From: Octopus sinensis
Taxonomy: Eukaryota
Length of the DNA: 64,000 nucleotides
Direction: 5' to 3'
Assembly: GCF_006345805.1 (NCBI RefSeq)
Contig: NC_042997.1
Location: 164,362,001 to 164,426,000, forward strand
Part shown: piece by piece, positions 1 to 64,000 of the stretch
How the letters are laid out: each line of letters opens with the position of its first letter
Numbering within the stretch: position 1 is the first letter of the stretch
The notes under the pieces: generated by a model
The model's database searches: none
What the model was told of the DNA's origin: nothing
The model's input: only the letters and a program-made list of their open reading frames with translations
Translations under genes and position numbers: made by a program

Positions 1-225
1 GCCGTTCGCCAGCCTCGCCTGGCACCTGTGTCGGTGGCACATAAAATCACCCACTACACTCTCGGAGTGGTTGACGTTAGGAAGGGCATCCAGCTGTAGA
101 AACACTGCCAGATCTGACTGGCCTGGTGCAGCCTTCGGGCTCCCCAGACCCCAGTTGAACCGTCCAACCCATGCTAGCATGGAAAGCGGACGTTAAATGA
201 TGATGATGATGATGATGATGATGAT
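1..225 (+). mobile_element. Retroposon 3' end with (ATG)n tail (RTE-related SINE/LINE tail)
   Basis: ...gttaggaagggcatccagctgtagaaac..ccatgctagcatggaaagcggacgttaaa(tga)n; near-identical copies at 19432 and 28832. Confidence 0.85.
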
Positions 226-368
226 AAATATATGACTGTCTATATTCTGTGCAACTTCCCTCTACATCCCCTACACTTTGAAAATATACATAGCTTTGGT
301 CCTAATTTGCTATCATGTCATAGCATTTCTAAAGCGAGTTGATTGATTACCAACCATCTTCTCCTATA
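226..368 (+). repeat. About 140-bp segment duplicated at 3228-3376
   Basis: gactgtctatattctgtgcaacttccctctacatcccctacact...gagttgattgattacca..catcttctcctata occurs twice, roughly 90% identical by eye. Confidence 0.9.
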
Positions 369-1130
369 ATTATGAAGCCCTTGATTTCAAGAATTAAAAG
401 GAGCTGCAGAACTTATAACTTTAACCATGAGTGTTAATGACTGCAAAATATGCTGAGCAACAGAATTAATTCCAGGTTGCTGTCTCAGCATGTGGGCAAA
501 TACAGTAGTAGCAAACGGCTACAGAATAGCTAAGGTGGAATTTGAAACCAAATCCACATTTTTATACATTGTCAAGCAAATCTTCAGTCTGTTGATTTAG
601 CCTTAATGCACTTCCAGATTAATGAGAAAAAGTTGATCTTTTGATATTTCTCAAGTCATTCTTTGATCAATTCTGATTAAGGATGAAGAACCCTATTGTT
701 TAGCTCAACTTACTTTAGTCAGCAAGTTATAAAAACACAAGCAAATAGCTATCTTCTACTTAGTCAATTTACTGAGGACAGACAGCATCTCTGTCAGTAT
801 GCTGATCAATACATACAAAGGTAGACCTCTTAATATATTATTCTACCTTGATTGTTTTATTCTGTCTTTCTCTTTAACAGCACAAGGATGAAGCTAGCTC
901 CCACATACAAAGATCATGGAACCAGAGACAAATATTCTACTGCATGCACAAAAAGCTGTGTACACAAACAAACAACCAGATAAGATTGTATATTTCTTAT
1001 ATATTGTAATAACTAATATTATAATCATCTTCAAAGTTGTAATGACATGATAATTGATATATAATAAATGGCCTTATTAATAATCAAGTAACTATTGTTT
1101 TCCAATCATTTCTGTTCTACATTATCACAT

Positions 1131-1342
1131 TTAGCCCTTTTGATACCAACCTGCCTGAAGCCAGCCTTGGTTCCATGATACAAACCTTTAAATTAAAATC
1201 TTCCATCAAAATTTCAGGTTAATTTATGTTCTAAATACCAGTTTAATTGCGATAATTATTTGTGTAAATTTTTCAGTGTTTTTAAAATTAACTGAAACAA
1301 AGTTGGTCTATTTCAACAGTAATATGGTAACGAAAGGGTTAA
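1131..1342. mobile_element. piggyBac-type MITE
   Basis: ttagcccttttgataccaacc ... taacgaaagggttaa; terminus resembles the 52530 end of the larger element; similar to the copy at 30393. Confidence 0.75.
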
Positions 1343-2503
1343 ATATTATCATTACACAGTATATACTCTCTACTGCTCACATATGGATGCAAAATGGTTA
1401 AGAAGTTTGTTTTATAATCCTGAGGTCCAAAGTTTAATCGCACTGATTAATGCTTACCCATAATGCTTGGCATTACGGGTAAGTGTCTTGTGTCTTTTAC
1501 CATTACCTCAGATCAATCTAATGGAAACTAGGAAGACAGAAACTGTGCACAAGCTCATTGAATGGATTGTACATGTCATTCAAAGGTAGTCTTTTCACAC
1601 TGTGTCATGCTGATCCTGCCTCAGATCTACATTACAGAAACAGGTGTCTGTATAATTCTTATCCACTTCCATGCTAATTCAATGAGCAGATAATCCAAAT
1701 GGACAAACAACTCAATTGATTTCAATGATGGATCCTCTTTATAGAAATCAACAGAATTCACTAACTCATTACTTTACAATGCTCACAAACTGATGAGAGA
1801 GCTTTTAGATGATTCTTCAACCTGCTAGAAATAACAGCTAAATCTGCTATAAATTGCAACCTACTATACACATTAGTAATGTTGTCCAGATACACTATGT
1901 CTGAAACAGTTGGAATGCCTTTGATGATTACAGATTTCCTTGACTAAGCAACCACAAAAACAGTGGCAATGATGCACACAAGCTAATGTGAACACTATTG
2001 TCTCAAAGATGCCATTTAAACTGCAAGAATAGCAACCTAATTTTTTTCAAAACACACACTACTGTCTTCAGTAAGGAAGATATATTAGATACTGTCTCAC
2101 TACATCGTGTGGAAAAAAAAAGACAGAATAATCATGGCTGGAATGCTTTGATCAGAGGCCCCCACAACCATGAAAAGTGAAACAGTTTATGGTAAACAGC
2201 ATATATGGTAAACAGCATATACAAAAAAAAGATGAGATGGTCATGATCAGAGAGCCTTTAATCCTAGGCTTGTTCAGTCAAAGCTGAATTCAGGTTAAAC
2301 AACAACTGCTTCCAAATATCACTTCCTATGATAACATGCTATATATAGCGCTCTATAGTGTTGTTATAAGTCTTATAATACCTGTCAAATCACCAGTAGC
2401 TTCTGTCTGGATTACAGCTCTATATGGTAAGCTTTTGAAGCATTCTTCAATGTTAAAGTTATTCTCCAAAGAATCTAGTAATACCAAGTTAAACTACTGA
2501 GAT

Positions 2504-2731
2504 TTAACCCTTTAGCATTTAATCCAGCCATATCCATCCCAAATATTCTACCTGTTTTATGTTAAACTGACTACATCCAACCTCTGAAATTTACTCTCCA
2601 ATATCATTCTTAAAATATATCAACACGCCATTGAAATCTTGAAGCTACAAAATAACATGTGATTAATTCAAAACAATATGAATAAATGAGTATTATAATT
2701 TGACAAAGAAACCTGAATGCAAAAGGGTTAA
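2504..2731. mobile_element. piggyBac-type MITE (second family)
   Basis: TTAA-ccctttagcatt ... aatgcaaaaggg-TTAA terminal inverted repeats with TTAA TSD. Confidence 0.8.
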
Positions 2732-2823
2732 GTGTTATTGCCAAAGGCAAAGCACAGTATCTGACACATAATTTATATCATTCCATTTGTTCATATCAAA
2801 CAGGCATAGGCAAGGCTGTGATA

Positions 2824-2990
2824 GGTGCAAGTGTGGCTATATGGTAAGCAGCTTGCTTCTCAACCAAATGGTTCTGGGTTCAATCCCACTACATGGCACC
2901 TTGAGCAAATGTCTTCTGCTATAGCTTTACACTGACCAAAACTTTGTGAGTGGGTTTTGTTGATAGGAACCGAAAGAAGCTCATCATAGA
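2824..2990 (+). mobile_element. tRNA-derived SINE (20916 family)
   Basis: gtgtggctatatggtaagcagcttgcttc..gggttcaatcccact.. Confidence 0.75.
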
Positions 2991-3227
2991 TATATCAGCA
3001 TCATCATCATCATTGTTTAACATCCATTTTCCATGCAGGTATGCATAGGACAGTCTAATAGAAAACTGGTGAGCTGCTGGGTTACATTGAAAGGTTGAAG
3101 TTGAATAAACTAATCCAAGTATATATGTATGTTTCTGCATGTGTATATGAATCTGTGAATAAATTCATAAACATATATATATCATCATCATCATCATCAT
3201 CGTTTAACGTCCGTTTTCCATGCTAAT

Positions 3228-3376
3228 AAATATATATACGACTGTCTATATTCTGTGCAACTTCCCTCTACATCCCCTACACTCTTTGAAAACATTCATA
3301 GCTTTGATCATAATTTGCTATTATGTCATAGCATTTCTAAAGAGAGTTGATTGATTACCAAACATCTTCTCCTATA
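3228..3376 (+). repeat. Second copy of the 226-368 segment
   Basis: Direct repeat, same orientation. Confidence 0.9.
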
Positions 3377-4139
3377 TATATTATCAATTATCGCACATAC
3401 TCAGCATATGCTTTGCTAGTTAAAGCACTTGAAATTCATAGACACACGAGACAACTCAACTTGGATCAAATTCAGGAGTGACAGATCCTGACATTTCACC
3501 ATTTTGAATTGAATCACCAGTCTATGACTATATATAAGCAGTGTCAGAACTATTTGTTGATGTGCCATTTGCTATATTTTATATATATTAGTGACAATTA
3601 TAATTCTCCATTTTGGTGAAAAATTGCAAACTGCTCTTTATCTTAATTTTATATATACACATTAGCAAATCGCTAAATCATCCAATAATTTGGATGACAA
3701 AAACATAAATACTAAGAGTGAGGCAGGTCTGGAGAAAGTTGAACAATCAAGTGGGCTTAACTGATGAAGCAATGGAAATTGCTGAAACTGTTGGCAGTAT
3801 TAAGAATTCTCAATCGGCATTTTTTGGGATAACTACAATCTCTGTTAGCATATATGTTTTCATCCATGTGCGTTAAGTACAGCACTAGAGCACTTTAGCT
3901 CTTATTTCTAGCTCAATGCAGATGTTTCCTAACACCCTAATCATATTTAGTGTCAATCATAAATCTTTCACCGTGAAATGACTAAGGAAAACAGTCTAAT
4001 TAAGGGGCATTATAAGCCCCCAACAGAAAAAGGAAGGCTTTCCTATCCACGGGAGAGTTGGACCCACATCCCTTTGTTAATGCGACTAAGTGTGTTACCT
4101 TTACACACACACATGCATAGATATATGCATATATATATA

Positions 4140-4268
4140 TATATATATATATGATCAGCTTCTTTCAGTTTCTGTCTAGCAAGTACAGTCACAAGGCTTT
4201 GGTTAGAGGAGAAGACACTTGTCCAAGGTACTTCACGTTGGGACTGAATCCAAGAACACATGGTTGAG
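4140..4268 (-). mobile_element. tRNA-derived SINE fragment (20916 family)
   Basis: gcttctttcagtttctgtcta..gaagacacttgtccaagg..gggactgaatcc. Confidence 0.65.
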
Positions 4269-4328
4269 AATTTTGTTCCTCAGATGTGACAATCTGAGGA
4301 ACATAAAAGAGAAAAAGAAAACCCTTAC

Positions 4329-4372
4329 CATGAGAATTTCTCTGTTTTTATCACTTATAGGTCTATTTACAT
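4329..4372 (-). other. Candidate second exon (44 nt) of the divergent gene
   Basis: Minus-strand acceptor ttcttccattcacattcacatcctag and donor ATG|GTAAGG; in frame with the 7592 donor: MLSTL-DVNRPISDKNREILM. Confidence 0.33.
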
Positions 4373-5359
4373 CTAGGATGTGAATGTGAATGGAAGAAGC
4401 CCAGTAATTAACTGATGTTTTAATTTATTGATCCCGCAAGGATGAAAGGCAAAGTTAAAAGTGACATGATTTGATTATAGAGTTTAAAGCATCATATCTA
4501 AATACTATAGCTATGTAGTGGACCTTCTGCTGAATTGCGAACCATTGCTTTTAGATTTTCCCAACTTAAGACTATATTATCACCATAAAAGGCATGGCTA
4601 TGTGAATATGGCTTGACTAATCATCATTGGCTGACTTGTCATGATTGCCATGTTAAACCTTAAAGTATGTATGTGGGTTTTCTTACCAAATAACTTGATA
4701 AAAGGTTCTTGAAAAATTGGTTTATGGTTATAAAAAGCTGGTTAAATTCAACATCAGACTAGATTCCACATGAAACTATACCACTTTACTCAGTGAGTTG
4801 GTCTCTTGCTTTCTTTTAGATTTCCGTTTTAACATGCTTATGTATTAGTTATATGCTCAGGTTTTAACTTCAACTAATTTCATCTTCAATAACTAAGAAC
4901 TAATTTCGTATTACATAGTACATAAGTTGTACTACAGAAGATTCCTCTTGTTCTATAAAATTATTTATATGTATGCAAATAAAAATAAGTAGTGCAGGTT
5001 AAATAGAATATATGAAAACACAAATAAATATTAGTGGGGCGTAGATTTTGAAACCACATTAGCTCAGTAACAAGAAATAGGCCACAGTATATCAAGTGAT
5101 TTGGCCTAATTATTGGCCAATAGTATTTCGACTCTAATTGTTTGTATAATTTCAAACAGAAATTTTCATGAGTTTCTCACTGAAACAGCTATAAATTAAA
5201 ATGCATACCACAATCTGAGAGGCAACAGAGGTCTACAAAAAAGCAAGTTTCTTGGTCATTGCCTGTTTTAAAGGAATCATTTGTCTACAATGAACACAAT
5301 TTTTCTGCCTCTCACAACATGACAATATAACTAGCTTTCCTAGCTAACATGTTGTCATA

Positions 5360-5875
5360 TCTTCTATAACAATAAATGCAAAACTCTGTCTGTCTAGGAC
5401 CCCTGTATCTCAGTCAACATTTGCTCTAGATAGACATACTATACCTTTTTGGAATCAGGATGTCCCTTCATTTGGTTCTTGAACATCCAGCATTGGGATC
5501 TGATTTAAAAGCATTTAGGTTGCTATTTCTTGCAGGTAAAGCTTGGCTGATTCACACCATCTTGATTGGTGTATGTCAGATGATGTCAGAGATCAAGGGG
5601 GAGATTAATGACATTAGCTTCATTAATTTTACGTTGAGATAAGAACTCTGGGATAAATTGGTCAACAGTTGGAATTTAAATTGGGACTGAAACATTAGAA
5701 TAATTGCATTACAGAATTAATTCTCATCTCTCCTTAACCTCCGGTCAAACACCACCAGGGCACATAGCCATTATAGTCATGCTATTTAGCTCTCCTTAGT
5801 TTTGGGCCACAAGCCCAATTAGCCCTCCACAGGAGCTAGCTTAAAAGTCTGCAAGGAGTGTGGCTTTTAAGCTAG
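5360..5875 (+). mobile_element. Non-autonomous Helitron-like element
   Basis: A|TC...CTAG|T ends; 5' tcttctataacaataaa..gtctgtct; 3' inverted repeat agctagcttaaaagtc (5834-5849) / ggcttttaagctagtt (5862-5877). Confidence 0.6.
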
Positions 5876-7591
5876 TTAGTAATAAATGCTTATCTAGACA
5901 CTTCTGGCATGCAGTTTACACTTAGCAAAAACTTCTGTATGATTTAAGTAAGTAAATGCTTTTGTTGAGAATATTGAATGGACTTAGTTTTAATTTGGGT
6001 GACAGCAAGAAGCCAAAATCAGTCTTACCAATTATTGAACACCCATTTAATCAAGTTCATTATTATCTTCACACACAGCTTACCCAATATTGTGACCTAC
6101 CAACAAAGAATTAATGACTTAAAAATTCCGAATTAGAAACGTTTTGTCTGATGCTCTAACAATTCTGCCATTGTTAAACAGAGGCGTTGCTGAAAGCATA
6201 TTGTACTAAAACATTACATGTGTAAGCCTCCACTCTATATGTGTTTGTTTACATTATTTCTATGTATTTAGTATGCAGAAAACTATTCTAAAGTATTTTC
6301 CCTCAGTTGATACTGATAATTGATGTCTATATATTACCTCTATTTCTTTTTAAACTTATCAATTCATTGTCATAACAATTGAGAATATGCTCTGCTGAGG
6401 AGATTTTAATAACATCGAAACAGGTTTATTGCTTTCACTTTTAAAGAACTGATCCACATTTAATCGCATCGCCTTTTATTTTTTTGAAAATTTCAATTAA
6501 CTGTTATTATTGGAGTTACGTGGTTACTTTTTGATCTTAAAAACCCATTGAAGTAGTTTTTATTCACTAATTGCTTTGGTAATCCCATTTAATTAAAGTT
6601 TTACAATCGCTATACTACATTTCTGAAATCCTGCTATTATATGCCTCTAGTAGCAGAACGCTTCCTTGATTTTACCCCAGCCCTATTATATATTTATCCC
6701 TTTCATAAAGACATCACAGTTGAGAGAATTAATTCCAATATATTGACCGAACCAACATTGAAAGTACCTTACACTCGAATGTTTATTAAACGGTATTATG
6801 TTTAAAAGTCTATGATGGAAAATAACCTTTCCTTTAGTGTTATATCTTTTTTAATATGGCGGGGTGAGGGTGGTATATCATCTCCATTTTTGTCTCATTT
6901 ATTAAGGAAAATGATGAATACAACTGATCAGACCTATCGAACGAATAGAATTCTTTAAATAGATTAATGTCCTGATAAAATAGGTGAGTACGGATGTTTA
7001 GGGCATAAGAAAAGCCTTACTCGAAACATCAGAACCACCCACCTTCTTTACGGCACATGAACTCATTTTATATTACAGATTTTAACTGCTTTTTGATATA
7101 TATATATATATCGTGTATCTACAGATCATCACTAGTTTTTCTTAGATTCTATATTCTTTTCCTTTTACTATCCAAAGAATGATGAAGGCATTCCTCACCA
7201 CCACACCAGTAATCAAAGTAATAGTGCCGACTGCCTGATGTTATGATTGTGGTGAAGAAGATGCCGTCAAAGCCAGGAATCCTTTGTCGGTTAACGATAA
7301 ATATCTTAAACAAATATTACATATACCATACATAGTTTTATTGAAATGCACGTACATAATAGCATATTCGCAAAAACCAGAGATTGTTAGTCTCCGGTTA
7401 GTTCTCACTGACCAAACCTACAATGATCAAAGACATTCCAGCCATGGCCATCTCGTCTTTCTCTTGGGCAATACTTTTATAGGTATACAATATGTCCCTC
7501 TCTTTTAGAGACAATAGTGTATAATTTACGGAAGATGCAGCTGCTATTTCTAGCTGATCGAGTTTCTTTGGTGAAGTTCGGAGAAACTTAC

Positions 7592-7780
7592 CCAGAGTCG
7601 ATAACATAATCAGTAGGGTCTCGCACCTGATTACCAGATGTAGGTGGGCTAGGAATGTAAGAGATAGAGTGGCTGCATTACATCTCGCAGCCGTCGACAC
7701 AATCGGAGTAGTCGTAGATAAATACACTTCCTTGAATTCTACTGATGACAGCGGCGATGACAAAAAGAGATCCTTTATAC
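7592..7780 (-). other. Candidate first exon of a divergently transcribed gene
   Basis: CpG-rich; minus-strand donor CTGG|GTAAGT (plus strand acttac 7586-7591); ends ATG TTA TCG ACT CTG G; 5' end approximate. Confidence 0.4.
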
Positions 7781-8319
7781 GAGGAAAAATTATCCTCTCT
7801 TTCTAGTATAGTTTATTTATAAACAACAAAAACAAACTAAAGCAGAATGTGCGTCTTCAAACACATTGTCTGATGTTTTGTTTGTTTGCTTCCTCGTTGT
7901 TATGAAGAAAAAATGATTAAAACAAAACAAAACATCGAGTTCATTTCACTGAAAATGTAAATTAAGATCTAAATTTTATCATTAATCGGAGTATTTGATG
8001 TAGTAGATATATCTAAAATGTGTTTTAGTAATAAATAAATGAACAGATATACAAAATGGTAACTTGAACGAAATAAAAACAAAAATGGCATGTAAAGTAA
8101 TGTACTCGGTAATGTGAAAATGCTGAAAATTTATTAAGAATTTCTATGCTCAAGATATTCAATGAATATCAACAGTATTATTTATGATAAAATTGATTAT
8201 AATTATTATTACGAAAACTATTTCCCCAGTTGTATTCTTACATTATACTTTAGTCCATCATTTTATTGAAATCACAAGTTGATATAGTTAGCTCCCTTGG
8301 ACACCGTTATTGAACGAGT

Positions 8320-8396
8320 TAAAGGAAATCGCCATCTTGCTGTCAACTTTAAGTAAATGGTTTCATTGCAATCGTCGACTTGCATTGTGATTTGAA
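8320..8396 (+). promoter_or_regulatory. Candidate DHX9 TSS / non-coding first exon with YY1-type motif
   Basis: CGCCATCTTG at 8330-8339 (YY1 consensus), local CpG enrichment, donor GAA|GTGAGT at 8396/8397; start approximate. Confidence 0.4.
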
Positions 8397-9544
8397 GTGA
8401 GTATCCGAAATAACGTAATTTTCTAAAATATTTACTCTATTCCAAACTAACTCTTATGTACATATATGTATGTTTATACTTTGTATTGTACAGCAGAGAA
8501 GAGTTTTACTGCATAATACAGGACGGCGATACTAAAAGTGATTTATGAAAAGCATTTTAATCCGTACTTCGAACAATAGTTTCATTAATATTTTATATAT
8601 ATATATGTATATATACATACACCATGCATTGTATTTGTTAGACAGTTTCTATTTGTCATCAAAATACAGGATTAAAAAGAAAACGGCAAGATGTAGGGAC
8701 CATTACAACGTCATTCTAAATAAATACTTTTAATAAATTAAGATAGCGATGTGAAATTTATTCAATTCTATTGACTCTTTTTTTTTAAACTTTGGTTCTG
8801 ATGACAGATTTTATTTCAAGGTCTGGTTTAATGTTGGTGTTAAAAATAAAAGTGTTGTGTTTATACTCGAGAATTGGCGTTACATAAACAGTAACATATA
8901 CCCTAAACACAATATCCTGAGAGATTATCGAAAGCTTTTACACGTGGGTGGATGTCTGGATAAATATACTTGCTGTTTTCTGTATGCCTGTGTTTAGCAA
9001 TTTGACGAAATCTTTTTTTTTTTTGGTTAAAGTATTATGATTGCCTGAACGAAATCACCCCCCAAACACTTAGTATTTTGTATGTCACTTGAAGATGACA
9101 TGCGTAAAAATAATGCCGACTCTGTTGACTTGTACAGGCAAAATGGCCGGCTAGTTTCTAGAGAGAATTGCGTTTTGGTTAAACAAGCAAGCCAAGATAT
9201 CTTAGTTAATTTCTATGTCGGCACACGTAGTGTTCACGATAGTCAGCAAACTAACTAACTACCTCTGAGTATGAGTTTTGATGTAATTTAGACTGGAACA
9301 TATTGCGAAATTTGTCTGCTAAACACCATAATAATAGAAATTAGCTTAGCTAAGTTTTTGTAAATCGTATGAAAAACCTGGTAGAAACTTCAACTGAAAC
9401 ATTATTTATACTACTGCTTCGCGACGAATGAAGAACCTAATGAAATTTTGCCGACTTTATTCATAGATTTTTACCTTCGCATATCACTAGCTTACCTTCA
9501 GATTCTGTACTTTTCTATTCGCTTTAATGATTATGATAATTATT

Positions 9545-10470
9545 CTTTCTAATTTCGGCATAAGGCTTGCATTTTGTTTCTAAAGAGAAGGTAGTCTATT
9601 AGATTCGACCTCAGTACTCAGCTGGTATTTATTTTATCGATACCTGAAGGATAAATGGCCAAGTCGGCCTAGGTTGAATTTGTACACAGAACGTAAAAAG
9701 CCGGAAGAAATGCATTTAAGCATTTTACCCAACGCACTATTCTGCTTACTCGCTACATTTGATAATTCTTTCTAATTTTGGCACAAGGCCAGCAATTTTG
9801 AGGGGAGAGGGTAAGTCGATATTTCAACTCCAAAAGGATGAAAGGTACAGTTGACCTCGGCGGGATTTCAACTCAGATGGTAAAGAGCCGGAACAAATGT
9901 CACTAAGCATTTATGTTCGATGCGGTAACGATTTTGTCAGCTCGCCACCTTTATAATAACAATCCTTTCCACTACAGTCACAAGGCCTGAAATGTTGAAG
10001 GGAGGAGTTAACCTGATTACATTGACCCAGTGTTCAGTTGGTACTTATTTTATCAACCACAAAAGGATGAAAGACAAGGTCGACCTTGGCGTCTTCTGAA
10101 CTCAGAACGTAAAGAGGGAAGAAATGTCAAGTATTTAATCCGGTGTGCTAACGATTGACAACAATAGCGAAAGGGGGTAAATCGATTACATCGACCCCTA
10201 AAGGATGAAAGGCAAAGTCGAACTCGGTGGTACTTGGACTCAAAACGTAAAGTCGGACGAAATGCCACTAAGCACTTTGCCTCTGTACTTTTAGTGGAGG
10301 GGATTAGTCGAAAATACCGATTCCAGTACTTGTACTTTATTCAATCAACCCCGAAAGGATGTAAAGTGAAGCTAGCATCGGCGGGATTTGAATGCGGAAC
10401 AATAAAAAGCCAAAACAAATGCTACAAGGAATTTTTTTTTGTACCGGCAAAAAGCGTGTTGCATAAGATG
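9545..10470 (-). mobile_element. Cluster of about five co-oriented tRNA-derived SINE copies
   Basis: Recurrent ggcacaaggcc..cgacccc..aaaggatgaaaggcaaagtcgacctcggcgg.atttgaactcagaacgtaaag..gaaatgcc.ctaagca units near 9550, 9770, 9965, 10175, 10290. Confidence 0.8.
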
Positions 10471-11195
10471 TGTGTGTGTGTGACGTCGAATGTATTGAAT
10501 GTTCTTAGTGTACAAATAAATCTTTTTGAAACAAGCCTCAAACTAGGGATTGACCACAATTGCCTAAGACATTGGGGACATTATGATTGCAAAATAAAAA
10601 CAAATTTACAAGTAAAAGGATGAGATTAATAAGTACAAACATTCATAGATATATAATAATAGTTTCCTTTATTTGCCACAAGGGGAACAGATGATGGGAA
10701 CGTTACAAAGTACAAAAAAAATAAAAACTAGATTTACGCAGAATCAATTATGAAATAATATTTATGTAATTCTTTTGTTTGATAAGGAATTACTGATTTA
10801 TGTAGTTTCGCATTCATACTAGCACGTGTTATAAACACTTTCGCTAATGTAAACATCTGCTACTAGTTAACTCAAGTACCCACTATACTAAACTCTTAAG
10901 AGAAATTGGCTTTACACACACACACAAAAAAGAAAATTGTTTCAAAGTGAAAATAATAGTACTTCAGAGTACAGTTTGTGAATTCTATTATCCAGGATAG
11001 GTTACAGAAGTGTTTAAATTTATAGTTGCATTAATTTGTGGTGATAAGATGCTTGGGAAGATTTTGTTTTTTCAAGTTTGAAAATAAAAATGATACAACA
11101 GTGTAAAATTGTTTTGTTGAATTTAAGAATCCCCCTCGCCGTTTTATTTTTTCAACGATAACTTTTGGTTTTTAATATATTTTAATTCAAATCAT

Positions 11196-11264
<69 letters not shown>

Positions 11265-11290
11265 ATACACATATATACACATATATATAT
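11196..11290. repeat. Interrupted (AT)n microsatellite
   Basis: About 95 bp of TA repeats. Confidence 0.95.
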
Positions 11291-11639
11291 GATTTTCAAC
11301 TTAACCTACTGACTTGGAAATATTGTTTATCATGTTTTGTAAAATAAGCTATGGACAATAAACTTCTCTATGTCAGTCTGAGTAAATTGTAAAAGTCATG
11401 TGAGAATATTATCGAAACCATTAGTTAAGAAAATGCACCTTATTTCTTTTCCTTTTCCCGCTAATCTTAACTGACAACTGCAGTTTAGCGAGCGATGTTT
11501 GGCCTGTATGTTTTGCTGGCACTCTTTTTCAATTTATTACTCAATTGATTATTGATACTTCATGTGCGGGTGAATTTGCTTCTACTGCATACAGTAGTGC
11601 TGCATTCTTTTGTCAGTATGTTTGCGTGAGTGAGTGTTC

Positions 11640-11976
11640 AGTAATGAGTTTACTGCGCCCACCGTTGTAGAGGTTTGTGTACTCTGCTTACGTTGTATCA
11701 ATCGTCATCTTTCCTCCTGCTGCCGTCACTGCAGCTACAAATGCATTTCTGCTCAGTCCGGGTCTGACTCTGGTGTCGCCCTCTCGCTGTGCGATATCGT
11801 TATTGTATACGGATTTAGTATCACCGCCTCATTCAGCCTCTTTAACTTTGTTTTTGTACTGGGACTTGTTTAATTTAGCCAAAGGTAAACAAATCGTCTA
11901 AGTGGCCAGCCTCGACAGCCGTTTTCTTTTTTTTTTTTTTTTTTTCCCACCAAGGGGAAACCACGGAAATCTAAAG
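11640..11976 (+). promoter_or_regulatory. Candidate CpG-rich promoter / non-coding 5' exon of DHX9
   Basis: CpG-rich stretch 11480-11930 in a CpG-poor background, donor AAG|GTATGC at 11976/11977; the ATG exon has an acceptor, so an upstream exon must exist; start approximate. Confidence 0.5.
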
Positions 11977-14900
11977 GTATGCAACAACCATTCTTGGATG
12001 AGTCTCAAATGGTATTACTTCGGAAAGAATGAAAACATGTACTTTTGATCGGAGTTGTCTGAGTTACTCTTTCTTCATCTAACCCTCTGCCTCTTCGTAT
12101 GTGTGTATTTATTTTGGAAACAAAAAGTCATTAATTCACTAACCTCAACATTTAGGGGTTTCCCATTTCTCAAACTGTAATATTTGCATACATTAGACGC
12201 ACACCCACTGAATTTCGTGTTGATTCTCTTTTCTATTGTATTTATATAATGTAAACTTTTACTACTACATCACTGTTTTTATATATGTATATAATTTCAC
12301 GAATTCTGGCGTACATTCCCTCTATCATAGCTCCTTTCTCAGTTTGTTTTCGAAAACCACCACTGTTCACAGTAACATTTTCGTCATAGTGATCGGATTT
12401 AAAATTTCTTGAACATTTAAAAAAAAAAATTGTTAAAAATACTACAGTTTCGTAAAGAATTTACTGAATTTTATCACAGAAGAGAAATCTTACCATCATT
12501 TTCAGAAAACAAGTTGTATGTCATGTAGGGGGTATTTCCGCCTACTGACGATTCCAATTGTGGGAAATCCCACATTTGGATTCTATTAATTGCAATTAAT
12601 TGCTCGTGATGGTAATGGTGATTCAGTTGCTACTTTATTTTCTATTGTAGTCCTTAAGGTCTTCAAATTTCCACATTGTTATTTTTCCGGCATGTTTGTT
12701 TACTGCGTACAAGCAATTTATTAATGTCGTTTGTTGGTTTTCTGTCTATATTGTATAACCCCAAGAGAAGAAAGTGTTGTTGTTTTTTTATTCTTTGTAT
12801 TGTTTCCTATTTTTTTATATACCACATATATACACCCATCATGACCCATTTAAACTACTATTTCGTCTCTGAAATGTATATTCTATTACAAATTATAACC
12901 AAAAAGCTTACATTTTGAAGATAGTCATTTCATTTATTTGTTTATATGTTCCCTTTCTTCATACCCTTGAATTTTATGATAGTGTAGAGCAGCACCGTGT
13001 GTATACCATTATATGGCAATAAACGATATCTAGATGTAATTTCTCAAACCACTAGCATTTCCAGCTTCATATATTTTTGTCACTTGATTCAACAATCACT
13101 ATTCTTTGATTATAGCGATTATCGTATAGTAATAAACTCTAGGATAGGAGCTTATGAAGTTTTGTTGAGTTTGGTACTGGGTTTTAGAATTTTTTTTTTT
13201 TTTTTTTGAAGTTCTAAATGTTGACTAATATATTTTGATTAAATTTAATTCATGCTTAAAATAACTGAAAATTATTAGTTATTCTAGAAGATTATTTTTA
13301 TTAGTAAATGCTAAAAGTTGAAAATAATAATTTTATGTTTTACTATAGAACAGGTGAATTTTACTCGTTGAATGTTGGTAGAAAATGCTCTTTCATAAGA
13401 GGCGATGGCCCACTATTAGAAAATAAATCTATGCTAAGATTTGATTACACTAGCTGTTTTTGATTAATTAATATAGAAGCACCTTCTCTGGCCACTTACT
13501 GACTGCTACACTTCACTGAACAGAGCATAATAATACTGTTTCTGAGAGGTAGCTATTGATCTTTTCTACAGAATCACTGGAAAGCGGGGAGGAGGAGGAA
13601 GTGTGAAGACATTTGTCTTCGTGATGATTAATGTCCTGATTAAAGAATTGGGTTATTTCGAAGAGGGTTCAGGAGTATTTTATGGGAATTTGTTTCTTTA
13701 TATGTCAGGACCAATAATTATTCTCTCGTCATTTGCTTTGAATGCTAGCTACTTCTCTTTTCATAAGTTGTTCATTAATCACTTTGTTGCCTGACAGAAA
13801 TTTTAGTAGTTACTCTTGAGATTTCCTTTCAGCAGCATTGTCTGATATTTTTCCATTTTATGTTTTTAACTGAATGATGAATCAGCTTCTATGAAACTTA
13901 ATGTTTTTCAACAATTTTCTTTTATTTATTTGATGTAGGTTTAACTGAACTAGCTGTAATTGTTGATAATTTAATTATGATTTTTATTTCCATATAATGG
14001 TTTGTAAATATTTGAAATGAATATATATTCAGTTGTAAAGCTGAAAGGTTTTTATTTTGTTTCTTGTCATTACATTATTGCTTAAAAGATAGATTAATAT
14101 TGGATACCTTTGAAAAGTAGGAACTTGCTCAAGAATATAAGAATATATACTTTCTAGAGAACTACTTTGATCAACATCCACTTTAATGATTCAGTGGTAT
14201 GTTTCTGCTCCAATCAACACAACTTAAACTTACAGCTGCTAACTTAAATTGAGCATGTTCTCTTGTTCTTAAGGAAAAAAAAATGTAAGAAAATAAATGA
14301 AGCCATTTCTTTTTCTTAGACTTTTTTTTAAAGTTGCTTATTTATCCCACATAGGTGAGACAGGTGAATATTTCTTTGCAGTAATAAGTTGACTAAATTC
14401 TTGGGTATAGATTAGGAAAAAATCATTTGACTTGAATAATATTGGATGAAATACATTATTTTAGTTAGTTATGGCTAATCTTCATTAAGTAATTATTTGA
14501 AGAGACAATGTTTGAAACATTTGTTATAATTTGGATGATGTTATGAAAGATTTCTCTGATCTTTATTTGGCAATAACTAATCTGAAAGCAAGATAATATC
14601 TTGTTTATTAATTAGTATTATTTAAAATTGTTATATAATCATTCAGATTTTTGTTTTCTTTCCATTTGTTTCACATAAGAAAAAAAATTACCGGCCTTTA
14701 TTTTCATGTAAACAAAAGCAAGAATTATTTTCTATACTAATTCATTTTTAGTGTTATACATGTTTCTAAATATAGCATTCTCTGTCTTGTTACTAATCTA
14801 GAATCAAACTATTGCAGATTACAAGTAATATTAGTATTAACATTTAATTTAGACAAACAAGTCTCCAATCAGTTGTAGCATCTGTTACTAAGACATGAAA

Positions 14901-17324
14901 TTATGACTAGAGAAATTATAGGGAATTAAAACAATTAGATTAATAATAAGATAAATAGCTGATATCTACCCAATGAAGAACATGATTGCAATTATGTTTT
15001 GTGTTGAACTGATAAGTGATCATTGTGAAATGAGTTCATAACAAATAGCTTTCTTTTATTAATAGACATAGCTTTGATTAAAATCTTGTTTGGTGGCCTT
15101 GTTTACTATGTAAATAAGGGTGGTTGCTTCCAAAACATGTTTATTAGTGGCACATTAATAAAGGTTAATGACTTTTAGTTAATTGTTTGTTATTGCTCAA
15201 TCCTCTGCTGTCTTTATTTTATTATAGTTTTTAAATTCTGACAACATTTAGTAGAAATTTTCAGAGCTGAGTGCTTTTGGAAACTCTCATGCAGATGATT
15301 TATTAACTTTATGGGAATTCCATGTTTTAAAAAAATGTTGTTTATAATTAATTTGTTAAACATTTTCCAGTATTAATGAGTGTAACTTTGCACTGTAACC
15401 CAACCCAACCCAAACTGTCCAGCTCATGCCAGCATGAGCAGTGGATGTTAAATGATGATAATGAGAATGTTAATATTGAATATTTGTTCAAACTGATATA
15501 TTGGACAATCTCCTTTTAATAAATAATGTGCCTTGTCTTAAATTTCGGAGACTTGTGATATTCAATTTGAAATATAAAAGTGAAATATTTGAGGGCAATT
15601 AATTGATCAAGTCTTTATTAAATAAATATTTAATGGATACACATTGATATCTTTGTTTGAATCAGTAAGCTCAGTATTTTTCTTGGTAAACTGCTTACTT
15701 TTTTCACATCTATTTATTTATTTGCTTTCCCCTGTATTCATTATTCTTTCTGCTATTACTTTTAAAAAGATTTACTCAAGACTATTTTTGCAATCAAAAA
15801 CTTGACCCTTATCTTTCAGAAATCCTTCTTTAGTAATATAAGATTTGATAGAATGCTTTACTATGTCTAATTTGGTACTTTACTGATCGTCGTTCAAATC
15901 TGCTGTAATTGATGATCCTTTTTTGCCCCTCTGAGAGCAATTGATAATAACCTTCAAAACTAGTCTAATAAAAGAAAAATCAATATTTGGTCTTAAAAGA
16001 GACCAAACCACACCTGATCAGGAGTGTTTAAAGTGTGTTTTAATTTTCTAGAATTTTGCAGTTTTAATTCCCATTCCATTTTCATGTGTTGTAATAACAA
16101 ACCATATGAATTATTCATATTAGACAGTAAAACAAATGTTCAGGTATAAATAATATGTACTGATTCAATAATTTTTCCATAGAATATTTCTATCATCCTG
16201 ATCAGTGGTATTCTAATCTAAATAGCCATAACCATTCTGTGTGTGTGAGCAGAATAGCCTGGTGGATGGGCTAGATGTTTTGTTTCAATTAGGTCGTTTT
16301 CTATATTATTGTATTTCACTTAACCGTTGAAAAATAGGCCTGCTCTTGATACCTATACCTCTGATCATCCAAGATTAAGCAGTTGACTATTTCACATTGC
16401 ACATTACTTTCATAATGTATAACCAATTTCATACAATTCCTATTTGACTTAAGTATAAAAAATTAAAGTAATTGTATTTTATTTTTCCTAGATATTCATA
16501 AGCTCTATTTGTAGGAATTTGTAAAAGGTGAATATGAAATACTTAGAGCATCATAAATTGAATTAAAAACTAAAATTTCAGTTTTAAGCAAGTAATTATT
16601 CAACATTTTATGGAAGTTGTTTTGGCATTACATTATGGATTTAAAAGATAAAAGTGAATCACTGCCATAGATGTTGTGTTGTCTTTTAAATTTAATTTTT
16701 ATCATCATTTACAGATTTGTTAGTTTCTTCTTTGTACTTACTTAAACTGCCTAAAGTAGCAATTAAATCTTTTATGGCAATGTCTGTAGAATGCTTCATT
16801 AACTACATCTATGATATTGGTCTTTTCTGAATTGACTGGGGCTCCCTAGCAACATAGTTTGGTTTAGATGCAGTTTTTGATTTGAGTTTAATAAGTGAAT
16901 TTCTATAAGAATATTTTGTGTGATTTTAGAGTTGTAAAAGTAATATTGATTATTCAAAATTCAGATTTTGCTTTTGATATCATCATTGAGATAGTTATTT
17001 TGTATAGTTGTCTAGAGCAAAGGTATACTTGTGTTATGGCTGCCATTATGAAATAACTAATGTAGTGCAGTATAAAAAACAGTAGGTGGTTGGAGATTTG
17101 ACATTTTAGCATAGTTACTAGAAAACATTTTCACTTCCTTGATTTAGATATAGAGATAAACTGGATCAATAGATATGGCTTTGTATCCCTTTTGGACAAA
17201 CCACTCAAAACTACTTGCCTTAGTTTAACTGTAATATTGAACCAGACCAGAAAAAAGAGTTGTCCATCGTCTAATGCTGGCATTGTTTTGTCATTTATGA
17301 AAGGATTAATTATTAAATTTGTGA

Positions 17325-17610
17325 AGGTGTGTGACTTAGTGGTTAGGCTATTCAGCTCACAATTGTAAGGTTGTGTTTGATTCCTGGCAGTACATTGAGT
17401 CCTTAAGGAAGATACTTTATTTCATGTTGCTCCTGTCCACTCAGCTGGCAATAATGAGTTGTACCTGTAAGCCAAAGGGCCAGCTTTACTCTGTCATGCT
17501 GAATCTGTCAGAACTATGTTAAGTGTATGTGTGTTTGTGGAGTGCTCAGCCACTTGCATGGAAATTTCATGAGCAGGCTGCTCCATTGATCAGATCAACA
17601 GTAACTAATG
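17325..17610 (+). mobile_element. tRNA-derived SINE (third family; related fragment near 1570-1730)
   Basis: gtgtgacttagtggttagg..tttgattcctgg..gttgctcctgtccactcagctggc..tgtcatgctga..gagcaggctg. Confidence 0.6.
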
Positions 17611-18938
17611 GAGTTAAAAAAATGTTAATTATTAAACTTGCAAAATAGCTCTATTAAGTTCAATTCTTTAAAGCTCAGTCCGTCCACGTTAGATCCAAAA
17701 GATCTAATCCATATTTTAGGCAGTTATAGAAAAATGTTAAAATTTTGAAGAATTACAGTGGATAAAACTAAATTTCATTTAGCATGGCCTTGTGGTTAAG
17801 AAGTTCATTTCATAACTACATGGTTTCAAGTCTGTTCCTATTGCATGGCACTGTGCAGATGTCTTCAACTTTCACTTCAGACTGATTAATATCTTGTGAA
17901 TGGCATTAACAGATGGTAACTAGGAGGTGCAGTGTGTGTATTTGCACATGCAAGTGTTGATTTTTATAGCATGCAGTATAAAAACTATGCCATCACCTAT
18001 GCAACTGTCTTTCCAATCTACTGCAGACATATGCCTGGCCATTAAGCTGTTCATTATGCAACATACTCTGGGAAATAGTATCTTACTTGGAAACTAGTGA
18101 TGGTTGGTGACAGGATGAACACCAAGCTGTAGAAAAGCTTCTTCAATAAGTGTGATTCATACCGGTATCAAAGTGTGGTTGTTGAAATGGTGTTTATCTG
18201 TCTGATGTTAGGTAATCTTGTAAATTTAAATATTTGCTCATGTTTTTAAATTAGCTGTTTAATGATTAGAATCTCTTATTGCCATCTATTAACATGAATT
18301 GGGAGTGGTTAGGTCAGCTGCAACAAGCAAACTGATTTATCTTAGGATACAGTACATAAACTAGTGTATAATATTGAATATTTATTACATAGAATTTAAT
18401 ATGAGATGTTTCTTGTTGTAAGACTCTAAAATTTCTTTCATGAATTAGTTATTGAACCTCTTACAATATTTCAAGTTTTCTCAGCTGAACCAGTAACTAT
18501 TCTTCATTGAAAAGATCTTTTTGCATAAAAGCAACACTTATATACTATCTATTTATTGTTCTGGTATCTAGTCTGCTTGACCTCAACACTTTTTTTTTCC
18601 TTTTCTGTTGAAGTTTGATCTAGAAAACATTTTTTGAAGTGTAATAAACTCAAGACTTGCTACTTGCATTGCTTCTCACTTTAGGGTAAATTTGGATATC
18701 ACTTAATACTGCAGATGTGTTGTTTTGTAAAAAGTTTTCCAGTTATAAAACCTTTATCATAATCATCTGAAATTGATAGTTGTAAGTAAGATGCTACCTT
18801 AAAATGTTCTTCATGGGAATTAAACTTGTACAATTAATGCCTGCAGAGAAAGATTATAAGGATATTCTGTTGATTTTTGTGATTAAATATAACTTCTTTT
18901 TACCTTACTAATTAATGAAATTATTATTTTCAGCGAAC

Positions 18939-19049
18939 ATGGGAGATATCAAGCAGTTTTTATATGCTTGGTGTGGTAAACAGAAGGTCACTCCTGTTTA
19001 CGAATTCAACACTGGTGGACCGAAACATAAACCTCGGTTCAAATGTGAA
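18939..19049 (+). CDS. DHX9: DHX9 coding exon 1 (start codon, dsRBD1 N-half)
   Basis: Acceptor tttcag ends 18933, ATG 18939; [37 protein letters not shown]; donor gtaagt. Confidence 0.95.
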
Positions 19050-22000
19050 GTAAGTAAAGCTTTAGATTTTTTTGTGCTTTATAAATCACTCAAATTGCAA
19101 AATAATTGTTCTTAATTATTATTTTTTTTAAATAAAAGTACCAACACGCCTATATTTTTCAACTCTTAGCATCTGTAGTAATTTATTTCTTTTCATTTTT
19201 ACATGATTTCAAAGACATTATTCCTACACTTCAAATTTTATCTCTAAAGTGCACTCCTATAAATAAACAGTCAACATGTGTGAGATATTGAATGCTAAAA
19301 ACTCCTTTAGTTTTCCTCCACAATGCTTGCTAAATGTTTAGTTCTGTCTTCCACCTTGATTTACATGATGATATGCTCTAACATCTGAAATATATCTTGT
19401 TCATAGAAAACAAGAATATCATACATACTGTCGTTAGGAAGGGCATCCAGCCATAGAAACACTGCCAGATCTGACTGGGCCTGACGAAGCCTTCCAGCTT
19501 CACAGACCTCAGTTGAACCGTCCAACCCATGCTAGCATGGAAAGCGGACGCTAAATGATGATGATGATGTCCCCATTTTATGGTTCACTCCAAGCCTGTC
19601 CCTTTTTTGACTTCTTACAAACACTCTTATTTTATAAGGCAATTTCTGAACAATAGCATTATTATAGTTATGTTTCTAGTTAATGACTCATTGTATTTCT
19701 AATGGCAAAAGTGTCAATAGAATTAGTGTCGAACCTGATGCAAAGCATTTATTTAGTCTGTAAATTTGCACTTTTTTTTTTACCTCTTTTGCCAGTGTTT
19801 ATATTCTAGGCAGATAATAGAATTAATGAAAGATACACACATGCTTAAATAATTGCATGCATTTATATTTGTCCAGTGAACTTCTGTGCAGTTTCCTTCT
19901 GCTGAATTCCACTTGTCTATTATTAGCATTCAACCTGACGTTATGGTAGAAAACATTTGCCTCAAGTACTGCACTGGGATTGAACCTGGGGCCTTGAAGT
20001 AAGCCTTTTAACCACACAATGTTTTTCATTGGGTGCCATTTTTGTCTCTTTAGATCTTTTACTTCCTTTCTTAGAACTGACATCTGGTAACCAACTACAA
20101 CAATTCAACTTAGCAATAAGTATTCAATATAAACATAAACTATACTAATTTTACTGAGCTGTAGATACAAGCATGGCTTGTAGGGTTAAAAAGTTTGCTT
20201 TGTAAACTACAAAGTGCAAGGTTGATCCCATTGTAAATACACCTCTGGCATTTGTCTTCTACCATTTTCTTGGGTTGACCAATAACTTGTGAGTGGAATT
20301 TGATTAGTGGAAATTGAGCAGATGTACATGGTTTGTGAGTGAGTATCTACGAGCAAAAGATATAAGCATTGGCAAGAGACACTCCTTTGTCTCTTGCACT
20401 ATCAGAAATGCAATCAACCAGTAACTGACCTATTGCAACTCTGAAGTTTAGGATGCTGTTCAACTTCAATGTAAAACCATCTCACATCTCTGGTGCTTGA
20501 TGGTTTCATGTGGGTGTATTTTCTACCTTGCTTTCTTGACTTAATAAATGAAGCATTTTTCTACACCCGTTTGGTTTTGACAGATGTATGAATTTGGATA
20601 TTGGCATGAATTATTGAATGTGTTATTTCTTACAAAGTTTTATAACATAGCTGTTGTTTTAGGTATATACATTTCTGTTTAAAATCTCATTTTAATTTTT
20701 CTATTTATTAACGTAGGCTGAAATCATAAAACAAGTGCTGGAATACTGACTGCTTGTTCATGGAATCATTCAGATTTTGTTACTGTTCTCATTATGTTGT
20801 ATGCTTAAGCATAGTACTATTTTCTTGTGTACTTTGCTGAAAAATACGTCTGAATCCACTCTAATTTGTAAAACTAACTTTTTTAATGGAAGTGTTCTGT
20901 GAAATACTTAACATAGGCACATGTGGCTGTGTGGTAAGAAGCTTGCTTCCCAACCACATCATTCTGGGTTCAGTCCCACTGTGTGGAACCTTGGGCAAGT
21001 GTCTTCTATAGCCTCAGGCCAACCACATTCTTGTGAGTGGATTTGTTAGACAAACTGAAAGAAGCCCATCGTATGTGTGTATCCTGTGTTTGTCCCCATA
21101 ACTTAGTACTGGGATCAATTCATTTAACTAAAAATTCTTCAGGGTGGTACCTCAGCATGGCCTCAGTCTCATGGATAAACTCTAAAATGGTTATAAATGA
21201 GGTAATTTACAAGACTTTTTGCATTGGTTAAAACTGTTTATAAATCAATTGTCCAAGAATATCACAAACTATCTCTTCAATATTTAGTATAAATAGCTAA
21301 CAAATATAAAGGGCAATAATTTGATCTTATAGATCTATATATGTTGTTATTATTGTAACTACTTTCCTACTAGAAACAAATTTAAATGATTATGCTATGT
21401 AATTTTTCTCTGTTAAACACAAGTATCCAAGGAATCTAGCAGTGACGTGTATTGGCAAAAACCAATTTTAAGTGTCATGGGAAGTGAATTCTAACCATTC
21501 TTCTGCGTCAGAATTTTCTCTTTACATCTCATTAATGTTTCATCTGTTTGTATAATCCAGTCTTATATAAAGTTCTTTAACACATCTCTGAAAAACCTTA
21601 ACCTCCTTTATCTGCAAACTCTTATAGACTTCATTCTAAAAAAAAGAAGTTTTTTTTTTTTTTGTTTTATTTCAAACTTTGATGTTAAAAAGTATTCATG
21701 ATATAATTTTTATTTTCAATATTACTGAATGATTCAGCTTTTGATCAATTTTTTTTTTTAATGGTCTGTTGACATTAAACATTATTACATGGAGTTAAGG
21801 TGGTAAGCTGGCAAAATGCTTAGCATCGTTTCATCCATCTATTCTGAATTCTAATTTCACTGGGGTTGACTAGCCTTTCATCCTTTCACGGTTGATAAAA
21901 TAAGTACCAGTTGAGCACTAGAGTTGGTGTAATTGACTTAGCCCCACCTCTGAAATTGCTAGCCTTGTGCCAAAGTTTGAAACCAATATTACTTGAGCGT

Positions 22001-25000
22001 GTTTGAAATTTTTTATGAGTTTGTGTTGGAATTAGAGTGTATTTGTGGTGAGCTGTGTTCTTGATGTTATAATCATTTATATATTAGTTTCATGGATTTC
22101 TTGTTGTTGTCAAATTGTACTTGTTAGTGTATTTTTATATAATTAGTTTTACATGGTTCTGCTTTTGTTTCTTACAAGTATCTTTCTGTAACTTTAAAGC
22201 TCTGAAAACCAAAGTTTTTAGAAGCAGTTTTCTTATACTGTTTTCATATGATGTAAATGAGATGGAAGGAGAAGGTGAAACATTGATTTTTATCATGAAG
22301 TAACCTCAGAAGACTTACTAGATCCTAGCTTATGATGTAGGGCAGGAACACACACATACACATACTCTCCCTCCCGCTCTCTCATACATAATGTTATTGG
22401 CTGAAAAGAGCAGGTGACCAAATATATAAATTTCTTTGGAGCTCTTTTAAATTGATATTAAATAAAACTCTATCAATAGTATAGATGCACCAGGAATTTA
22501 GCTTGTGCATAGATATTAATTCTGGTTGCTTTCATGCCATATTTTACTGTTGCCAGTGGATTTGTTAGATCTAAAGCTAAATTTAGTAGTTATTGAAAAG
22601 CAAGTTTGTGTCTAAATAAAGTATCTGGTTTTATAACCCATGACATAAATTCTTCGAATAAGTAGTTTAATTGTATAAAATTAGTGAGATTGAACGTTTT
22701 ACCATTCTTTCGCATATCAGCATCCCACATATTATAGAATTGATGCATTCCTGAAAATCTTACATTCATGTGATATGGAAGTCAATGGAAAAGGGTTTGC
22801 ATTACAGAATTCTTTGACGCAAAAAGATTTTCAGGAACACGTACCTTCCATAATGTGAAGGATCCTTGTTTGTTTACTCATATATGAATGTAAAGTTAGG
22901 TAAATCAGGAATAGTAAAAACTTTAGACTGTGAAAGATAGTTGTATAGATACACAAACATGGCCATGTGGTTAAGCAGTTCTTTTTGCAACCACGTGGAT
23001 ACGGTTTAGTCCCACTATATTGCACATTGGACATAGGCAAGTGTCTATTACCATAGCCCTAGGCCAGTTCTTTGTGAGTTAATTGGTACAAGGAAACTAG
23101 TTAGTCCATTGTCTTTGTATGTGTGTGTGAAAATGCATGAGTGTTGATATTTTGCTTGTTGTTATATGAATAAAGTGATGACTTGTCTCTCTGTATTTGT
23201 GGAATAGGGGAAAATCTTTTACTTGAAAAAGAAATTGGTTGGCAACTAGAGAAACTGGCTATTAAAAGTCTTTGAATTCTTGTCCAAGCCATACAAGCAT
23301 AGAAAAATGGATGTTAACAAATGAATGAACATAATGCATACATCTCATCCGAATTTTGTATCTACTTTTGTGTGTGTTGTGTGTTTGTCATACACCACAC
23401 TGGTTTGTCTACACCTACCATATTATGACTTCTTAAGATTTTTTTGCATGTTAGAGGGAAAAGAGGTCAGTCCTGCTGTATTTCTTGGAAGAAACAAACA
23501 CTGACTGGTAGCTTTTCCAGCCTTCTTGGAGTACTGCATAGCTGATTCTGTTAGAGTAAGAGAGAAAAAAAAAAAGTCCTAGTACATGGGTTGGATGCTA
23601 AAAGGAATATTTGAACTTACAATGTACAATCTGGAACAATATTACTGCAACGTTTTTGCTGAATTCGCTTATGATTCTTCCAATCAACTGCTTTGTGTGT
23701 TTGTGTATTTAGTCAGTCTAATTATCTGTGAAATTGGTTGTTACAAAAATATGTTTTGTAGGGAGAATAAGGCAAGTGAAAAATGTTCAGCAAACCATTA
23801 TCTCTCTTGACAACAAAGTGTTATTACCAGGGCTGTGGAGTCAAAACAAAAAACTTCGACTCTGACTCCTCTACTATTGGCACCTCCGACTACTCTTTAT
23901 GTAATTGATTGGGTTTACATATCCCTTAAAGCATATGCATTCACTTGTACTTTGAGTATGCCTATATGTTATAACTGGTTTATATTAAAGAATAAAGATA
24001 TTGTGAGTCGGAATTGATATAGTTTTACCGATTCCGTCTCCAGTTATTCCTTAATTGTTTCTGACTCCAACTCCACGGGCCTGGTTATTACATGAAACTT
24101 CAGTTAGCCAATCAGATAGATTTTTCTGTATAGAGAGATTTTATCCAGGTTGATTCATCTTAACTGATAATGTCTTTCAAAATTCTTTTCCACTCATATT
24201 CATTTACATATGACATTGTACTCTTTTGTAATGAAATTTTCACTCAGACTGTTTGTAAACTTTTAAGTTTTCATGGCTGAAGAAAAATTAGTTTAATTCT
24301 AAGTTTAGTTTACATATATTTCCATTGTTTATTCTCTATCAACAGTAGGGGAACTGAATCGATATGCCACAGTTATAAAATCATTGATACTCAAAGCTTG
24401 CCCTTATCATTTTTGTGTGTATGGGTGCCTTAGGTAAAAACACATTTATCAAAGCTTGTGCTGTTGTTTAGCCTCAGTTGAGCACTGGTAGAGTAAACCT
24501 ACGATCAAAAAGTGTTTCAGTTGTTGTTCTCCCTCCCCACCTCTCTTTCTCTCATTGAAAGCATATCTACTACTACAAATGTCTGCTTGCTAATACCTTC
24601 AGTGCCTGCTTAGAGCAGCAGTGTACAGCCTATGGGTTGCATTATTCTGAAAGAGTTGTGGAGATAAAAATCTTTCATTTTTGTAATTTTTGATAAAACA
24701 TAAAATGTTCTGGAGAAAAATACTTTTTGCTGCAAAGACTGAAGAATTTTTCTGTGAAGAAAATTATGAAATGCTAATGTGTGTCTGTTGTATATGTATA
24801 CTGTATATAACTTAGGTGTTTAGAAAACAGTTGCAATTGATGTTGATTTGCTTAAATGGGTTGCAGTGGTGCGGCTTGTATGTTAGAGGTTGGTTCACTG
24901 TAAAAATATATAATTGTAGGCATCAACAGTTTATTCTTGTAATTGGCAGATTTTGTCATCCTCTTTTGGTAATGGCTTCTTGGTATTTTGAGCATTCTTC

Positions 25001-28000
25001 TATTTTGAACATCTGTAGTAAATGATTGTATGTTAATAACAAAGTGCCTTTGTCTTTAAGTGAAGAAACACTGAAAAAGTACTAAAATAGGGGAGTTGTA
25101 ATTGATTGTAGCATAGTTGAAATTAAATTCCAATTCATAAGTCCTCTGACCCCAACTATTCATAGTGTAGATATTTTGAGATTAGAAAAAAGCACTCTGC
25201 ATACTGTTTCACAGATATATCAAATTTTAGACGTCTTATGTTAAGTTGGCTTTTCAGGAATATTTTACAGATAAGTCTGCTTTTGAATGCAACAGAAAAT
25301 TTTCTTCCGGGAAAATATACTGCAAATTCTTTGTCTATTGTTACAAGAACTAGGGGTTTATGGACAGAATTCCTGCATAAACCTTTTTTTTTTTCTTCGT
25401 AATTTCTGACATTAAAATTCAAGTGTATCTAACTTATTAGATACATATTATTGTTGTTTTTAACATGCACTTTTCTATGCTTGCATTGGTTGGGTGGAAT
25501 TTGTTGAGGTAGATTTTCTACTGCCAGATGCCCATCTTGTCACCAACCTTCACCTGTTCCGAAGTGAGGTGATATTTCCTCATGACCACATATTTTTATG
25601 TAAGATTGGAAATGAATGACACCACTTTCGTAAGAAGTGAAGGCAAGGCTGGGACATATAGGCACACACACACACACACACACACACACTCTCTCATGTG
25701 TGATGTGTTTCTTTCAGTTTCTGTCTACCAAATGCATTCACAAGGCTTTCATCAGTTCAGGGCTACAATAGAAGACACCTGTCCGAGGTTCTACACAGTG
25801 GTATGAAACTTTAACCTTTTGGTTGGTTTAGCAACTAAACAGTTATGCCTGCACCTCAAAGTTAAGCAAATAGAAACAGTTGTGAATGTGTTCTTCATCA
25901 TTAATTTTGTTGTTTTTCAATTTTTTTTTTTTCATTTTTTTTTCTATACTTGCATTAAATTAGCTTACACTTGTCACTGTCATTTTTCATCTGGCAAACC
26001 AACAACAAAGTCATCAAGTGATGGATGGTGTGTCTTATCATTTATCATTTCTTTCTACTCCTTGCTGATGTCATAGATTCAATAGTTCAACAGGATTTAA
26101 CAGGTCAGAGGATCACATCTTGTTTCAGTTCTGGCTTAGTTTCTATGGTTGGATGCTCATCTAACACAGCATACATTCTTTTCATGGCACTAGCATTATA
26201 GAGGTTGTCTTGCCCACAACAAAACTAAAGGTATCCCTTAAAACTTTGTGTTGTTTTTGCTTCATTTACCAACCACTTTATAGAGTGCTTTTTTTTTTCA
26301 TGCACTAATAGTCGTGAAATCACCTTGTAACTCTGAGGGTGAAAGTGCATTAATAGACAGTGATGATATTTGGTGAGGTGCTGTTAGAAGTTACAGTATG
26401 ATGGAAGGAATGGATTTGTTGTTGTGAGGAGGTGGTGGTTGTGGAGAGAGTTGCGGGGTGGGGGTGGGGGCTGAGGAGAGCACAGAGAGAATGGTGAGTG
26501 AAGTTTGCAAGACTGAAATACCACCCCTCTGCATTTGAGCATCATGATTTAGAAGACTAGAGAAAGAAGGGTAGCAGGGTATGTATAGGTTGGGTGGCAT
26601 GGTATTATGTGTAGAGGAAGAGATGAAGAAATTGAGGATATAAGGTATAGAAAGAGCTGAGGATGCAGTAAGTACACATAGAATATTTTCATGGCAATTA
26701 TGAGTGGCTTAGTATGATTAGTAGAATGTGTGTATACATATACACAGAATTTTGCATGTTACTTTAATTAAATAGCACCCTTTCTGTTATCACTCACTTA
26801 ACAGCATGGACTGAGTCCATTTTATTGTGCATTGCACCAAAGAGGTGGTTTTTCAGGTCTAAAGAAGCTCCTCAACTATCATTCTTGAATTTAATATTTT
26901 ATAAAGATATCAACACATATGTTGAATCACTGTTTTAAACTCAAATTCAACCACAATGCAATCTCACTTGCATGTAAAACCTTGAGAAACTGACCATTTT
27001 TAGAATTTACTTGTTATATTGATATAAAAATATAGTCTGTAACTTAGAGCAAACTCATTGAATCATTTACAGCGTTAGGTGTGGTTCAACATAAAAATTG
27101 TCTCCATTATGTAGGCAGAGAGGTTGGAGTTGCAAATATTCTTGGGCAGTCTTTTTAGCACTGAATAGGAGATATTTAGGGTTTGAAAAGTTACAAAAGA
27201 AGTTCTCATGTTTGGTGCTGAGAAGGGGTGGCTATGCTATCCTCCAACATATACTACAATATGTAATCCAAAGTAAATGGATAAAATATTCTAAAGTTTA
27301 CTTCCTTTTACATGTATGTGTAGGACCACTCATGGCTTTCTGGTTAACTTTGCAACCACATGGTTTCAGGTTCAGTCTCACTGCATGGCATCATGGGCCA
27401 ATGTCTTCTACTGAGCCCCCTAGTGTACCAGTGCCTTGTGACTGAATTCAGTAAATGGAAAATGTTTAGAATCCTGTTCTGTGTATGTGCATGCATGCAT
27501 GCATCTTTGTTTGTTGCTCTCTACTTGACAACTGATATTAGTTTGTTCACGTCTGTGTAACTTAGTGGTTCATGAAAAAGAGAAACTGATAGAGTATCAG
27601 GCAAAAATAAGCACCAGGGGTTGATTTGGTTAACTAAACTCAGGTTAGTGCCCCAACATGTCTATAGTCCAATGACTGTAAAAGAGAGAGAGAATGTGTG
27701 TGTGTGTTTTAATAAAAATTGCTTATCTTGTCTTCATCTTCCATCCATTCCATCAATATTTCTCAGATATTCTTTCAGAGTTGCCATTTTTAAAGTACAA
27801 TTCTTAGACTTGTGGGCAGTGCTACATACATGAAATATAAATAGAAATATGATTAGCATAGTTTTATCTTTCAGAAGTCAATAACCATTTAACCATTTGT
27901 ACAACTTGCTCTCTGACCTGTTGCTGATATAACATAGTTGCAAACTGGCAGCAACAGTTTGAGTTATGATTTACAATTTGTAAACTGATTCCTGATCACA

Positions 28001-31000
28001 ATTGGGTTTTGCTGTTCTACTTCCTACTTCAAGTTCTTTACCTTTTAGTCTGAATCCAGAACATTACTTTGTGTATAATTACTGTAATAAAATAGATAAT
28101 GTTCCTAGCTTGCTCATCCGATATCCTTTATTGTTAACTTGTGTTCCCTAGATAATTTTAAACAATTTGATACTTTCCCATAATTTCAATGTGAGTGTAA
28201 AAAATGTAAAAATTTGGGTTAAAAATTGAAATAATATTTTATTTCCTTTCATTTTAGATTCGGGTTGATAGTTTCGACTACATTGGTGTTGGTAATTCAA
28301 CAAACAAAAAAGATTCCCAAGCAAATGCTGCTAGGGATTTTGTCCAGTTCTTAGTTCGGCAGGGACAGGTCCAACAATCAGAAGTGCCTACTGTAAGTAC
28401 ATATCTGGTCTTCAGTCTTTTAGAAAACTTTAAAAAAAGTTGTTTTTTAATTAACAATATTTGCATCTTAGATATGTCAAGTTTACATTAATATTCTATT
28501 ATTGTTAGCATTCTTAGAGATGTAGTGTATCTTCACAATTCATTAGGTTGTTTACTATATATATAATGTCCATCTTCCATGCAAGCATGAATAGGACTGT
28601 TGACAGGAGCTGGCCAGGTAGATGACTACCTTAGGCTACTGTGTCTGTTTTGCAGAGTTTTTGTTGCTGGATGCCCTTCCTAACACCAACCACTCTACTG
28701 AGTGGACCGAGTGTTTTTATGTGGCACCAATGTGTTTATATATAATAATAAATTAATGTTGATTAACATTTAAGAATTTTCACTGCAAGATCTTCATGTC
28801 AACTTCAGAATAGCTTTTAAATAGTTCTGTTTCGCCTGGCACCAGTGCAGGTGGCACGTAAAAAGCACCCACTACACTCATGGAGTGGTTGGCGTTAGGA
28901 AGGGCATCCAGCTGTAGAAACATTGCCAGATGAGACCGGAGCCTGGTGCAGCCTTCTGGCTTCCCAGATCCCCGGTCGAACCGTCCAACCTATGCTAGCA
29001 TGGAGAACGGACGTTAAACGATGATGATGATGATAATATATGAAGAAGCTGTTGACAGAAATATAATATGCATTGCTATTTTGTATTTCACCTCTTCAAA
29101 ATTGCTATTGTATGATAAATTAATAACTATGTGCATTATTAATGATATAAACTAGAAGACATTTAAAAATAAAATTTTAGCTAAGACCATGAATCACAAA
29201 TAATATGTAATGGTAAAGTACAATTTTATCAATTCCCTTTTGTATTCTTTTATCTTTCAGTTAACTGTTGGCATGGGTGCTGGGACAGCAGAAACTGTGT
29301 CTGGAAATGACACACCTGCAGATGATATGACTGATTCTGGAATATCTTCTGGTGGCTGTAAGTTAATTCTTTCTATACATTTCGATTTTAGAAAAAAACA
29401 GTTTGTTAATGAAGAATTTACTTTAAACAAATATCTTCTTTCTTGATAGCTTTCCCTGGATTAGACGCTAACAGAGACATTCCTGCTTATCAAAGGGGCC
29501 CACCAATGAGTTATTTGGACCGACTTGCAGAAAAAAGGAAATTGGAAGAAGTAATTATTTTTTTATCATTTTTCTTGATTTTTGCTGTCAGTGTCTACAT
29601 TAATTTACCATATTTAGTTGAAGTATTGAGTGTGAAGTGGTGGTGGTGGACTTGTTTCATAATTGTTCTCTGTTAAGTTTAGGGCAAGTGGAAACATTTT
29701 TTTTAGTTAAGAAGTTTAAATTTGCGACTACATAGTGCCAGGTTCAATCCCTTATGCTGTATCTTGTACAAATGCCTTCTACCATAGCCTTGGGCTGATC
29801 AATCCTTGTGAGTGAAATTTGGTAGATGGAAACTGGAAATAAATCTGAAGGATAAATCATGCTAGTACCACTGTCTGACCCTTGGGCGTCTTTAGCAGGT
29901 TTGATTGTTTTAAGAATTCAGCACAGTCAGCATTGGTAGCCCTAAAAAAGCTTAGGGTTTTATCCTACCTTCTCTGACCAAACCTACAAAAAACAAAAAC
30001 AAAAAAAAAGATGCAAATGTTGTGTGAGCTTTGTTTCCTTTTGTATTTGAATAAAATGGAAGACAAAGATCATATTCATATCAATATAATTTGAAAGTAG
30101 CTTTTAATGTGGTTATTTATTATAACTAATAGAAAATATTTCCATGTACAAGAACTTCCAATAATGTTTGGCAAAGAAGAATGGATCATTGATAGATAAC
30201 TATTTCATTTTATAGTAGTCCTGTAGCAATGAAGCAAGAACTAAATGTTTTGATATCTATTACCATATTTGTTTAAATACACTTTTGCTTCAGTTAACTC
30301 TTAGCTCTTAGTAAAAATTAAATAATTTTGCCATTATTAAAATGGGTTTTTTGTAACTTAGATTTTAACAGAATGTTTTAATTTAGATCATTTTAACCTT
30401 TTTGATACTAACCCATCTGAGATTGCCCTCTGGTTCTACATGATGCAAACTCCATGTTTAAAGTGATCTAAATTAAAAACTTTCATCAAAATGGACTGTT
30501 AATTTATGTTCCAAATACCAGCATAATAATGATAGTTATTTTTCTGTTCTCCATTAGTTTCAAAATTGAAACAAAAGCAGTGTAACAGAAATATGGAAAT
30601 GAAAGGGATAGTTTGTATCATAAAACTATAGATGATTTTTGATGGGTTGGTATGAAAAGGCTTTAAAAGCCTTTTATAAAAATTAGAATTATGATGATGA
30701 TAATGTTATTTTAGAGATGTCAGAAACTAAATATTTAGAAGGTTATATACTGACCTGACGCTAGTTGCACAAGCTGGTACTGGTTGTTATTTAGAACTAG
30801 ATTAACCCTGATCAAAGCCTTTCTAAGTTTGAATATCACTTTTTTTCCCTCTGCTCAAACATATTAACTATAGAACAATGTTGTCTAATATGTCCTTCCT
30901 GTTTTTTAAGACAGTAAAGTGAGATCGAGCAAGTTGAGCAACCATGTAAAGAATCTTTTTTTTTTTTTATTCGCTCTTAATGATATTAAGCTTAGATCGT

Positions 31001-34000
31001 TGATATTTGGAATATCTTTTTCTAAAGATGGGCACATTGCAGTTAGCTGGAATCTGTGATGGAACTAATAGATCTTTTTGCATAGAATATAGCACAAGTG
31101 AACTCGATCTCAGTTTTCGGTGACATGACACTGCTAATAATAAACCTAATTTACTTATGTTAGATATAATTTGGCTATTAGATTTCTCATTACTATTCTG
31201 ATTTTATTTCTTCAGTCAGAAGATCTTGACTTGAATGCGAGTATTCACGGCAACTGGACACTGGAAAATGCTAAAAGCAGACTCCATCAATTTCTGCAGC
31301 AAAATAAAATACAAGCTGATTATAAATATTCTATGATAGGTCCAGATCATAATCGGTAAGTTAAAATGTTGGGTATTGTTTCCTTGTGTTGAATCTCTAT
31401 TGACTCCTGAAAATTTTATTACTTTTTCATGAAATTTTGGGTTTTAAAGTTCAAAATTCTTAAACAGATTTTATTTCATGTGTAAACTACAAACTTAGTA
31501 TAACTTTTTCAACATTGGAATATATTTACGTATATTATATAGTAGTTACAAGTCATTCACTAGTATGAGTAAACAGTAAATTTAATGCTTATTTATAATA
31601 GCAGTAATTTAGTTAATTATAGTAGTTAGTCTTATATTTTTTCCATCTGATGAAAATGTAAAACAAAACAGTTGTACTTTTTTCATGTGTTCTCAATTAT
31701 ATATATACTTTTAAAAATTATTAACTTTGTTTTAATTTTCTCTCTTATAATCACCATTAGCAAATGTTAAGAAATACTAAAATAAACATAGTTTACCATC
31801 GCTACAAAATTTGCTCTAATTATGCAACTCTAATTTCTGGTTTGACTTAGAATTACATTCGTATTATTTTATTTTTAAGTTCCCATATCTCGTTTAAAAT
31901 TATTGAGGAATACTATCTTTTGCCAATAATTACTTTCTTGTCAAGATTTAAGACCAACTTTGTCAAAAAATTCTTTATATCTGCTATCTGTTGGTTTGTA
32001 GTCTATACTAGATTAATATTTAGTGTTTATTTTGTAATTAGTTAATTGGATTATTACATGATTTTTAATAGAAATAATTGTAAGATATTCCTCTGATCAT
32101 TCTTTGGAATTTTTATTGGTGGGGATTTCTTGTAATGGAACTTTTTTTTATATTTAAATAAAGTATTTTCTGTTAAATGCTTTCAATAAAGTTTGTTTCA
32201 GGAAACAATATTTATCTACAATGCTTGGGTCTGCTAAAAGAAAATGCATTATCTGCATGAAATATTTGTGAATGTTTGTGTCATTTTGTGTGTTAAGATT
32301 ATTTAAATTAAAAAAAAGTTTATGCTCGGTAAGATAATGTCTTAAGGTACTGGTAATTCTCTAGTTAACTATTTGACTTGTAATTTTAATCAGATTATTT
32401 AGATATAGTTACTGAAAAACACTATATTTCATTTAGAAATTTTATTCTTGGCTTTTTTTTTTTAACTCAATAGCAACTTAATACTTCTGGTGCAATTGAC
32501 TTGCTGTTGATGTTTGTTTAATCTGTTTATTATATATTTTGTAACAAATTATATTTGTAGTTTTAAAAAGTAAGGCCTAAAACTTAGTTTCTAAAAATAG
32601 TGATTAAATTATAATAATTGAATGAATTTAAAAAGAAAAATCTTTTGATCAAGGATTCTTTATTTGAAAGATTGAAAGTTCAGTTTTTTAAAACAATTTT
32701 TCAAAGCTTAGACTAATTAAAGTTTTCTTTTTTAATTGCTTAAATTTGCAAAATATTTCACCATTAGTCAATTTTGCTTTACAGCTTAAGTAAACAGTTA
32801 TGAAAAACTGAAAACAAAACAATTTAATGTTCTACATGTTTGTATAGGGGGTTGGCATAGGTGTAAAGGAATAGAAAGAGAAAATTTTAAAGAACTGTTT
32901 TGTGACTACCAACAAGAAGTGGTTCCACTGAATCAATGTATCAACACTAGTTTCAAATGTGTATAGAGTCTTGCACATATAGATTGTCCTATCTACTTTT
33001 CAAATAATGTAAGCAGTTCTGATGAATTTGAATGTAATTATTTTCTCTTGTAAAGACATCCCTAAACTAATACATAACAGTCTTTATGTTTATCTTTTAC
33101 TCATATTCTATTAGTCTCCTTTATTTTGGTCATCACTAGCAACTACCTTCACACATTTGTGTTAATACTACATCTTGAATAAAATTAACTTGGTGTTTTT
33201 TTGTTATTTTCTAAGACAGGAGTGTTATAATTATAGAATATTAAATTATCACTACTGTAAAAGTAGTGTTAATTTTATGTTCTTTTATATTTGTAAATCA
33301 GTGTTAAATTCTCTTGTTCCAGTAGACTCCTTGTTAAACCTTAAATTGATATTACATCCTAGTAACTCAGATGTTTGTATTTTTTAAAGATTTTTTACAT
33401 TGTTGTTGTTGTTTGTTCAACTGGTTTAATTGGCTTGTTTCAATACATGCTTTTTTTAATACTATAAATGAATAGATTTAGATTATTTATTCTCTAGCTG
33501 TTTGGTAGGTTACAACATCTCTACCTTTGGTAAGAAGCATGTCTAATTGTTGTTAGTGATGCTGTTAGTTTTGCTGTTTACACCTTGGTGCTGCTGTGCT
33601 GTCTGACCTGATATTTGCTAGACAACGCCTGCTTGCGTGGCTTTTTTCTATTAAAATGTAATAGAACTGAAATGACTACAGCTGCAAATAGCTAAAATGT
33701 AATTCGTCAGATTTACTGTTTGTTATACTCCTCTTTATTCATGTTGATAATAAACCAATATGAAGCATTTAATTTATTAAATATATAGAATATACAAGTG
33801 AAAGTTTGTATATTGATAGGAATAGTAGGCTTTCTGACATTTTCTCAAAATTCTTCTGGCTTTCAGTGTTGCTATAATTTCTATAATTTAACGGGTTTAA
33901 TAATGTAAGAAAGAAAGGTATTTTATTCTATTTATTCTATATAATTCAGTATTAACTTTCATTATTTAATAAGATTACAATCATGATTTGCCAGAATGAT

Positions 34001-37000
34001 GGATCAGTGGACTAGCTTTCTTGGTAGGTGATACTTTAAAGCATTTGGGGTATAATAATGGGTAAAATGTTTTTATTTAATGATGTAATAAATGTTAATT
34101 GTAATTTAAGTTGGTAATTTACATATGATATGGAATAGTCAAGCCAGTTACTGGTATTGTAATGTAAAATCAAAATAGGAATATTTTTTCATAAAGATAC
34201 ATTCTCAATTAATGTTAATATGAAAGAAAACATATTGTGTTGATGTAAAATTAGGATAAGAATGTGTTGCAATTTCTGGAATTAATGTTGACTAAGGACT
34301 ATATTTCAGTACTTTTGTCACATATAATTGAAACTTTATTACTACTTTAGAAAAAAAATTATACCAAATATAACTATGAAAGCAAGAAAAAATTTTTGAA
34401 ATGTCAAAAAGGAATTCATTCTGTGTAATATGAGCTTCCATAGATAGATGACATAGTGTAATTATTTCACTCATTAAAGCTAAGTGTTGTGTTTTTGCAA
34501 ATCAAGGAAAGTAATTTATTTATTAGCAAAATTTAGGAGACCTCATGAGAATTAGATCATGGAAATATGTTCAGTTTTCATTCTTGATCTTCAGAAACTA
34601 ATTCTGTTTAGAAGATGTCCATGTTCAGTATGAGTGGGGAATAGATGGTAGCAAGGCAATATTTTGCATGTTGTGCATCTTGAATGTTTGAGTAAATGAA
34701 TTCAGTTATTTTTGTAGTAAAAGTCCAAGTAAAACCAGAAATCTAATTCAAGGCTTAAGTTAATAAAAAAAAAAGACTATCTTCATTCAAATGTTAAGTT
34801 ACATAACCTTTGCATGCTGGAAGTATTTTGTTGTAAAAGAATGAAAATTCAGGACTTTCAGCAAGTGAAGAATAAGAAGAAACATAAATATATATTTATA
34901 TACACACAGGTTGTTTTAATCTTAAAACAGCTATTGGTTCTATAAAGTAAAACTGCCAATGTTAGCATGTTCACATTTAATTTAATACCTTTCACCATAA
35001 TCTTATATGAGCTTTGCTTCATGGTGAAAACTTATTTTATTTAATTACTAAAAATTCCTGATTATTTTCAAATTGAAACACTTAGTGTATGTCAACAACA
35101 TAAAAGGTAATGAGAGGTAAAAAGAAGACAACTGAAAATGACTGCCTGTTCTAAATGAGAGTTTATTATACAAGTGAAAGTTGCTAAAATGGTTTACTAC
35201 TGCCTGGTTTGGTTGTGTGTCTGAGTAACTGTCTGAGAAAATAGCTAGTGTTTGATTTTAGTGGTAATTATGCTAAAGGTAAGTCATGGAATACTTGAAA
35301 TATATGGCTTAAAAAGTTTGCGTTAAGAATGGAATAAGTAGGATGTGGTTGTATGACCATTTTATAAAAGTATTAAAAATAATTGTTTCTTTTTTCTAGC
35401 TAGATCTTATTCCACAAAATGAGATTATTTGTTTTAATTTAAGGCAAACTGATTTTACATTGACTAGTTATTTTCATTTCAATTTTTAATTAAAAAAAAA
35501 AAATTAACATCAACTTCTTGCATTCAATTTGAAAACAAAAATGCTATATGGATATGTTTAACACCTATTTTTTTTTCTAATCAATTCTTTAAAAGCATAG
35601 TTTCTAATATATTTTCTTTCCCTCTCGATTCCCTCTTTCTGTGGTTCTATCAATGCAGTGAGTTTGTCTTTACAGTACTCTTAGGTTGCACAGCTACAAG
35701 TGCCTGGACTTGCAACAACAATATTTAATAATCTGTGGCACTGAAAGACTGATTTCCTTTTCAGTCGTTATGCCACTGAAACCGACGACAGTATCATTCT
35801 TATTAGGTTTGTCCCACAACATTTATCAATTTGGATTATTTAGTAATCATAGCCAAAGCTCATAAAAGTAATCTGCTGAAAATTTTATTCTGTTTTATTT
35901 TTATATGAAAATATTCTGTTTTCTATTTCTTATACTTTTCTATTTTCTATTTAGACATTTATTTTTTCTAAAATGTTATTTTTAAAAAAATGTTTATTAT
36001 ATGCTACTCTATATACCAAGAACAATATAGAAAATATGTAATTGTATATGTTTATAGACTTTAAGAAAACATGCATTCAAATCTAACTCATAATATTTGT
36101 TGCTCATAGGTGCTGTTTTATTTTTCACTATTTGTCCTAATTAAATGGTATATTTAAATATTTTCAATGTGTATTAGAAACTTAAAGGTTTTAGTAGTTT
36201 TAAAATGAGTTCATGCTATATTTAAACATAAAATTTGATCATCTTAAGGATTTTAACTCATGAAGTTTGAACAGTGCCATTAGGAAGTTTATGCTGGTTT
36301 TGCACATAAATATTGTGGTCCCACTTAATCATAGTTACAAGAATGATAATTATTTCTTTTGTCAAAATACAAGGCCATGTTTGTGCTCAATGTAATTCAT
36401 TCAATTTCTTGCCTGTATTTGTTTAACCCATAAAAATTCTAAATAGAATCAAATATTCAGGTACCAAATTACATTGGTATTGTTTCCTATCCTTCATGGG
36501 CATAAATCCTGAGATTTTTAAGAAAGGAGGAAATTAAATGTTTTAAAACATTCAAGAATTGAAATCGAGTCACAGGCTCCGCTGGCCAAAAATTTGACTA
36601 TACTCAATGATTCTGGCCAAATGATAATGACTATGATGACGTGAAAACAATGGTGCTGCTGTTTCAAAATTGCAGTGCTACCCTGTTAATAAAATTAAAG
36701 AATATATATAAAAAAGGAATTTCAAGAATTAATTATTTGAAATTCTAAATTCATTACGTTGATACGTAGTAGCTCCTCTTGATCATCTTCCTCTATATTA
36801 TTGTTTAAATGTTGGGTGTTTACTTAGTAATTGTATCTGCTTTCAATTTTTTTCTGTCATTAGTTGATTGAAAAGTTTGTGGCATATTCTGTATCATTTT
36901 TACTGGCCTTTCTGCATGAAAATAATTTCAGTTTGGTAAAGATAATCTACATTTTAGCGCAATGCCATCAGCTGAATATGTCCTGTTAATCACTTTTGAT

Positions 37001-40000
37001 AAAACACTAATATTAATCCTCATATTAGAAATTGACACATTAGATTCTATGCCCTGATTTTTTTTTGATTTTTTTACTTTGGTTAACATATCTACAGCAG
37101 ATTGTTAGAGCTTTGAGTAAAAGAAACAACCAATACATTGTCTGATACTTGTTGATAATGTTATAATTGTCTACATTTGTGTTTGTTATGTTAGTGGCAA
37201 GTATCTTTCAGATGTATTATTTTTTAAAAATAAGTATTGCATAATAAGTATAACTTATTTTTCTGTTGCTGCTAATGCCAGTTATTAACATTTCCATTTA
37301 GTAAGTAGAACATGATTATATCAGGTCTTATCATTGTAATGTTAAAACAATTGTTATATTACCTTGTAATAAATTAAGAAGACTAGGAAAGTTAAATTTC
37401 CTGTTGTTAGCTTCCTTAAAAATTGGAATACTTACAATAAAATGCCATTATATACACTTACAGATATTGGTCTTGTTGGTTGTTAAATAAAAAAATTTAA
37501 AGCTGCATCTTGGTTTCAACAGAACTTTTGCCAAGTTTGCAAAAGAAAAAAAAAACTGAAAATCAGTTGGGTAAAAATAACACTTGTCATTTAATTTTTT
37601 TTTTCATATCAGCTATTTAAAATGAGATAGCTATATTTAATGTAGATCCTTGTGAAGTTTTATGAATAAGCAGTAATAATAGAAATAAATAGCTTAATGT
37701 ATTGGTGTAATAATCATTGTTGGTTGGTAGATTTTGAAGTCTTATACTATTCTATGATGTATGAAGATGCTATCAATCTGTTATTATTGACTTGACAAAT
37801 AGATTACTCTCTTTACGAAGTGATTTCTGAAAAAGAAAAAAAACCCAAAAAACCATTATTGTATTACATGGAAGGGATTGACTTTGATAATTGGAACAGG
37901 TAATTGTCCTTTATCCAGTAATTTTTGCAAGTGTCTGTTGAAAATATTGTGTAGATTAATGCAGTACTCATACAAAGGATATGCAATTATACAAACCACA
38001 CACACATACACAAAATATGATATACAGAGCAACAGAGTTGCCTAGTTTTTCTCTATTACTGTGTGTTCCAGATGCAAAAGATCTTTTGAATGGTGAAGCA
38101 TTATGAAACTCAACCAACTTGGGAAAAATGAACATAAAATTTATGTCTGTGTGTTTGTATTTAGTTTACATATGAGCACAAAACCATGATGTTGTCTCAT
38201 AACATACTTTTCTGTAGCAACTAGACATTTTGATTAAAATTTCCTGTTTCTGCAGGTAAATAAATAATAAAAAGCTGTGGAACAATGAAAAATAGAAAAT
38301 TATCAACAAAATAAGGTGTTTAGAAGGGAAAAGAACTGAGTATGCATGGTATCCAATTTTATAAAATATTTTGTGCATACTTATTTTTATTAATCCTTTC
38401 CTTATCTTTATATTTTTAAACACCTTGTTTTGTTTGTAATTTTCTGTTTCTGCCTTGTTACTTTTATGTTATTATAGTTGATTATTAATGTGGATATGAC
38501 AACCAAAAAATGAAATTTTAATTTGGCCATTGAGTTATTGATTTCATTTGATTTGTATTTCAACTACAACTGTAAACAAAATAAATTGTTGATAACAAAT
38601 GAGTATGCATCTGAAATATTAAAGATAGTCCTATTATAGTTTGAGGTAATGATTCGAACAACACCACATTTACTTTTTTTATATATTTCATTTAAAATTA
38701 ATGTGATTACTTGAAATATTTGGTTATGGAACAAATGAAAGTAATAAGCATTCAGGTTACAAGAAATGGAGGATTTGGCAGGGCTTTTTCATTGTGCTTA
38801 ACTGAATTCCACATTTTATATTAATGTAGATCTTTCAAAATAGGATAATGCATGCAAATTCAGAGTTCTGGCAATGTAAATAAATTCAAATACTATTATA
38901 GGTATTAGCTAAAACAGGTATTAAATAGTGCTTGTTTTATTGGCTATGCATGACTAGGATGACAAGTGGTTTTACTACTTATCTTTAATGTTATCAATTT
39001 TTATAATTTTAATGTTTTCATAGCCATTTTTTTAGTTATTTATTGTGACCTTTGTTTGCTATTTGTTTAAAAGGATTTGACCTTATTTGGTATTTTCATC
39101 TCAACTAAAATAAGATTTATCTGTTGAAAATTGACAAAGAAATCTAAAAACATTAACCAAGTGAGTGGTATCACTCTCATGGTAATGGATGTTCATTTGT
39201 TAATAAGTCTGATACTGTCGTTGTTTGACCCTTGTCCTTTTACCATGCAACTTAACTTACCATCATGGCGTTTAACCCAGAAAATTTCATTGCAAGAAAC
39301 AGCTTTCTACATGAAACATTTGAAGTGTGCAGCTCTTATTCTATAACATTAAGCTGGCATTATGCATGCTGTGGTTTCCAGACATAATTTAATTTCCTTA
39401 ATGCTATTTTAAGTTTCAAAAATTTTCCTTTAATATGAAATGATTTGAGATATTATAAGAATGTCTTAAAATTTGTTCCAGTAATCACTTAATGATAAGA
39501 AATTCATAAAGTTATTTTGTATAAATTCTTTGTGTCTGGAATATGGTTTAATATCTGTTAAGTAAATCTATGAATGATGATTAAATATACTATATAGTAT
39601 ACCTTACCATTGTGTTTTCCAGACTAAAAGGAGATTGTTTTATGCTACATTATCTGTAATATCAACAGATCTGATATATTAGATCTACTTATATTAAATA
39701 TAAATCCTCTCTCTCTCTCAAAAAAAAAAAAAACTTTTTTAGTGATTTGTAAAAGGACAAAGGAATGCATATTGCAGCTTAAAAGAAAAAGTTCTGTAGA
39801 ATTTGAGGTGCATTCTTCTGAGATTTTTTTTATGTTGAGTTGATTTCTTGCCATAAAATTTAATTTTATCTTAGCCAATTTTCTTACCTATAGAAAATCT
39901 AAGATAAAAGAAAAAAAATTGTTCAATTATTTGTATGCACTAAATGCATACATAAATATTAAATATCTAAGATGGTAAAGTTGCAATTCTTCACTGATTG

Positions 40001-43000
40001 TTTGTCCTGTATTCCTGCTGTAGTGGGATGGATTTTTTATGTCCCCCACTAGAGCAGTAAAGGGCTTTAGAAGGGTTAATATATTTGTTTGTCTGTCATG
40101 CAGCAGGCACTCATAAAGTTGTTGCAGTCGTTGCCTCTCGTTCCTCCTCAACAGAATCTTACCATTGTGGCACTTGTATGCTGTGCAACCCAACTGCGTG
40201 TCTTCCTTGCTAGTTAAAGACAGCCCTGTATCTTCTCAGGTAAGTTATTTCCTGCTCTGCAGAAAACTGCAGCCCTTTTATTTCAGCATTATAGTGTACT
40301 ACAAAGGAAACCAGCTGGAAAAGAATAAAATAACGCAGTCATATTTATATATATTCTCTTCTGCAAAGATTCTTATTGTTTGAAAATGTTCTATCACAGC
40401 AGTACAGTCACTTAGACAATTCCACTACTTTTTAAAAAATTTTTTTTATTTTTACCTTCTTTGTATTAGCTGATATTAAATATTTTATTTTCAAATCACA
40501 AAGATGGATAGCTCTGAAAAGAAGCATTTATCACAATAATACCTTCTATTGAAATAACTGTTTTTAATTCATTTTTATCATCCTTTTTTTTTCTATTTTT
40601 TAAGTTTGAAGTTAGTTTCATCTAGTTAATTTTTAAAAGAATTAATATTGCTTTCATCTAAAAGTTAACAAAACTGAAATATTTATTGGGCTGTTACACC
40701 TGATTTGGTGAAGTTGAATGTTGGAAGTGAGTTTTAAGAGTGAAATTGTAATTTCTCCTCCCTTATGCTTTAGATGCAGTCTATTGATATGCTAAATTCT
40801 TACAATAATAATTGTATCTTTAGGAGATCAAATATAAAGATCTTTGTTTAAGTACTCTGGCAGTTTATGCAAAAGACTCTGCAGGTTTTTGGATAAACTA
40901 TTATTGCAGCATTATCATCAGTCCTACTAGAAATATTCTATTGCTATTTGGAGCAATAATTTTGATTTTTCATCTTTATATATATATATATATATCATAC
41001 AACTTCTCAAAATTTAAGTACAAGAAATTTCTTCTTAGACTCCTTAAGTTACAAATCATTATAAACATTTTCATTTAGGAACCAGCCTTGAAACATTTTG
41101 AATGGTTTCAATAAACAAATTTGCCACTAAAATACATAATTTTTATATTTGTTACAGTTTATCACAAACTTTATTCAGCAGTCTTTATTTCACTTCCTCC
41201 AAACAAACTACTGAAAATATTGGATGTTTAATCAGTAGGTCTCAAGCAGATGAAATGGGTGTTTTGCTTGTATGTATGTATTTATGTGAGTGAGTGAAGT
41301 GGATAACTGGTGGAATACATTGTTATGAGGTGTTTTTAAATAACTAACTTATTAATCTCAAATTGTACAAAGAAACATTAGAATTATTTCACTAAGTAAG
41401 AGTAAAATATTGTTTAAGGACACAGCAAATGGAATGGTCAATTTATTCTGGTGTGCACCTGTTAGCTTGATAAACTTAGATTTAAATATTGATGAAATAA
41501 TTCTTTGAAATAAGGTAAATATGATTTAGCTTGTTTTTCTGCAACAAAATGCAAAATAATTCGAAAATATCTTAATGATGCCTGGGATTTTTTAAAATAT
41601 GTAAATAGTTTTCATTCTGTTTCATTTTAAATGAAGTGATCAAAAATGGATTTAAAGTTCCTAGTTATTGAGTATTTAAGTAGTAATGTTTCCTGTATCA
41701 ATTCTTGTGTAATCACAAATGTTATGCTCTATTGCTTCCACAAATAATTTTTACTCAGAACCCTAAAGTAAGCCACAGTCTGATCATTCAACCAGCTAGA
41801 AATATCCCCTATATAACATTCTACCTAAGTAATGAAATGACATATTAGATAATGTACCCCAAGATAACTTGGATGTAGTTGGCATTAGGAATAATATAAA
41901 GCTATTAAGAGATTTTTTTCTAAATATTTGATAACTTGCTCGTCTAAAAAAATACCATTCAAAGTAATCTAAGAGCCTGGCTACTTGGCTCATTTTAGGA
42001 AAATGATGTTTGAAATCCTTTCTGTAAGAATTATTTTGTAGTAGAATATTATCTTCTTATTTTTTTCTGGCAATAGTCCAGATGAAAAGAGTTGATGTAA
42101 CATATTAGTGCTTATTAGGAGAAAAATCAATTCACTTGAAGCGCATTTTATATTTGATTTTTTATCTTTTTAGCTATTTTTGCATTAAGTGTTGTAAGAA
42201 TTATTTGATGGTTTGGTTGTAGCTGAATAGTAACTACTCAATTACTGGTTTCGATAATTGTTAAGTTTACGAGATTGTAATGAAATTTGATTAGTGCTTA
42301 TCTTTTTAAATAAATGCTTTCAGTTGTTATTTATTAATCATCTCTAATCAAACAGACTGCTTATGGTAGTGGTTAGTTTGATAGCAGCAATGGCTCAACA
42401 TATTAGATCTACTCTTTTTTTTTTTAACTTATTAAAGTTTAGTGATAGGGATTGCTATGTGAATGACTTCTTTGCCTTCAGAATGAAAGGAAGGTGTGGA
42501 AAATAAAGCTTTTAGAGTTCTCATTTCATAGCATTACGACATACGAATGCATAATAATGTAATGTCATTCCATTTGTTCTCTAATGCTAAACCAAGTACT
42601 TATTTATTGACTAGATAGATTCAAGACTATTTTATTTGACCTGGTACGTGTTGTTTTTAGTTTAAGCAAGTTTTAACGATATATAAATATTCATTCATTC
42701 GTACCAAGGGCGATAAATATTAGAAATACCAAGAGGAGTTTTCTCCCCATCTCGTTGTTATATTGGGTCATCCTATAAATAATGTGGCTTTTTCAATTGC
42801 ATGAAAAGCCGGAGGAGGACAGGATATATACCTGCATCAACTTGCTATAAATGCAAGTAGCTATTTTACCTTGTCCTTGTTTCTGCAAATTTTGAAGAAT
42901 GCTGTTCGATTTTAGCAGTTACTTTTTTAAAGCTCTAATGGAAGTGACAAAGCATATTCAGCCTATTTTGCTTTATGAGTTCAGTAAAGTTAATGCACCA

Positions 43001-46000
43001 GAAAGTGCAGGGAATATTAATGCAGTATATGGGGATTGGACATTAAGTGTAAGCCAGTGTCAATGGTGGTTCCAGAAGTTCTGAACCAGGAACTACAGCC
43101 TGGAAGATCTGTGGAGTTTGATGAGGACAGCCTGCAAATCTTGGAACAAAATCCCATCATAATTGTTGAGGAACTAGCAGAGTAGCTTGAATTTGGTCAT
43201 TCAACCACTGATCAACACTTGCGTGTCATTGGAAAAGTCAGCAAATTGGATCAGTGGGTTCCTTACAAACTTTCTGAGTCTAATCACATGGAGAGACTGA
43301 ATGTGTGCTCTTCTTTGCTGTCATGTCTCACAAATGAAGCTTTTTGGGACCAAATAGTGGACGGGTGACAGGTTCTCTATAAAAGTGTTGGGCACTGAAA
43401 ACTGGGAAAAGGAGGAACACCAACACCCCAGGCTAAAATTATTCACCCACATAAGGTGTTATCTGTTTGGTGGAATATGAAAGGTTTAGTCCACCTTGAA
43501 CTTTTAAATCCAAATCAAATGATAACAAAGGAGATATACTGCAAGCAGCTTAAGTAGGCGCTAGAAGTAAAGCGACCATCTTTGGTTCCAAGATGAAAAG
43601 TGAATGCTCGGTCACATAGAGCGAGGATGACATTCCATAGGTTGGAGCAATTTAAATGGGAAAGTATGCCCCACCTACCATATTCGCCAGACATTACTCA
43701 TCTGATTATCATGAATTCTGTAGATGAGGTCAGAACAGTACTGGAGGAGTATTTTTCGTCATGGACAAGTGAATTTTGGAAGAGCATTGTAAAAAATGAA
43801 GTAGATTATATTTTAGAGCAAAAAAGAATTTTGTTTATCTTAATTTTGAAAAGTAAAAGAAGTATAAGAAAACCGCGTTATTTATGGAGAAAAGGATTAT
43901 CGAAAATGTTGGTTAGCCTACGCATTTTACTGTTTTTAATATGTGCTTTGGGAAAAAGAAGACTATATATTAAGTGTGGTATGGATCTATACATCAGGAA
44001 CCTAGCACATTAAATTTACTAGAATTTTTTTTTTTTACTGGCCCCTAACAATAGATGGTGGGGTGTTGTCTTGTGTGTGTATGTACCTGGTATATGAAAG
44101 TTGTGGAGAGCATCTGCATATACTGCTGTGAATTGGTTTAGTAAATAGTTTCTGTGTTTGAATGTTTTGAAACACTTTAGATTTTAAGAGAAAATATAGA
44201 AAAGCTGGTCTTATTTAAATTCCACACTATCTTTGTGAGGATGTAGAACTTTTAGCACTTGGAAGTGTAATCAAGTTTATGGATTTGTATAGCTTTCAGT
44301 ACCAATGCTTTGGTGCAGTCCTCCGAGATCTTCCAGATTTTAATTACTGCTTTTTCATGTTTTTATTTGTCCAGTATTTCAGTTGATACATAGAAGCAAT
44401 TTAGGTCTGTTGTATTGCTTCCATTTCATCAGTGAAGTTGGTATTATAAAGTGCCTTTTGAGAGGAGTAATTTTATTTGAAAACTAAGAACAAGTATCTT
44501 TTGACTGGTTGTTGTTTTCTAAATATTCTCAAGATTCCATCCTGCTAGTAGTTTGCAAATTGTCATATTTCATTAATATAACTCTGTAATAGTAACATTA
44601 CTTGTTATCTGTATGTGTCACCTGGATTCTGATTAGGTATTGCATTACCTTGTACATCTACGTTGCAATGTGTTACAAGGCTCATAAGGAATGTGTTGTT
44701 TCCATCAAATCAGTGTCTTTCTGTAGGTTTTTGACACCATTGAGACTCTTATTTACTTTTGATATTTTAATGTTATTGTTAGTAAAGATGGTAGTTCTGA
44801 GTAACCAGGGTTATATTTCAGAGAGCTGTTGAAATCAGCTTTACAAATATTTGAAGTTTTAAGTTTAGGGATGGAGTTATCTTCTAGAATATCTCAAAAG
44901 CTTTCTGTTTAAGTTGCATCTTTCATTAGAAGAAAAAGAAAAAAGTATTTGGTTTTTGGTAGCTATAAACATTTCTAACACATTGAAATTATGGTGATTA
45001 CAAAGTACTGAATTAGACTTGATCTGCCTTGAAGTTCTTTTTTTGTTTTTAAGATTTAAATAAACTATTATTGAAGAAAGAATTCAAAAACGATATAATC
45101 AGTGATCTACTTGCTTTAAAGATAGGTCAGCCAAACCTTTTTATTTTTCCTTTAGCATCAATGTGGCCTTTGTTTTATTTTTTATGTAGAAAATTTTTAA
45201 TTCTATAAACCCTTTTGAAGACTTGTCAATGTAGCAGTGTTTTTGAATCCTTAAAATTTTCATAATCAAAACCGTGCTCATTCTAAAATAGCATTTTCAT
45301 GTGTGCATGTATATGCACATGTGTCTATGGGTGTAGTGTGTATGTATGTAAGTTGTTTGTGTGTGTACATGTATGTGTACTTGCATGTGTACAGGTGGCC
45401 CATAAATTGGCTTAATATATAATATTATAGTAATGCTATATATATATTACATATATATATATATAAAGCATAATTTTTCCTGCATTCTTGCTTTCATTGT
45501 TCTTGTTATATTAAATTTGGTTCTTGGATAGATCTTTTTCTTTTGTTATTAACATTCTTATCTTATTGTTCTTTTGTAGGAGCTTCATTGCCGAGATGAA
45601 AATCTATGTCAAATCTATTGGGAAGCGTAAGTATTTTAAAAGAATTAAAGATGTTTCTTTTATTAATGTTATATATTTTTCTGTTTTATAGACTGATTCA
45701 AAATGTAACAATGCTTTACAATTTTATTTCAAAATGTCCAAGCAGCTAAAATCTTTAATGCCCATTTGACGAAAAGAAAAACATTCTCATGTATAATTAT
45801 TTATAACTACTTTTTAACTTTCATTTGATTTTCTTTTTTTCTTTTCTCTCTCATGTTAGATGTATCATCACGAGAGCATGGTTCAAATAAACAAGTGGCT
45901 TCCAAATCATGTGCTTTGTCTTTGGTGCGCCAACTCTATCACATGAATGTTATTGAAGCTTACACCGGTTTGAAGAAAAAGAAAGATGCTGATAAGGTAT

Positions 46001-49000
46001 GTTTTTAAGGAATTTTATCACTCTAGTAAAGCCTTTCCTTGGGTGCATTTTGGAATAATTATGTGGAGAGTTGTAGTTGTACCACTGGTGTTTGAACAGT
46101 ACCTGTATACTATGTATCACATATTCTTTTGGTTCTTGCTTCATAGAACATCTATTGGGAAAATTTCAAATTTTTTAGGTGATTACTCATAATTGTCTCT
46201 TTCAATGTCGTTATTGCTTGCAAACCCAACACACTGTTGTGTATTGTGACATAGAGCCTACAAAATGCTTTAGGTCTTGATAAAATACCTTTATTCCATA
46301 TATCATGTTTTTAAAAAGTAATCGTTACACTTAAACTATTTGTAAATATTTTTACTATTGGGTGTAAACAACGCATTGTACTGTGGGGTGGTTTTAAAAA
46401 AGAAAGGAAGGATTTGAAATGCATGTGTAGATGTTTACTAATTCAAGTGGGAGCAGGTCAAGTGAAATTGTTTGTGGAAGAAATGGGAGTCTTATGGTAT
46501 TGTACAAGCACACAGTTGGAAAAATATATAATGGTGGGAATGACATGGAGAATTGAATGATGGACTACAGGCTTAAGATATCTGTAGCTATTTTGTCAAT
46601 GAATGCTGACCAGTTTCTCATATATATATACATATACACTACAACATAGAATTGACATTTAATACAGCAAATGACATTTTTAGAGATGCAGGTAAAGTGA
46701 TCTGTAACATGGAAAGTGGACTTGGTGGAGCTATGTAGGATGGTAATGTTGTGGAAAGGTGGTTTTTGAATAGAAGTGGAAGCAGCAAAAGATCCACCTT
46801 AAGTGTGGCAAAATCTAAAAGAACTATGCACTAGGAGATTGCCCAGTGTTGTTTTTGAAGGAAGGGTACTCAGAAAAAATAATGGTAGTAAGGTTGGAAT
46901 GGAAGAATTGAAGTTGTGTAACTGAATGAAAAGTGTAGAAGAAAGCACCAAGCTGGTGGTGAGGTGGAATTGAATCAAGAGGATAGAAATGCAGCCAATA
47001 ACTAAGAGTGTGTGGCAACAAGGTATACTGATAACTGGTTGGAAGTATTCATGTTGGTAGAAGTGGCATACATGGGATGATTAGGCAAAATTGAGATTGA
47101 AGTGAAATCAGTAGGTTCTGAAATGATGCAAGTGGAGAAATTGTTATGGTCATAAGAAACAGATCTCAAAGAGGTTGACAGAGGTGTTAGAGGGTAAATA
47201 AATTTTAAGTTGAGATGGTAGGAGATGCGTTTTTTTTTGTTTTTTTTTTGTGAGTAAAGGAAATGGCACCGATAACAACTATAGCTGTAGAATGAGATGG
47301 CTAACAGACAAGTTTGTATAGGTAAGGCTCATTGTAGTGTGCATGGCCACCACAGTAAAGTGATTCTAAAAGTGTCTGTAGGAAAAGCAGTTGAAGGTTT
47401 GCTGTTGGTTTTAAGAAAGCAAAAGGCAATGAGTTCTGGTCAAGAGATGCTGGCCCTTCTGAGTATGAAAATAGTCCACAGTGTTGTGACACAAACTGTG
47501 TGTTCATTGGAGTGGGTGTTTCGTAAAGCAACTGGTTTCTGGATGCAGTGTGTTTAGTGTTAAGCTTGTTGCTTATTGCAATACAAGAATTATTTGATTC
47601 TGGTCCAGCTCTAGAATTCATCCACAAACAGGTGGAACCCCAGCAAAACACTCAGTTTCAGAGGATAATTGGTCTGTGGATAATCACAGCCATATGTGAT
47701 GGTGCAATGGATTCAAAGATGGGTGAGAAAATGTCAAAGAAGTTAACTGAGATAGTGGATGTAAAGGGCAGTGGAGTGAAAACTAAAATGATGTGCTGGT
47801 GGGGTAGGAAATAGTATTTGTAAATGTCTCAGCCTAATGTAGAGAGCTGGTAGTTAGCAGAGTGGGTGATAGTGTGCATGAGCAAATGAGGTAAGTTGGT
47901 CTTATCCTTCTGCCTTTATAGAGGAGGCAGAAGGGTAAGATTGTGGTTAAACTACAACTATGGAAAATAATGTAGCTGAAATGTTTTGGTAATATATGGA
48001 TAAATAGATGCAAGGATGTATGGTGGTAACTAAGAAGAAAAGGATTAGAAATTAAGGTTGTGATGCAGATTGTAGAAAGAGAGAGAGAGAAAACTTTATG
48101 CTCAGCATAGAGAAGATACATCTCAGGAAGTTGGTGTAATAGAAGAAATCCAGTATCAATGTAATTCAAGATGGGTTTGCATCTGTACAGTTTTCATATA
48201 TATACATGTATCATCATCATTTGACATCCAGCTCATGCAAGCATATTAAAAATGAACTTAAAATTTGACTATTATAATCTACTAGTTCTGTGTGTATATT
48301 GTGTGGTTGAGAATTTAATGATAATAATACAGGTATTTGAACCAAGTGTGCTTTTACTTCATATCATTTACAGATACCACCATTTGAAGTTTCCATTTGT
48401 CCTGAATTGGAAACTAGTCTGGATGAAGCTTTGAATGCATGGAATATTGAGCCTATTCAAGTAGTAAGTTGTTTACTTATTATTAAATAATAAATTTACA
48501 GTATTTTAACTTGATGCCTTTTACATAACATTTTCTCATTAACCATTTAATTTCTATCTATATTTTAAAGCCTGCTGAAATTTCCCCGGAGCCATTCTCA
48601 CTAGTAACTCATACTCAACTGGATGAATTTGTTCCTGCACCTAAACGTCCTCAACCAGGTGTGGTTTCTTGGTGTCCACCACAACCCAACTGGAACCCTT
48701 GGACAAATTGTAACATCGACGAAGGTCCTTTGGCTCATGTGAGTAAAGCATTTTATTGTTGCAAGAGAGTGCCATGTGTCTCCAAAATAAAAGAATATAA
48801 ATAATGATGATATGAAAGGAGTGGCAGAAAGCTGAAAGTATGTGTGGAATTCTTGTATTGTGTCAAGAAGTTTGGGTTCTTGTTCTAGTGGAAGTAACCT
48901 CTTTACTGGCATATCTTTTTTTTTTTTAACTATTATATATACATAAAAGGAACTGCTTTGCCTGAGCAGGTTTTTCAACTAATGGTCTGATCTTTATGTA

Positions 49001-52000
49001 ATTATAAATCCAGAAAGATGCATTTGTAAAATTAGTTGTACAGAATTAAAATGGAACCTACAAATGTATAATATAGTGATGCAGTATTAACTGTCTCTTA
49101 GATGTTGTTTACTGTCAAGCTAACTCTGATCAGATGAATCCAGCTGTGATCATCCTGTCATTTTATGACTATCTAGGAATAAGGCTTGAAAGTTATTGGT
49201 TGGTTATATGTTTACTTATTACCATTAATATAAAAAAAAAAGTATGTTGAAACAATAGATCCTTCCAGAAATGCTTTTTTTTTTTCATCAAATTGGAGTC
49301 AATAAAAGTACCTGTCAATTTTTAGGGGCAGATTTAATTAACTCCCCCTGTCTATTCATATGACTTTGCATCGGTTAGAAGTGATTATTATTTATTTATT
49401 TTCTGTGATTATTGTTATTTAGGCCTCAATGGAACAAATCAGTCAGGATGTGTACCGGTCACTAGAAGAACAGAGAGCCAATGATAGAGATCTTCAGGCT
49501 GTAAGTCCTCATTGCTTAATTGCATATGTTACTATATTTTTATGTCTGAGACTATATATCTTTATTGCTAATAATTTTGGCAATAAACTTGTATGTTAAA
49601 TAATATTTATTTTGAAAATATTAAATGTCGATAGGTTTTAGTTCAATTATTTGAGCATTGATTCCCTTTTTTGTTAATGTTGCCATGAATCAATTTAAGC
49701 AGAATCAACACCAATGAACTTGTGTTAGTATAGCATTTTAACTTTACTATCATATTTTCCATACTCTTAACATTTTCTTGTGAGAGTCATACATGTGGAA
49801 AGAATTAGAAAATTATTATTTTTTAGCAGGTGTTTGTTAAATGAAGCATAGATAATCTATTCCAGTATGACTAAAATTAAATGTCAATACACCATTATAA
49901 TATTTTTTTTAAACATCTTTCATTGAATTTTTCCTGTCTTCAGATGCTCCATGATCGAAGCAAGTTACCTATCAATCAATCTAGAGATCATATTGTACAA
50001 GTTATTAAATCTTCCCCGGTTGTTCTCATAAGAGGAGAAACTGGATGCGGTAAAACAACACAGGTAATTGATTCTGTTCTTTTATTTGTGAAAGAAATTA
50101 AAAAATTACTTGGTGCAAATTGAGATTGCAAAATGTGCAAGTAAAAGTAAATATGCAGGTTTAAGTGCTCTTATTGCTCACATGGTCAAATCACAAGTCA
50201 AACTTTAAAATATAGGTACTGAAAGATGATGATAGTCCTTTTAGATATTGTGTCTTATAAGAAAAAAAAATGGTTGTGGCTGGAAGGCTTTGAATGGATG
50301 AGATTGAATGAATATTTGAAAATTTCATATGTAAATCCCAATTTTTATTGCCTTAACCCTCTCATGACTATATTTCTGACCAAAATACACCCTTCATGAG
50401 TTCCAATTAAATTCTAAAATAATCATGAATTTAGACTGGTTTCATTAAACAACTGTAACTTTTTTACTTATAAACATATTAATATGACATTTAGAACATA
50501 ATTGAAGAAAGGGTTCTTAATCAATTCTGTTGCATAATTTTTGTCTCAAAGTGACTCTAATTAGAGGTAAACTGAGCAAAATGTAAAAATATTTAAATTT
50601 TGTTTAAACATTACCATAGAAAATGAGTCATCGGTTAATATTCATTTGGGTATGCAATAAAATTTTGATATAGAATTGTGTACATCAATAGATTATCAGT
50701 TGAATTTAATGCACAGAAGAACAGGTGTACCATAAAGGTAGAATAAACTGAAATACTAGAATTTGTTTTTGAAAAATGAAATATACTCACACACATACAT
50801 GAATACACAGGAACATATATAACAAAGATTTACAATAGAAATTAAATCACACTCACCTTACAGGCAAATTAAAATAAAAAGTGAAACAAAGTAAATTTGA
50901 AAAGTATTATTTATACAATCTATTATACATATATACAATATTTCTATCATGGAAAGTTGTAAAACATCCCACTCTACATACTGCAACCTTGCAGAATACA
51001 CATTGGAAAGATGTTTCAATTGGCCATCCACTGGGAGTTTTTCTTTGTAGTAGTAGACATTCGTTACATTGCCTTTTGTCCCCTCCCCCATTCCCCCCCC
51101 TCTAATTTATGAAGATCAGCAGAGCTCAAAGGGATATCTCTCTGGCAGGCTTTGCTTTTCCTTCTTGGAGTTATTTTCTGGGAGGAATAACCTGCCCACA
51201 ACTGCGTTGCTACATCTGCTTGGAACTGCAGATGGTCGCACTGCTTGTGAGCCCCTCCTGATTTGGTATATAATATAAATGCATTTACAATGCTCATGTT
51301 TACTATATACCAAACCAGGTATCGCCACCATTTATACCCATTCTACCAACCGGATAATAACTCATCATATGGTTCAGCCGATCCACACCGCCCATGTACC
51401 TGTTATAATCAAGGTTCACAAATGGGGTGCCATTTTCATCTACACATGGTTGTGCACTGGTAGATATAAAATTTATCTGCCTCTTATCTCTGTATGCGGT
51501 CGCTAGCAGATTTCCTTTCTGCCATTGGATTATTTCACCTCTTTTTTTTAAATTTTGCTTTTACTATATCCAATGGCAGCCCTTTTCTACTAGCAATTAC
51601 TGTAGCACACATATGTCTAAATCCATCGCAAGTTTGTCCAAACTAAAAAAATCAATCAAAAAATAATGTACGGCCCTGGTTATGGTATGGAAGTGATGAA
51701 TTCCAGATCACATCGTACCCTAGGCCATGTTGACTAACATTATTGTCTCTTTTCCCTGTATAAAAACTAAATCCACAGCAGTACCCAGTATTTGCTTCGC
51801 AAATTTTCCAAACTTTGATCCCCCATTTCATGGGCTTTCTTGGCATTTACTGTCAGAAGCGTACCCTTCCTTTATATTTCACCATGCCCTCATCAACGGG
51901 TAAGTATCTCTCAGGGTTGTAAAATATTTTATATGCATTTTGAATGCAATCGATGAGGGGTTTTATTTTACATAAGGGGTCAAAGTTTGGTTCTCCGCGT

Positions 52001-55000
52001 ATTGTGGTACTGCTGGTGTCTCTCACATGTAAATACTGGTTCAGTTTCACAAATCGTATTCAGGTCATAATACTGGAAACATACTGATCGCCAAAAGGTT
52101 CCTGATTGCTCCAGTAATTTGTAATCCTGGGTAACTTGTCTAATAACCCATAATAATATTTATGCCAAAAAATGCCTGCATTTTTTGTGGGAAACCACAA
52201 GCTATCTTTTTTTCCAGCTTGTTTACATTCTGCGTAACGGTTTGTTTCCGCAGTGATCACTTCAAACAAGTATGCTGGAAAAAATAAGAAGAAAATGTCT
52301 AATGGTTTCACTTCCTGAGAAAGACTATAGGTAGACCCTGTCTCCTCAGAAAAATTGTTAATAAAAACATTTTTAAAGTGAAATCACATGTTTTCATGAA
52401 TGGACTAATGAGATTTGTGTTCAAATTTACATTTAAATAACAATGGGTACTCTTGGCTGGCTATGGCCAGGTTGGTCTTATGAACCAAAAAGCTTTTTGG
52501 CCGGCTACAGCCGGGTTAGTATCGAAAGGGTTAAACTATTAAAATCCTGTTGTTCTTTCTCTATATTAATCTCCCAATCCTGTTAGGAACTAGAGATTTT
52601 AATGAAATGCAGTTAGCCGAGTGTAAAAATCATAAAATTATAACTGTTGCATGTATGCAGACAAAATTTATTGATATGGTATAATGATTATTGGTGTACA
52701 TTGTGATTTTTTTGTTGTTGTTGTTGGTAATTTTTACCTGTTGTCATATCACGTTCACGTACTAAGGAAAGTTGAATACAGTTAAGTTGATTACATATAA
52801 GTGTTTTCACACAATTTTGATTCTGAGCATTGAGTTTTCAATCACAGAGCTGAATTTGTACCTCAGTTGATCTCTAACTTGGAAACTGCACAACTCCTAA
52901 AATCCTGTTGAAGAGCTCAATTACCACTGGAGGCCTTGCTCTTGATAGAATTATTATAAAATTTCCCAGTGAAGATGTATCGCTCATAAAATGCATATTT
53001 TACATGACTGATAATTTTGTGGCTGAAAACAGTTTACATATTTTTTATTTTCTTATGCTGCTTGACTATATGATTGAATCTTTTAAATCTGATGTTGGTT
53101 TAAATCTTTCTACTTTTAGGTCCCTCAGTTTATTTTGGACGGCATGGTTGCAGAAGGCAAGGGTGCTGACTGTAATATAATTGTGACTCAGGTAAAACTC
53201 TTAAAATACTTAAGTTAATTTGCTATGTAATAGCAAAAATTATTAGTTAGACATTTAAAAGCATAAAAAAAAAGAGAGAGAGAAAGAAAAAAAAAACAAT
53301 TATTATATTTAGACAACTTCATTTATGAGCATCAACACTTTGACTGTTTTCTATTAAGTGCATTGTTAGTTTAATAAGAGTCACTCTTTGCCTATGTACA
53401 AATTAATCTGTGATTGTCTGAATTTGTACATATTAGTTAATATTCTATCTCAGTGTCTCTCTTTAGGCCATCTTAACAGAAATTATTTTTAAACATTTAG
53501 CTTAAAGTATAAGGTTGAGTTTTTAAAAAATTTTACTGTATTTTTCTTTTCTTAATTGCTACAATTTAAAGACTAGCAAGGTTCAACACTTAACCTATGC
53601 TACAAGATAGCAAAAGTTCCACTGTTGTTTTTGCAAATTATTCCTAGATTTTCATAATGCTTCAAATGCATTAAAAAAAACAAATCCTGAATTCCAACTT
53701 TTATGATTAATTAATTCCATTACTTTGAATATGCCACTTCCCTTAACACAGAATATTAAGCCTGTAGTCAACTGATACATTCATTTATATTAGGTTCCCA
53801 TTAATCTCTATGAAAAAAACCATCTTTCCATTATTGATTTAACAAATGAATATATTTGTGGATTGTTCAGTATGTATTAGTAATATCTGTTGTAAATTAC
53901 AGCATTGAGAAATACTGCTTGTAAATAATTAATCACTGAAATATTTCAGTTAGTCTTCAATCTCAGATTCTGTTCTATAATATGGTATCAATATAAATAG
54001 GGATCACATTGTAGTTGACTGACTCACAGTGTCTTTACTAAGCTATTGTCTTCATCCAGCCTAGAAGAATCAGTGCCGTATCCATCGCCGAAAGGGTCGC
54101 TATGGAAAGGAATGAGAACTTGGGGCTGAGTACTGGCTACAGTGTCAGATTTGAAAGTGTTCTACCTCGGCCCTATGCGGCTATTCTCTATTGTACATTA
54201 GGTATGTCCCTCAAGAAAGTTCTTTATCTTTATTTTTTTTTTAATGAACAAAATGCTCTGTCTTTAAAGACAGATCTATATTTATTCTGTTCATAATGTA
54301 ATTTTCTCAGATCTATGTTTAATTTGTTCTATATTATGTTTATATATCATTACTGTATCTTTGCTTTCAGGAACATTATTACGACGATTAGAGAATGGCT
54401 TGCGTGGTGTTTCTCATGTAATTGTTGATGAAATCCATGAAAGAGACATAAATGTAAGTTACAGTAATTACATGGTTTGTTTTGACTCTTTTCTAATACT
54501 CTTCCTACCAACTATCATTGAGGTTGTTTTTCAACTGGTTAGATTGTATGAATATTCAGACAGTATAAATGCAGCTGGTTTTATAAATTCATCTTATTCA
54601 CGTATTTCTCTCTTTTTTTTTTATTAAATTTTAGACTGACTTCTTGTTGGTGTTACTCCGGGATATGTTAGCAACTTATAGTGAACTGCGTGTTGTACTT
54701 ATGTCTGCTACTGTAGATGTAACTCTGTTCTGTGAATACTTCGGCAATTGTAGAGTGGTGGAAGTTTATGGCCGAGTTTTTCCAGTTCAAGGTTAGTCAT
54801 ATTTATTATCAGTAGTTTCCTTCTGTATTATAGTTATAACAAAAAAAATTTATGTTTATGCATTTTAAAATCAATGTATAATTACTAAGGAGTTATTTTC
54901 TTTTTTTTTTCATAGATTATTTCTTAGAGGATTGTATTCAAATGACAAATTTTGTGCCACCACCATCAGATAGAAAGAAAAAGAAAGAGAAAGATGAGGA

Positions 55001-58000
55001 TGGAGAAGATGGTGACAAAGAGGTAATCTTATGATTCTCAAATAGTACTTCAGATCAGAATTTGTATTAATATATATTTTTTTTCCATCAATCAATTTCA
55101 GTTGGGGCAAAATACTTTTGTGTATTTTGTTATGTTCAACCTCTGAAGTTTATTCAAACTGATTAAAAAACTCCATATTAATTAAGTACAAAATATATAA
55201 GAATATCAATAAAAAGAATTTTTGTAGTTTTTTCTTTACATTTTTACTATTAATATATTTCTTTACCTATTTTCCTTAGAAGACAGTTTAGTATCTTTTG
55301 ACTATTTATTTTACAGGAAAATTGCAATTTGCTAATATCTGGTGATTACTCAGAAGCCACTCGAAGAGCAATGGCTATGTTAAATGAGAAAGAAATGTCA
55401 TTTGAATTAATTGAAGTAAGTTCTATTTTTGTTGCAATAGGATAAGATTTCAAGCATTTTTAGTAATAGTAGTCGATGTTGAATGCTAGACTGATTTAAA
55501 AAATCCTGTATTCTTGTAACATTGCATCTTGTTTCTTGGCAGGCATTACTACAATACATCAAAAGTCTGAATATTCCCGGTGCTGTCTTAATTTTCTTAC
55601 CTGGCTGGAATCTCATCTTTGCTCTACAGAAACACCTGGAGATGTCGGCTGACTTTGGTAAGTCTGATTGTCTTAAGTTAGCACTTTTGTTTCTTCCTTT
55701 TTTTTATGTAGCTTTTGGACAGAAGCTAATACAAACACATCTACATCAAATATTACTTTCAATAACCTTTTTGAACTTCTGTAAAAAGAATTTCAAGTTC
55801 TGATTTTCTTACCAGTGTGGGTAATGATATTCTAAATCTCATTATAAAATATTACATTTTCAGGCTCCTCAAGGTATCGAATTCTTCCTTTACATTCACA
55901 AATACCCCGAGAAGACCAAAAGAAAGTGTTTGAAAGCGTACCATGTGGAATTACGAAGGTAAGTTTACCTTGTACTGACTATGGTTTTTAGAGTAATAAA
56001 TTAATAATTGAAATGATACCAGCTTTTTTCTTTCACTATATTTAAAAGAATTTGTTGTAAAAATGTCTAATTTTCCTTGTCATCTCTTATACTACTTGTT
56101 CACATTTCATATAATTATTCTATATAAATTCCTTAAAAGACTCGTATCTTTCTGGTAATATATCATTTTGGAAATAAGAATCAAAATTGAGATATATATT
56201 TGTTTTTTAAATATTTTTTTTACAACGCTAAAATCTGTGATTTACATTAGTTACTATTTAGTTGCATTTTTAATAAATCGTAATCCTTTGTTTTTTAGAT
56301 TATTCTCTCAACCAATATTGCTGAGACCAGTGTGACCATCAATGATGTCGTCTATGTCATTGACTGTTGCAAGTAAGTTTGAAATTATCCTAAGTCTTTG
56401 TTACTATTATTGTAATGTCTGCATTTCTTAATTAACATTCTATAATGTTGTTTTATTGGTATATTTCAGAGCTAAAATGAAACTCTTCACTTCACACAAC
56501 AACATGACTAACTATGCTACTTTATGGGCTTCCAAAACTAATTTGGAACAACGCCGTGGGCGTGCTGGACGTGTTCGGCCTGGATTCTGCTTTCATCTTT
56601 GTAGCAGAGCCAGGTATGAAAGGTGAGTGATAACACTTTGCATGCTTCCTTTCTATTATTAGTGGATTGCCAATAAAAGTCCATTCAATAAATTTAAAAA
56701 CAAAATATATTGTAATAAATCAGTAAGCTATAACAGTGTTAGTGATATGAACGTAATTTGTTTGCAACTCTTTAATCTTTAAGCATAACACTCATTAAAC
56801 AAGGCGTAGTAAAATGTAACTTTACTTTGAGAATTTGTTTACATAATATTTAAAGAAATGTATATTGGATGCTTTTGGTGTTGAATCTGACTTCAGTAAA
56901 ATATTAATATATTTTTTTGAAGAATGACAGGTATTCAGCTTTGCTTTTCATGCTCAGTGGCTTTCAAGTGCTTGAGTGAAATTTGAATAACTGACCAATC
57001 TCCTCAAAATTTGTGTCTATGATAGAAATTAGTGTTATGATTGAGATAAGGCAGAGATATGGTATTTTCTTAATTTTGATTTCAATGTAGTTTTGATGTA
57101 GTTAAAATCAGTGCTGTTTATTTTCAGACTAGAACAACATACAACACCTGAAATATTCCGCACACCACTTCATGAATTAGCATTGGCTATCAAACTGCTA
57201 AGGCTCGGGTCTATTGGTTTATTTTTGGCCAAAGCTGTTGAGCCACCTCCTATTGATGCTGTTATTGAAGCTGAAGCCCTATTAAAAGGTGACTATTTAC
57301 ATATCTTAAAATTCTTGGAATTATCTAATTTTATCTCTTGTTTGCAGTGTAAATAAAATATATTGAAAATCTTATTTCTCTTTCTAGAAATGCGTGCTCT
57401 TGATTCTAATGATGAATTAACTCCTTTGGGCCGTATTCTTGCCAGACTTCCTATTGAACCTCGCTTAGGAAAAATGATGATTTATGGTTGCCTGTTTTAG
57501 TAAGTTGCAGTTTTCTCATGTCCCAATATTATTTGCTATATTTTCTTTTTTTAGTTATAATCATTCTTGAGCATCTTATTATGAATGGAAAAGTTATGTT
57601 AATGGAGTAGTTTACTTTAGATTTAACTAAATGTATATTATGACATGCTGTCAAATGGTGAATCAGAACCTTTTAATTGTAATTAAGTATCAAACAACAG
57701 AGAATCAATGTAAATATGAAAATATTCATCAACCCTAAATAACTAACCTTATTCAAACCACCATTTTAGAACACTGCTTATATGTCAGAGTAAGAGTTAT
57801 TTCCTTATATGCATATACCATAAAAATAGCTATGATAAACCCATGTTTAAGTTCAATTCTACATTATTCACTTTTTGTCCCACATCCACCTCATTTGTGA
57901 CAATGACTTTTTTTACTCCCAGAACTGCATTTTTTAAAATCTACTTCTTGTCTATGCATTTGGCTAATTATATGAATAACTAAATGCAAGACTAAATAGG

Positions 58001-61000
58001 CCATATGCATTTCTCTTCCTCTAATTTTAAAGTTGCTTTCAGCAGTTTGATTCTTGTTTCGTTATTTCACTTCTATATGGTTCAAATATATCTTTATTGC
58101 AGCTGTGGAGATGCTGTGTGTACAGTTGCTGCTAGCACTACGTTTCCAGAACCATTTATAACACATGACCGGAAGCGCCTTGGCTGGATACATAAAAATC
58201 TGGCTGGTACAAGATGCAGTGATCATGTAGCCTTATTGAATGCATTTCAACTTTGGGAAGATGCTCGGTGTGTACTCAGTTTCATTTTTATTTATTCTAC
58301 CATTTTATACCTAGTTTTCTCAATTATTTTCTCATCCAAAATATATGCTTTTATTTCAGTATGTCTGGTGAAGATAGTGAAGCTTGCTTTTGTGACAATA
58401 AATCTCTTTCAATGCCAACATTGCGAATGACATGTGAAGCAAAGGTAATCAGTTATATTTGTGTACATTTGTATATATTGTGAATTTACCCTTATTCTTG
58501 TCAAAAATGTATTTGTAGCAATGTGTTTGAATTTGGATGGCTTTTTGAGTACTTGAAGTTAGCCATATTTTCAATTGGATATTGAAATTATCATCATTAA
58601 TATCTGCTTTTTTTTTCTTCCAATATCATCTTAAGTTTAATGTTTACTGCCATTCATTGTGATCCGTTTATCTTTTCAAAAGTTTTCAAATTGGACTTTT
58701 TCTTGTTTTCCTTAGTCTTACCACAGTTATCTTACCCTGCATACATCAGTTGTTATCTTCTCAACTCTCTCAGCTAATATTTTACATGCATCAAATCGTA
58801 CACAACTCATTTCACTCCAACCTTTATAGATCTTCTGTACAATGTTACTGCTACCATACAACATTTCAATTGTTGTATATGCTTCATACAGTCTGATTCT
58901 TACTGACTGAAAAAAAAATGGGTGGGGACTAGTCTAACTAATACTTTAAATTGCCACTAATGAGTATTATTATGTTTCTGATTACTAAAACGTTTTTATA
59001 TTTTTTCTTCCTTTACATTTGTAGAATCAGTTAAGAGATATTCTTACCAATACTGGTTTCCCAGAAGAATGTATGTTGCCCAAAGTATACAATTACACTG
59101 GACCCGATGGTAATTTAGATATTGTAAGTAATAGATCAGTTTGAATTTGTCAAGGACTTGCTTCTATTGCAAAGATTGTAAATTTCTCACTTTTATGCGT
59201 TTTATTTATTAACATAGGTAGGAGTTAGAAAAATATGCTTATGTTTTCTTAATTTGAAATGTTATGAAATGTTAAACCTTTCAAATTTTAATTCAGTCAA
59301 ATTCTTTACTATGTAAATCAAGAAGTACAATATTTTGTGGGTTGGTGCCCTTTTACATTTTCTGTTTGTATGTCTAATAGTTTTTGTTGTTATTGATTTT
59401 ACAGCTGAAAGCAGTTCTTATAAACAATTCATATGTAGAGTAAAACTTGTATCTTGCTTCTGGTGTGTTTAAATTCACAAATATTGTGTGTGTGTGTGTG
59501 TGTGTGTGTGTATTATAAATTCAGATACAAACAATTTGTTTGGATGTTGGGTTCACAATTTTAAAGTTAAGAGCAGGATCTGTGGACCAGGTAGCATGGT
59601 ACTTAATTTCACACTGCTCTAGTGTTCTTGACAAAAATGGATATCAGCCAAGTGTTGGTGCAATTAATTTTCTCCCTAGTGGTCATGTCCTTCAATGTTT
59701 CAAGAGGAGAAGGTACCTATGTTTGTTCATGGCAATATAGAGACTTAAAGCAGTTTGTGAACACATGGTACTATGACGTCATACTTGCTTGCAAGTGAGC
59801 TAAGGTTGTTTTTGAGTTATGCTTGTAGATAGTTGCATGTTAGCTTGTTAAGCAAGAGTCTTAGTGCCTTCATTATTTTTGCAAGTATATACCAATCTAA
59901 TGTGTGTGTGTGGAGAGAAAGCAAGGGAGCTCTAAGAGATGTATATTAAAGAATGAAAAGTTTAGATGAACGCTGACATTTGTTTATTAACTAAAAAGGA
60001 ACTTAACTTGTATTGATTAACCTTCCTTTTTGTGTTGCAGGTGACAACGCTCTTATGTATGGGTCTTTATCCTAATGTTTGCTATCATAAAGAAAAGCGT
60101 AAGGTACTCACTACTGAAAGCAAGCATGCCTTAGTTCATAAATCATCAGTGAACTGCAGTAATTTTGAAATTCATTTTCCTTCTCCTTATTTCATATTTG
60201 GGGAAAAGGTAATTCTAAAACAATTTTCTGAAATTGAACTTCTGAGTTTTTTTTGTTTTTTTTATTAATATTGTTATGACAGCTATTATGATGTCACATA
60301 CTAATTGCAAAATGGCAGAGCTACGACCCAGATAAATAATTTACTTTCAAATCTTTTTTAAAATTCATCCCCATTCCTCCTAGGTTTTAAGTCGATTACT
60401 TATGTCTCTTTCATATCAACAATTTCATATGAGATAACCGTTCAAATCCTGTAAGAAATGACTTAAACTTTTTAGAGATTGCTAATGTATTTTTTTCTCC
60501 ATTTCTTTGTGATTGATAGATACGTACTCGTGCTGTGTCTTGCAAACAAATGACAATGGTAACACCCATCCAGTTACTGCTCTTTGCTTCTCGCTCAGTG
60601 ACATTTCATGAAGAATTGGTTATTCTTGATGAATGGTAAGGAGCATTCTTTTTACTCTCTCTCTCTCTCTCTTTCCTGCATTGTAATTATTTTAACTCTA
60701 ATATGCTTATGACCTAGTCCTTATATCAGTTAGTTAAAGAAGAAATTCCAGGCATGGAAGCAAAACTTAGACTTGAGAGATCTCAGGATGAACTGGGCAA
60801 AGGTCAAAGATTTAGTATGTAAAAGACATGACACTTATCATTAGAGAAATGATTTTGCTTGATAGGCAGAAAAAGAGTAGGTAAGGACTCCATACTTTGA
60901 ATACAATGTGAACTATGGGTGTGCAAAAGGTCTTTCAGGATCACAGGGAGGCTGATGGTAAATAAGAACCATGTAATTAGTAGTCAGTGCAATAGCAAAA

Positions 61001-63376
61001 TATCCTTTCAGGCCTTCAAAAGAAATTAGAAGGCAGTTTCTGTTACTTGTGCAACCTGAACAGCAGTGGGGGCAGGAACTCTGAAAGTATAGTAGCCAGA
61101 ATATGGAATTTATGGTTCAGGGAGTTGTCTCTTCTGACAAGAGGATTCTTCTTTTGAGTGAAAGGTAGATGTTGCTTCTGTATAAAGTGCAGTGCTGCAT
61201 GCTAGTGAGACAGCACTGACTGCATTGGAAGTGTGAAGGTTGAATGAGTCTAGCATGCTTCTCTGGATGTATAATTTTAGTTTGCATTAATGATGTGGTA
61301 CAGATAAGTTGTGAAATAAACTATCTATTAGAGGATCAGGTTGTGGCATAAGAAAACAAAGACTACATTGTTATGGACTTATGACGCATATGAAGTATAA
61401 TATATCTATATATGAGTAAAAATATGCTATGATATCTGAGTGGAAAGAAACAATGGAAGAGGAAGACATGGGTAGATGTAAAAATGTGTGTTTAAGATAA
61501 TTTTTTTCATTTTATTTATTCTTTAAAAAAAGTCTTCAGTTTTATACTGTATAATATATAATTCTTCATTTTTATGATTTCAGGATTAATTTAAAAATGA
61601 ACCCTAATATTGCTGCCAAAATTGTCGCTCTCCGTCCGGCCATGGAAGCCCTAATAGTGCGAGCCACCCAGAACCCAGCTGTAATTAACCAGCCAGGACC
61701 CCAAGAGTCTTCGCTGATGAGTGCTGTGAGATTTTTATCTCAACCAAATGCTGGTCGCTTTGGACTTGCTGACCAGACCGAGTGAGTAACATGTAGATGA
61801 TTAATATTCCCTTGTTATTTAAGTAGACATGATTAATTCAAAACTGTAAAAAATAAGCACTGATCTGAATGCTAAAGAGTTAAAGATGCTGGGTGATGTA
61901 CAGCAAGTGTTTACATTATTTTGATTTAAATATGAAGAGAAATTTGAGTGCTTTATCTTATCTTATAATGAGAGACTGTTTGGTAATGAAAGGATTAAAA
62001 GGATTGCAAGAGGTGCTCTCTAACACTTTCATTCGTATTCAAGTAATTATTTAGATCTTTGTCTTAGTTGTCGTTTTCCTCAAATCTTTTGCTTTGATAT
62101 TTACATTTTTTTAAATATTTTGCTGGAAGATTATTCCTACCCCTCTGTTTTGAAGATTTTAGTTTATTTCCTCCTCCTCTTTCTAAGTTATTTTGAAAGT
62201 GTTAAATATGTTTAGCAGTGCAAAAGTAAGGATTTTCTCCATCCGGGAGTCTTTATCTCCCCTTTGTTTATTATTTATTTGTTATTCAAAAATTATTAAA
62301 CTTGATAGCAGACCAAAGGCAGATATTGCTCTTTCTCATATTTATACTCTCCTGAAAGATGATGCAATATATTGTAAGAGTTGCATCATCACATAGAAAT
62401 ACTGTATCACCCTATAACCTAGCAGATTGAAGGTGATGCAATACCACATAAATTTACAGGAATATTTTCATAATTTTTCCTGTTTTATCTAAAATTCAGC
62501 AAATAAATTGAATACAATTTTATGTATTTTATATCTGATAAATATTTGATATTGCTTTTATTCTGTTTAGAATGACAAGAGTATTGTCTGAATTTAATTT
62601 GAGGGTCTAATGGACCCATACAGTAATGTATAAAGTGAAATTTTCTAGCTTTTATAAGCATATGGAAAAGTTCCTGTTTGACAAATAAAAGAGAGTCTAG
62701 AAAAAATAAGAGCCATGAGAAGTCAGCAGAATCAAATGATATAAACAATAGGAAAAAAGCAACTGAAATGGGTCTATTGGACCCATTGATTGACAGAAGG
62801 TTAGGACAAAGAAATATAGATTCCAGAGATATGGTAGCAAAGACCTAATTTCCATAAAACAGAGTAACCCACTAATACTTAATGTTCTGGCTACAATTTT
62901 TTCTAATTGCTCTGTAAATAATTTTTTCTGTTTTTTAGATGGCAGTTTCTAATAAAATCAAAAAAAGCATTTTCCACTTAGAAAAGATAATTTTTCTTTG
63001 ATTCATTAGTAAGATGTAAATGTGGCAACTGTAGAAGGATTTTACTCAGCTAGAATTCTTGTTTTGCATTCATTTTTTTCTCTCTTTTCACTTGCTTTTT
63101 CTTTTTCTTTTTTTCAGAAATGGACCCCCAAACAAATTTGCTCGGTTCGGTGGAGGTGGGAGAGGATTTCGGAACTTCAGCCGAGGGGGCAGCTTTGAGG
63201 GTGGGTCCCGAGGATATGGGGGTGGCTATGGCAGTAATTACCGTGGTGGGATGAGTACAGGGTTCACCAACAACTGGAGAGGTGGTGGCGGGTACCGCGG
63301 TGGATACAATCGTGGTGGTGGGTATAACAGAGGTGGAGGTTATCAGCGATCTGGGGGTGGTGGGGGTTACTACTGA
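18939..63376 (+). CDS. DHX9: ATP-dependent RNA helicase A (DHX9 / maleless orthologue), 30 coding exons, 1227 aa
   Basis: Hand-spliced join of 30 GT-AG exons with consistent phases gives 3684 nt, ATG 18939 to TGA 63374-63376. Contains dsRBD1 ([31 protein letters not shown]), dsRBD2 ([25 protein letters not shown]), motif [11 protein letters not shown], Ia [42 protein letters not shown]2/OB and a C-terminal RGG tail. Confidence 0.97.
19432..19569 (+). mobile_element. 5'-truncated copy of the (ATG)n-tailed retroposon
   Basis: High identity to 75-215. Confidence 0.85.
20916..21175 (+). mobile_element. tRNA-derived SINE
   Basis: A/B-box-like gtggctgtgtggtaag..gggttcagtccc, then ccttgggcaagtgtcttcta..gtgagtggatttg..aaactgaaagaagcc. 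Confidence 0.8.
21795..21990 (+). mobile_element. tRNA-derived SINE, same family as the 9545-10470 cluster, opposite orientation
   Basis: aaggtggtaagctggca..gttgactagcctttcatccttt..gataaaataagtaccagttgagcac..gccttgtgcc. Confidence 0.75.
23828..24083. mobile_element. hAT-type MITE with intact 8-bp TSD
   Basis: TIRs CAGGGCTGTGGAGT / ACTCCACGGGCCTG; direct repeat GTTATTAC at 23820-23827 and 24084-24091; internal GACTCC/GAGTCG subterminal repeats. Confidence 0.85.
25663..25689. repeat. (CA)n microsatellite
   Basis: cacacaca run. Confidence 0.9.
27323..27680 (+). mobile_element. tRNA-derived SINE, degenerate (20916 family)
   Basis: catggct..ggtt..tttgcaaccacatggtttcaggttcagtc..aatgtcttctact..gtgccccaacatg..agtccaatgactg. 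Confidence 0.65.
28258..28392 (+). CDS. DHX9: DHX9 coding exon 2 (dsRBD1 C-half)
   Basis: [45 protein letters not shown]; ag/gtaagt; phase 0-0. Confidence 0.95.
28832..29034 (+). mobile_element. Copy of the (ATG)n-tailed retroposon
   Basis: High identity to 15-225. Confidence 0.85.
29261..29357 (+). CDS. DHX9: DHX9 coding exon 3 (linker)
   Basis: [32 protein letters not shown]; tttcag/gtaagt; phase 0-1. Confidence 0.88.
29450..29550 (+). CDS. DHX9: DHX9 coding exon 4 (linker)
   Basis: (S)[33 protein letters not shown]; phase 1-0. Confidence 0.9.
30393..30607. mobile_element. piggyBac-type MITE, same family as 1131-1342
   Basis: ttaacctttttgatactaaccc..., shared internal sequence (gttaatttatgttc..aaataccag), ends gaaaggg. 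Confidence 0.7.
31216..31355 (+). CDS. DHX9: DHX9 coding exon 5 (dsRBD2 N-part)
   Basis: [46 protein letters not shown](R); ends CG|gtaagt; phase 2. Confidence 0.96.
33540..33693 (+). other. Intronic structural element C (collinear complementarity to 40243-40418)
   Basis: Six short (6-11 bp) complementary blocks in antiparallel collinear order, one covering the +4..+10 positions of the poison-exon donor. Confidence 0.55.
35654..35806 (+). other. Intronic structural element A (long-range partner of the poison-exon region; possibly a second poison exon 35659-35806)
   Basis: Segments are reverse complements of 40169-40190, 40118-40129, 40215-40230 and 39200-39223; internal hairpin 35735-35776; pyrimidine tract and CAG at 35658. 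Confidence 0.75.
40155..40239 (+). other. Candidate poison (NMD) cassette exon of DHX9, 85 nt
   Basis: Acceptor ttgcctctcgttcctcctcaacag and consensus donor CAG|GTAAGT; 85 nt shifts the frame, giving TAA at 45888-45890; GC-enriched island in an AT-rich intron. Confidence 0.7.
42761..43890 (+). mobile_element. Decayed mariner (Tc1/mariner) transposon with transposase pseudogene
   Basis: HTH segment [29 protein letters not shown] (WVPHEL motif) near 43255, HLPYSPDI (YSPDL motif); degenerate TIRs tattgggtcatcctataaataatgtgg / aaccgcgttatttatggaga; multiple stops and deletions. Confidence 0.9.
45580..45626 (+). CDS. DHX9: DHX9 coding exon 6 (47 nt, dsRBD2)
   Basis: (R)[15 protein letters not shown]; tgtag/gtaagt; phase 2-1. 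Confidence 0.95.
45860..45996 (+). CDS. DHX9: DHX9 coding exon 7 (dsRBD2 C-part)
   Basis: (H)[45 protein letters not shown]. Confidence 0.95.
46420..48190 (-). mobile_element. Highly decayed LINE-like remnant (family uncertain)
   Basis: 1.8-kb purine-skewed (G/A-rich on +) block unlike the flanking intron; no intact ORF. Confidence 0.35.
48374..48463 (+). CDS. DHX9: DHX9 coding exon 8
   Basis: [30 protein letters not shown]; acag/gtaagt; phase 0-0. Confidence 0.88.
48571..48738 (+). CDS. DHX9: DHX9 coding exon 9 (MTAD-like Trp-rich segment)
   Basis: ...[27 protein letters not shown]; donor gtgagt. Confidence 0.94.
49423..49500 (+). CDS. DHX9: DHX9 coding exon 10
   Basis: [26 protein letters not shown]; phase 0-0. 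Confidence 0.9.
49944..50063 (+). CDS. DHX9: DHX9 coding exon 11 (motif I / Walker A)
   Basis: [40 protein letters not shown]. Confidence 0.96.
50353..52534 (-). mobile_element. Decayed piggyBac-like (PGBD4-type) DNA transposon
   Basis: TTAA-CCCT (50353) ... AGGG-TTAA (52534) ends; frameshifted transposase pieces 51064-52311: [69 protein letters not shown]. Confidence 0.9.
53120..53191 (+). CDS. DHX9: DHX9 coding exon 12
   Basis: [24 protein letters not shown]. Confidence 0.95.
54060..54201 (+). CDS. DHX9: DHX9 coding exon 13 (motif Ia)
   Basis: [47 protein letters not shown](G). Confidence 0.96.
54371..54453 (+). CDS. DHX9: DHX9 coding exon 14 (motif II DEIH)
   Basis: [27 protein letters not shown]. 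Confidence 0.96.
54635..54791 (+). CDS. DHX9: DHX9 coding exon 15 (motif III SAT)
   Basis: [52 protein letters not shown]. Confidence 0.96.
54916..55022 (+). CDS. DHX9: DHX9 coding exon 16
   Basis: (D)[35 protein letters not shown]. Confidence 0.95.
55317..55415 (+). CDS. DHX9: DHX9 coding exon 17
   Basis: [33 protein letters not shown]. Confidence 0.94.
55543..55657 (+). CDS. DHX9: DHX9 coding exon 18 (motif IV)
   Basis: [38 protein letters not shown](G). Confidence 0.96.
55864..55958 (+). CDS. DHX9: DHX9 coding exon 19
   Basis: [31 protein letters not shown]. Confidence 0.96.
56299..56372 (+). CDS. DHX9: DHX9 coding exon 20 (motif V)
   Basis: [24 protein letters not shown](K). Confidence 0.96.
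56470..56622 (+). CDS. DHX9: DHX9 coding exon 21 (motif VI)
   Basis: [50 protein letters not shown](R). Confidence 0.95.
57128..57288 (+). CDS. DHX9: DHX9 coding exon 22
   Basis: [53 protein letters not shown]. Confidence 0.96.
57388..57499 (+). CDS. DHX9: DHX9 coding exon 23 (HA2)
   Basis: (E)[36 protein letters not shown]. Confidence 0.96.
58103..58267 (+). CDS. DHX9: DHX9 coding exon 24
   Basis: [54 protein letters not shown](R). Confidence 0.95.
58360..58444 (+). CDS. DHX9: DHX9 coding exon 25
   Basis: [28 protein letters not shown]. Confidence 0.93.
59025..59123 (+). CDS. DHX9: DHX9 coding exon 26
   Basis: [33 protein letters not shown]. Confidence 0.94.
59485..59511. repeat. (TG)n microsatellite
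   Basis: tgtgtg run. Confidence 0.9.
60041..60208 (+). CDS. DHX9: DHX9 coding exon 27 (OB-fold)
   Basis: [56 protein letters not shown]. Confidence 0.96.
60520..60635 (+). CDS. DHX9: DHX9 coding exon 28
   Basis: [38 protein letters not shown](W). Confidence 0.95.
60740..61480 (+). mobile_element. Decayed RTE-clade LINE fragment (RT C-terminal region)
   Basis: Interrupted translation similar to [32 protein letters not shown], typical of RTE ORF ends; many stops. Confidence 0.55.
61584..61781 (+). CDS. DHX9: DHX9 coding exon 29
   Basis: [65 protein letters not shown](E). Confidence 0.94.
63118..63376 (+). CDS. DHX9: DHX9 last coding exon (NLS-like GPPNKFAR plus RGG/GGY tail, stop)
   Basis: Long pyrimidine tract and cag ending 63117; [17 protein letters not shown]...[25 protein letters not shown] then TGA. 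Confidence 0.95.
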
Positions 63377-63380
63377 ATTC

Positions 63381-63386
63381 AATAAA
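63381..63386 (+). terminator. Candidate polyadenylation signal AATAAA
   Basis: AATAAA 4 nt after the stop codon, followed by a GT/T-rich stretch near 63414-63445. Confidence 0.4.
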
Positions 63387-64000
63387 ATACCTAGAACACT
63401 ATAATAGATGAACGTTGTTTTCATCTTGGATGTTTGAGCTTTCTTTACCAGTTCCAGCTCATTATAACTGGAATTTCTGCTACAACTATTGTTAGTTGCA
63501 GTCACTCGACCAAAGGCCCAAATATTAGATTCATTTTCATCTCCCCTCCCCTTATAAATATATGTAGACTTATTTTGTTGTTTAGTTTTATATCTTGTGA
63601 AATTGGTTTAGTTCCTTTAGTTTGAAACAATGTGTTCTTGTTCTTATAAGTTTTATGTAAATCATTTTGCAGGTTTCCTAAAAACAGGCTTGTTCCCTTT
63701 ATTGAGGGCAAAAGGCAGTGTTTTGTCAAGGTCTTTTAATTACAGGTGTAGTTAAAATCTATTGTTATTTGTTTCTTCTGGCATAAAATTCCCTTATTAC
63801 TGAAGCTGCATGTTTCCGGTTTGTGAATTAGTAATTAAGTGAATAAGACTGTGCAAACAATCCATTCTGTATCACACAGTGTGTGATGGTTTATTCTCAG
63901 TAGGCTGTAACTCTTTTATTTTTGCTTATGAAAATGCCATATGTATTTTTACATAGGTGAAATTAGCTCCTTTATACAGTTGTTAATTAACCTTTTGTTA

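Follow-up and report, generated by a model that had tools for sequence, protein, structure and literature searches.

The question raised by this locus is whether the dsRBD2 intron of octopus DHX9 carries a poison exon that is held silent by the fold of its own transcript and, if it does, what opens that fold. The window that we analysed, a stretch of 64,000 nucleotides from Octopus sinensis, holds the DHX9 gene on its + strand, with 22 exon pieces above the 85% cut, whose identity to O. vulgaris DHX9 is 86-100%, and the O. bimaculoides orthologue (P0085) possesses the Pfam domains that define DHX9 / RNA helicase A, namely two dsRBDs, a DExH helicase core, HA2 and an OB-fold. The skip joint across the intron at 31356-45579 was read in 2/4 sequencing runs, and the only repeat family found within 33400-46050 was a mariner-like remnant at 42759-43887. 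The features are collected in Table 1.

Table 1. Features of the DHX9 dsRBD2 intron and its neighbouring exons, by position in the window.
Feature	Position	Strand	Partner or remark	Basis
Coding exon, first half of dsRBD2	31216-31355	+	ends ...GPDHNR, phase 2	exon mapping, skip joint
dsRBD2 intron, 14.2 kb	31356-45579	+	phase 2 after DHNR; position as human intron with exon 6A	
Segment C	33540-33693	+	GC-rich single-copy island; partner uncertain	
C1	33588-33598	+	40395-40405, weak pairing	
C2	33626-33641	+	40095-40108, strong, crosses nest	
A-outer	35650-35683	+	rival partners 40215-40230, 40193-40199 or 40361-40383	folds
A-mid arm	35684-35704	+	21-bp helix with exon body 40169-40190	duplex, scan, folds
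A-inner arm	35707-35719	+	12-bp helix with 40118-40129, just upstream of pyrimidine tract	folds
Local hairpin between arms	35732-35779	+	z -5.2	
A-3' arm	35783-35806	+	D	
D	39200-39223	+	A-3'	
Rod domain	39225-40079	+		folds, shuffles
Rod closing helix	39225-39240:40059-40079	+		
Rod irregular stem	39246-39399:39628-39985	+		
Rod hairpin	40015-40057	+	z -6.6	
C2 partner	40095-40108	+	abuts putative branch point	
Putative branch point CTCAT	40110-40114	+	from match to consensus	sequence
A-inner partner (40118-40129), followed by pyrimidine tract and acceptor AG, both looped out	40118-40154	+		
Candidate poison exon, 85 nt	40155-40239	+	frameshift +1, internally stop-free	splice signals, translation
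Consensus donor GTAAGT	40240-40245	+	largely unpaired	fold, donor scan
Downstream intronic partners	40361-40439	+	40361-40383 (A-outer), 40395-40439 (C); register uncertain	
Next constitutive exon, 47 nt	45580-45626	+	RSFIAEMK...	exon mapping, skip joint
Following exon	45860-45996	+	carries premature stop 45888-45890 of inclusion isoform	

The candidate exon possesses canonical borders, with a pyrimidine tract and CAG acceptor upstream and a CAG/GTAAGT donor downstream, and a scan of the whole intron placed this donor first of the two that score at least 6. The putative branch point was assigned by its match to YUNAY, the branch point consensus. Inclusion would bring a stop into frame 106 nt upstream of the following junction, beyond the 50 nt used as the threshold for NMD, and use of an alternative AG at 40126-40127 would extend the exon to 112 nt in the identical shifted frame. 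An earlier note on this DNA had claimed an 85-nt frameshifting cassette here, and the computed signals, frameshift and NMD-type stop agree with it, with the exon kept as a candidate.

We propose that unproductive splicing is an old property of the dsRBD2 intron. In this octopus, an arm upstream in the intron, which is transcribed 4.5 kb ahead of the exon, would pair with the body of the frameshifting exon and with sequence beside the branch point, further helices would fold the spacer away, and skipping would be the default that yields full-length DHX9. Opening of the clamp would lead to exon inclusion, a frame shift, a premature stop and NMD, and the likeliest opener would be DHX9 itself, in which case helicase activity would be read through negative feedback. 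That inclusion of the octopus exon, NMD and repression by the fold hold jointly, as in a structure-repressed poison exon, we hold with good confidence; for the overall best explanation, with DHX9 as the opener, we put the probability at roughly 0.45.

Transcript and protein data bear on this explanation from both sides. Counted for it are the RefSeq O. bimaculoides DHX9 isoform X2 (XP_014769190.1), whose start is the first Met 3' of the dsRBD2 intron, and three Logan proteins (P0002, P0100, P0155) with spliced-in, stop-bearing continuations past the junction of this intron. The continuations of P0114, P0158, P0197 and P0250, which complete the set of 7 unusual proteins, were discounted, since they may be artefacts of the gene model or frame. 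Counted against it, no joint to the exon occurs among the 15 listed of 144 joints from four runs, all of them contigs, with run X14 showing a gap over the exon, and a weak protein search with the exon's translated frame returned no protein containing exon sequence. Transposon joints make up most of the joint listing of the sequencing runs.

The evidence for the clamp centres on arm A. The A-5' duplex reaches -60.6 kcal (z -6.7), exceeding all 2899 window tiles, and its A-mid core ranks first among the intron's long-range helices in a penalised scan (-27.6), beating 76/76 block-shuffled introns, whose best values ran from -14.0 to -23.9. This core reaches the exon body from 4.5 kb upstream and reappears in an unconstrained 7-kb fold. 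The A-3':D duplex, at z -7.3 with 0/2019 tiles better, likewise forms in the unconstrained 7-kb MFE; on its own in an intron-wide scan this helix scores -16.0, which is chance level given shuffles with a median near -17. The A-3':D pairing of the earlier note stands. The note's pairing of A-5' with 40118-40230 holds for the core and the inner part, the outer part being contested by three competing partners, and its paired cassette holds for the exon body and the branch-point flanks but fails at the 5' splice site, where 40241-40243 are 0.9-1.0 unpaired; this rules out occlusion of the donor by a long-range helix. The pyrimidine tract and acceptor AG are also looped out and unpaired, which we count against the best explanation.

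Between D and the branch point, the local stems said to fill 39229-40065 proved to belong to one long rod of about 860 nt (39220-40085, z -11.5), which 0/20 shuffles equalled. Segment C fared differently, in that its proposed pairing with 40243-40418 as a whole stands at z -0.24, with C1 at z -1.5, C3 at z -1.3 and a register that differs between folds, such that the pairing as drawn falls. The best C helix is instead C2, missed before, which crosses the nest at z -4.2 with 0/2359 tiles better; the C helices are singly at chance level in the intron-wide scan. Complementarity above chance lies in A-mid, the rod and the hairpins, and not in C1 or C3.

Comparison with relatives that are 4-5% diverged revealed conservation peaks at arm A (587 nt, of which 4 differ where the background is 4.9%; P 5e-9, one run) and at the cassette region, with rod and exon together showing 12 differences in 805 nt against 4.2% (P 1e-5, one run). 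The comparison, which resolves arm A and the cassette region but not C and D, places both of the former above the intron background. The human gene offers a second reference point, since a human 6A junction primer in the supplement of PMC7072589 reads, by eye, P-D-H-N-R and then exon 6A, giving the same intron position and phase as the octopus exon.

The same intron holds an exon in clade X, another invertebrate clade, in which all 14 distinct loci conserve acceptor and donor, the splice sites being among the invariant columns, and every exon is a poison exon. An upstream arm there pairs with the acceptor and exon start, and among 392 cells we counted 5 two-sided changes, 21 one-sided changes and 17 breaks; arms fit their own species better than other species (permutation 0/20000, relatedness ignored), and the compensatory changes argue for RNA pairing. 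A second nested arm lies upstream of the acceptor; no such helix could be placed in L032, and in L024 and L025 it was either weak or mislocated. The clade X arms gave no intron match better than E 0.94 by nhmmer against the window, and a by-eye likeness of the clade X exon start to 40391-40418 was dropped, as it is not among the nhmmer matches listed. These sequences suggest that the clade X fold is a covarying, non-alignable equivalent of the octopus fold, for which we claim no homology.

Among further loci, the unrelated sequences of L010, L047, L052 and L035 have their top helix 31-170 nt upstream of the only strong donor (L047 and L052 scanned without shuffles), and similar clamps in the DHX9 intron of several other animal lineages hint at an old feedback switch. 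The design was not found in L002 (bivalve-like, partial), L014/L016/L036, L038, L039, the coral-like L019-L023 and L028, several of these being partial introns, which together with the 17/392 breaking cells of clade X counts against the best explanation. On the other side, the position of human 6A, the local conservation peaks and the covariation in clade X support a structure-clamped poison exon, and a structure that recurs without shared sequence would suit a dsRNA-binding helicase as the opener. Tentatively, DHX9 may have carried an activity sensor since the bilaterian ancestor, in the form of a poison exon held shut by a duplex of its own pre-mRNA, with the sequence rebuilt in each lineage, and the helicase would unwind this duplex to destroy the DHX9 message.

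The fold could also repress the exon under an input other than DHX9, such as transcription speed, temperature or sequence-specific splicing factors that would determine whether the clamp forms, as with BRD2/BRD3 and exon 6A; this account, which is compatible with the best explanation, is the likeliest of the rivals, and we judge it unlikely. Human 6A, skipped by default and with its own stop UAA inside, gains inclusion when Pol II is slow and has hnRNPM/SRSF3 as repressors (available parts of PMC4741636 and PMC7072589), the BRD2/BRD3 poison exons are governed by pairing and elongation rate (available part of PMC10789245), and the octopus C and A-outer partners lie 3' of the donor in registers that compete, as would fit a kinetic window. 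However, transcription reaches the main arm earlier than the exon, which makes a kinetic window unnecessary, and such an input leaves unexplained the repeated appearance of dsRNA clamps, built from unrelated sequences, in this single gene. Against DHX9 as the opener we count this control of 6A as well as the siDHX9 splicing table of PMC11826090, which holds no 6A event among 29 of its 36 places, at a DHX9 mRNA drop of only 1.57-fold.

ADAR or another dsRNA-binding protein might instead read the duplexes, with editing or binding altering use of the exon and thereby adjusting DHX9 to the load of dsRNA, or else skipping might be stabilised by bound DHX9, both of which seem to us improbable. Cephalopods edit their RNA heavily, which would suit such a reader, as would the more than 100 irregular pairs of the rod and a candidate A-to-I site within it, 39801, that shows A>G in both spliced runs, from two organisms, and is absent from the unspliced run; one run shows A>G also at 35819, 38297 and 38298. 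Yet 39801 may be a shared allele, run-wide counts of A>G in X14 and X16, which are the spliced runs, do not exceed those of T>C, and A-mid is free of A-C mismatches, with none of the 40 listed of 726 rows placing an edit in it. We also count the 39801 change for the clamp that DHX9 would open.

Likewise improbable, in our view, is a pairing that does no more than compact a long intron, or that arises as a chance or repeat-derived fold, with the exon a silent pseudo-exon. This would fit the lack of inclusion among the joints and in the protein search noted above, the chance-level scores of A-3':D and the C helices individually, and the finding that 2/5 other DHX9 introns hold a helix above all shuffles, which counts against the best explanation. 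But C, A, D and the exon are single copy, with no dispersed copy in a search of genome G000 (very common words skipped), as the earlier note had supposed in finding no repeat origin for the paired segments, and this speaks against arms derived from an inverted SINE or MITE pair. The helices are moreover centred on the best cryptic donor, with their outer limits lying 2.2 kb and 5.1 kb within the constitutive splice sites; the conservation peaks, the match in position to human 6A and the covariation of clade X all point to the exon. An independent intronic non-coding RNA or DNA-level enhancer with incidental exon signals is extremely improbable, since its GC-rich conserved islands and a 206-nt stretch unspliced in 20/24 runs listed, none on record as RNA, stand against invariant splice sites, clade X compensatory changes that favour RNA pairing, and no Rfam match at gathering score (4 matches, E 0.84-3.8).

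Returning to DHX9 as the opener of its own clamp, a true sensor would make human 6A the same switch and would offer a mechanism for its silencing, and DHX9 inhibitors should then cause less 6A inclusion and more DHX9 mRNA, in a protein that is a cancer drug target (available part of PMC11831107). A term search of the available text of PMC7072589 found no mention of RNA structure or autoregulation, and a search of the literature outside subscription journals found no DHX9 self-regulation via RNA structure and no invertebrate DHX9 poison exon. The shared intron position would place DHX9 among the few genes with cross-phylum unproductive splicing, with structure kept and not sequence.

Poison-exon feedback is familiar from splicing factors, which read sequence; a helicase acting on the duplex in its own pre-mRNA would report activity and not amount. 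Self-substrate feedback is known from ADAR2 self-editing and the Drosha/DGCR8 hairpins; there and in ADAR1 the protein's own transcript is the substrate, by binding, editing or cleavage, whereas here it would undergo ATP-driven unwinding of a clamp. For ADAR1, the retention of intron 13 is described as a dsRNA enzyme acting on its own transcript (available part of bioRxiv 10.64898/2026.05.26.727889). SRSF5 resembles DHX9 in that unproductive splicing of one orthologous intron is kept across animal phyla (available part of PMC4379411), but SR proteins read sequence and the recurring feature in DHX9 is a duplex. Human 6A and the octopus candidate exon are NMD-type cassettes of the same intron in the same gene, 6A with its own stop and the octopus exon shifting the frame (available parts of PMC4741636 and PMC7072589). 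BRD2 exon 3b and BRD3 exon 5b likewise come under long-range paired intronic regions that set unproductive splicing, structures that arose independently in related genes; those regions flank the exon and the product is no RNA helicase, whereas the DHX9 arm reaches over 4.5 kb to pair directly with the exon or acceptor, in a fold of several helices (available part of PMC10789245). Closest to the proposed opener is Drosophila MLE, the DHX9 orthologue, proposed to unwind a para hairpin that hides splice sites (available part of PMC4710571), which we count for DHX9 in this role: the same family would open an intron-exon duplex, in para within another gene and with a productive outcome.

The + strand of the window carries a DHX9 (RNA helicase A) gene that is 86-100% identical to Octopus vulgaris DHX9 across 22 tblastn pieces (those kept above an 85% cut) and whose O. 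bimaculoides orthologue possesses dsRBD, DExH, HA2 and OB domains. The intron splitting dsRBD2 holds a candidate poison exon of 85 nt (40155-40239), with a pyrimidine tract plus CAG as acceptor and CAG/GTAAGT as donor, the latter being the higher-scoring of just two donors in the intron that score at least 6. Its predicted inclusion would add 28 open codons, shift the frame and lead to a stop at 45888-45890, which lies 106 nt ahead of a junction with many more junctions downstream, and an alternative acceptor AG at 40126-40127 yields the identical frame shift. The splice signals, frame shift and stop of the frameshifting cassette exon proposed in an earlier note are all present in the sequence. 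The joint that skips across the intron was seen in 2 of the 4 sequencing runs aligned to the window; no joint touched the exon among the 15 of 144 joints listed, one run having a hole over it, and a protein search with its reading frame gave no match. RefSeq isoform X2 of O. bimaculoides starts at the first Met downstream of this intron, which fits a gene model of an interrupted frame, as it may other causes. A cuttlefish-like Logan protein (P0093) begins with MLKA fused to the RSFIAEM exon, showing a different exon spliced to the downstream side of the intron.

Features of the DHX9 region and its long-range fold (window positions)
Feature	Position	Strand	Remarks
Intron with finding	31356-45579	+	14,224 nt, phase 2, splits dsRBD2 after GPDHNR
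A-mid helix	35684-35704:40169-40190		21 bp, one bulge
A-inner helix	35707-35719:40118-40129		unconstrained fold of 33500-40450
Closing helix	39225-39240:40059-40079		unconstrained fold of 33500-40450
Mariner-like transposon remnant	42759-43887		Pfam Transposase_1; G000, the genome searched, has dozens of copies at ~75% identity
Broken transposase remnant	51060-52460	-	DDE_Tnp_1_7 match; within later DHX9 intron

Several other features lie in the same introns. The second strong donor (AAG/GTAAGT, score 8.8, 35279-35284), ~370 nt above the upstream intronic arm A, possibly belongs to a further cryptic exon or micro-exon; a local hairpin at 33236-33335 has the best z (-5.0) among 354 windows of the dsRBD2 intron; and run X16 has a backward joint (35269 to 33280) that is probably a template switch. 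The DDE_Tnp_1_7 remnant we take to be piggyBac-like.

A scan for long-range helices showed that A-mid, which pairs arm A with the exon body as the earlier note had proposed, is the top long-range helix of the entire intron and beats the best helix in 76 of 76 block-shuffled introns. The unconstrained fold also recovered A-inner, A3:D (35783-35806 with 39200-39223), the closing helix and a long irregular rod, and for none of these did any intron tile pair better (67 to 2362 tiles tested each). The local stems expected across 39229-40065 were borne out by the rod domain (z -11.5). Two local hairpins have z -5.2 (35732-35779, between the arms) and -6.6 (40015-40057, in the rod). A3:D held up in the fold and fell to chance level when taken alone with the whole intron as search space. 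Two pairings did not survive: the duplex of segment C (33540-33693 with 40243-40418) has z -0.24 (parts -1.5 and -1.3) and shifts register between folds, the best helix of C instead reaching 40095-40108, adjoining the putative branch point and crossing the nest; and the 5' splice site, said to be paired, is uncovered in the folds. Because of the helices recovered and the uncovered donor, the modelled fold would pair the exon body, bracket the putative branch point and leave the pyrimidine tract looped out. The copy search found no arm to be a dispersed repeat, in line with the earlier note, and no Rfam family matched. Since a helix stronger than every shuffle also turned up in 2 of 5 further DHX9 introns, a strong helix by itself is little proof. 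Two other DHX9 introns carry strong inverted pairings, at 30417-30451 with 30610-30641 and at 21014-21077 with 25695-25760, the latter apparently two copies of a repeat in opposite orientation.

All 17 sampled words of 40095-40300 occur in runs assigned to four organisms, in a search that puts the best-matching runs at the top. Two of the aligned runs diverge 4-5% from the window: X15 has 4 differences in 587 nt over arm A vs 4.9% across its 7 other pieces (P 5e-9), and X16 has 12 in 805 nt over the rod end and exon vs 4.2% across its 7 other pieces (P 1e-5). At position 39801 of the rod, the window and the unspliced run have A, whereas the two spliced runs, which come from two organisms, have G; this may be A-to-I editing or an allele that they share. 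Within a 45-nt inverted repeat at 38290-38449, two A>G changes in run X14 (38297 and 38298) may also reflect editing.

A metagenome scan provided 53 loci of the DHNR exon, of which 25 have a conserved block in common close to the intron start and 17 of those a second block; of the remaining 8, 7 contigs give <1.3 kb of intron and one (L041) 2.96 kb. This group, clade X, comprises marine invertebrates whose exon shares 74-80% identity with DHX9 of bivalves, gastropods and annelids. We analysed 15 loci after removing L018 (equal to L017 over the region) and L029 (a cut near-duplicate), and 14 for pairing after removing the duplicate L034. In all 15, a conserved acceptor and donor flank a 65-103-nt exon that is poison, including the 6 of 6 with length divisible by three, which contain a stop (rough estimate of chance alone ~0.17). 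The first block pairs with the acceptor and the beginning of the exon. Among the cells for 28 pairs in 14 loci, 348 are paired, with 21 one-sided changes, 5 two-sided, 17 broken and 1 gap, compared with 23-42% pairing in slid registers. Identity is 89% in paired columns vs 59% at third codon positions, and invariant columns in a 9-locus alignment are the splice sites and arms. Most loci have another, nested arm whose pairing site lies 33-105 nt upstream of the acceptor (349 nt in L007). Clade X profiles did not match the window; two conserved local hairpins between the two long-range arms of clade X (~intron +100 to +230, e.g. L008:740-870) resemble the octopus hairpin between arms. Large lineage-specific, MITE-like inverted repeats are inserted in this intron in L024, L027, L031 and L034.

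Elsewhere, L010, L047, L052 and L035, which are unrelated in sequence, have one strong donor each, with the 3' arm of the top helix 170, 100, 57 and 31 nt above it respectively (rough chance 0.08-0.19 per locus, the window chosen after the fact); the first three add a second nested helix, the candidate exons contain stops, and L011, which ends early, has the same arm as L047. A strong donor or pairing was absent in L002, L014/L016/L036, L038, L039 and coral-like loci. L039 (DHNR intron ~490 nt) has a nested pair of long-range helices, each stronger than in all 40 shuffles, the strong donor being what was not found there; coral-like L019-L023 and L028 share a conserved block in the first 250 nt, and neither a cassette exon nor a strong helix was detected in them. 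The clamp design recurs across loci, with shared ancestry of the folds a possibility.

Such a clamp would act as follows: an arm transcribed ahead of the exon would capture the acceptor or exon body on emergence, so that skipping would be the default, and opening would lead to inclusion, premature stop and NMD. Pairing of the acceptor or tract itself in clade X, L010 and L047 favours, on the modelled structures, a fold that represses the exon. The opener may be DHX9 itself, since what recurs in this dsRNA helicase gene is a duplex rather than a motif. Seven rows with the fused label 'NPL // DHX9' in a DHX9-knockdown (siDHX9) splicing table presumably lie, by their coordinates, in NPL. None of them is exon 6A, the human DHX9 poison exon, in the 29 of 36 places examined (PMC11826090), and term searches of the DHX9 inhibitor paper PMC11831107 brought up nothing about feedback or the level of DHX9 mRNA. 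The fly orthologue MLE has been proposed to release splice sites from the para hairpin (PMC4710571).

The DHNR motif occurs in 239 of 272 proteins compared, followed by the normal exon in 63, by a stop or a residue encodable by a T-initial codon in 169 (the pattern expected of read-through into an intron that starts with GT) and by something else in 7; the intron position is widespread. Three of the 7, the Logan-derived proteins P0002 (bivalve-like), P0100 and P0155 (both tick-like), run into a short stop-bearing stretch that, to judge by the proteins, cannot be retained intron.

Human 6A is already known, as are structure-controlled poison exons in BRD2/BRD3 (PMC10789245) and ancient unproductive splicing in SRSF5 (PMC4379411); the literature searches listed no paper that describes a DHX9 poison exon in an invertebrate, RNA structure around one, or splicing-based autoregulation of DHX9. 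The primer 'DHX9_EX6A FW alternative splicing', read by eye in the supplement of PMC7072589, spells P-D-H-N-R followed by four bases that we take to be the start of 6A, which places human 6A in the same intron as the octopus exon. Human 6A is reported to be UPF1-sensitive and to increase with slow Pol II (PMC4741636), and to be repressed by hnRNPM and SRSF3 (PMC7072589). It contains its own stop (PMC4741636), whereas the octopus exon is open and its shifted frame stops later.

Follow-up and report, generated by a model that had tools for sequence, protein, structure and literature searches.

The closest described counterpart of the element considered here is human DHX9 exon 6A, an exon leading to nonsense-mediated decay (NMD; PMC4741636), whose control has been ascribed, in the accessible text of the papers on it, to Pol II speed, hnRNPM and SRSF3, and not to structure or to DHX9 (PMC4741636, PMC7072589). 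It shares with the octopus locus the gene, the intron position, the phase, a stop in the second double-stranded RNA-binding domain (dsRBD2) and the NMD logic, but the available parts of these papers report neither a long-range duplex nor self-regulation, and its peptide has no evident likeness to that of the octopus cassette. In Drosophila, the level of the orthologous helicase, maleless (mle), is set by unproductive splicing of intron 2, which depends on Zn72D (PMC2680859), and ZFR, the human orthologue of this regulator, has a preference for dsRNA and for paired introns that are conserved (bioRxiv 2022.06.15.495552). In contrast to the predicted cassette in octopus, the fly event uses an alternative 5' splice site and retains part of intron 2, and the accessible part of its report describes no RNA structure. 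The name DHX9 does not occur in the main text, as far as available, of PMC8052449 and bioRxiv 2022.06.15.495552, and their supplementary tables may list DHX9 intron 6 pairs or events. No report of a duplex or of self-regulation in this DHX9 intron was found in the literature searched.

Other systems share part of this arrangement. BRD proteins are not RNA helicases, so that BRD2 and BRD3 would offer no direct loop between product and substrate, while SR proteins recognise sequence motifs, unlike DHX9, whose recurring feature is a duplex with turning-over sequence. In BRD2 exon 3b and BRD3 exon 5b, long-range intronic pairing is tied to a poison exon, the two structures are of independent origin and control has been proven by mutagenesis, as described in the accessible parts of PMC10789245; in octopus, by contrast, the cassette itself contains one of the arms, and the layout is found again in the orthologous intron of distant animals. 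SRSF5 resembles DHX9 in that unproductive splicing has been retained in one gene across animals (PMC4379411, available text).

Host gene and intron

The window analysed is a stretch of 64,000 nucleotides from Octopus sinensis, and all features described below lie on its forward strand. The host gene is DHX9/maleless, with two N-terminal dsRBDs, a DEIH helicase core, an HA2/OB fold and an RGG tail; this identity and the relation to human exon 6A are additions to the first-pass annotation, an earlier reading of this DNA. The coding exon 31216..31355 encodes the first half of dsRBD2, ends with GPDHN-R in phase 2 and is, by the human junction primer, the counterpart of human exon 6. It is followed by a GT-AG intron of 14,224 nt (31356..45579), the counterpart of human intron 6, which contains the entire element and splits dsRBD2 at GPDHNR/SF, and by the next coding exon (SFIAEM..., 47 nt, 45580..45626). 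Intron 2 of fly mle is presumably the same intron, judging from the 226-aa short form. The human exon 6-6A primer reads G-P-D-H-N-R and then exon 6A (supplement of PMC7072589, as available), and on the sequences compared human exon 6A is at the same codon and phase as the octopus intron junction.

Long-range duplex and wider fold

The first-pass annotation had proposed a long-range, non-repeat duplex in the pre-mRNA, linked to a candidate exon, and complementarity, copy number and gene context bear this out; all eight sequence strings that it quoted were found in place. Helix A joins 35684..35704 (paired with a probability of 0.99-1.0 when the three islands described below are folded together) to 40169..40190, within the cassette, through 21 Watson-Crick pairs and one bulged T, and helix B joins 35707..35719 to 40118..40129 through 12 pairs and one bulge (-14.7 kcal/mol); both recur in the three-island fold. 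At -37.6 kcal/mol, helix A has the lowest energy among 1923 inverted-repeat matches in the intron, a value matched by none of 100 block-wise dinucleotide shuffles of the intron (best match per shuffle: mean -23.7, sd 2.7, minimum -31.2). Each arm region matches only itself in the 2.72-Gb genome of the species (one match, E<=10, in a search that skips very common words), and the complementarity is thus beyond chance and between non-repeat segments, as claimed. A repeat or transposon origin of the arms is rejected on the ground of their single copy. Between 33000 and 43000, no Rfam family reached its gathering score (four matches, E 0.8-4.8).

The pyrimidine tract and the AG (40153-54) that had been assigned to the 39-nt loop between the main helices do lie there. 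Helix B had also been said to cover AG dinucleotides in the plural, and this reduces to one whole AG (40126-27). The two outer flanking helices did not hold up: 35664-72:40215-23 (-7.8 kcal/mol) and 35654-58:40226-30 (-3.1 kcal/mol) are absent from the three-island minimum-energy fold and from the cofold, local hairpins at 35660-80, 40199-222 and 40225-40 take their place in the former, and the two outer helices are probably not formed.

The predicted fold of three islands (35.7, 39.2 and 40.1 kb) comprises four nested, non-crossing long-range helices, A to D; the earlier account was without helices C and D and two hairpins. Helix C pairs 35783..35806 with 39200..39223 (-28.3 kcal/mol), while helix D, which is predicted only, pairs 39225..39240 with 40059..40079 (-16.7 kcal/mol; 0.94 and 0.59 in the three-island fold). 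The 3' arm of helix D covers TTAAT, which we take to be a branch-like motif, ahead of the acceptors 40104/40107. The two local hairpins in this fold are H (35732..35779), between arms B and C, and E (40015..40057, -23.9 kcal/mol). Folded singly, the islands give z values of +2.05, -3.13, -0.25 and -0.29, unremarkable apart from hairpin H (35725-35815, z = -3.1). The pyrimidine tract upstream of 40155 is looped out and largely unpaired in the three-island fold, so that, with that acceptor in use, the fold might promote inclusion of the cassette instead of blocking it.

Predicted poison exon

The cassette donor, CAG/GTAAGT (40237..40245), scores 13.1 bits and ranks first of the 860 GT dinucleotides in the intron, against 4.8-11.8 bits for the 24 constitutive donors. 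The acceptor proposed in the first-pass annotation, at 40155, does have its AG but is weak (1.6 bits, rank 106 of 749); it is outscored by 40107 (7.0 bits, rank 24), one of the tandem AG pair 40104/40107, so that more than one start of the exon is possible. From 40155, the predicted cassette (40155..40239, 85 nt) would cause a +1 frameshift with a stop in exon 45860-45996, whereas the longest predicted form (40104..40239; 136 or 133 nt from acceptors 40104 or 40107) meets an in-frame TAA within 10 nt. A possible acceptor at 40128 (112 nt) follows the CAG at 40125-27, inside the 3' arm of helix B. All four candidate acceptors (40104, 40107, 40128 and 40155) lead to a premature stop, which precedes a later junction by more than 50 nt and has many exons downstream; from its splice sites and stops, the octopus cassette is predicted to be a poison (NMD) exon.

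Octopus transcripts and relatives

The exon-skip joint is present in contigs of both RNA runs, X16 and X20, and no joint that enters or leaves the cassette occurs among the 15 of 143 joints listed for them, in read-mapping tables that are dominated by a high-copy repeat and give 40 of 880 substitution rows. The one listed X20 contig that spans the cassette (40017-40297) is unspliced. Peptide searches with the cassette frame returned no octopus cassette protein, one of them giving two multi-stretch matches of 36-37% identity and the other none. Isoform X2 of O. bimaculoides begins just past the GPDHNR junction.

Conservation in relatives holds for the 3' island: 12 of 12 sampled 31-mers of 40095-40250 occur in 19 of the 24 runs listed, four rows with a share of 0.00 being uninformative. 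These runs span five organism labels, across which the 3' island appears nearly invariant; the listed contigs of this region diverge by 5.7-13.5% under label E and by about 2-6% under label A. On the 5' island, a 500-nt bin in label E has a depth of 35.2, versus 12.4 and 4.9 in the neighbouring bins.

The same junction in other animals

Mollusc and fish DHX9 proteins are interrupted at the same junction. An isoform that starts at the first Met past it is found in 8 of 10 named mollusc species (six clusters), three oyster proteins carry an inserted sequence there, and oyster protein P0051 ends exactly at GPDHNR. Cassette-type tails, of mammal, amniote and fish type, end 9 of 56 short DHX9 products; the octopus form is absent among the 56, the MLKAR end of P0030 has no match in the octopus intron, and comparison by eye, of peptides only, found no likeness between the octopus cassette in any frame and the mammal-, amniote- or fish-type tails.

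In 17 related invertebrate loci, a 5' island of arm, hairpin and arm in the same intron pairs with the acceptor and the first part of a cassette, without sequence similarity to the octopus islands. The cassette is of the poison type in 17/17, with stops inside all six of triplet length, and acceptor and donor are conserved around it throughout. Changes on both sides of the pairing (compensatory changes) are seen in L048, L064 and L065, and ambiguously in L012. In an arm-swap test, 302 of 312 cells are paired versus a mean of 296.5 (1 of 5000, a figure inflated by kinship); breaks occur in 11 of the 195 outer-helix cells of this clade. Compensatory substitutions are present in L020/L067 as well. 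None of 80 foreign loci contains a sequence match to the octopus islands (best E 0.18), and the covariation therefore belongs to an analogous helix, not to the same one. Strong inverted repeats occur in the target intron of 23 of 33 loci, 15 of these being one clade, versus 9 of 26 upstream, where the control is not clean; L029, L032, L049 and L080 have the intron and no strong repeat within its first 1.2 kb.

Proposed mechanism and alternative explanations

The duplex is probably the central element of a folded RNA switch gating the DHX9 poison exon, with DHX9 and/or ZFR as its likeliest readers; folding in vivo, inclusion in octopus, the direction of the effect and the reader protein are what we infer here. 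The 5' island, with arms A, B and C, would be transcribed 3.4-4.5 kb ahead of its partners, and once the 3' islands have been transcribed, the closing of helices D, B and A over the branch region, a candidate acceptor and the cassette body would cause the cassette to be skipped and full-length helicase to be produced. Were the duplex opened or left unformed, the strong donor at 40239 would be used, with a premature stop inside dsRBD2 and nonsense-mediated decay. DHX9 is a dsRNA-unwinding enzyme, on which its proposed self-regulation is premised: among double-strand-RNA proteins, the likeliest readers, DHX9 may unwind the duplex as negative feedback and ZFR/ILF2 may stabilise it.

The comparisons may also point to an ancient switch, based on RNA structure, that sets the level of DHX9. 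More tentatively, and with the balance somewhat against it, DHX9 may sense its own unwinding activity: excess helicase would open the intronic duplex over the poison exon and destroy its own message, through a loop that would have persisted in this intron from early bilaterians onwards, each lineage replacing the paired sequences; ZFR would be the opposing stabiliser, and human exon 6A would lie under a still undescribed duplex. For both human exon 6A and the Zn72D-dependent splicing of fly mle, the proposed switch might supply one physical mechanism; in human DHX9, it predicts that a duplex would gate exon 6A, helicase inhibition would lower its inclusion and oligonucleotides against one arm would raise it. 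DHX9 inhibitors are under study in cancer cells. The element would, in addition, clearly exemplify an RNA layout that persists in a single intron of distantly related animals although its sequence is not conserved, something that alignment-based screens would miss.

It is unlikely that the duplex serves mainly as an ADAR substrate of the exon-complementary-sequence type, in which editing makes or removes a splice signal and splicing follows, although ADAR2 self-editing is a precedent for splicing driven in this way. Cephalopods edit RNA heavily, the helices are long, nearly perfect, bulged and 4.5 kb apart, and DHX9 reportedly, by a study's title, regulates A-to-I editing (PMC6125626). Every candidate splice site, however, is already canonical in the DNA, and the X16 contigs, a poor test with no arms in the rows listed, have no A>G excess (A>G 91, T>C 77, G>A 86, C>T 82). 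We would give equally little credit to a fold that governs intron retention (detention), or that shortens the 14-kb intron for correct splicing, with the cassette seldom used. Such a role would agree with the many RNA-type runs that include the full 156-nt stretch with intronic bases, with the unspliced contig, with the end of oyster P0051, as expected from read-through into the intron, and with the part of intron 2 kept in fly mle (PMC2680859, accessible text); against it, a consensus donor adjoins the 3' arm in octopus, the clade loci without exception keep both splice sites around a stop-bearing cassette, and inserted-exon products exist in oysters and vertebrates.

The gating of a poison exon is also to be preferred to pairing without function, whether the arms stem from an inverted duplication now decayed or match by chance next to a conserved cassette; such functionless pairing we regard as very improbable. 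Stronger inverted repeats (to -92.9 kcal/mol) do occur in other introns of the gene, but their partners recur in the window, whereas the arms of helices A and B are single-copy. The pairing is, moreover, divided into four nested helices across three islands, no shuffle attains the energy of helix A, and an independent covarying layout occupies the same intron elsewhere.

The DHX9 intron and its long-range duplex

The window carries the gene of DHX9 (RNA helicase A, maleless) on the + strand, with exons spread over roughly 18.9-63.4 kb and residues that agree with the named Octopus proteins. A 14,224-nt intron (31356-45579) interrupts dsRBD2 at GPDHN-R|SF (phase 2), and splice joining across it is present in contigs of both RNA-type runs examined. 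The first-pass annotation had described a long-range duplex in this intron, and every string quoted for it was found at its coordinates. Its core, helix A, joins 35684-35704 to 40169-40190 by 21 pairs with one bulge and has the lowest energy (-37.6 kcal/mol) among 1923 inverted-repeat hits in the intron. A chance match had been considered unlikely, and this holds: with local dinucleotide content kept, 0 of 100 shuffles of the intron reached that energy, the best inverted repeat per shuffle lying at -23.7 +/- 2.7 kcal/mol (minimum -31.2). Each arm region matches its own genome once, namely itself, in keeping with the proposed single copy, and no Rfam family fits the duplex region. The two short outer helices also proposed fare worse, being weak (-7.8 and -3.1 kcal/mol) and outcompeted by local hairpins in the predicted fold.

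Joint folding of three islands, around 35.7, 39.2 and 40.1 kb, is a prediction in which the long spacers were omitted; it yields four nested, non-crossing long-range helices. These are helix A, helix B (35707-19 with 40118-29), helix C (35783-806 with 39200-223) and helix D (39225-40 with 40059-79), accompanied by predicted hairpins at 35732-79 and 40015-57. The islands have a G+C content of 37-44%, against 29% for the intron. Inside the loop of helix C lies a long A/U-rich local hairpin (38284-38449, -53.7 kcal/mol), which could represent a substrate for editing or a small inverted duplication.

The predicted octopus cassette and its conservation

Scored with matrices built from the own sites of this DHX9 gene, donor 40239, which ends the predicted poison exon (the cassette), ranks first among the 860 GT of the intron and exceeds all 24 constitutive donors. 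The cassette acceptor is less clear-cut than the donor: among 749 sites, the weak 40155 ranks 106th and the stronger 40107 ranks 24th, and 40104 and 40128 are additional candidates. With any of the four, the cassette has a length of 3n+1, and translation would meet a premature stop after at most 10 nt or else in the second of the exons that follow. No joint into the cassette occurs among the 15 joints listed of 143, the single listed contig spanning it (run X20) is unspliced, and searches for its peptides were negative but weak; the predicted inclusion therefore rests on splice signals, conservation, a truncated O. bimaculoides isoform and analogy.

Of the 31-mers in 40095-40250, 12 were sampled, and all of these occur in 19 of 24 listed runs, which were ranked by presence of the stretch itself and bear five organism labels that may be synonyms; one further run holds 0.75 of them, and four added runs with none are uninformative. 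Divergence from the window in listed contigs is 5.7-13.5% for label E and about 2-6% for label A. The chance that 100-156 nt stay unchanged is at most 0.002 at label E rates of at least 5.9%, and the two rates tried for label A give 0.0003-0.08. This concerns the 3' island, where the cassette would be kept even without pairing; for the 5' island, the only signal is a well-covered bin in label E.

Other strong unused donors in the intron are 35278, 37899 and 39160. Just before arm A, a long pyrimidine tract (35600-35663), one of only four such sites in the intron, ends in TGCAG overlapping a donor-like GCA|GTGAGT (acceptor 6.4, donor 9.1); it is a possible second cassette boundary, with a stop after 22 codons if used. 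Additionally, protein P0030 (P0001 cluster) starts with MLKAR and continues with SFIAEM, a different exon being joined at the GPDHNR|SF junction; the MLKAR exon has no match in the window's 31356-45579 intron.

The same junction in other animals

Unproductive splicing of DHX9 is already known from human and fly. The human exon 6/exon 6A primer covers G-P-D-H-N plus two bases of the R codon and then enters 6A (PMC7072589), which places the human poison exon 6A at the same codon and phase as the octopus intron. In the available portions of the respective sources, exon 6A is stop-bearing, stabilised by UPF1 knockdown and raised by slower Pol II (PMC4741636), repressed by hnRNPM and SRSF3 (PMC7072589), and termed a well-known poison exon in later work (PMC12809107). 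Cassette-type tails at the GPDHNR|SF junction were found in nine of 56 short DHX9 products: three match 6A primers (one from Apodemus), three are related and three are fish-type (one from Gasterosteus). Most of the other products are canonical or resemble intron read-through, and prove nothing. The tails of P0083, P0094, P0095, P0098, P0100 and P0102, both fish-type and amniote-type, have one stretch in common, SLAEKHTG or the same in a shifted frame. It is a candidate for a conserved arm or motif of vertebrate intron 6.

In molluscs, an isoform beginning at the first Met after the junction occurs in eight of ten named species drawn from six clusters; two of the clusters were chosen for that start, and in one of them 15 of 25 members were listed. 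At the junction, the oyster proteins P0044, P0049 and P0052 each contain an insertion, apparently a single DNA stretch in three frames. Productive splicing of Drosophila mle needs Zn72D, whose loss leaves part of the stop-containing intron 2 in the transcript, according to the accessible text of PMC2680859 and PMC5861047; this intron may correspond to octopus 31356-45579.

A parallel layout in other invertebrates

A scan of metagenome contigs for the DHX9 exon gave 80 loci, 69 of which could be parsed: 56 have an intron at the GPDHNR codon and 13 have none. The latter (L010, L011, L013, L014, L015, L019, L026, L041, L043, L073, L074, L076 and L078) represent either intron loss or transcript contigs, and are natural controls for DHX9 regulation without this intron. 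The octopus islands have no sequence likeness to the foreign loci (best E 0.18).

One related group, nearer to molluscs than to either the vertebrate or the spider proteins used for comparison, has common intronic blocks pairing across 0.6-2.9 kb. Its 17 loci with both arms, near-duplicates and one-arm loci excluded, all have a 5' island made of an arm, a hairpin and mostly a second arm, followed by a cassette of 65-103 nt, as in L045 (5' arm 1251-1282, poison cassette 2020-2087), L016 (709-740, 2290-2364) and L065 (1026-1061, 3926-4012). The 3' arm comprises the cassette acceptor and the first 35 bases of the cassette; a conserved donor, CAG|GTGCGT in 16/17, closes the cassette. All 17 cassettes are poison, those of triplet length containing stops in six of six cases. 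Pairing holds in 184 of 195 cells of the outer helix (15 loci); 11 are broken, and in three, one of them ambiguous, both sides have changed. When arms were exchanged between loci, the observed pairing was reached in 4 of 5000 trials, and in 1 of 5000 when both helices were taken (13 loci, 302 of 312 cells paired), both tests being inflated by kinship among the loci. The conserved hairpin after the 5' arm shows one- and two-sided changes of its own, and the alignment of arm and hairpin is a good basis for a covariance model.

L020 and L067, with an intron after GPDHNR, have a common helix unlike that of the clade, with both-side changes between them; its core differs from the clade core by a central C/G swap, and a shared purine-rich motif follows. 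In L018, L067 and L082 a consensus donor stands after the 3' arm. Strong inverted repeats occur in the first 1.2 kb after the exon in 23 of 33 loci (15/17 in the clade and 8/16 elsewhere, two of which have no intron there), compared with 9/26 control windows upstream and 1/8 at 4.5 kb downstream. An enrichment is visible, but it is not clean and not independent. Inverted repeats are also shared 0.3-1.2 kb before the donor, upstream of the exon, by L030/L033, L034/L040 and L037/L051; other DHX9 introns may be structured as well.

Proposed mechanism and alternatives

The octopus element is real and, as a predicted structure-linked poison exon, of a known type, like that of BRD2/BRD3 in the available part of PMC10789245. 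What is new, as far as the literature search reaches, is the long-range duplex over the cassette, together with its recurrence in distant animals, where the same intron carries such a duplex in a replaced sequence; the supplementary tables of the papers on PCCRs (pairs of conserved complementary regions) and on ZFR lie outside that search and could contain the human counterpart. For recurrence in distant animals, the ancient case of SRSF5 offers a comparison (PMC4379411, accessible part).

Most likely, the duplex keeps the cassette skipped, and its opening would lead to decay of the transcript. The 5' island would wait during several kilobases of transcription and then close onto the cassette, covering its body and acceptor as well as the branch region, and so cause skipping; once opened, the strong donor 40239 would act and the transcript would decay. 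Rival explanations are that the duplex serves as an ADAR substrate, that the fold causes intron detention, or that the complementarity is functionless. Repression is favoured by the 17 clade loci, in which the acceptor AG lies within the helix. The same arrangement holds in the predicted octopus fold for 40104/40107 and 40128; with 40155, the tract is looped out, so the sign of the effect could be reversed.

Because double-stranded RNA is unwound by DHX9, self-feedback is the simplest reader of the duplex: DHX9 would putatively read it and feed back through its own activity. ZFR favours double-stranded RNA and conserved paired introns, according to the available part of bioRxiv 2022.06.15.495552. 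Since the fly orthologue promotes productive mle splicing, ZFR also fits as a putative stabiliser of the duplex.

Repeats elsewhere in the window

A short DHX9 intron holds a near-perfect, MITE-like hairpin repeat (28666-28912, -92.9 kcal/mol) with related copies near 81 and 19441, and further multi-copy inverted repeats lie at 202/3183/29011 and 4210/20999/25769. A very high-copy element (42581-44071) reaches a depth of up to 46,700 in run X1 and about 10 in X11, and is apparently missing or rare in label E; it contains an ORF fragment that we take to resemble mariner transposase. Finally, an ORF fragment at 51064-51342 on the - strand presumably resembles the C-terminus of a piggyBac-type transposase.

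Follow-up and report, generated by a model that had tools for sequence, protein, structure and literature searches.

The DHX9 locus and its poison exon

The window, that is, the whole 64,000-nt stretch of DNA analyzed here, contains the gene for DHX9 (RNA helicase A) at positions 18939..63277 of the forward strand, on which all the features described below are also located; this span extends from the ATG to the last matched segment, which ends at about 63277. DHX9 is a drug target that clears double-stranded RNA (dsRNA) and R-loops, and its dsRNA-binding and unwinding activities are established. The gene was identified through the exon-by-exon match of a full-length relative, P0001, to the window in a tblastn search and through the domains of P0001 in Pfam, namely, two dsRNA-binding motifs together with the helicase, HA2 and OB domains. 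The genome contains a single match to the upstream exon, which indicates a single-copy gene, and in the phylogenetic tree the DHX9 of the window groups with the cuttlefish DHX9 with a support of 1.0, so that the source can be assigned to the cephalopods.

The coding exon at 31216..31355, which encodes the first half of the second dsRNA-binding domain, ends with GPDHN-R in phase 2 and, judging from the sequence and from the junction primers published for the human gene, is the counterpart of human exon 6. It is followed by an intron of 14,224 nt (31356..45579) at the position of human intron 6, which is delimited by the primers and by the joint 31355→45580 present in two sets of RNA contigs (X5 and X9), and by a 47-nt coding exon (45580..45626; SFIAEM...) that corresponds to human exon 7 by the sequence, the RNA joint and the primers. 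The product of exon skipping, GPDHNR|SFIAEM with a 47-nt next exon, thus reads as originally predicted. The next coding exon is located at 45860..45996, as indicated by the sequence and a homology segment. An Rfam search of the region 31000-46000 yielded no matches at the gathering score.

The RNA contigs placed on 31100-46100 come from four of the 24 listed runs (X1, X5, X7 and X9), which were taken as RNA by guess; the presence of GT..AG joints backs their RNA nature. Among the 15 joints listed out of 35, the constitutive joint 45626→45860 is absent. Three GT..AG joints are found in two of the four runs, X5 (organism B) and X9 (organism C), which represent two studies: 31355→40104 (depth 115 in X5 and 100 in X9), 40239→45580 (156 and 186) and the skip joint 31355→45580 (270 and 195). 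The first two joints define the spliced cassette exon as the 136 nt from 40104 to 40239 (40104..40239), and this exon is both included and skipped. At face value, the depth of the junction contigs, which is a poor measure of expression, corresponds to roughly 30-50% inclusion. The used acceptor (40076..40103), recognized from the joint and the sequence, consists of a branch-like TTAAT near 40076-40080, identified by eye, and a pyrimidine-rich tract leading to the CAG that ends at 40103; the donor GTAAGT (40240..40245), which is also used in the RNA, is the top-scoring internal donor of the intron. After R-R-H-S, the reading frame runs into a TAA at 40114..40116, which is 123 nt upstream of the exon end and so more than 50 nt before the downstream junction, with 24 homology segments located further downstream. 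The product of the 136-nt inclusion is a protein of 198 aa.

The original prediction placed in this intron a poison exon of 85 nt. All its signals are present in the sequence, namely, the AACAG ending at 40154 (40150..40154), which is a good acceptor signal, and CAG|GTAAGT at 40239|40240, and its translation, (R) and 28 residues followed by a frameshift, is correct, as is, by a hand count, the stop at 45888-45890, within the coding exon 45860..45996. The poison character also stands, given that a premature stop is reached from every acceptor tested, including those ending at 40023, 40103 and 40106, and the anticipated presence of more than 20 downstream introns agrees with the 24 homology segments found 3' of the exon. 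The exon is indeed spliced in, and its donor at 40239 is joined to 45580 in X5 and X9, but its extent had to be revised: the upstream joint in both runs is 31355→40104, with the AG at 40102-40103, and neither the predicted junction 31355-40155 nor any other use of the acceptor at 40154 is found among the 15 of the 35 joints listed. The CTCAT motif at 40110-40114, proposed as a branch site, exists but lies inside the 136-nt exon. The 85-nt exon, which is absent from the listed joints, was accordingly dropped as the main form, although a generic splice score, by which there are 56 exon-like candidates in the 14-kb intron, puts it first. With this correction, the stop becomes internal to the exon, as it is in human exon 6A. 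Because the depth on the donor side is greater than that on the acceptor side, and the joint list is partial, a minor form of 85 or 133 nt may exist beside the 136-nt exon.

In X1 and X7, no joints appear, and the exon is instead crossed by an unspliced contig; some coding exons have no coverage in these runs, an effect that filtering can cause. In X1, the unspliced contig spans 8.4 kb at a depth of about 23; the corresponding depths are 2.6 in a piece of the following intron and 515 in a contig of exon sequence.

Long-range pairing and conservation around the exon

The body of the poison exon is complementary to a single-copy upstream pairing element (35664..35719) that is located in the same intron 4.5 kb upstream of the exon. 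In the core of this putative helix, 35684-35704 pairs with the exonic arm at 40169..40190 through 21 Watson-Crick pairs with one bulge, and two shorter, collinear helices flank the core (35664-35672 with 40215-40223, and 35710-35719 with 40118-40127). Another predicted helix, between 35783..35805 and 39201..39223, is nested within the loop. The pairing between the exon and its partner was first spotted by eye. Under strict scoring, it is the top compact long-range complement of the intron, with a score of 46 against 26.7 ± 2.7 for shuffled exons, and none of 1000 shuffled exons reaches this score, which is to be read with the fact that the scoring was chosen after two looser tests had failed. 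Duplex energy did not single out this helix, and in an alignment with lenient gaps, in which 6 of 300 shuffles did as well, the partner element was not singled out either. The helix forms in cofolding and, in the window, covers the exon body but not the used acceptor; the probability that the used AG is unpaired is 0.41 with the partner and 0.26 without it. Neither the exon region (z -1.7) nor the partner (z -1.3) forms a significant local fold, and other DHX9 introns also hold strong local inverted repeats, with scores of 41-93.

The exon and its surroundings are strongly conserved in organism C. The segment 39969-40426 differs by three substitutions and four gap letters, compared to about 4.6% in other pieces; from five such pieces, 21 substitutions would be expected (Poisson p about 1e-6), a figure that includes some ascertainment given that the run of organism C was found through this very stretch. 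The poison exon is under purifying selection between the two species. The pieces of organism C that cover the partner element contain 3 changes over 242 nt and 8 over about 440 nt (Poisson p about 0.005 for each), and the piece 39081-39380, which includes the 3' arm of the nested helix, shows 2 changes in 300 nt. Two other structured regions are located nearby, a local hairpin at 38265..38487 (z -6.4) with five A>G differences in an RNA contig and a duplex between 39282-39375 and 39757-39861 (39282..39861; z -4.4), also with five A>G differences, which lie on both arms. Cephalopods are known for heavy RNA editing, and A-to-I editing is a possible source of these two clusters.

The same intron in other animals

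Human DHX9 contains a cassette exon, 6A, that the original prediction assigned to the same phase-2 intron. The published primers bear this out: in the supplement of PMC4741636, in the E6/E6A junction primer, the codons for G-P-D-H-N and two bases of the R codon precede the exon 6A sequence, and the reverse E6/E7 primer reads N-R|S-F-I-A-E-M, so that 6A is located in exactly this intron, and comparison of the primers with the window gives the same position and phase for the octopus exon. According to the accessible part of PMC4741636, the stop of human 6A lies inside the exon, the transcript is stabilized by UPF1 knockdown, and inclusion is altered by slow polymerase, by UV and by etoposide; among the regulators described in the available text of PMC7072589 are SRSF3 and hnRNPM. 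In the supplement of PMC7347940, the human DHX9 NMD exon is listed at hg38 chr1:182855577-182855713, with a length of 136 or 137 nt, in a span of 2.35 kb (chr1:182854179-182856531), and non-productive splicing increases from 3% to 24% with cycloheximide, if the order of the PDF text is followed.

In vertebrates, sorting of 342 proteins from three protein searches reveals six in which the junction is followed by WRRMRL, in agreement with the human 6A primers; of these, one is named as field mouse and one clusters with a bird. Four fish-type proteins, one of them named stickleback, share an internal stretch with them, read in either of two frames (SLAEKHT-like or VWQKNIQ-like). Translation of the part common to mammals and fish gives SLAEKHTG or VWQKNIQ, depending on the frame, and these shared products in mammals, the bird cluster and fish imply that 6A is conserved from mammals to fish. 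Between the window and vertebrate 6A, no sequence homology was detected with two primers, which score at background, and one inferred motif. A look-alike of 6A at 40256-40272 is the best match in the intron but is equaled or beaten by 9 of 104 tiles and was discarded. The octopus exon thus works like 6A and sits at the position of 6A but, given that sequence homology was looked for and not found, is not a proven orthologue. The oyster-like protein P0002 and P0158 continue beyond the junction into a foreign tail, which may reflect further extra exons.

Among 80 loci with this coding exon retrieved from metagenome contigs, 62 have an intron at the same place and 12 read straight through; the remaining six were not located by pattern, although one of these, L043, was added later, so that 12 of the 74 located loci lack the intron. 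A blastn search of the window intron against the 62 fetched introns gave no match. The loci include a clade of 33 inside Lophotrochozoa (support 1.0 for the five sampled) which share two intron blocks, A and B, that are reverse complements of each other. Arm A is present in all 33 loci and is accompanied by arm B in 21; of the remaining 12, most are short contigs, but in L053 arm B is missing across 2,955 nt. Over 16 distinct sequences, 450 of the 479 cells are paired, and for five pairs, each in a different locus, both partners have changed; none of 5000 permutations, which ignore relatedness, reaches the observed pairing. Arm B begins at a CAG acceptor, which also takes part in the pairing, and 19 of the 21 loci have a CAG|GTGCGT donor 65-93 nt downstream of this acceptor. 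All 19 predicted exons introduce a stop or a frame shift, and their length and frame vary freely, with no peptide being kept. A conserved, covarying helix over or within an unproductive site is therefore found in this clade; for the window, the corresponding evidence consists of complementarity and conservation.

The same layout recurs, with no shared sequence, in L061 (which groups with the annelid Owenia; 0.88), in L016 and L017 (weakly with molluscs), in L072, L055 and L043 (insects; 0.91), in L067 and L068 (chordate-like; 0.81), and in L049 and L062 which have no tree placement; the best named match of the L048/L049/L062 clade is 71%. Yet another variant is seen in L070, L076, L077 and L078, again with no tree placement, in which the introns are only 242-253 nt long; an additional acceptor is located 28 nt upstream of the normal one, and it is the pyrimidine tract of this additional acceptor that the helix covers. 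In the lophotrochozoan clade as well as in L016 and L017, the acceptor AG itself is covered by the helix. In a donor-anchored comparison, which was blind to the helix within each intron, the 120 nt above the best internal donor were scored against the upstream intron; matches with a score of at least 42 were obtained for 13 of the 29 stretches of intron, compared to 8 of the 1040 overlapping windows that served as controls. The stretches derive from a set of 33, hand-picked from 64 after the helix scores had been seen, of which four had no donor, and six of the 13 matches belong to one clade. Three loci, L002, L003 and L048, fail this test, and in the cnidarian-like loci no helix rises above shuffles. 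In 11 of the 16 loci with controls, the intron helix beats every window of equal length. Altogether, at least six separate groups have such an arrangement in the same intron and with the same polarity, the 5' arm being located upstream and the 3' arm in or beside the exon. The exons of these other invertebrates are predicted from DNA alone, the sampling is sparse and the placement is weak. The occurrence of similar exons in the same intron of several other lineages makes these data lean toward an ancestral origin, which, together with convergence, was one of the two alternatives left by the original prediction; sequence homology that would prove it is absent.

Origin and regulation of the exon, and related systems

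The explanation that we favor, and consider reasonably probable, is that the octopus exon, located in the DHX9 equivalent of human intron 6, represents a conserved poison cassette, that its inclusion is gated by the long-range helix, that the included form is destroyed by nonsense-mediated decay (NMD), and that the arrangement originated early in bilaterian evolution. Destruction by NMD is suggested by the junction rule and by the behavior of the human 6A transcripts. The helix probably holds inclusion down, because the acceptor or its tract is buried in several lineages. The arrangement as such would descend from an early bilaterian ancestor, with the sequence having turned over since. The major alternative with respect to the origin is convergence, in which several lineages acquired their unproductive exons and helices in separate events, given that an early intron inside the second dsRNA-binding domain would be an expedient site for inactivating the message. 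The lack of any sequence common to the lineages, the variable helix position and the different exon lengths (65-93 nt in one clade, 136 nt in octopus and a 28-nt 3' extension in another) all fit this scenario, and there are precedents: BRD2 and BRD3 gained structured poison exons independently, as described in the available text of PMC10789245, and unproductive events in SR genes turn over, according to the accessible part of PMC4379411. We nevertheless consider convergence unlikely given the same intron and the same polarity in at least six separate groups, along with the lack of such helices in most neighboring windows.

With respect to the action of the helix, it might, conversely, promote inclusion, by bridging the 8.7-kb upstream intron or as a platform for ADAR, SR or hnRNP proteins, or act via other factors, with transcription speed or stress, not DHX9, determining the response of the exon. 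The documented response of human 6A to slow polymerase, UV, etoposide and SRSF3/hnRNPM, as far as it is covered by the accessible text of the papers cited above, the sparing of the used acceptor by the octopus helix, the apparently high inclusion and the A>G differences in nearby duplexes are all compatible with this possibility. It appears doubtful in view of the covered AG in the lophotrochozoan clade, L016 and L017 and the covered tract in L070, L076 and L077, which fit repression; it can, however, coexist with the favored explanation. As for the fate of the product, an apparent inclusion of 30-50% is high for an NMD target and counts against the favored explanation; hence, the possibility is kept alive that the main product is not an NMD substrate but either a detained nuclear RNA that is spliced in part, the exon being a decoy, or a stable 198-aa protein in which one dsRNA-binding domain is intact. 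The excess of the unspliced 8.4-kb contig of X1 over the next intron (depth 23 vs. 2.6) points in the same direction. Against such products stand the fully spliced joints on both sides of the exon, the free variation in length and frame with no peptide kept in the related clade, and the UPF1 sensitivity of the human form, reported in the accessible portion of PMC4741636, all of which make this reading quite improbable. Finally, given the abundance of exon-like candidates in the intron and a helix statistic tuned after the fact, one might suspect a cryptic long-intron exon combined with chance complementarity. Such splicing noise is largely refuted and can be given hardly any weight: the inclusion depths are of the same order as that of the skip joint under both organism labels, conservation of the region is strong, and the pairing covaries in another clade.

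The favored explanation, a poison exon gated by a helix, leaves room for a further step that can be put forward only tentatively, namely that DHX9 opens the helix itself, so that more enzyme would yield more poison exon and less mRNA. In a broader and still slightly more speculative form, DHX9 would have possessed an intrinsic sensor of its activity from the bilaterian ancestor on, if not earlier, consisting of a self-unwound helix and a poison exon or a poison 3' site, with the structure kept and the sequence rewritten in each phylum, and human 6A, known so far from the stress response in Ewing sarcoma cells, would be the vertebrate copy. If such a sensor exists, human intron 6 should hold the reverse complement of the 6A stretch that mammals and fish have in common, and treatment with DHX9 inhibitors should lower 6A inclusion and hence raise the level of DHX9 mRNA.

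Several components of this scheme have known counterparts, and both human exon 6A and structure-gated poison exons (BRD2/BRD3 and the plant DEAD motif) are already known. Exon 6A (NR_033302) resembles the octopus exon in that it belongs to the same gene and the same phase-2 intron and is a cassette exon with an internal stop; the near identity in length (136 or 137 nt and 136 nt) is probably a coincidence given the 65-93 nt elsewhere. The differences include the intron length (about 2.35 kb in human and 14.2 kb in octopus), the lack of detected sequence similarity and the regulation, which, in the accessible parts of PMC4741636 and PMC7072589, is described in terms of polymerase speed and SR/hnRNP control in tumor cells, with no mention there of an RNA helix, self-regulation or an invertebrate counterpart of 6A. 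The plant DEAD motif (DRH1/RH14 and RH46) is similar in that a helix of ~20 bp lies over an unproductive splice site in a helicase gene. In this case, helicase-dependent opening and negative feedback are reported in the available text of PMC12218528 and bioRxiv 10.64898/2026.01.23.701338, whereas for DHX9 such feedback is a hypothesis. Moreover, the plant system involves a DEAD-box protein, a local hairpin and an alternative 3' site, whereas DHX9 is a DExH protein whose gene combines a cassette exon with a putative helix that spans kilobases. In BRD2 (exon 3b) and BRD3 (exon 5b), inclusion of the poison exon is also set by long-range pre-mRNA pairing, according to the accessible part of PMC10789245; in BRD2, however, both arms are located in the flanking introns, whereas in DHX9 one arm is the exon, and the host protein unwinds RNA. 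SRSF5 and SMNDC1, as presented in the available portions of PMC4379411 and PMC11357089, likewise keep an unproductive event across very distant lineages in an RNA-processing gene, but both encode splicing factors, and the conserved trait in DHX9 seems to be structure, with no sequence conservation between phyla.

In the literature searched, which covers few subscription papers, there is nothing on an invertebrate DHX9 poison exon, on a helix that involves exon 6A or on splicing as a means by which DHX9 regulates itself; the review PMC11062102 contains no mention of DHX9, and the accessible text of the DHX9 inhibitor paper PMC12067447 has nothing on feedback. A short isoform of Drosophila maleless was also considered but dropped after the literature search found nothing on it.

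Even without feedback, a spliced and conserved invertebrate counterpart of exon 6A appears to be new to the literature searched. If a self-unwound helix gates the exon, DHX9 inhibitors would trigger compensatory up-regulation of their target, 6A inclusion would report the activity of the enzyme, and an antisense oligonucleotide against one arm could tune DHX9 up or down. With respect to evolution, it would mean that structure alone has preserved unproductive splicing across phyla, a type of conservation that is missed by screens based on sequence. In cephalopods, the dosage of a dsRNA helicase would be tied to dsRNA in its own intron.

Additional pairing near the poison exon

The intronic element that partners the poison exon (40104-40239) of the octopus DHX9 gene in the main helix is also complementary, at 35699-35706, to the first 8 bases of that exon (40104-40111), and this second pairing, which competes with the main helix, is possibly a switch register. 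A small, perfect hairpin is located at 40258-40273, about 20 nt downstream of the poison-exon donor, and its likeness to the vertebrate exon motif is at chance level only. In addition, there is a strong inverted repeat (score 93) in an earlier DHX9 intron, at 28393-29260.

Editing-like differences, coverage and a transposon in the intron

Among the 26 listed differences in the intron-spanning contig of X1, a sequencing run that is presumably RNA, 12 are A>G and 4 are T>C. Of the 12 A>G sites, 10 (at 38296-38322, 39298-39309, 39801 and 39838) fall within a pair of duplexes predicted for this intron, with z scores of -6.4 and -4.4. Three of the A>G sites are shared with the run from organism B (X5) and one with that from organism C (X9). 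A run-wide excess of A>G over T>C is absent in three of the four runs. The clusters in the X1 contig are likely to reflect A-to-I editing, as judged from contigs aligned to the window.

The same intron contains, downstream of the poison exon, a decayed, high-copy DNA transposon (42800-43900) with a Pfam Transposase_1 match at 43399-43554 (E 2e-12) and numerous paralogous contigs in the sequencing runs; from its motifs, we take it to be a mariner. Contigs of X1 cover the intron without a break from 31714 to 43040, up to the transposon, at a depth of about 23, and are absent at 44126-45127, past it. This cover could represent a detained or a prematurely ended transcript; alternatively, the pattern could be an artefact of the contig-alignment filter.

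The junction in other animals

In 12 of the metagenome loci (including L008, L009, L011, L012 and L020), the intron at the GPDHNR|SFIAEM junction is absent and DHX9 reads straight through, the protein being matched as a single unbroken segment in several of them. In the cnidarian-like loci L024, L027, L029, L031 and L036, a short self-complementary motif recurs in the junction intron, and no long helix was found there.

Three proteins (P0002, P0158 and P0229) lose the normal frame directly past the junction, via a residue that intron read-through could not yield; judging by sequence, additional exons might account for these products, in an oyster-like animal (P0002) and in two further ones. 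Among amniote-type proteins, the tail encoded by exon 6A, the vertebrate poison exon in this intron, comes in two versions (P0151, P0208 and P0222 versus P0196, P0200 and P0214), and the RT-PCR size difference for this exon is 196 bp whereas its listed length is 136/137 nt. Together, the two tails and this mismatch suggest that the boundaries of exon 6A are alternative in vertebrates too.
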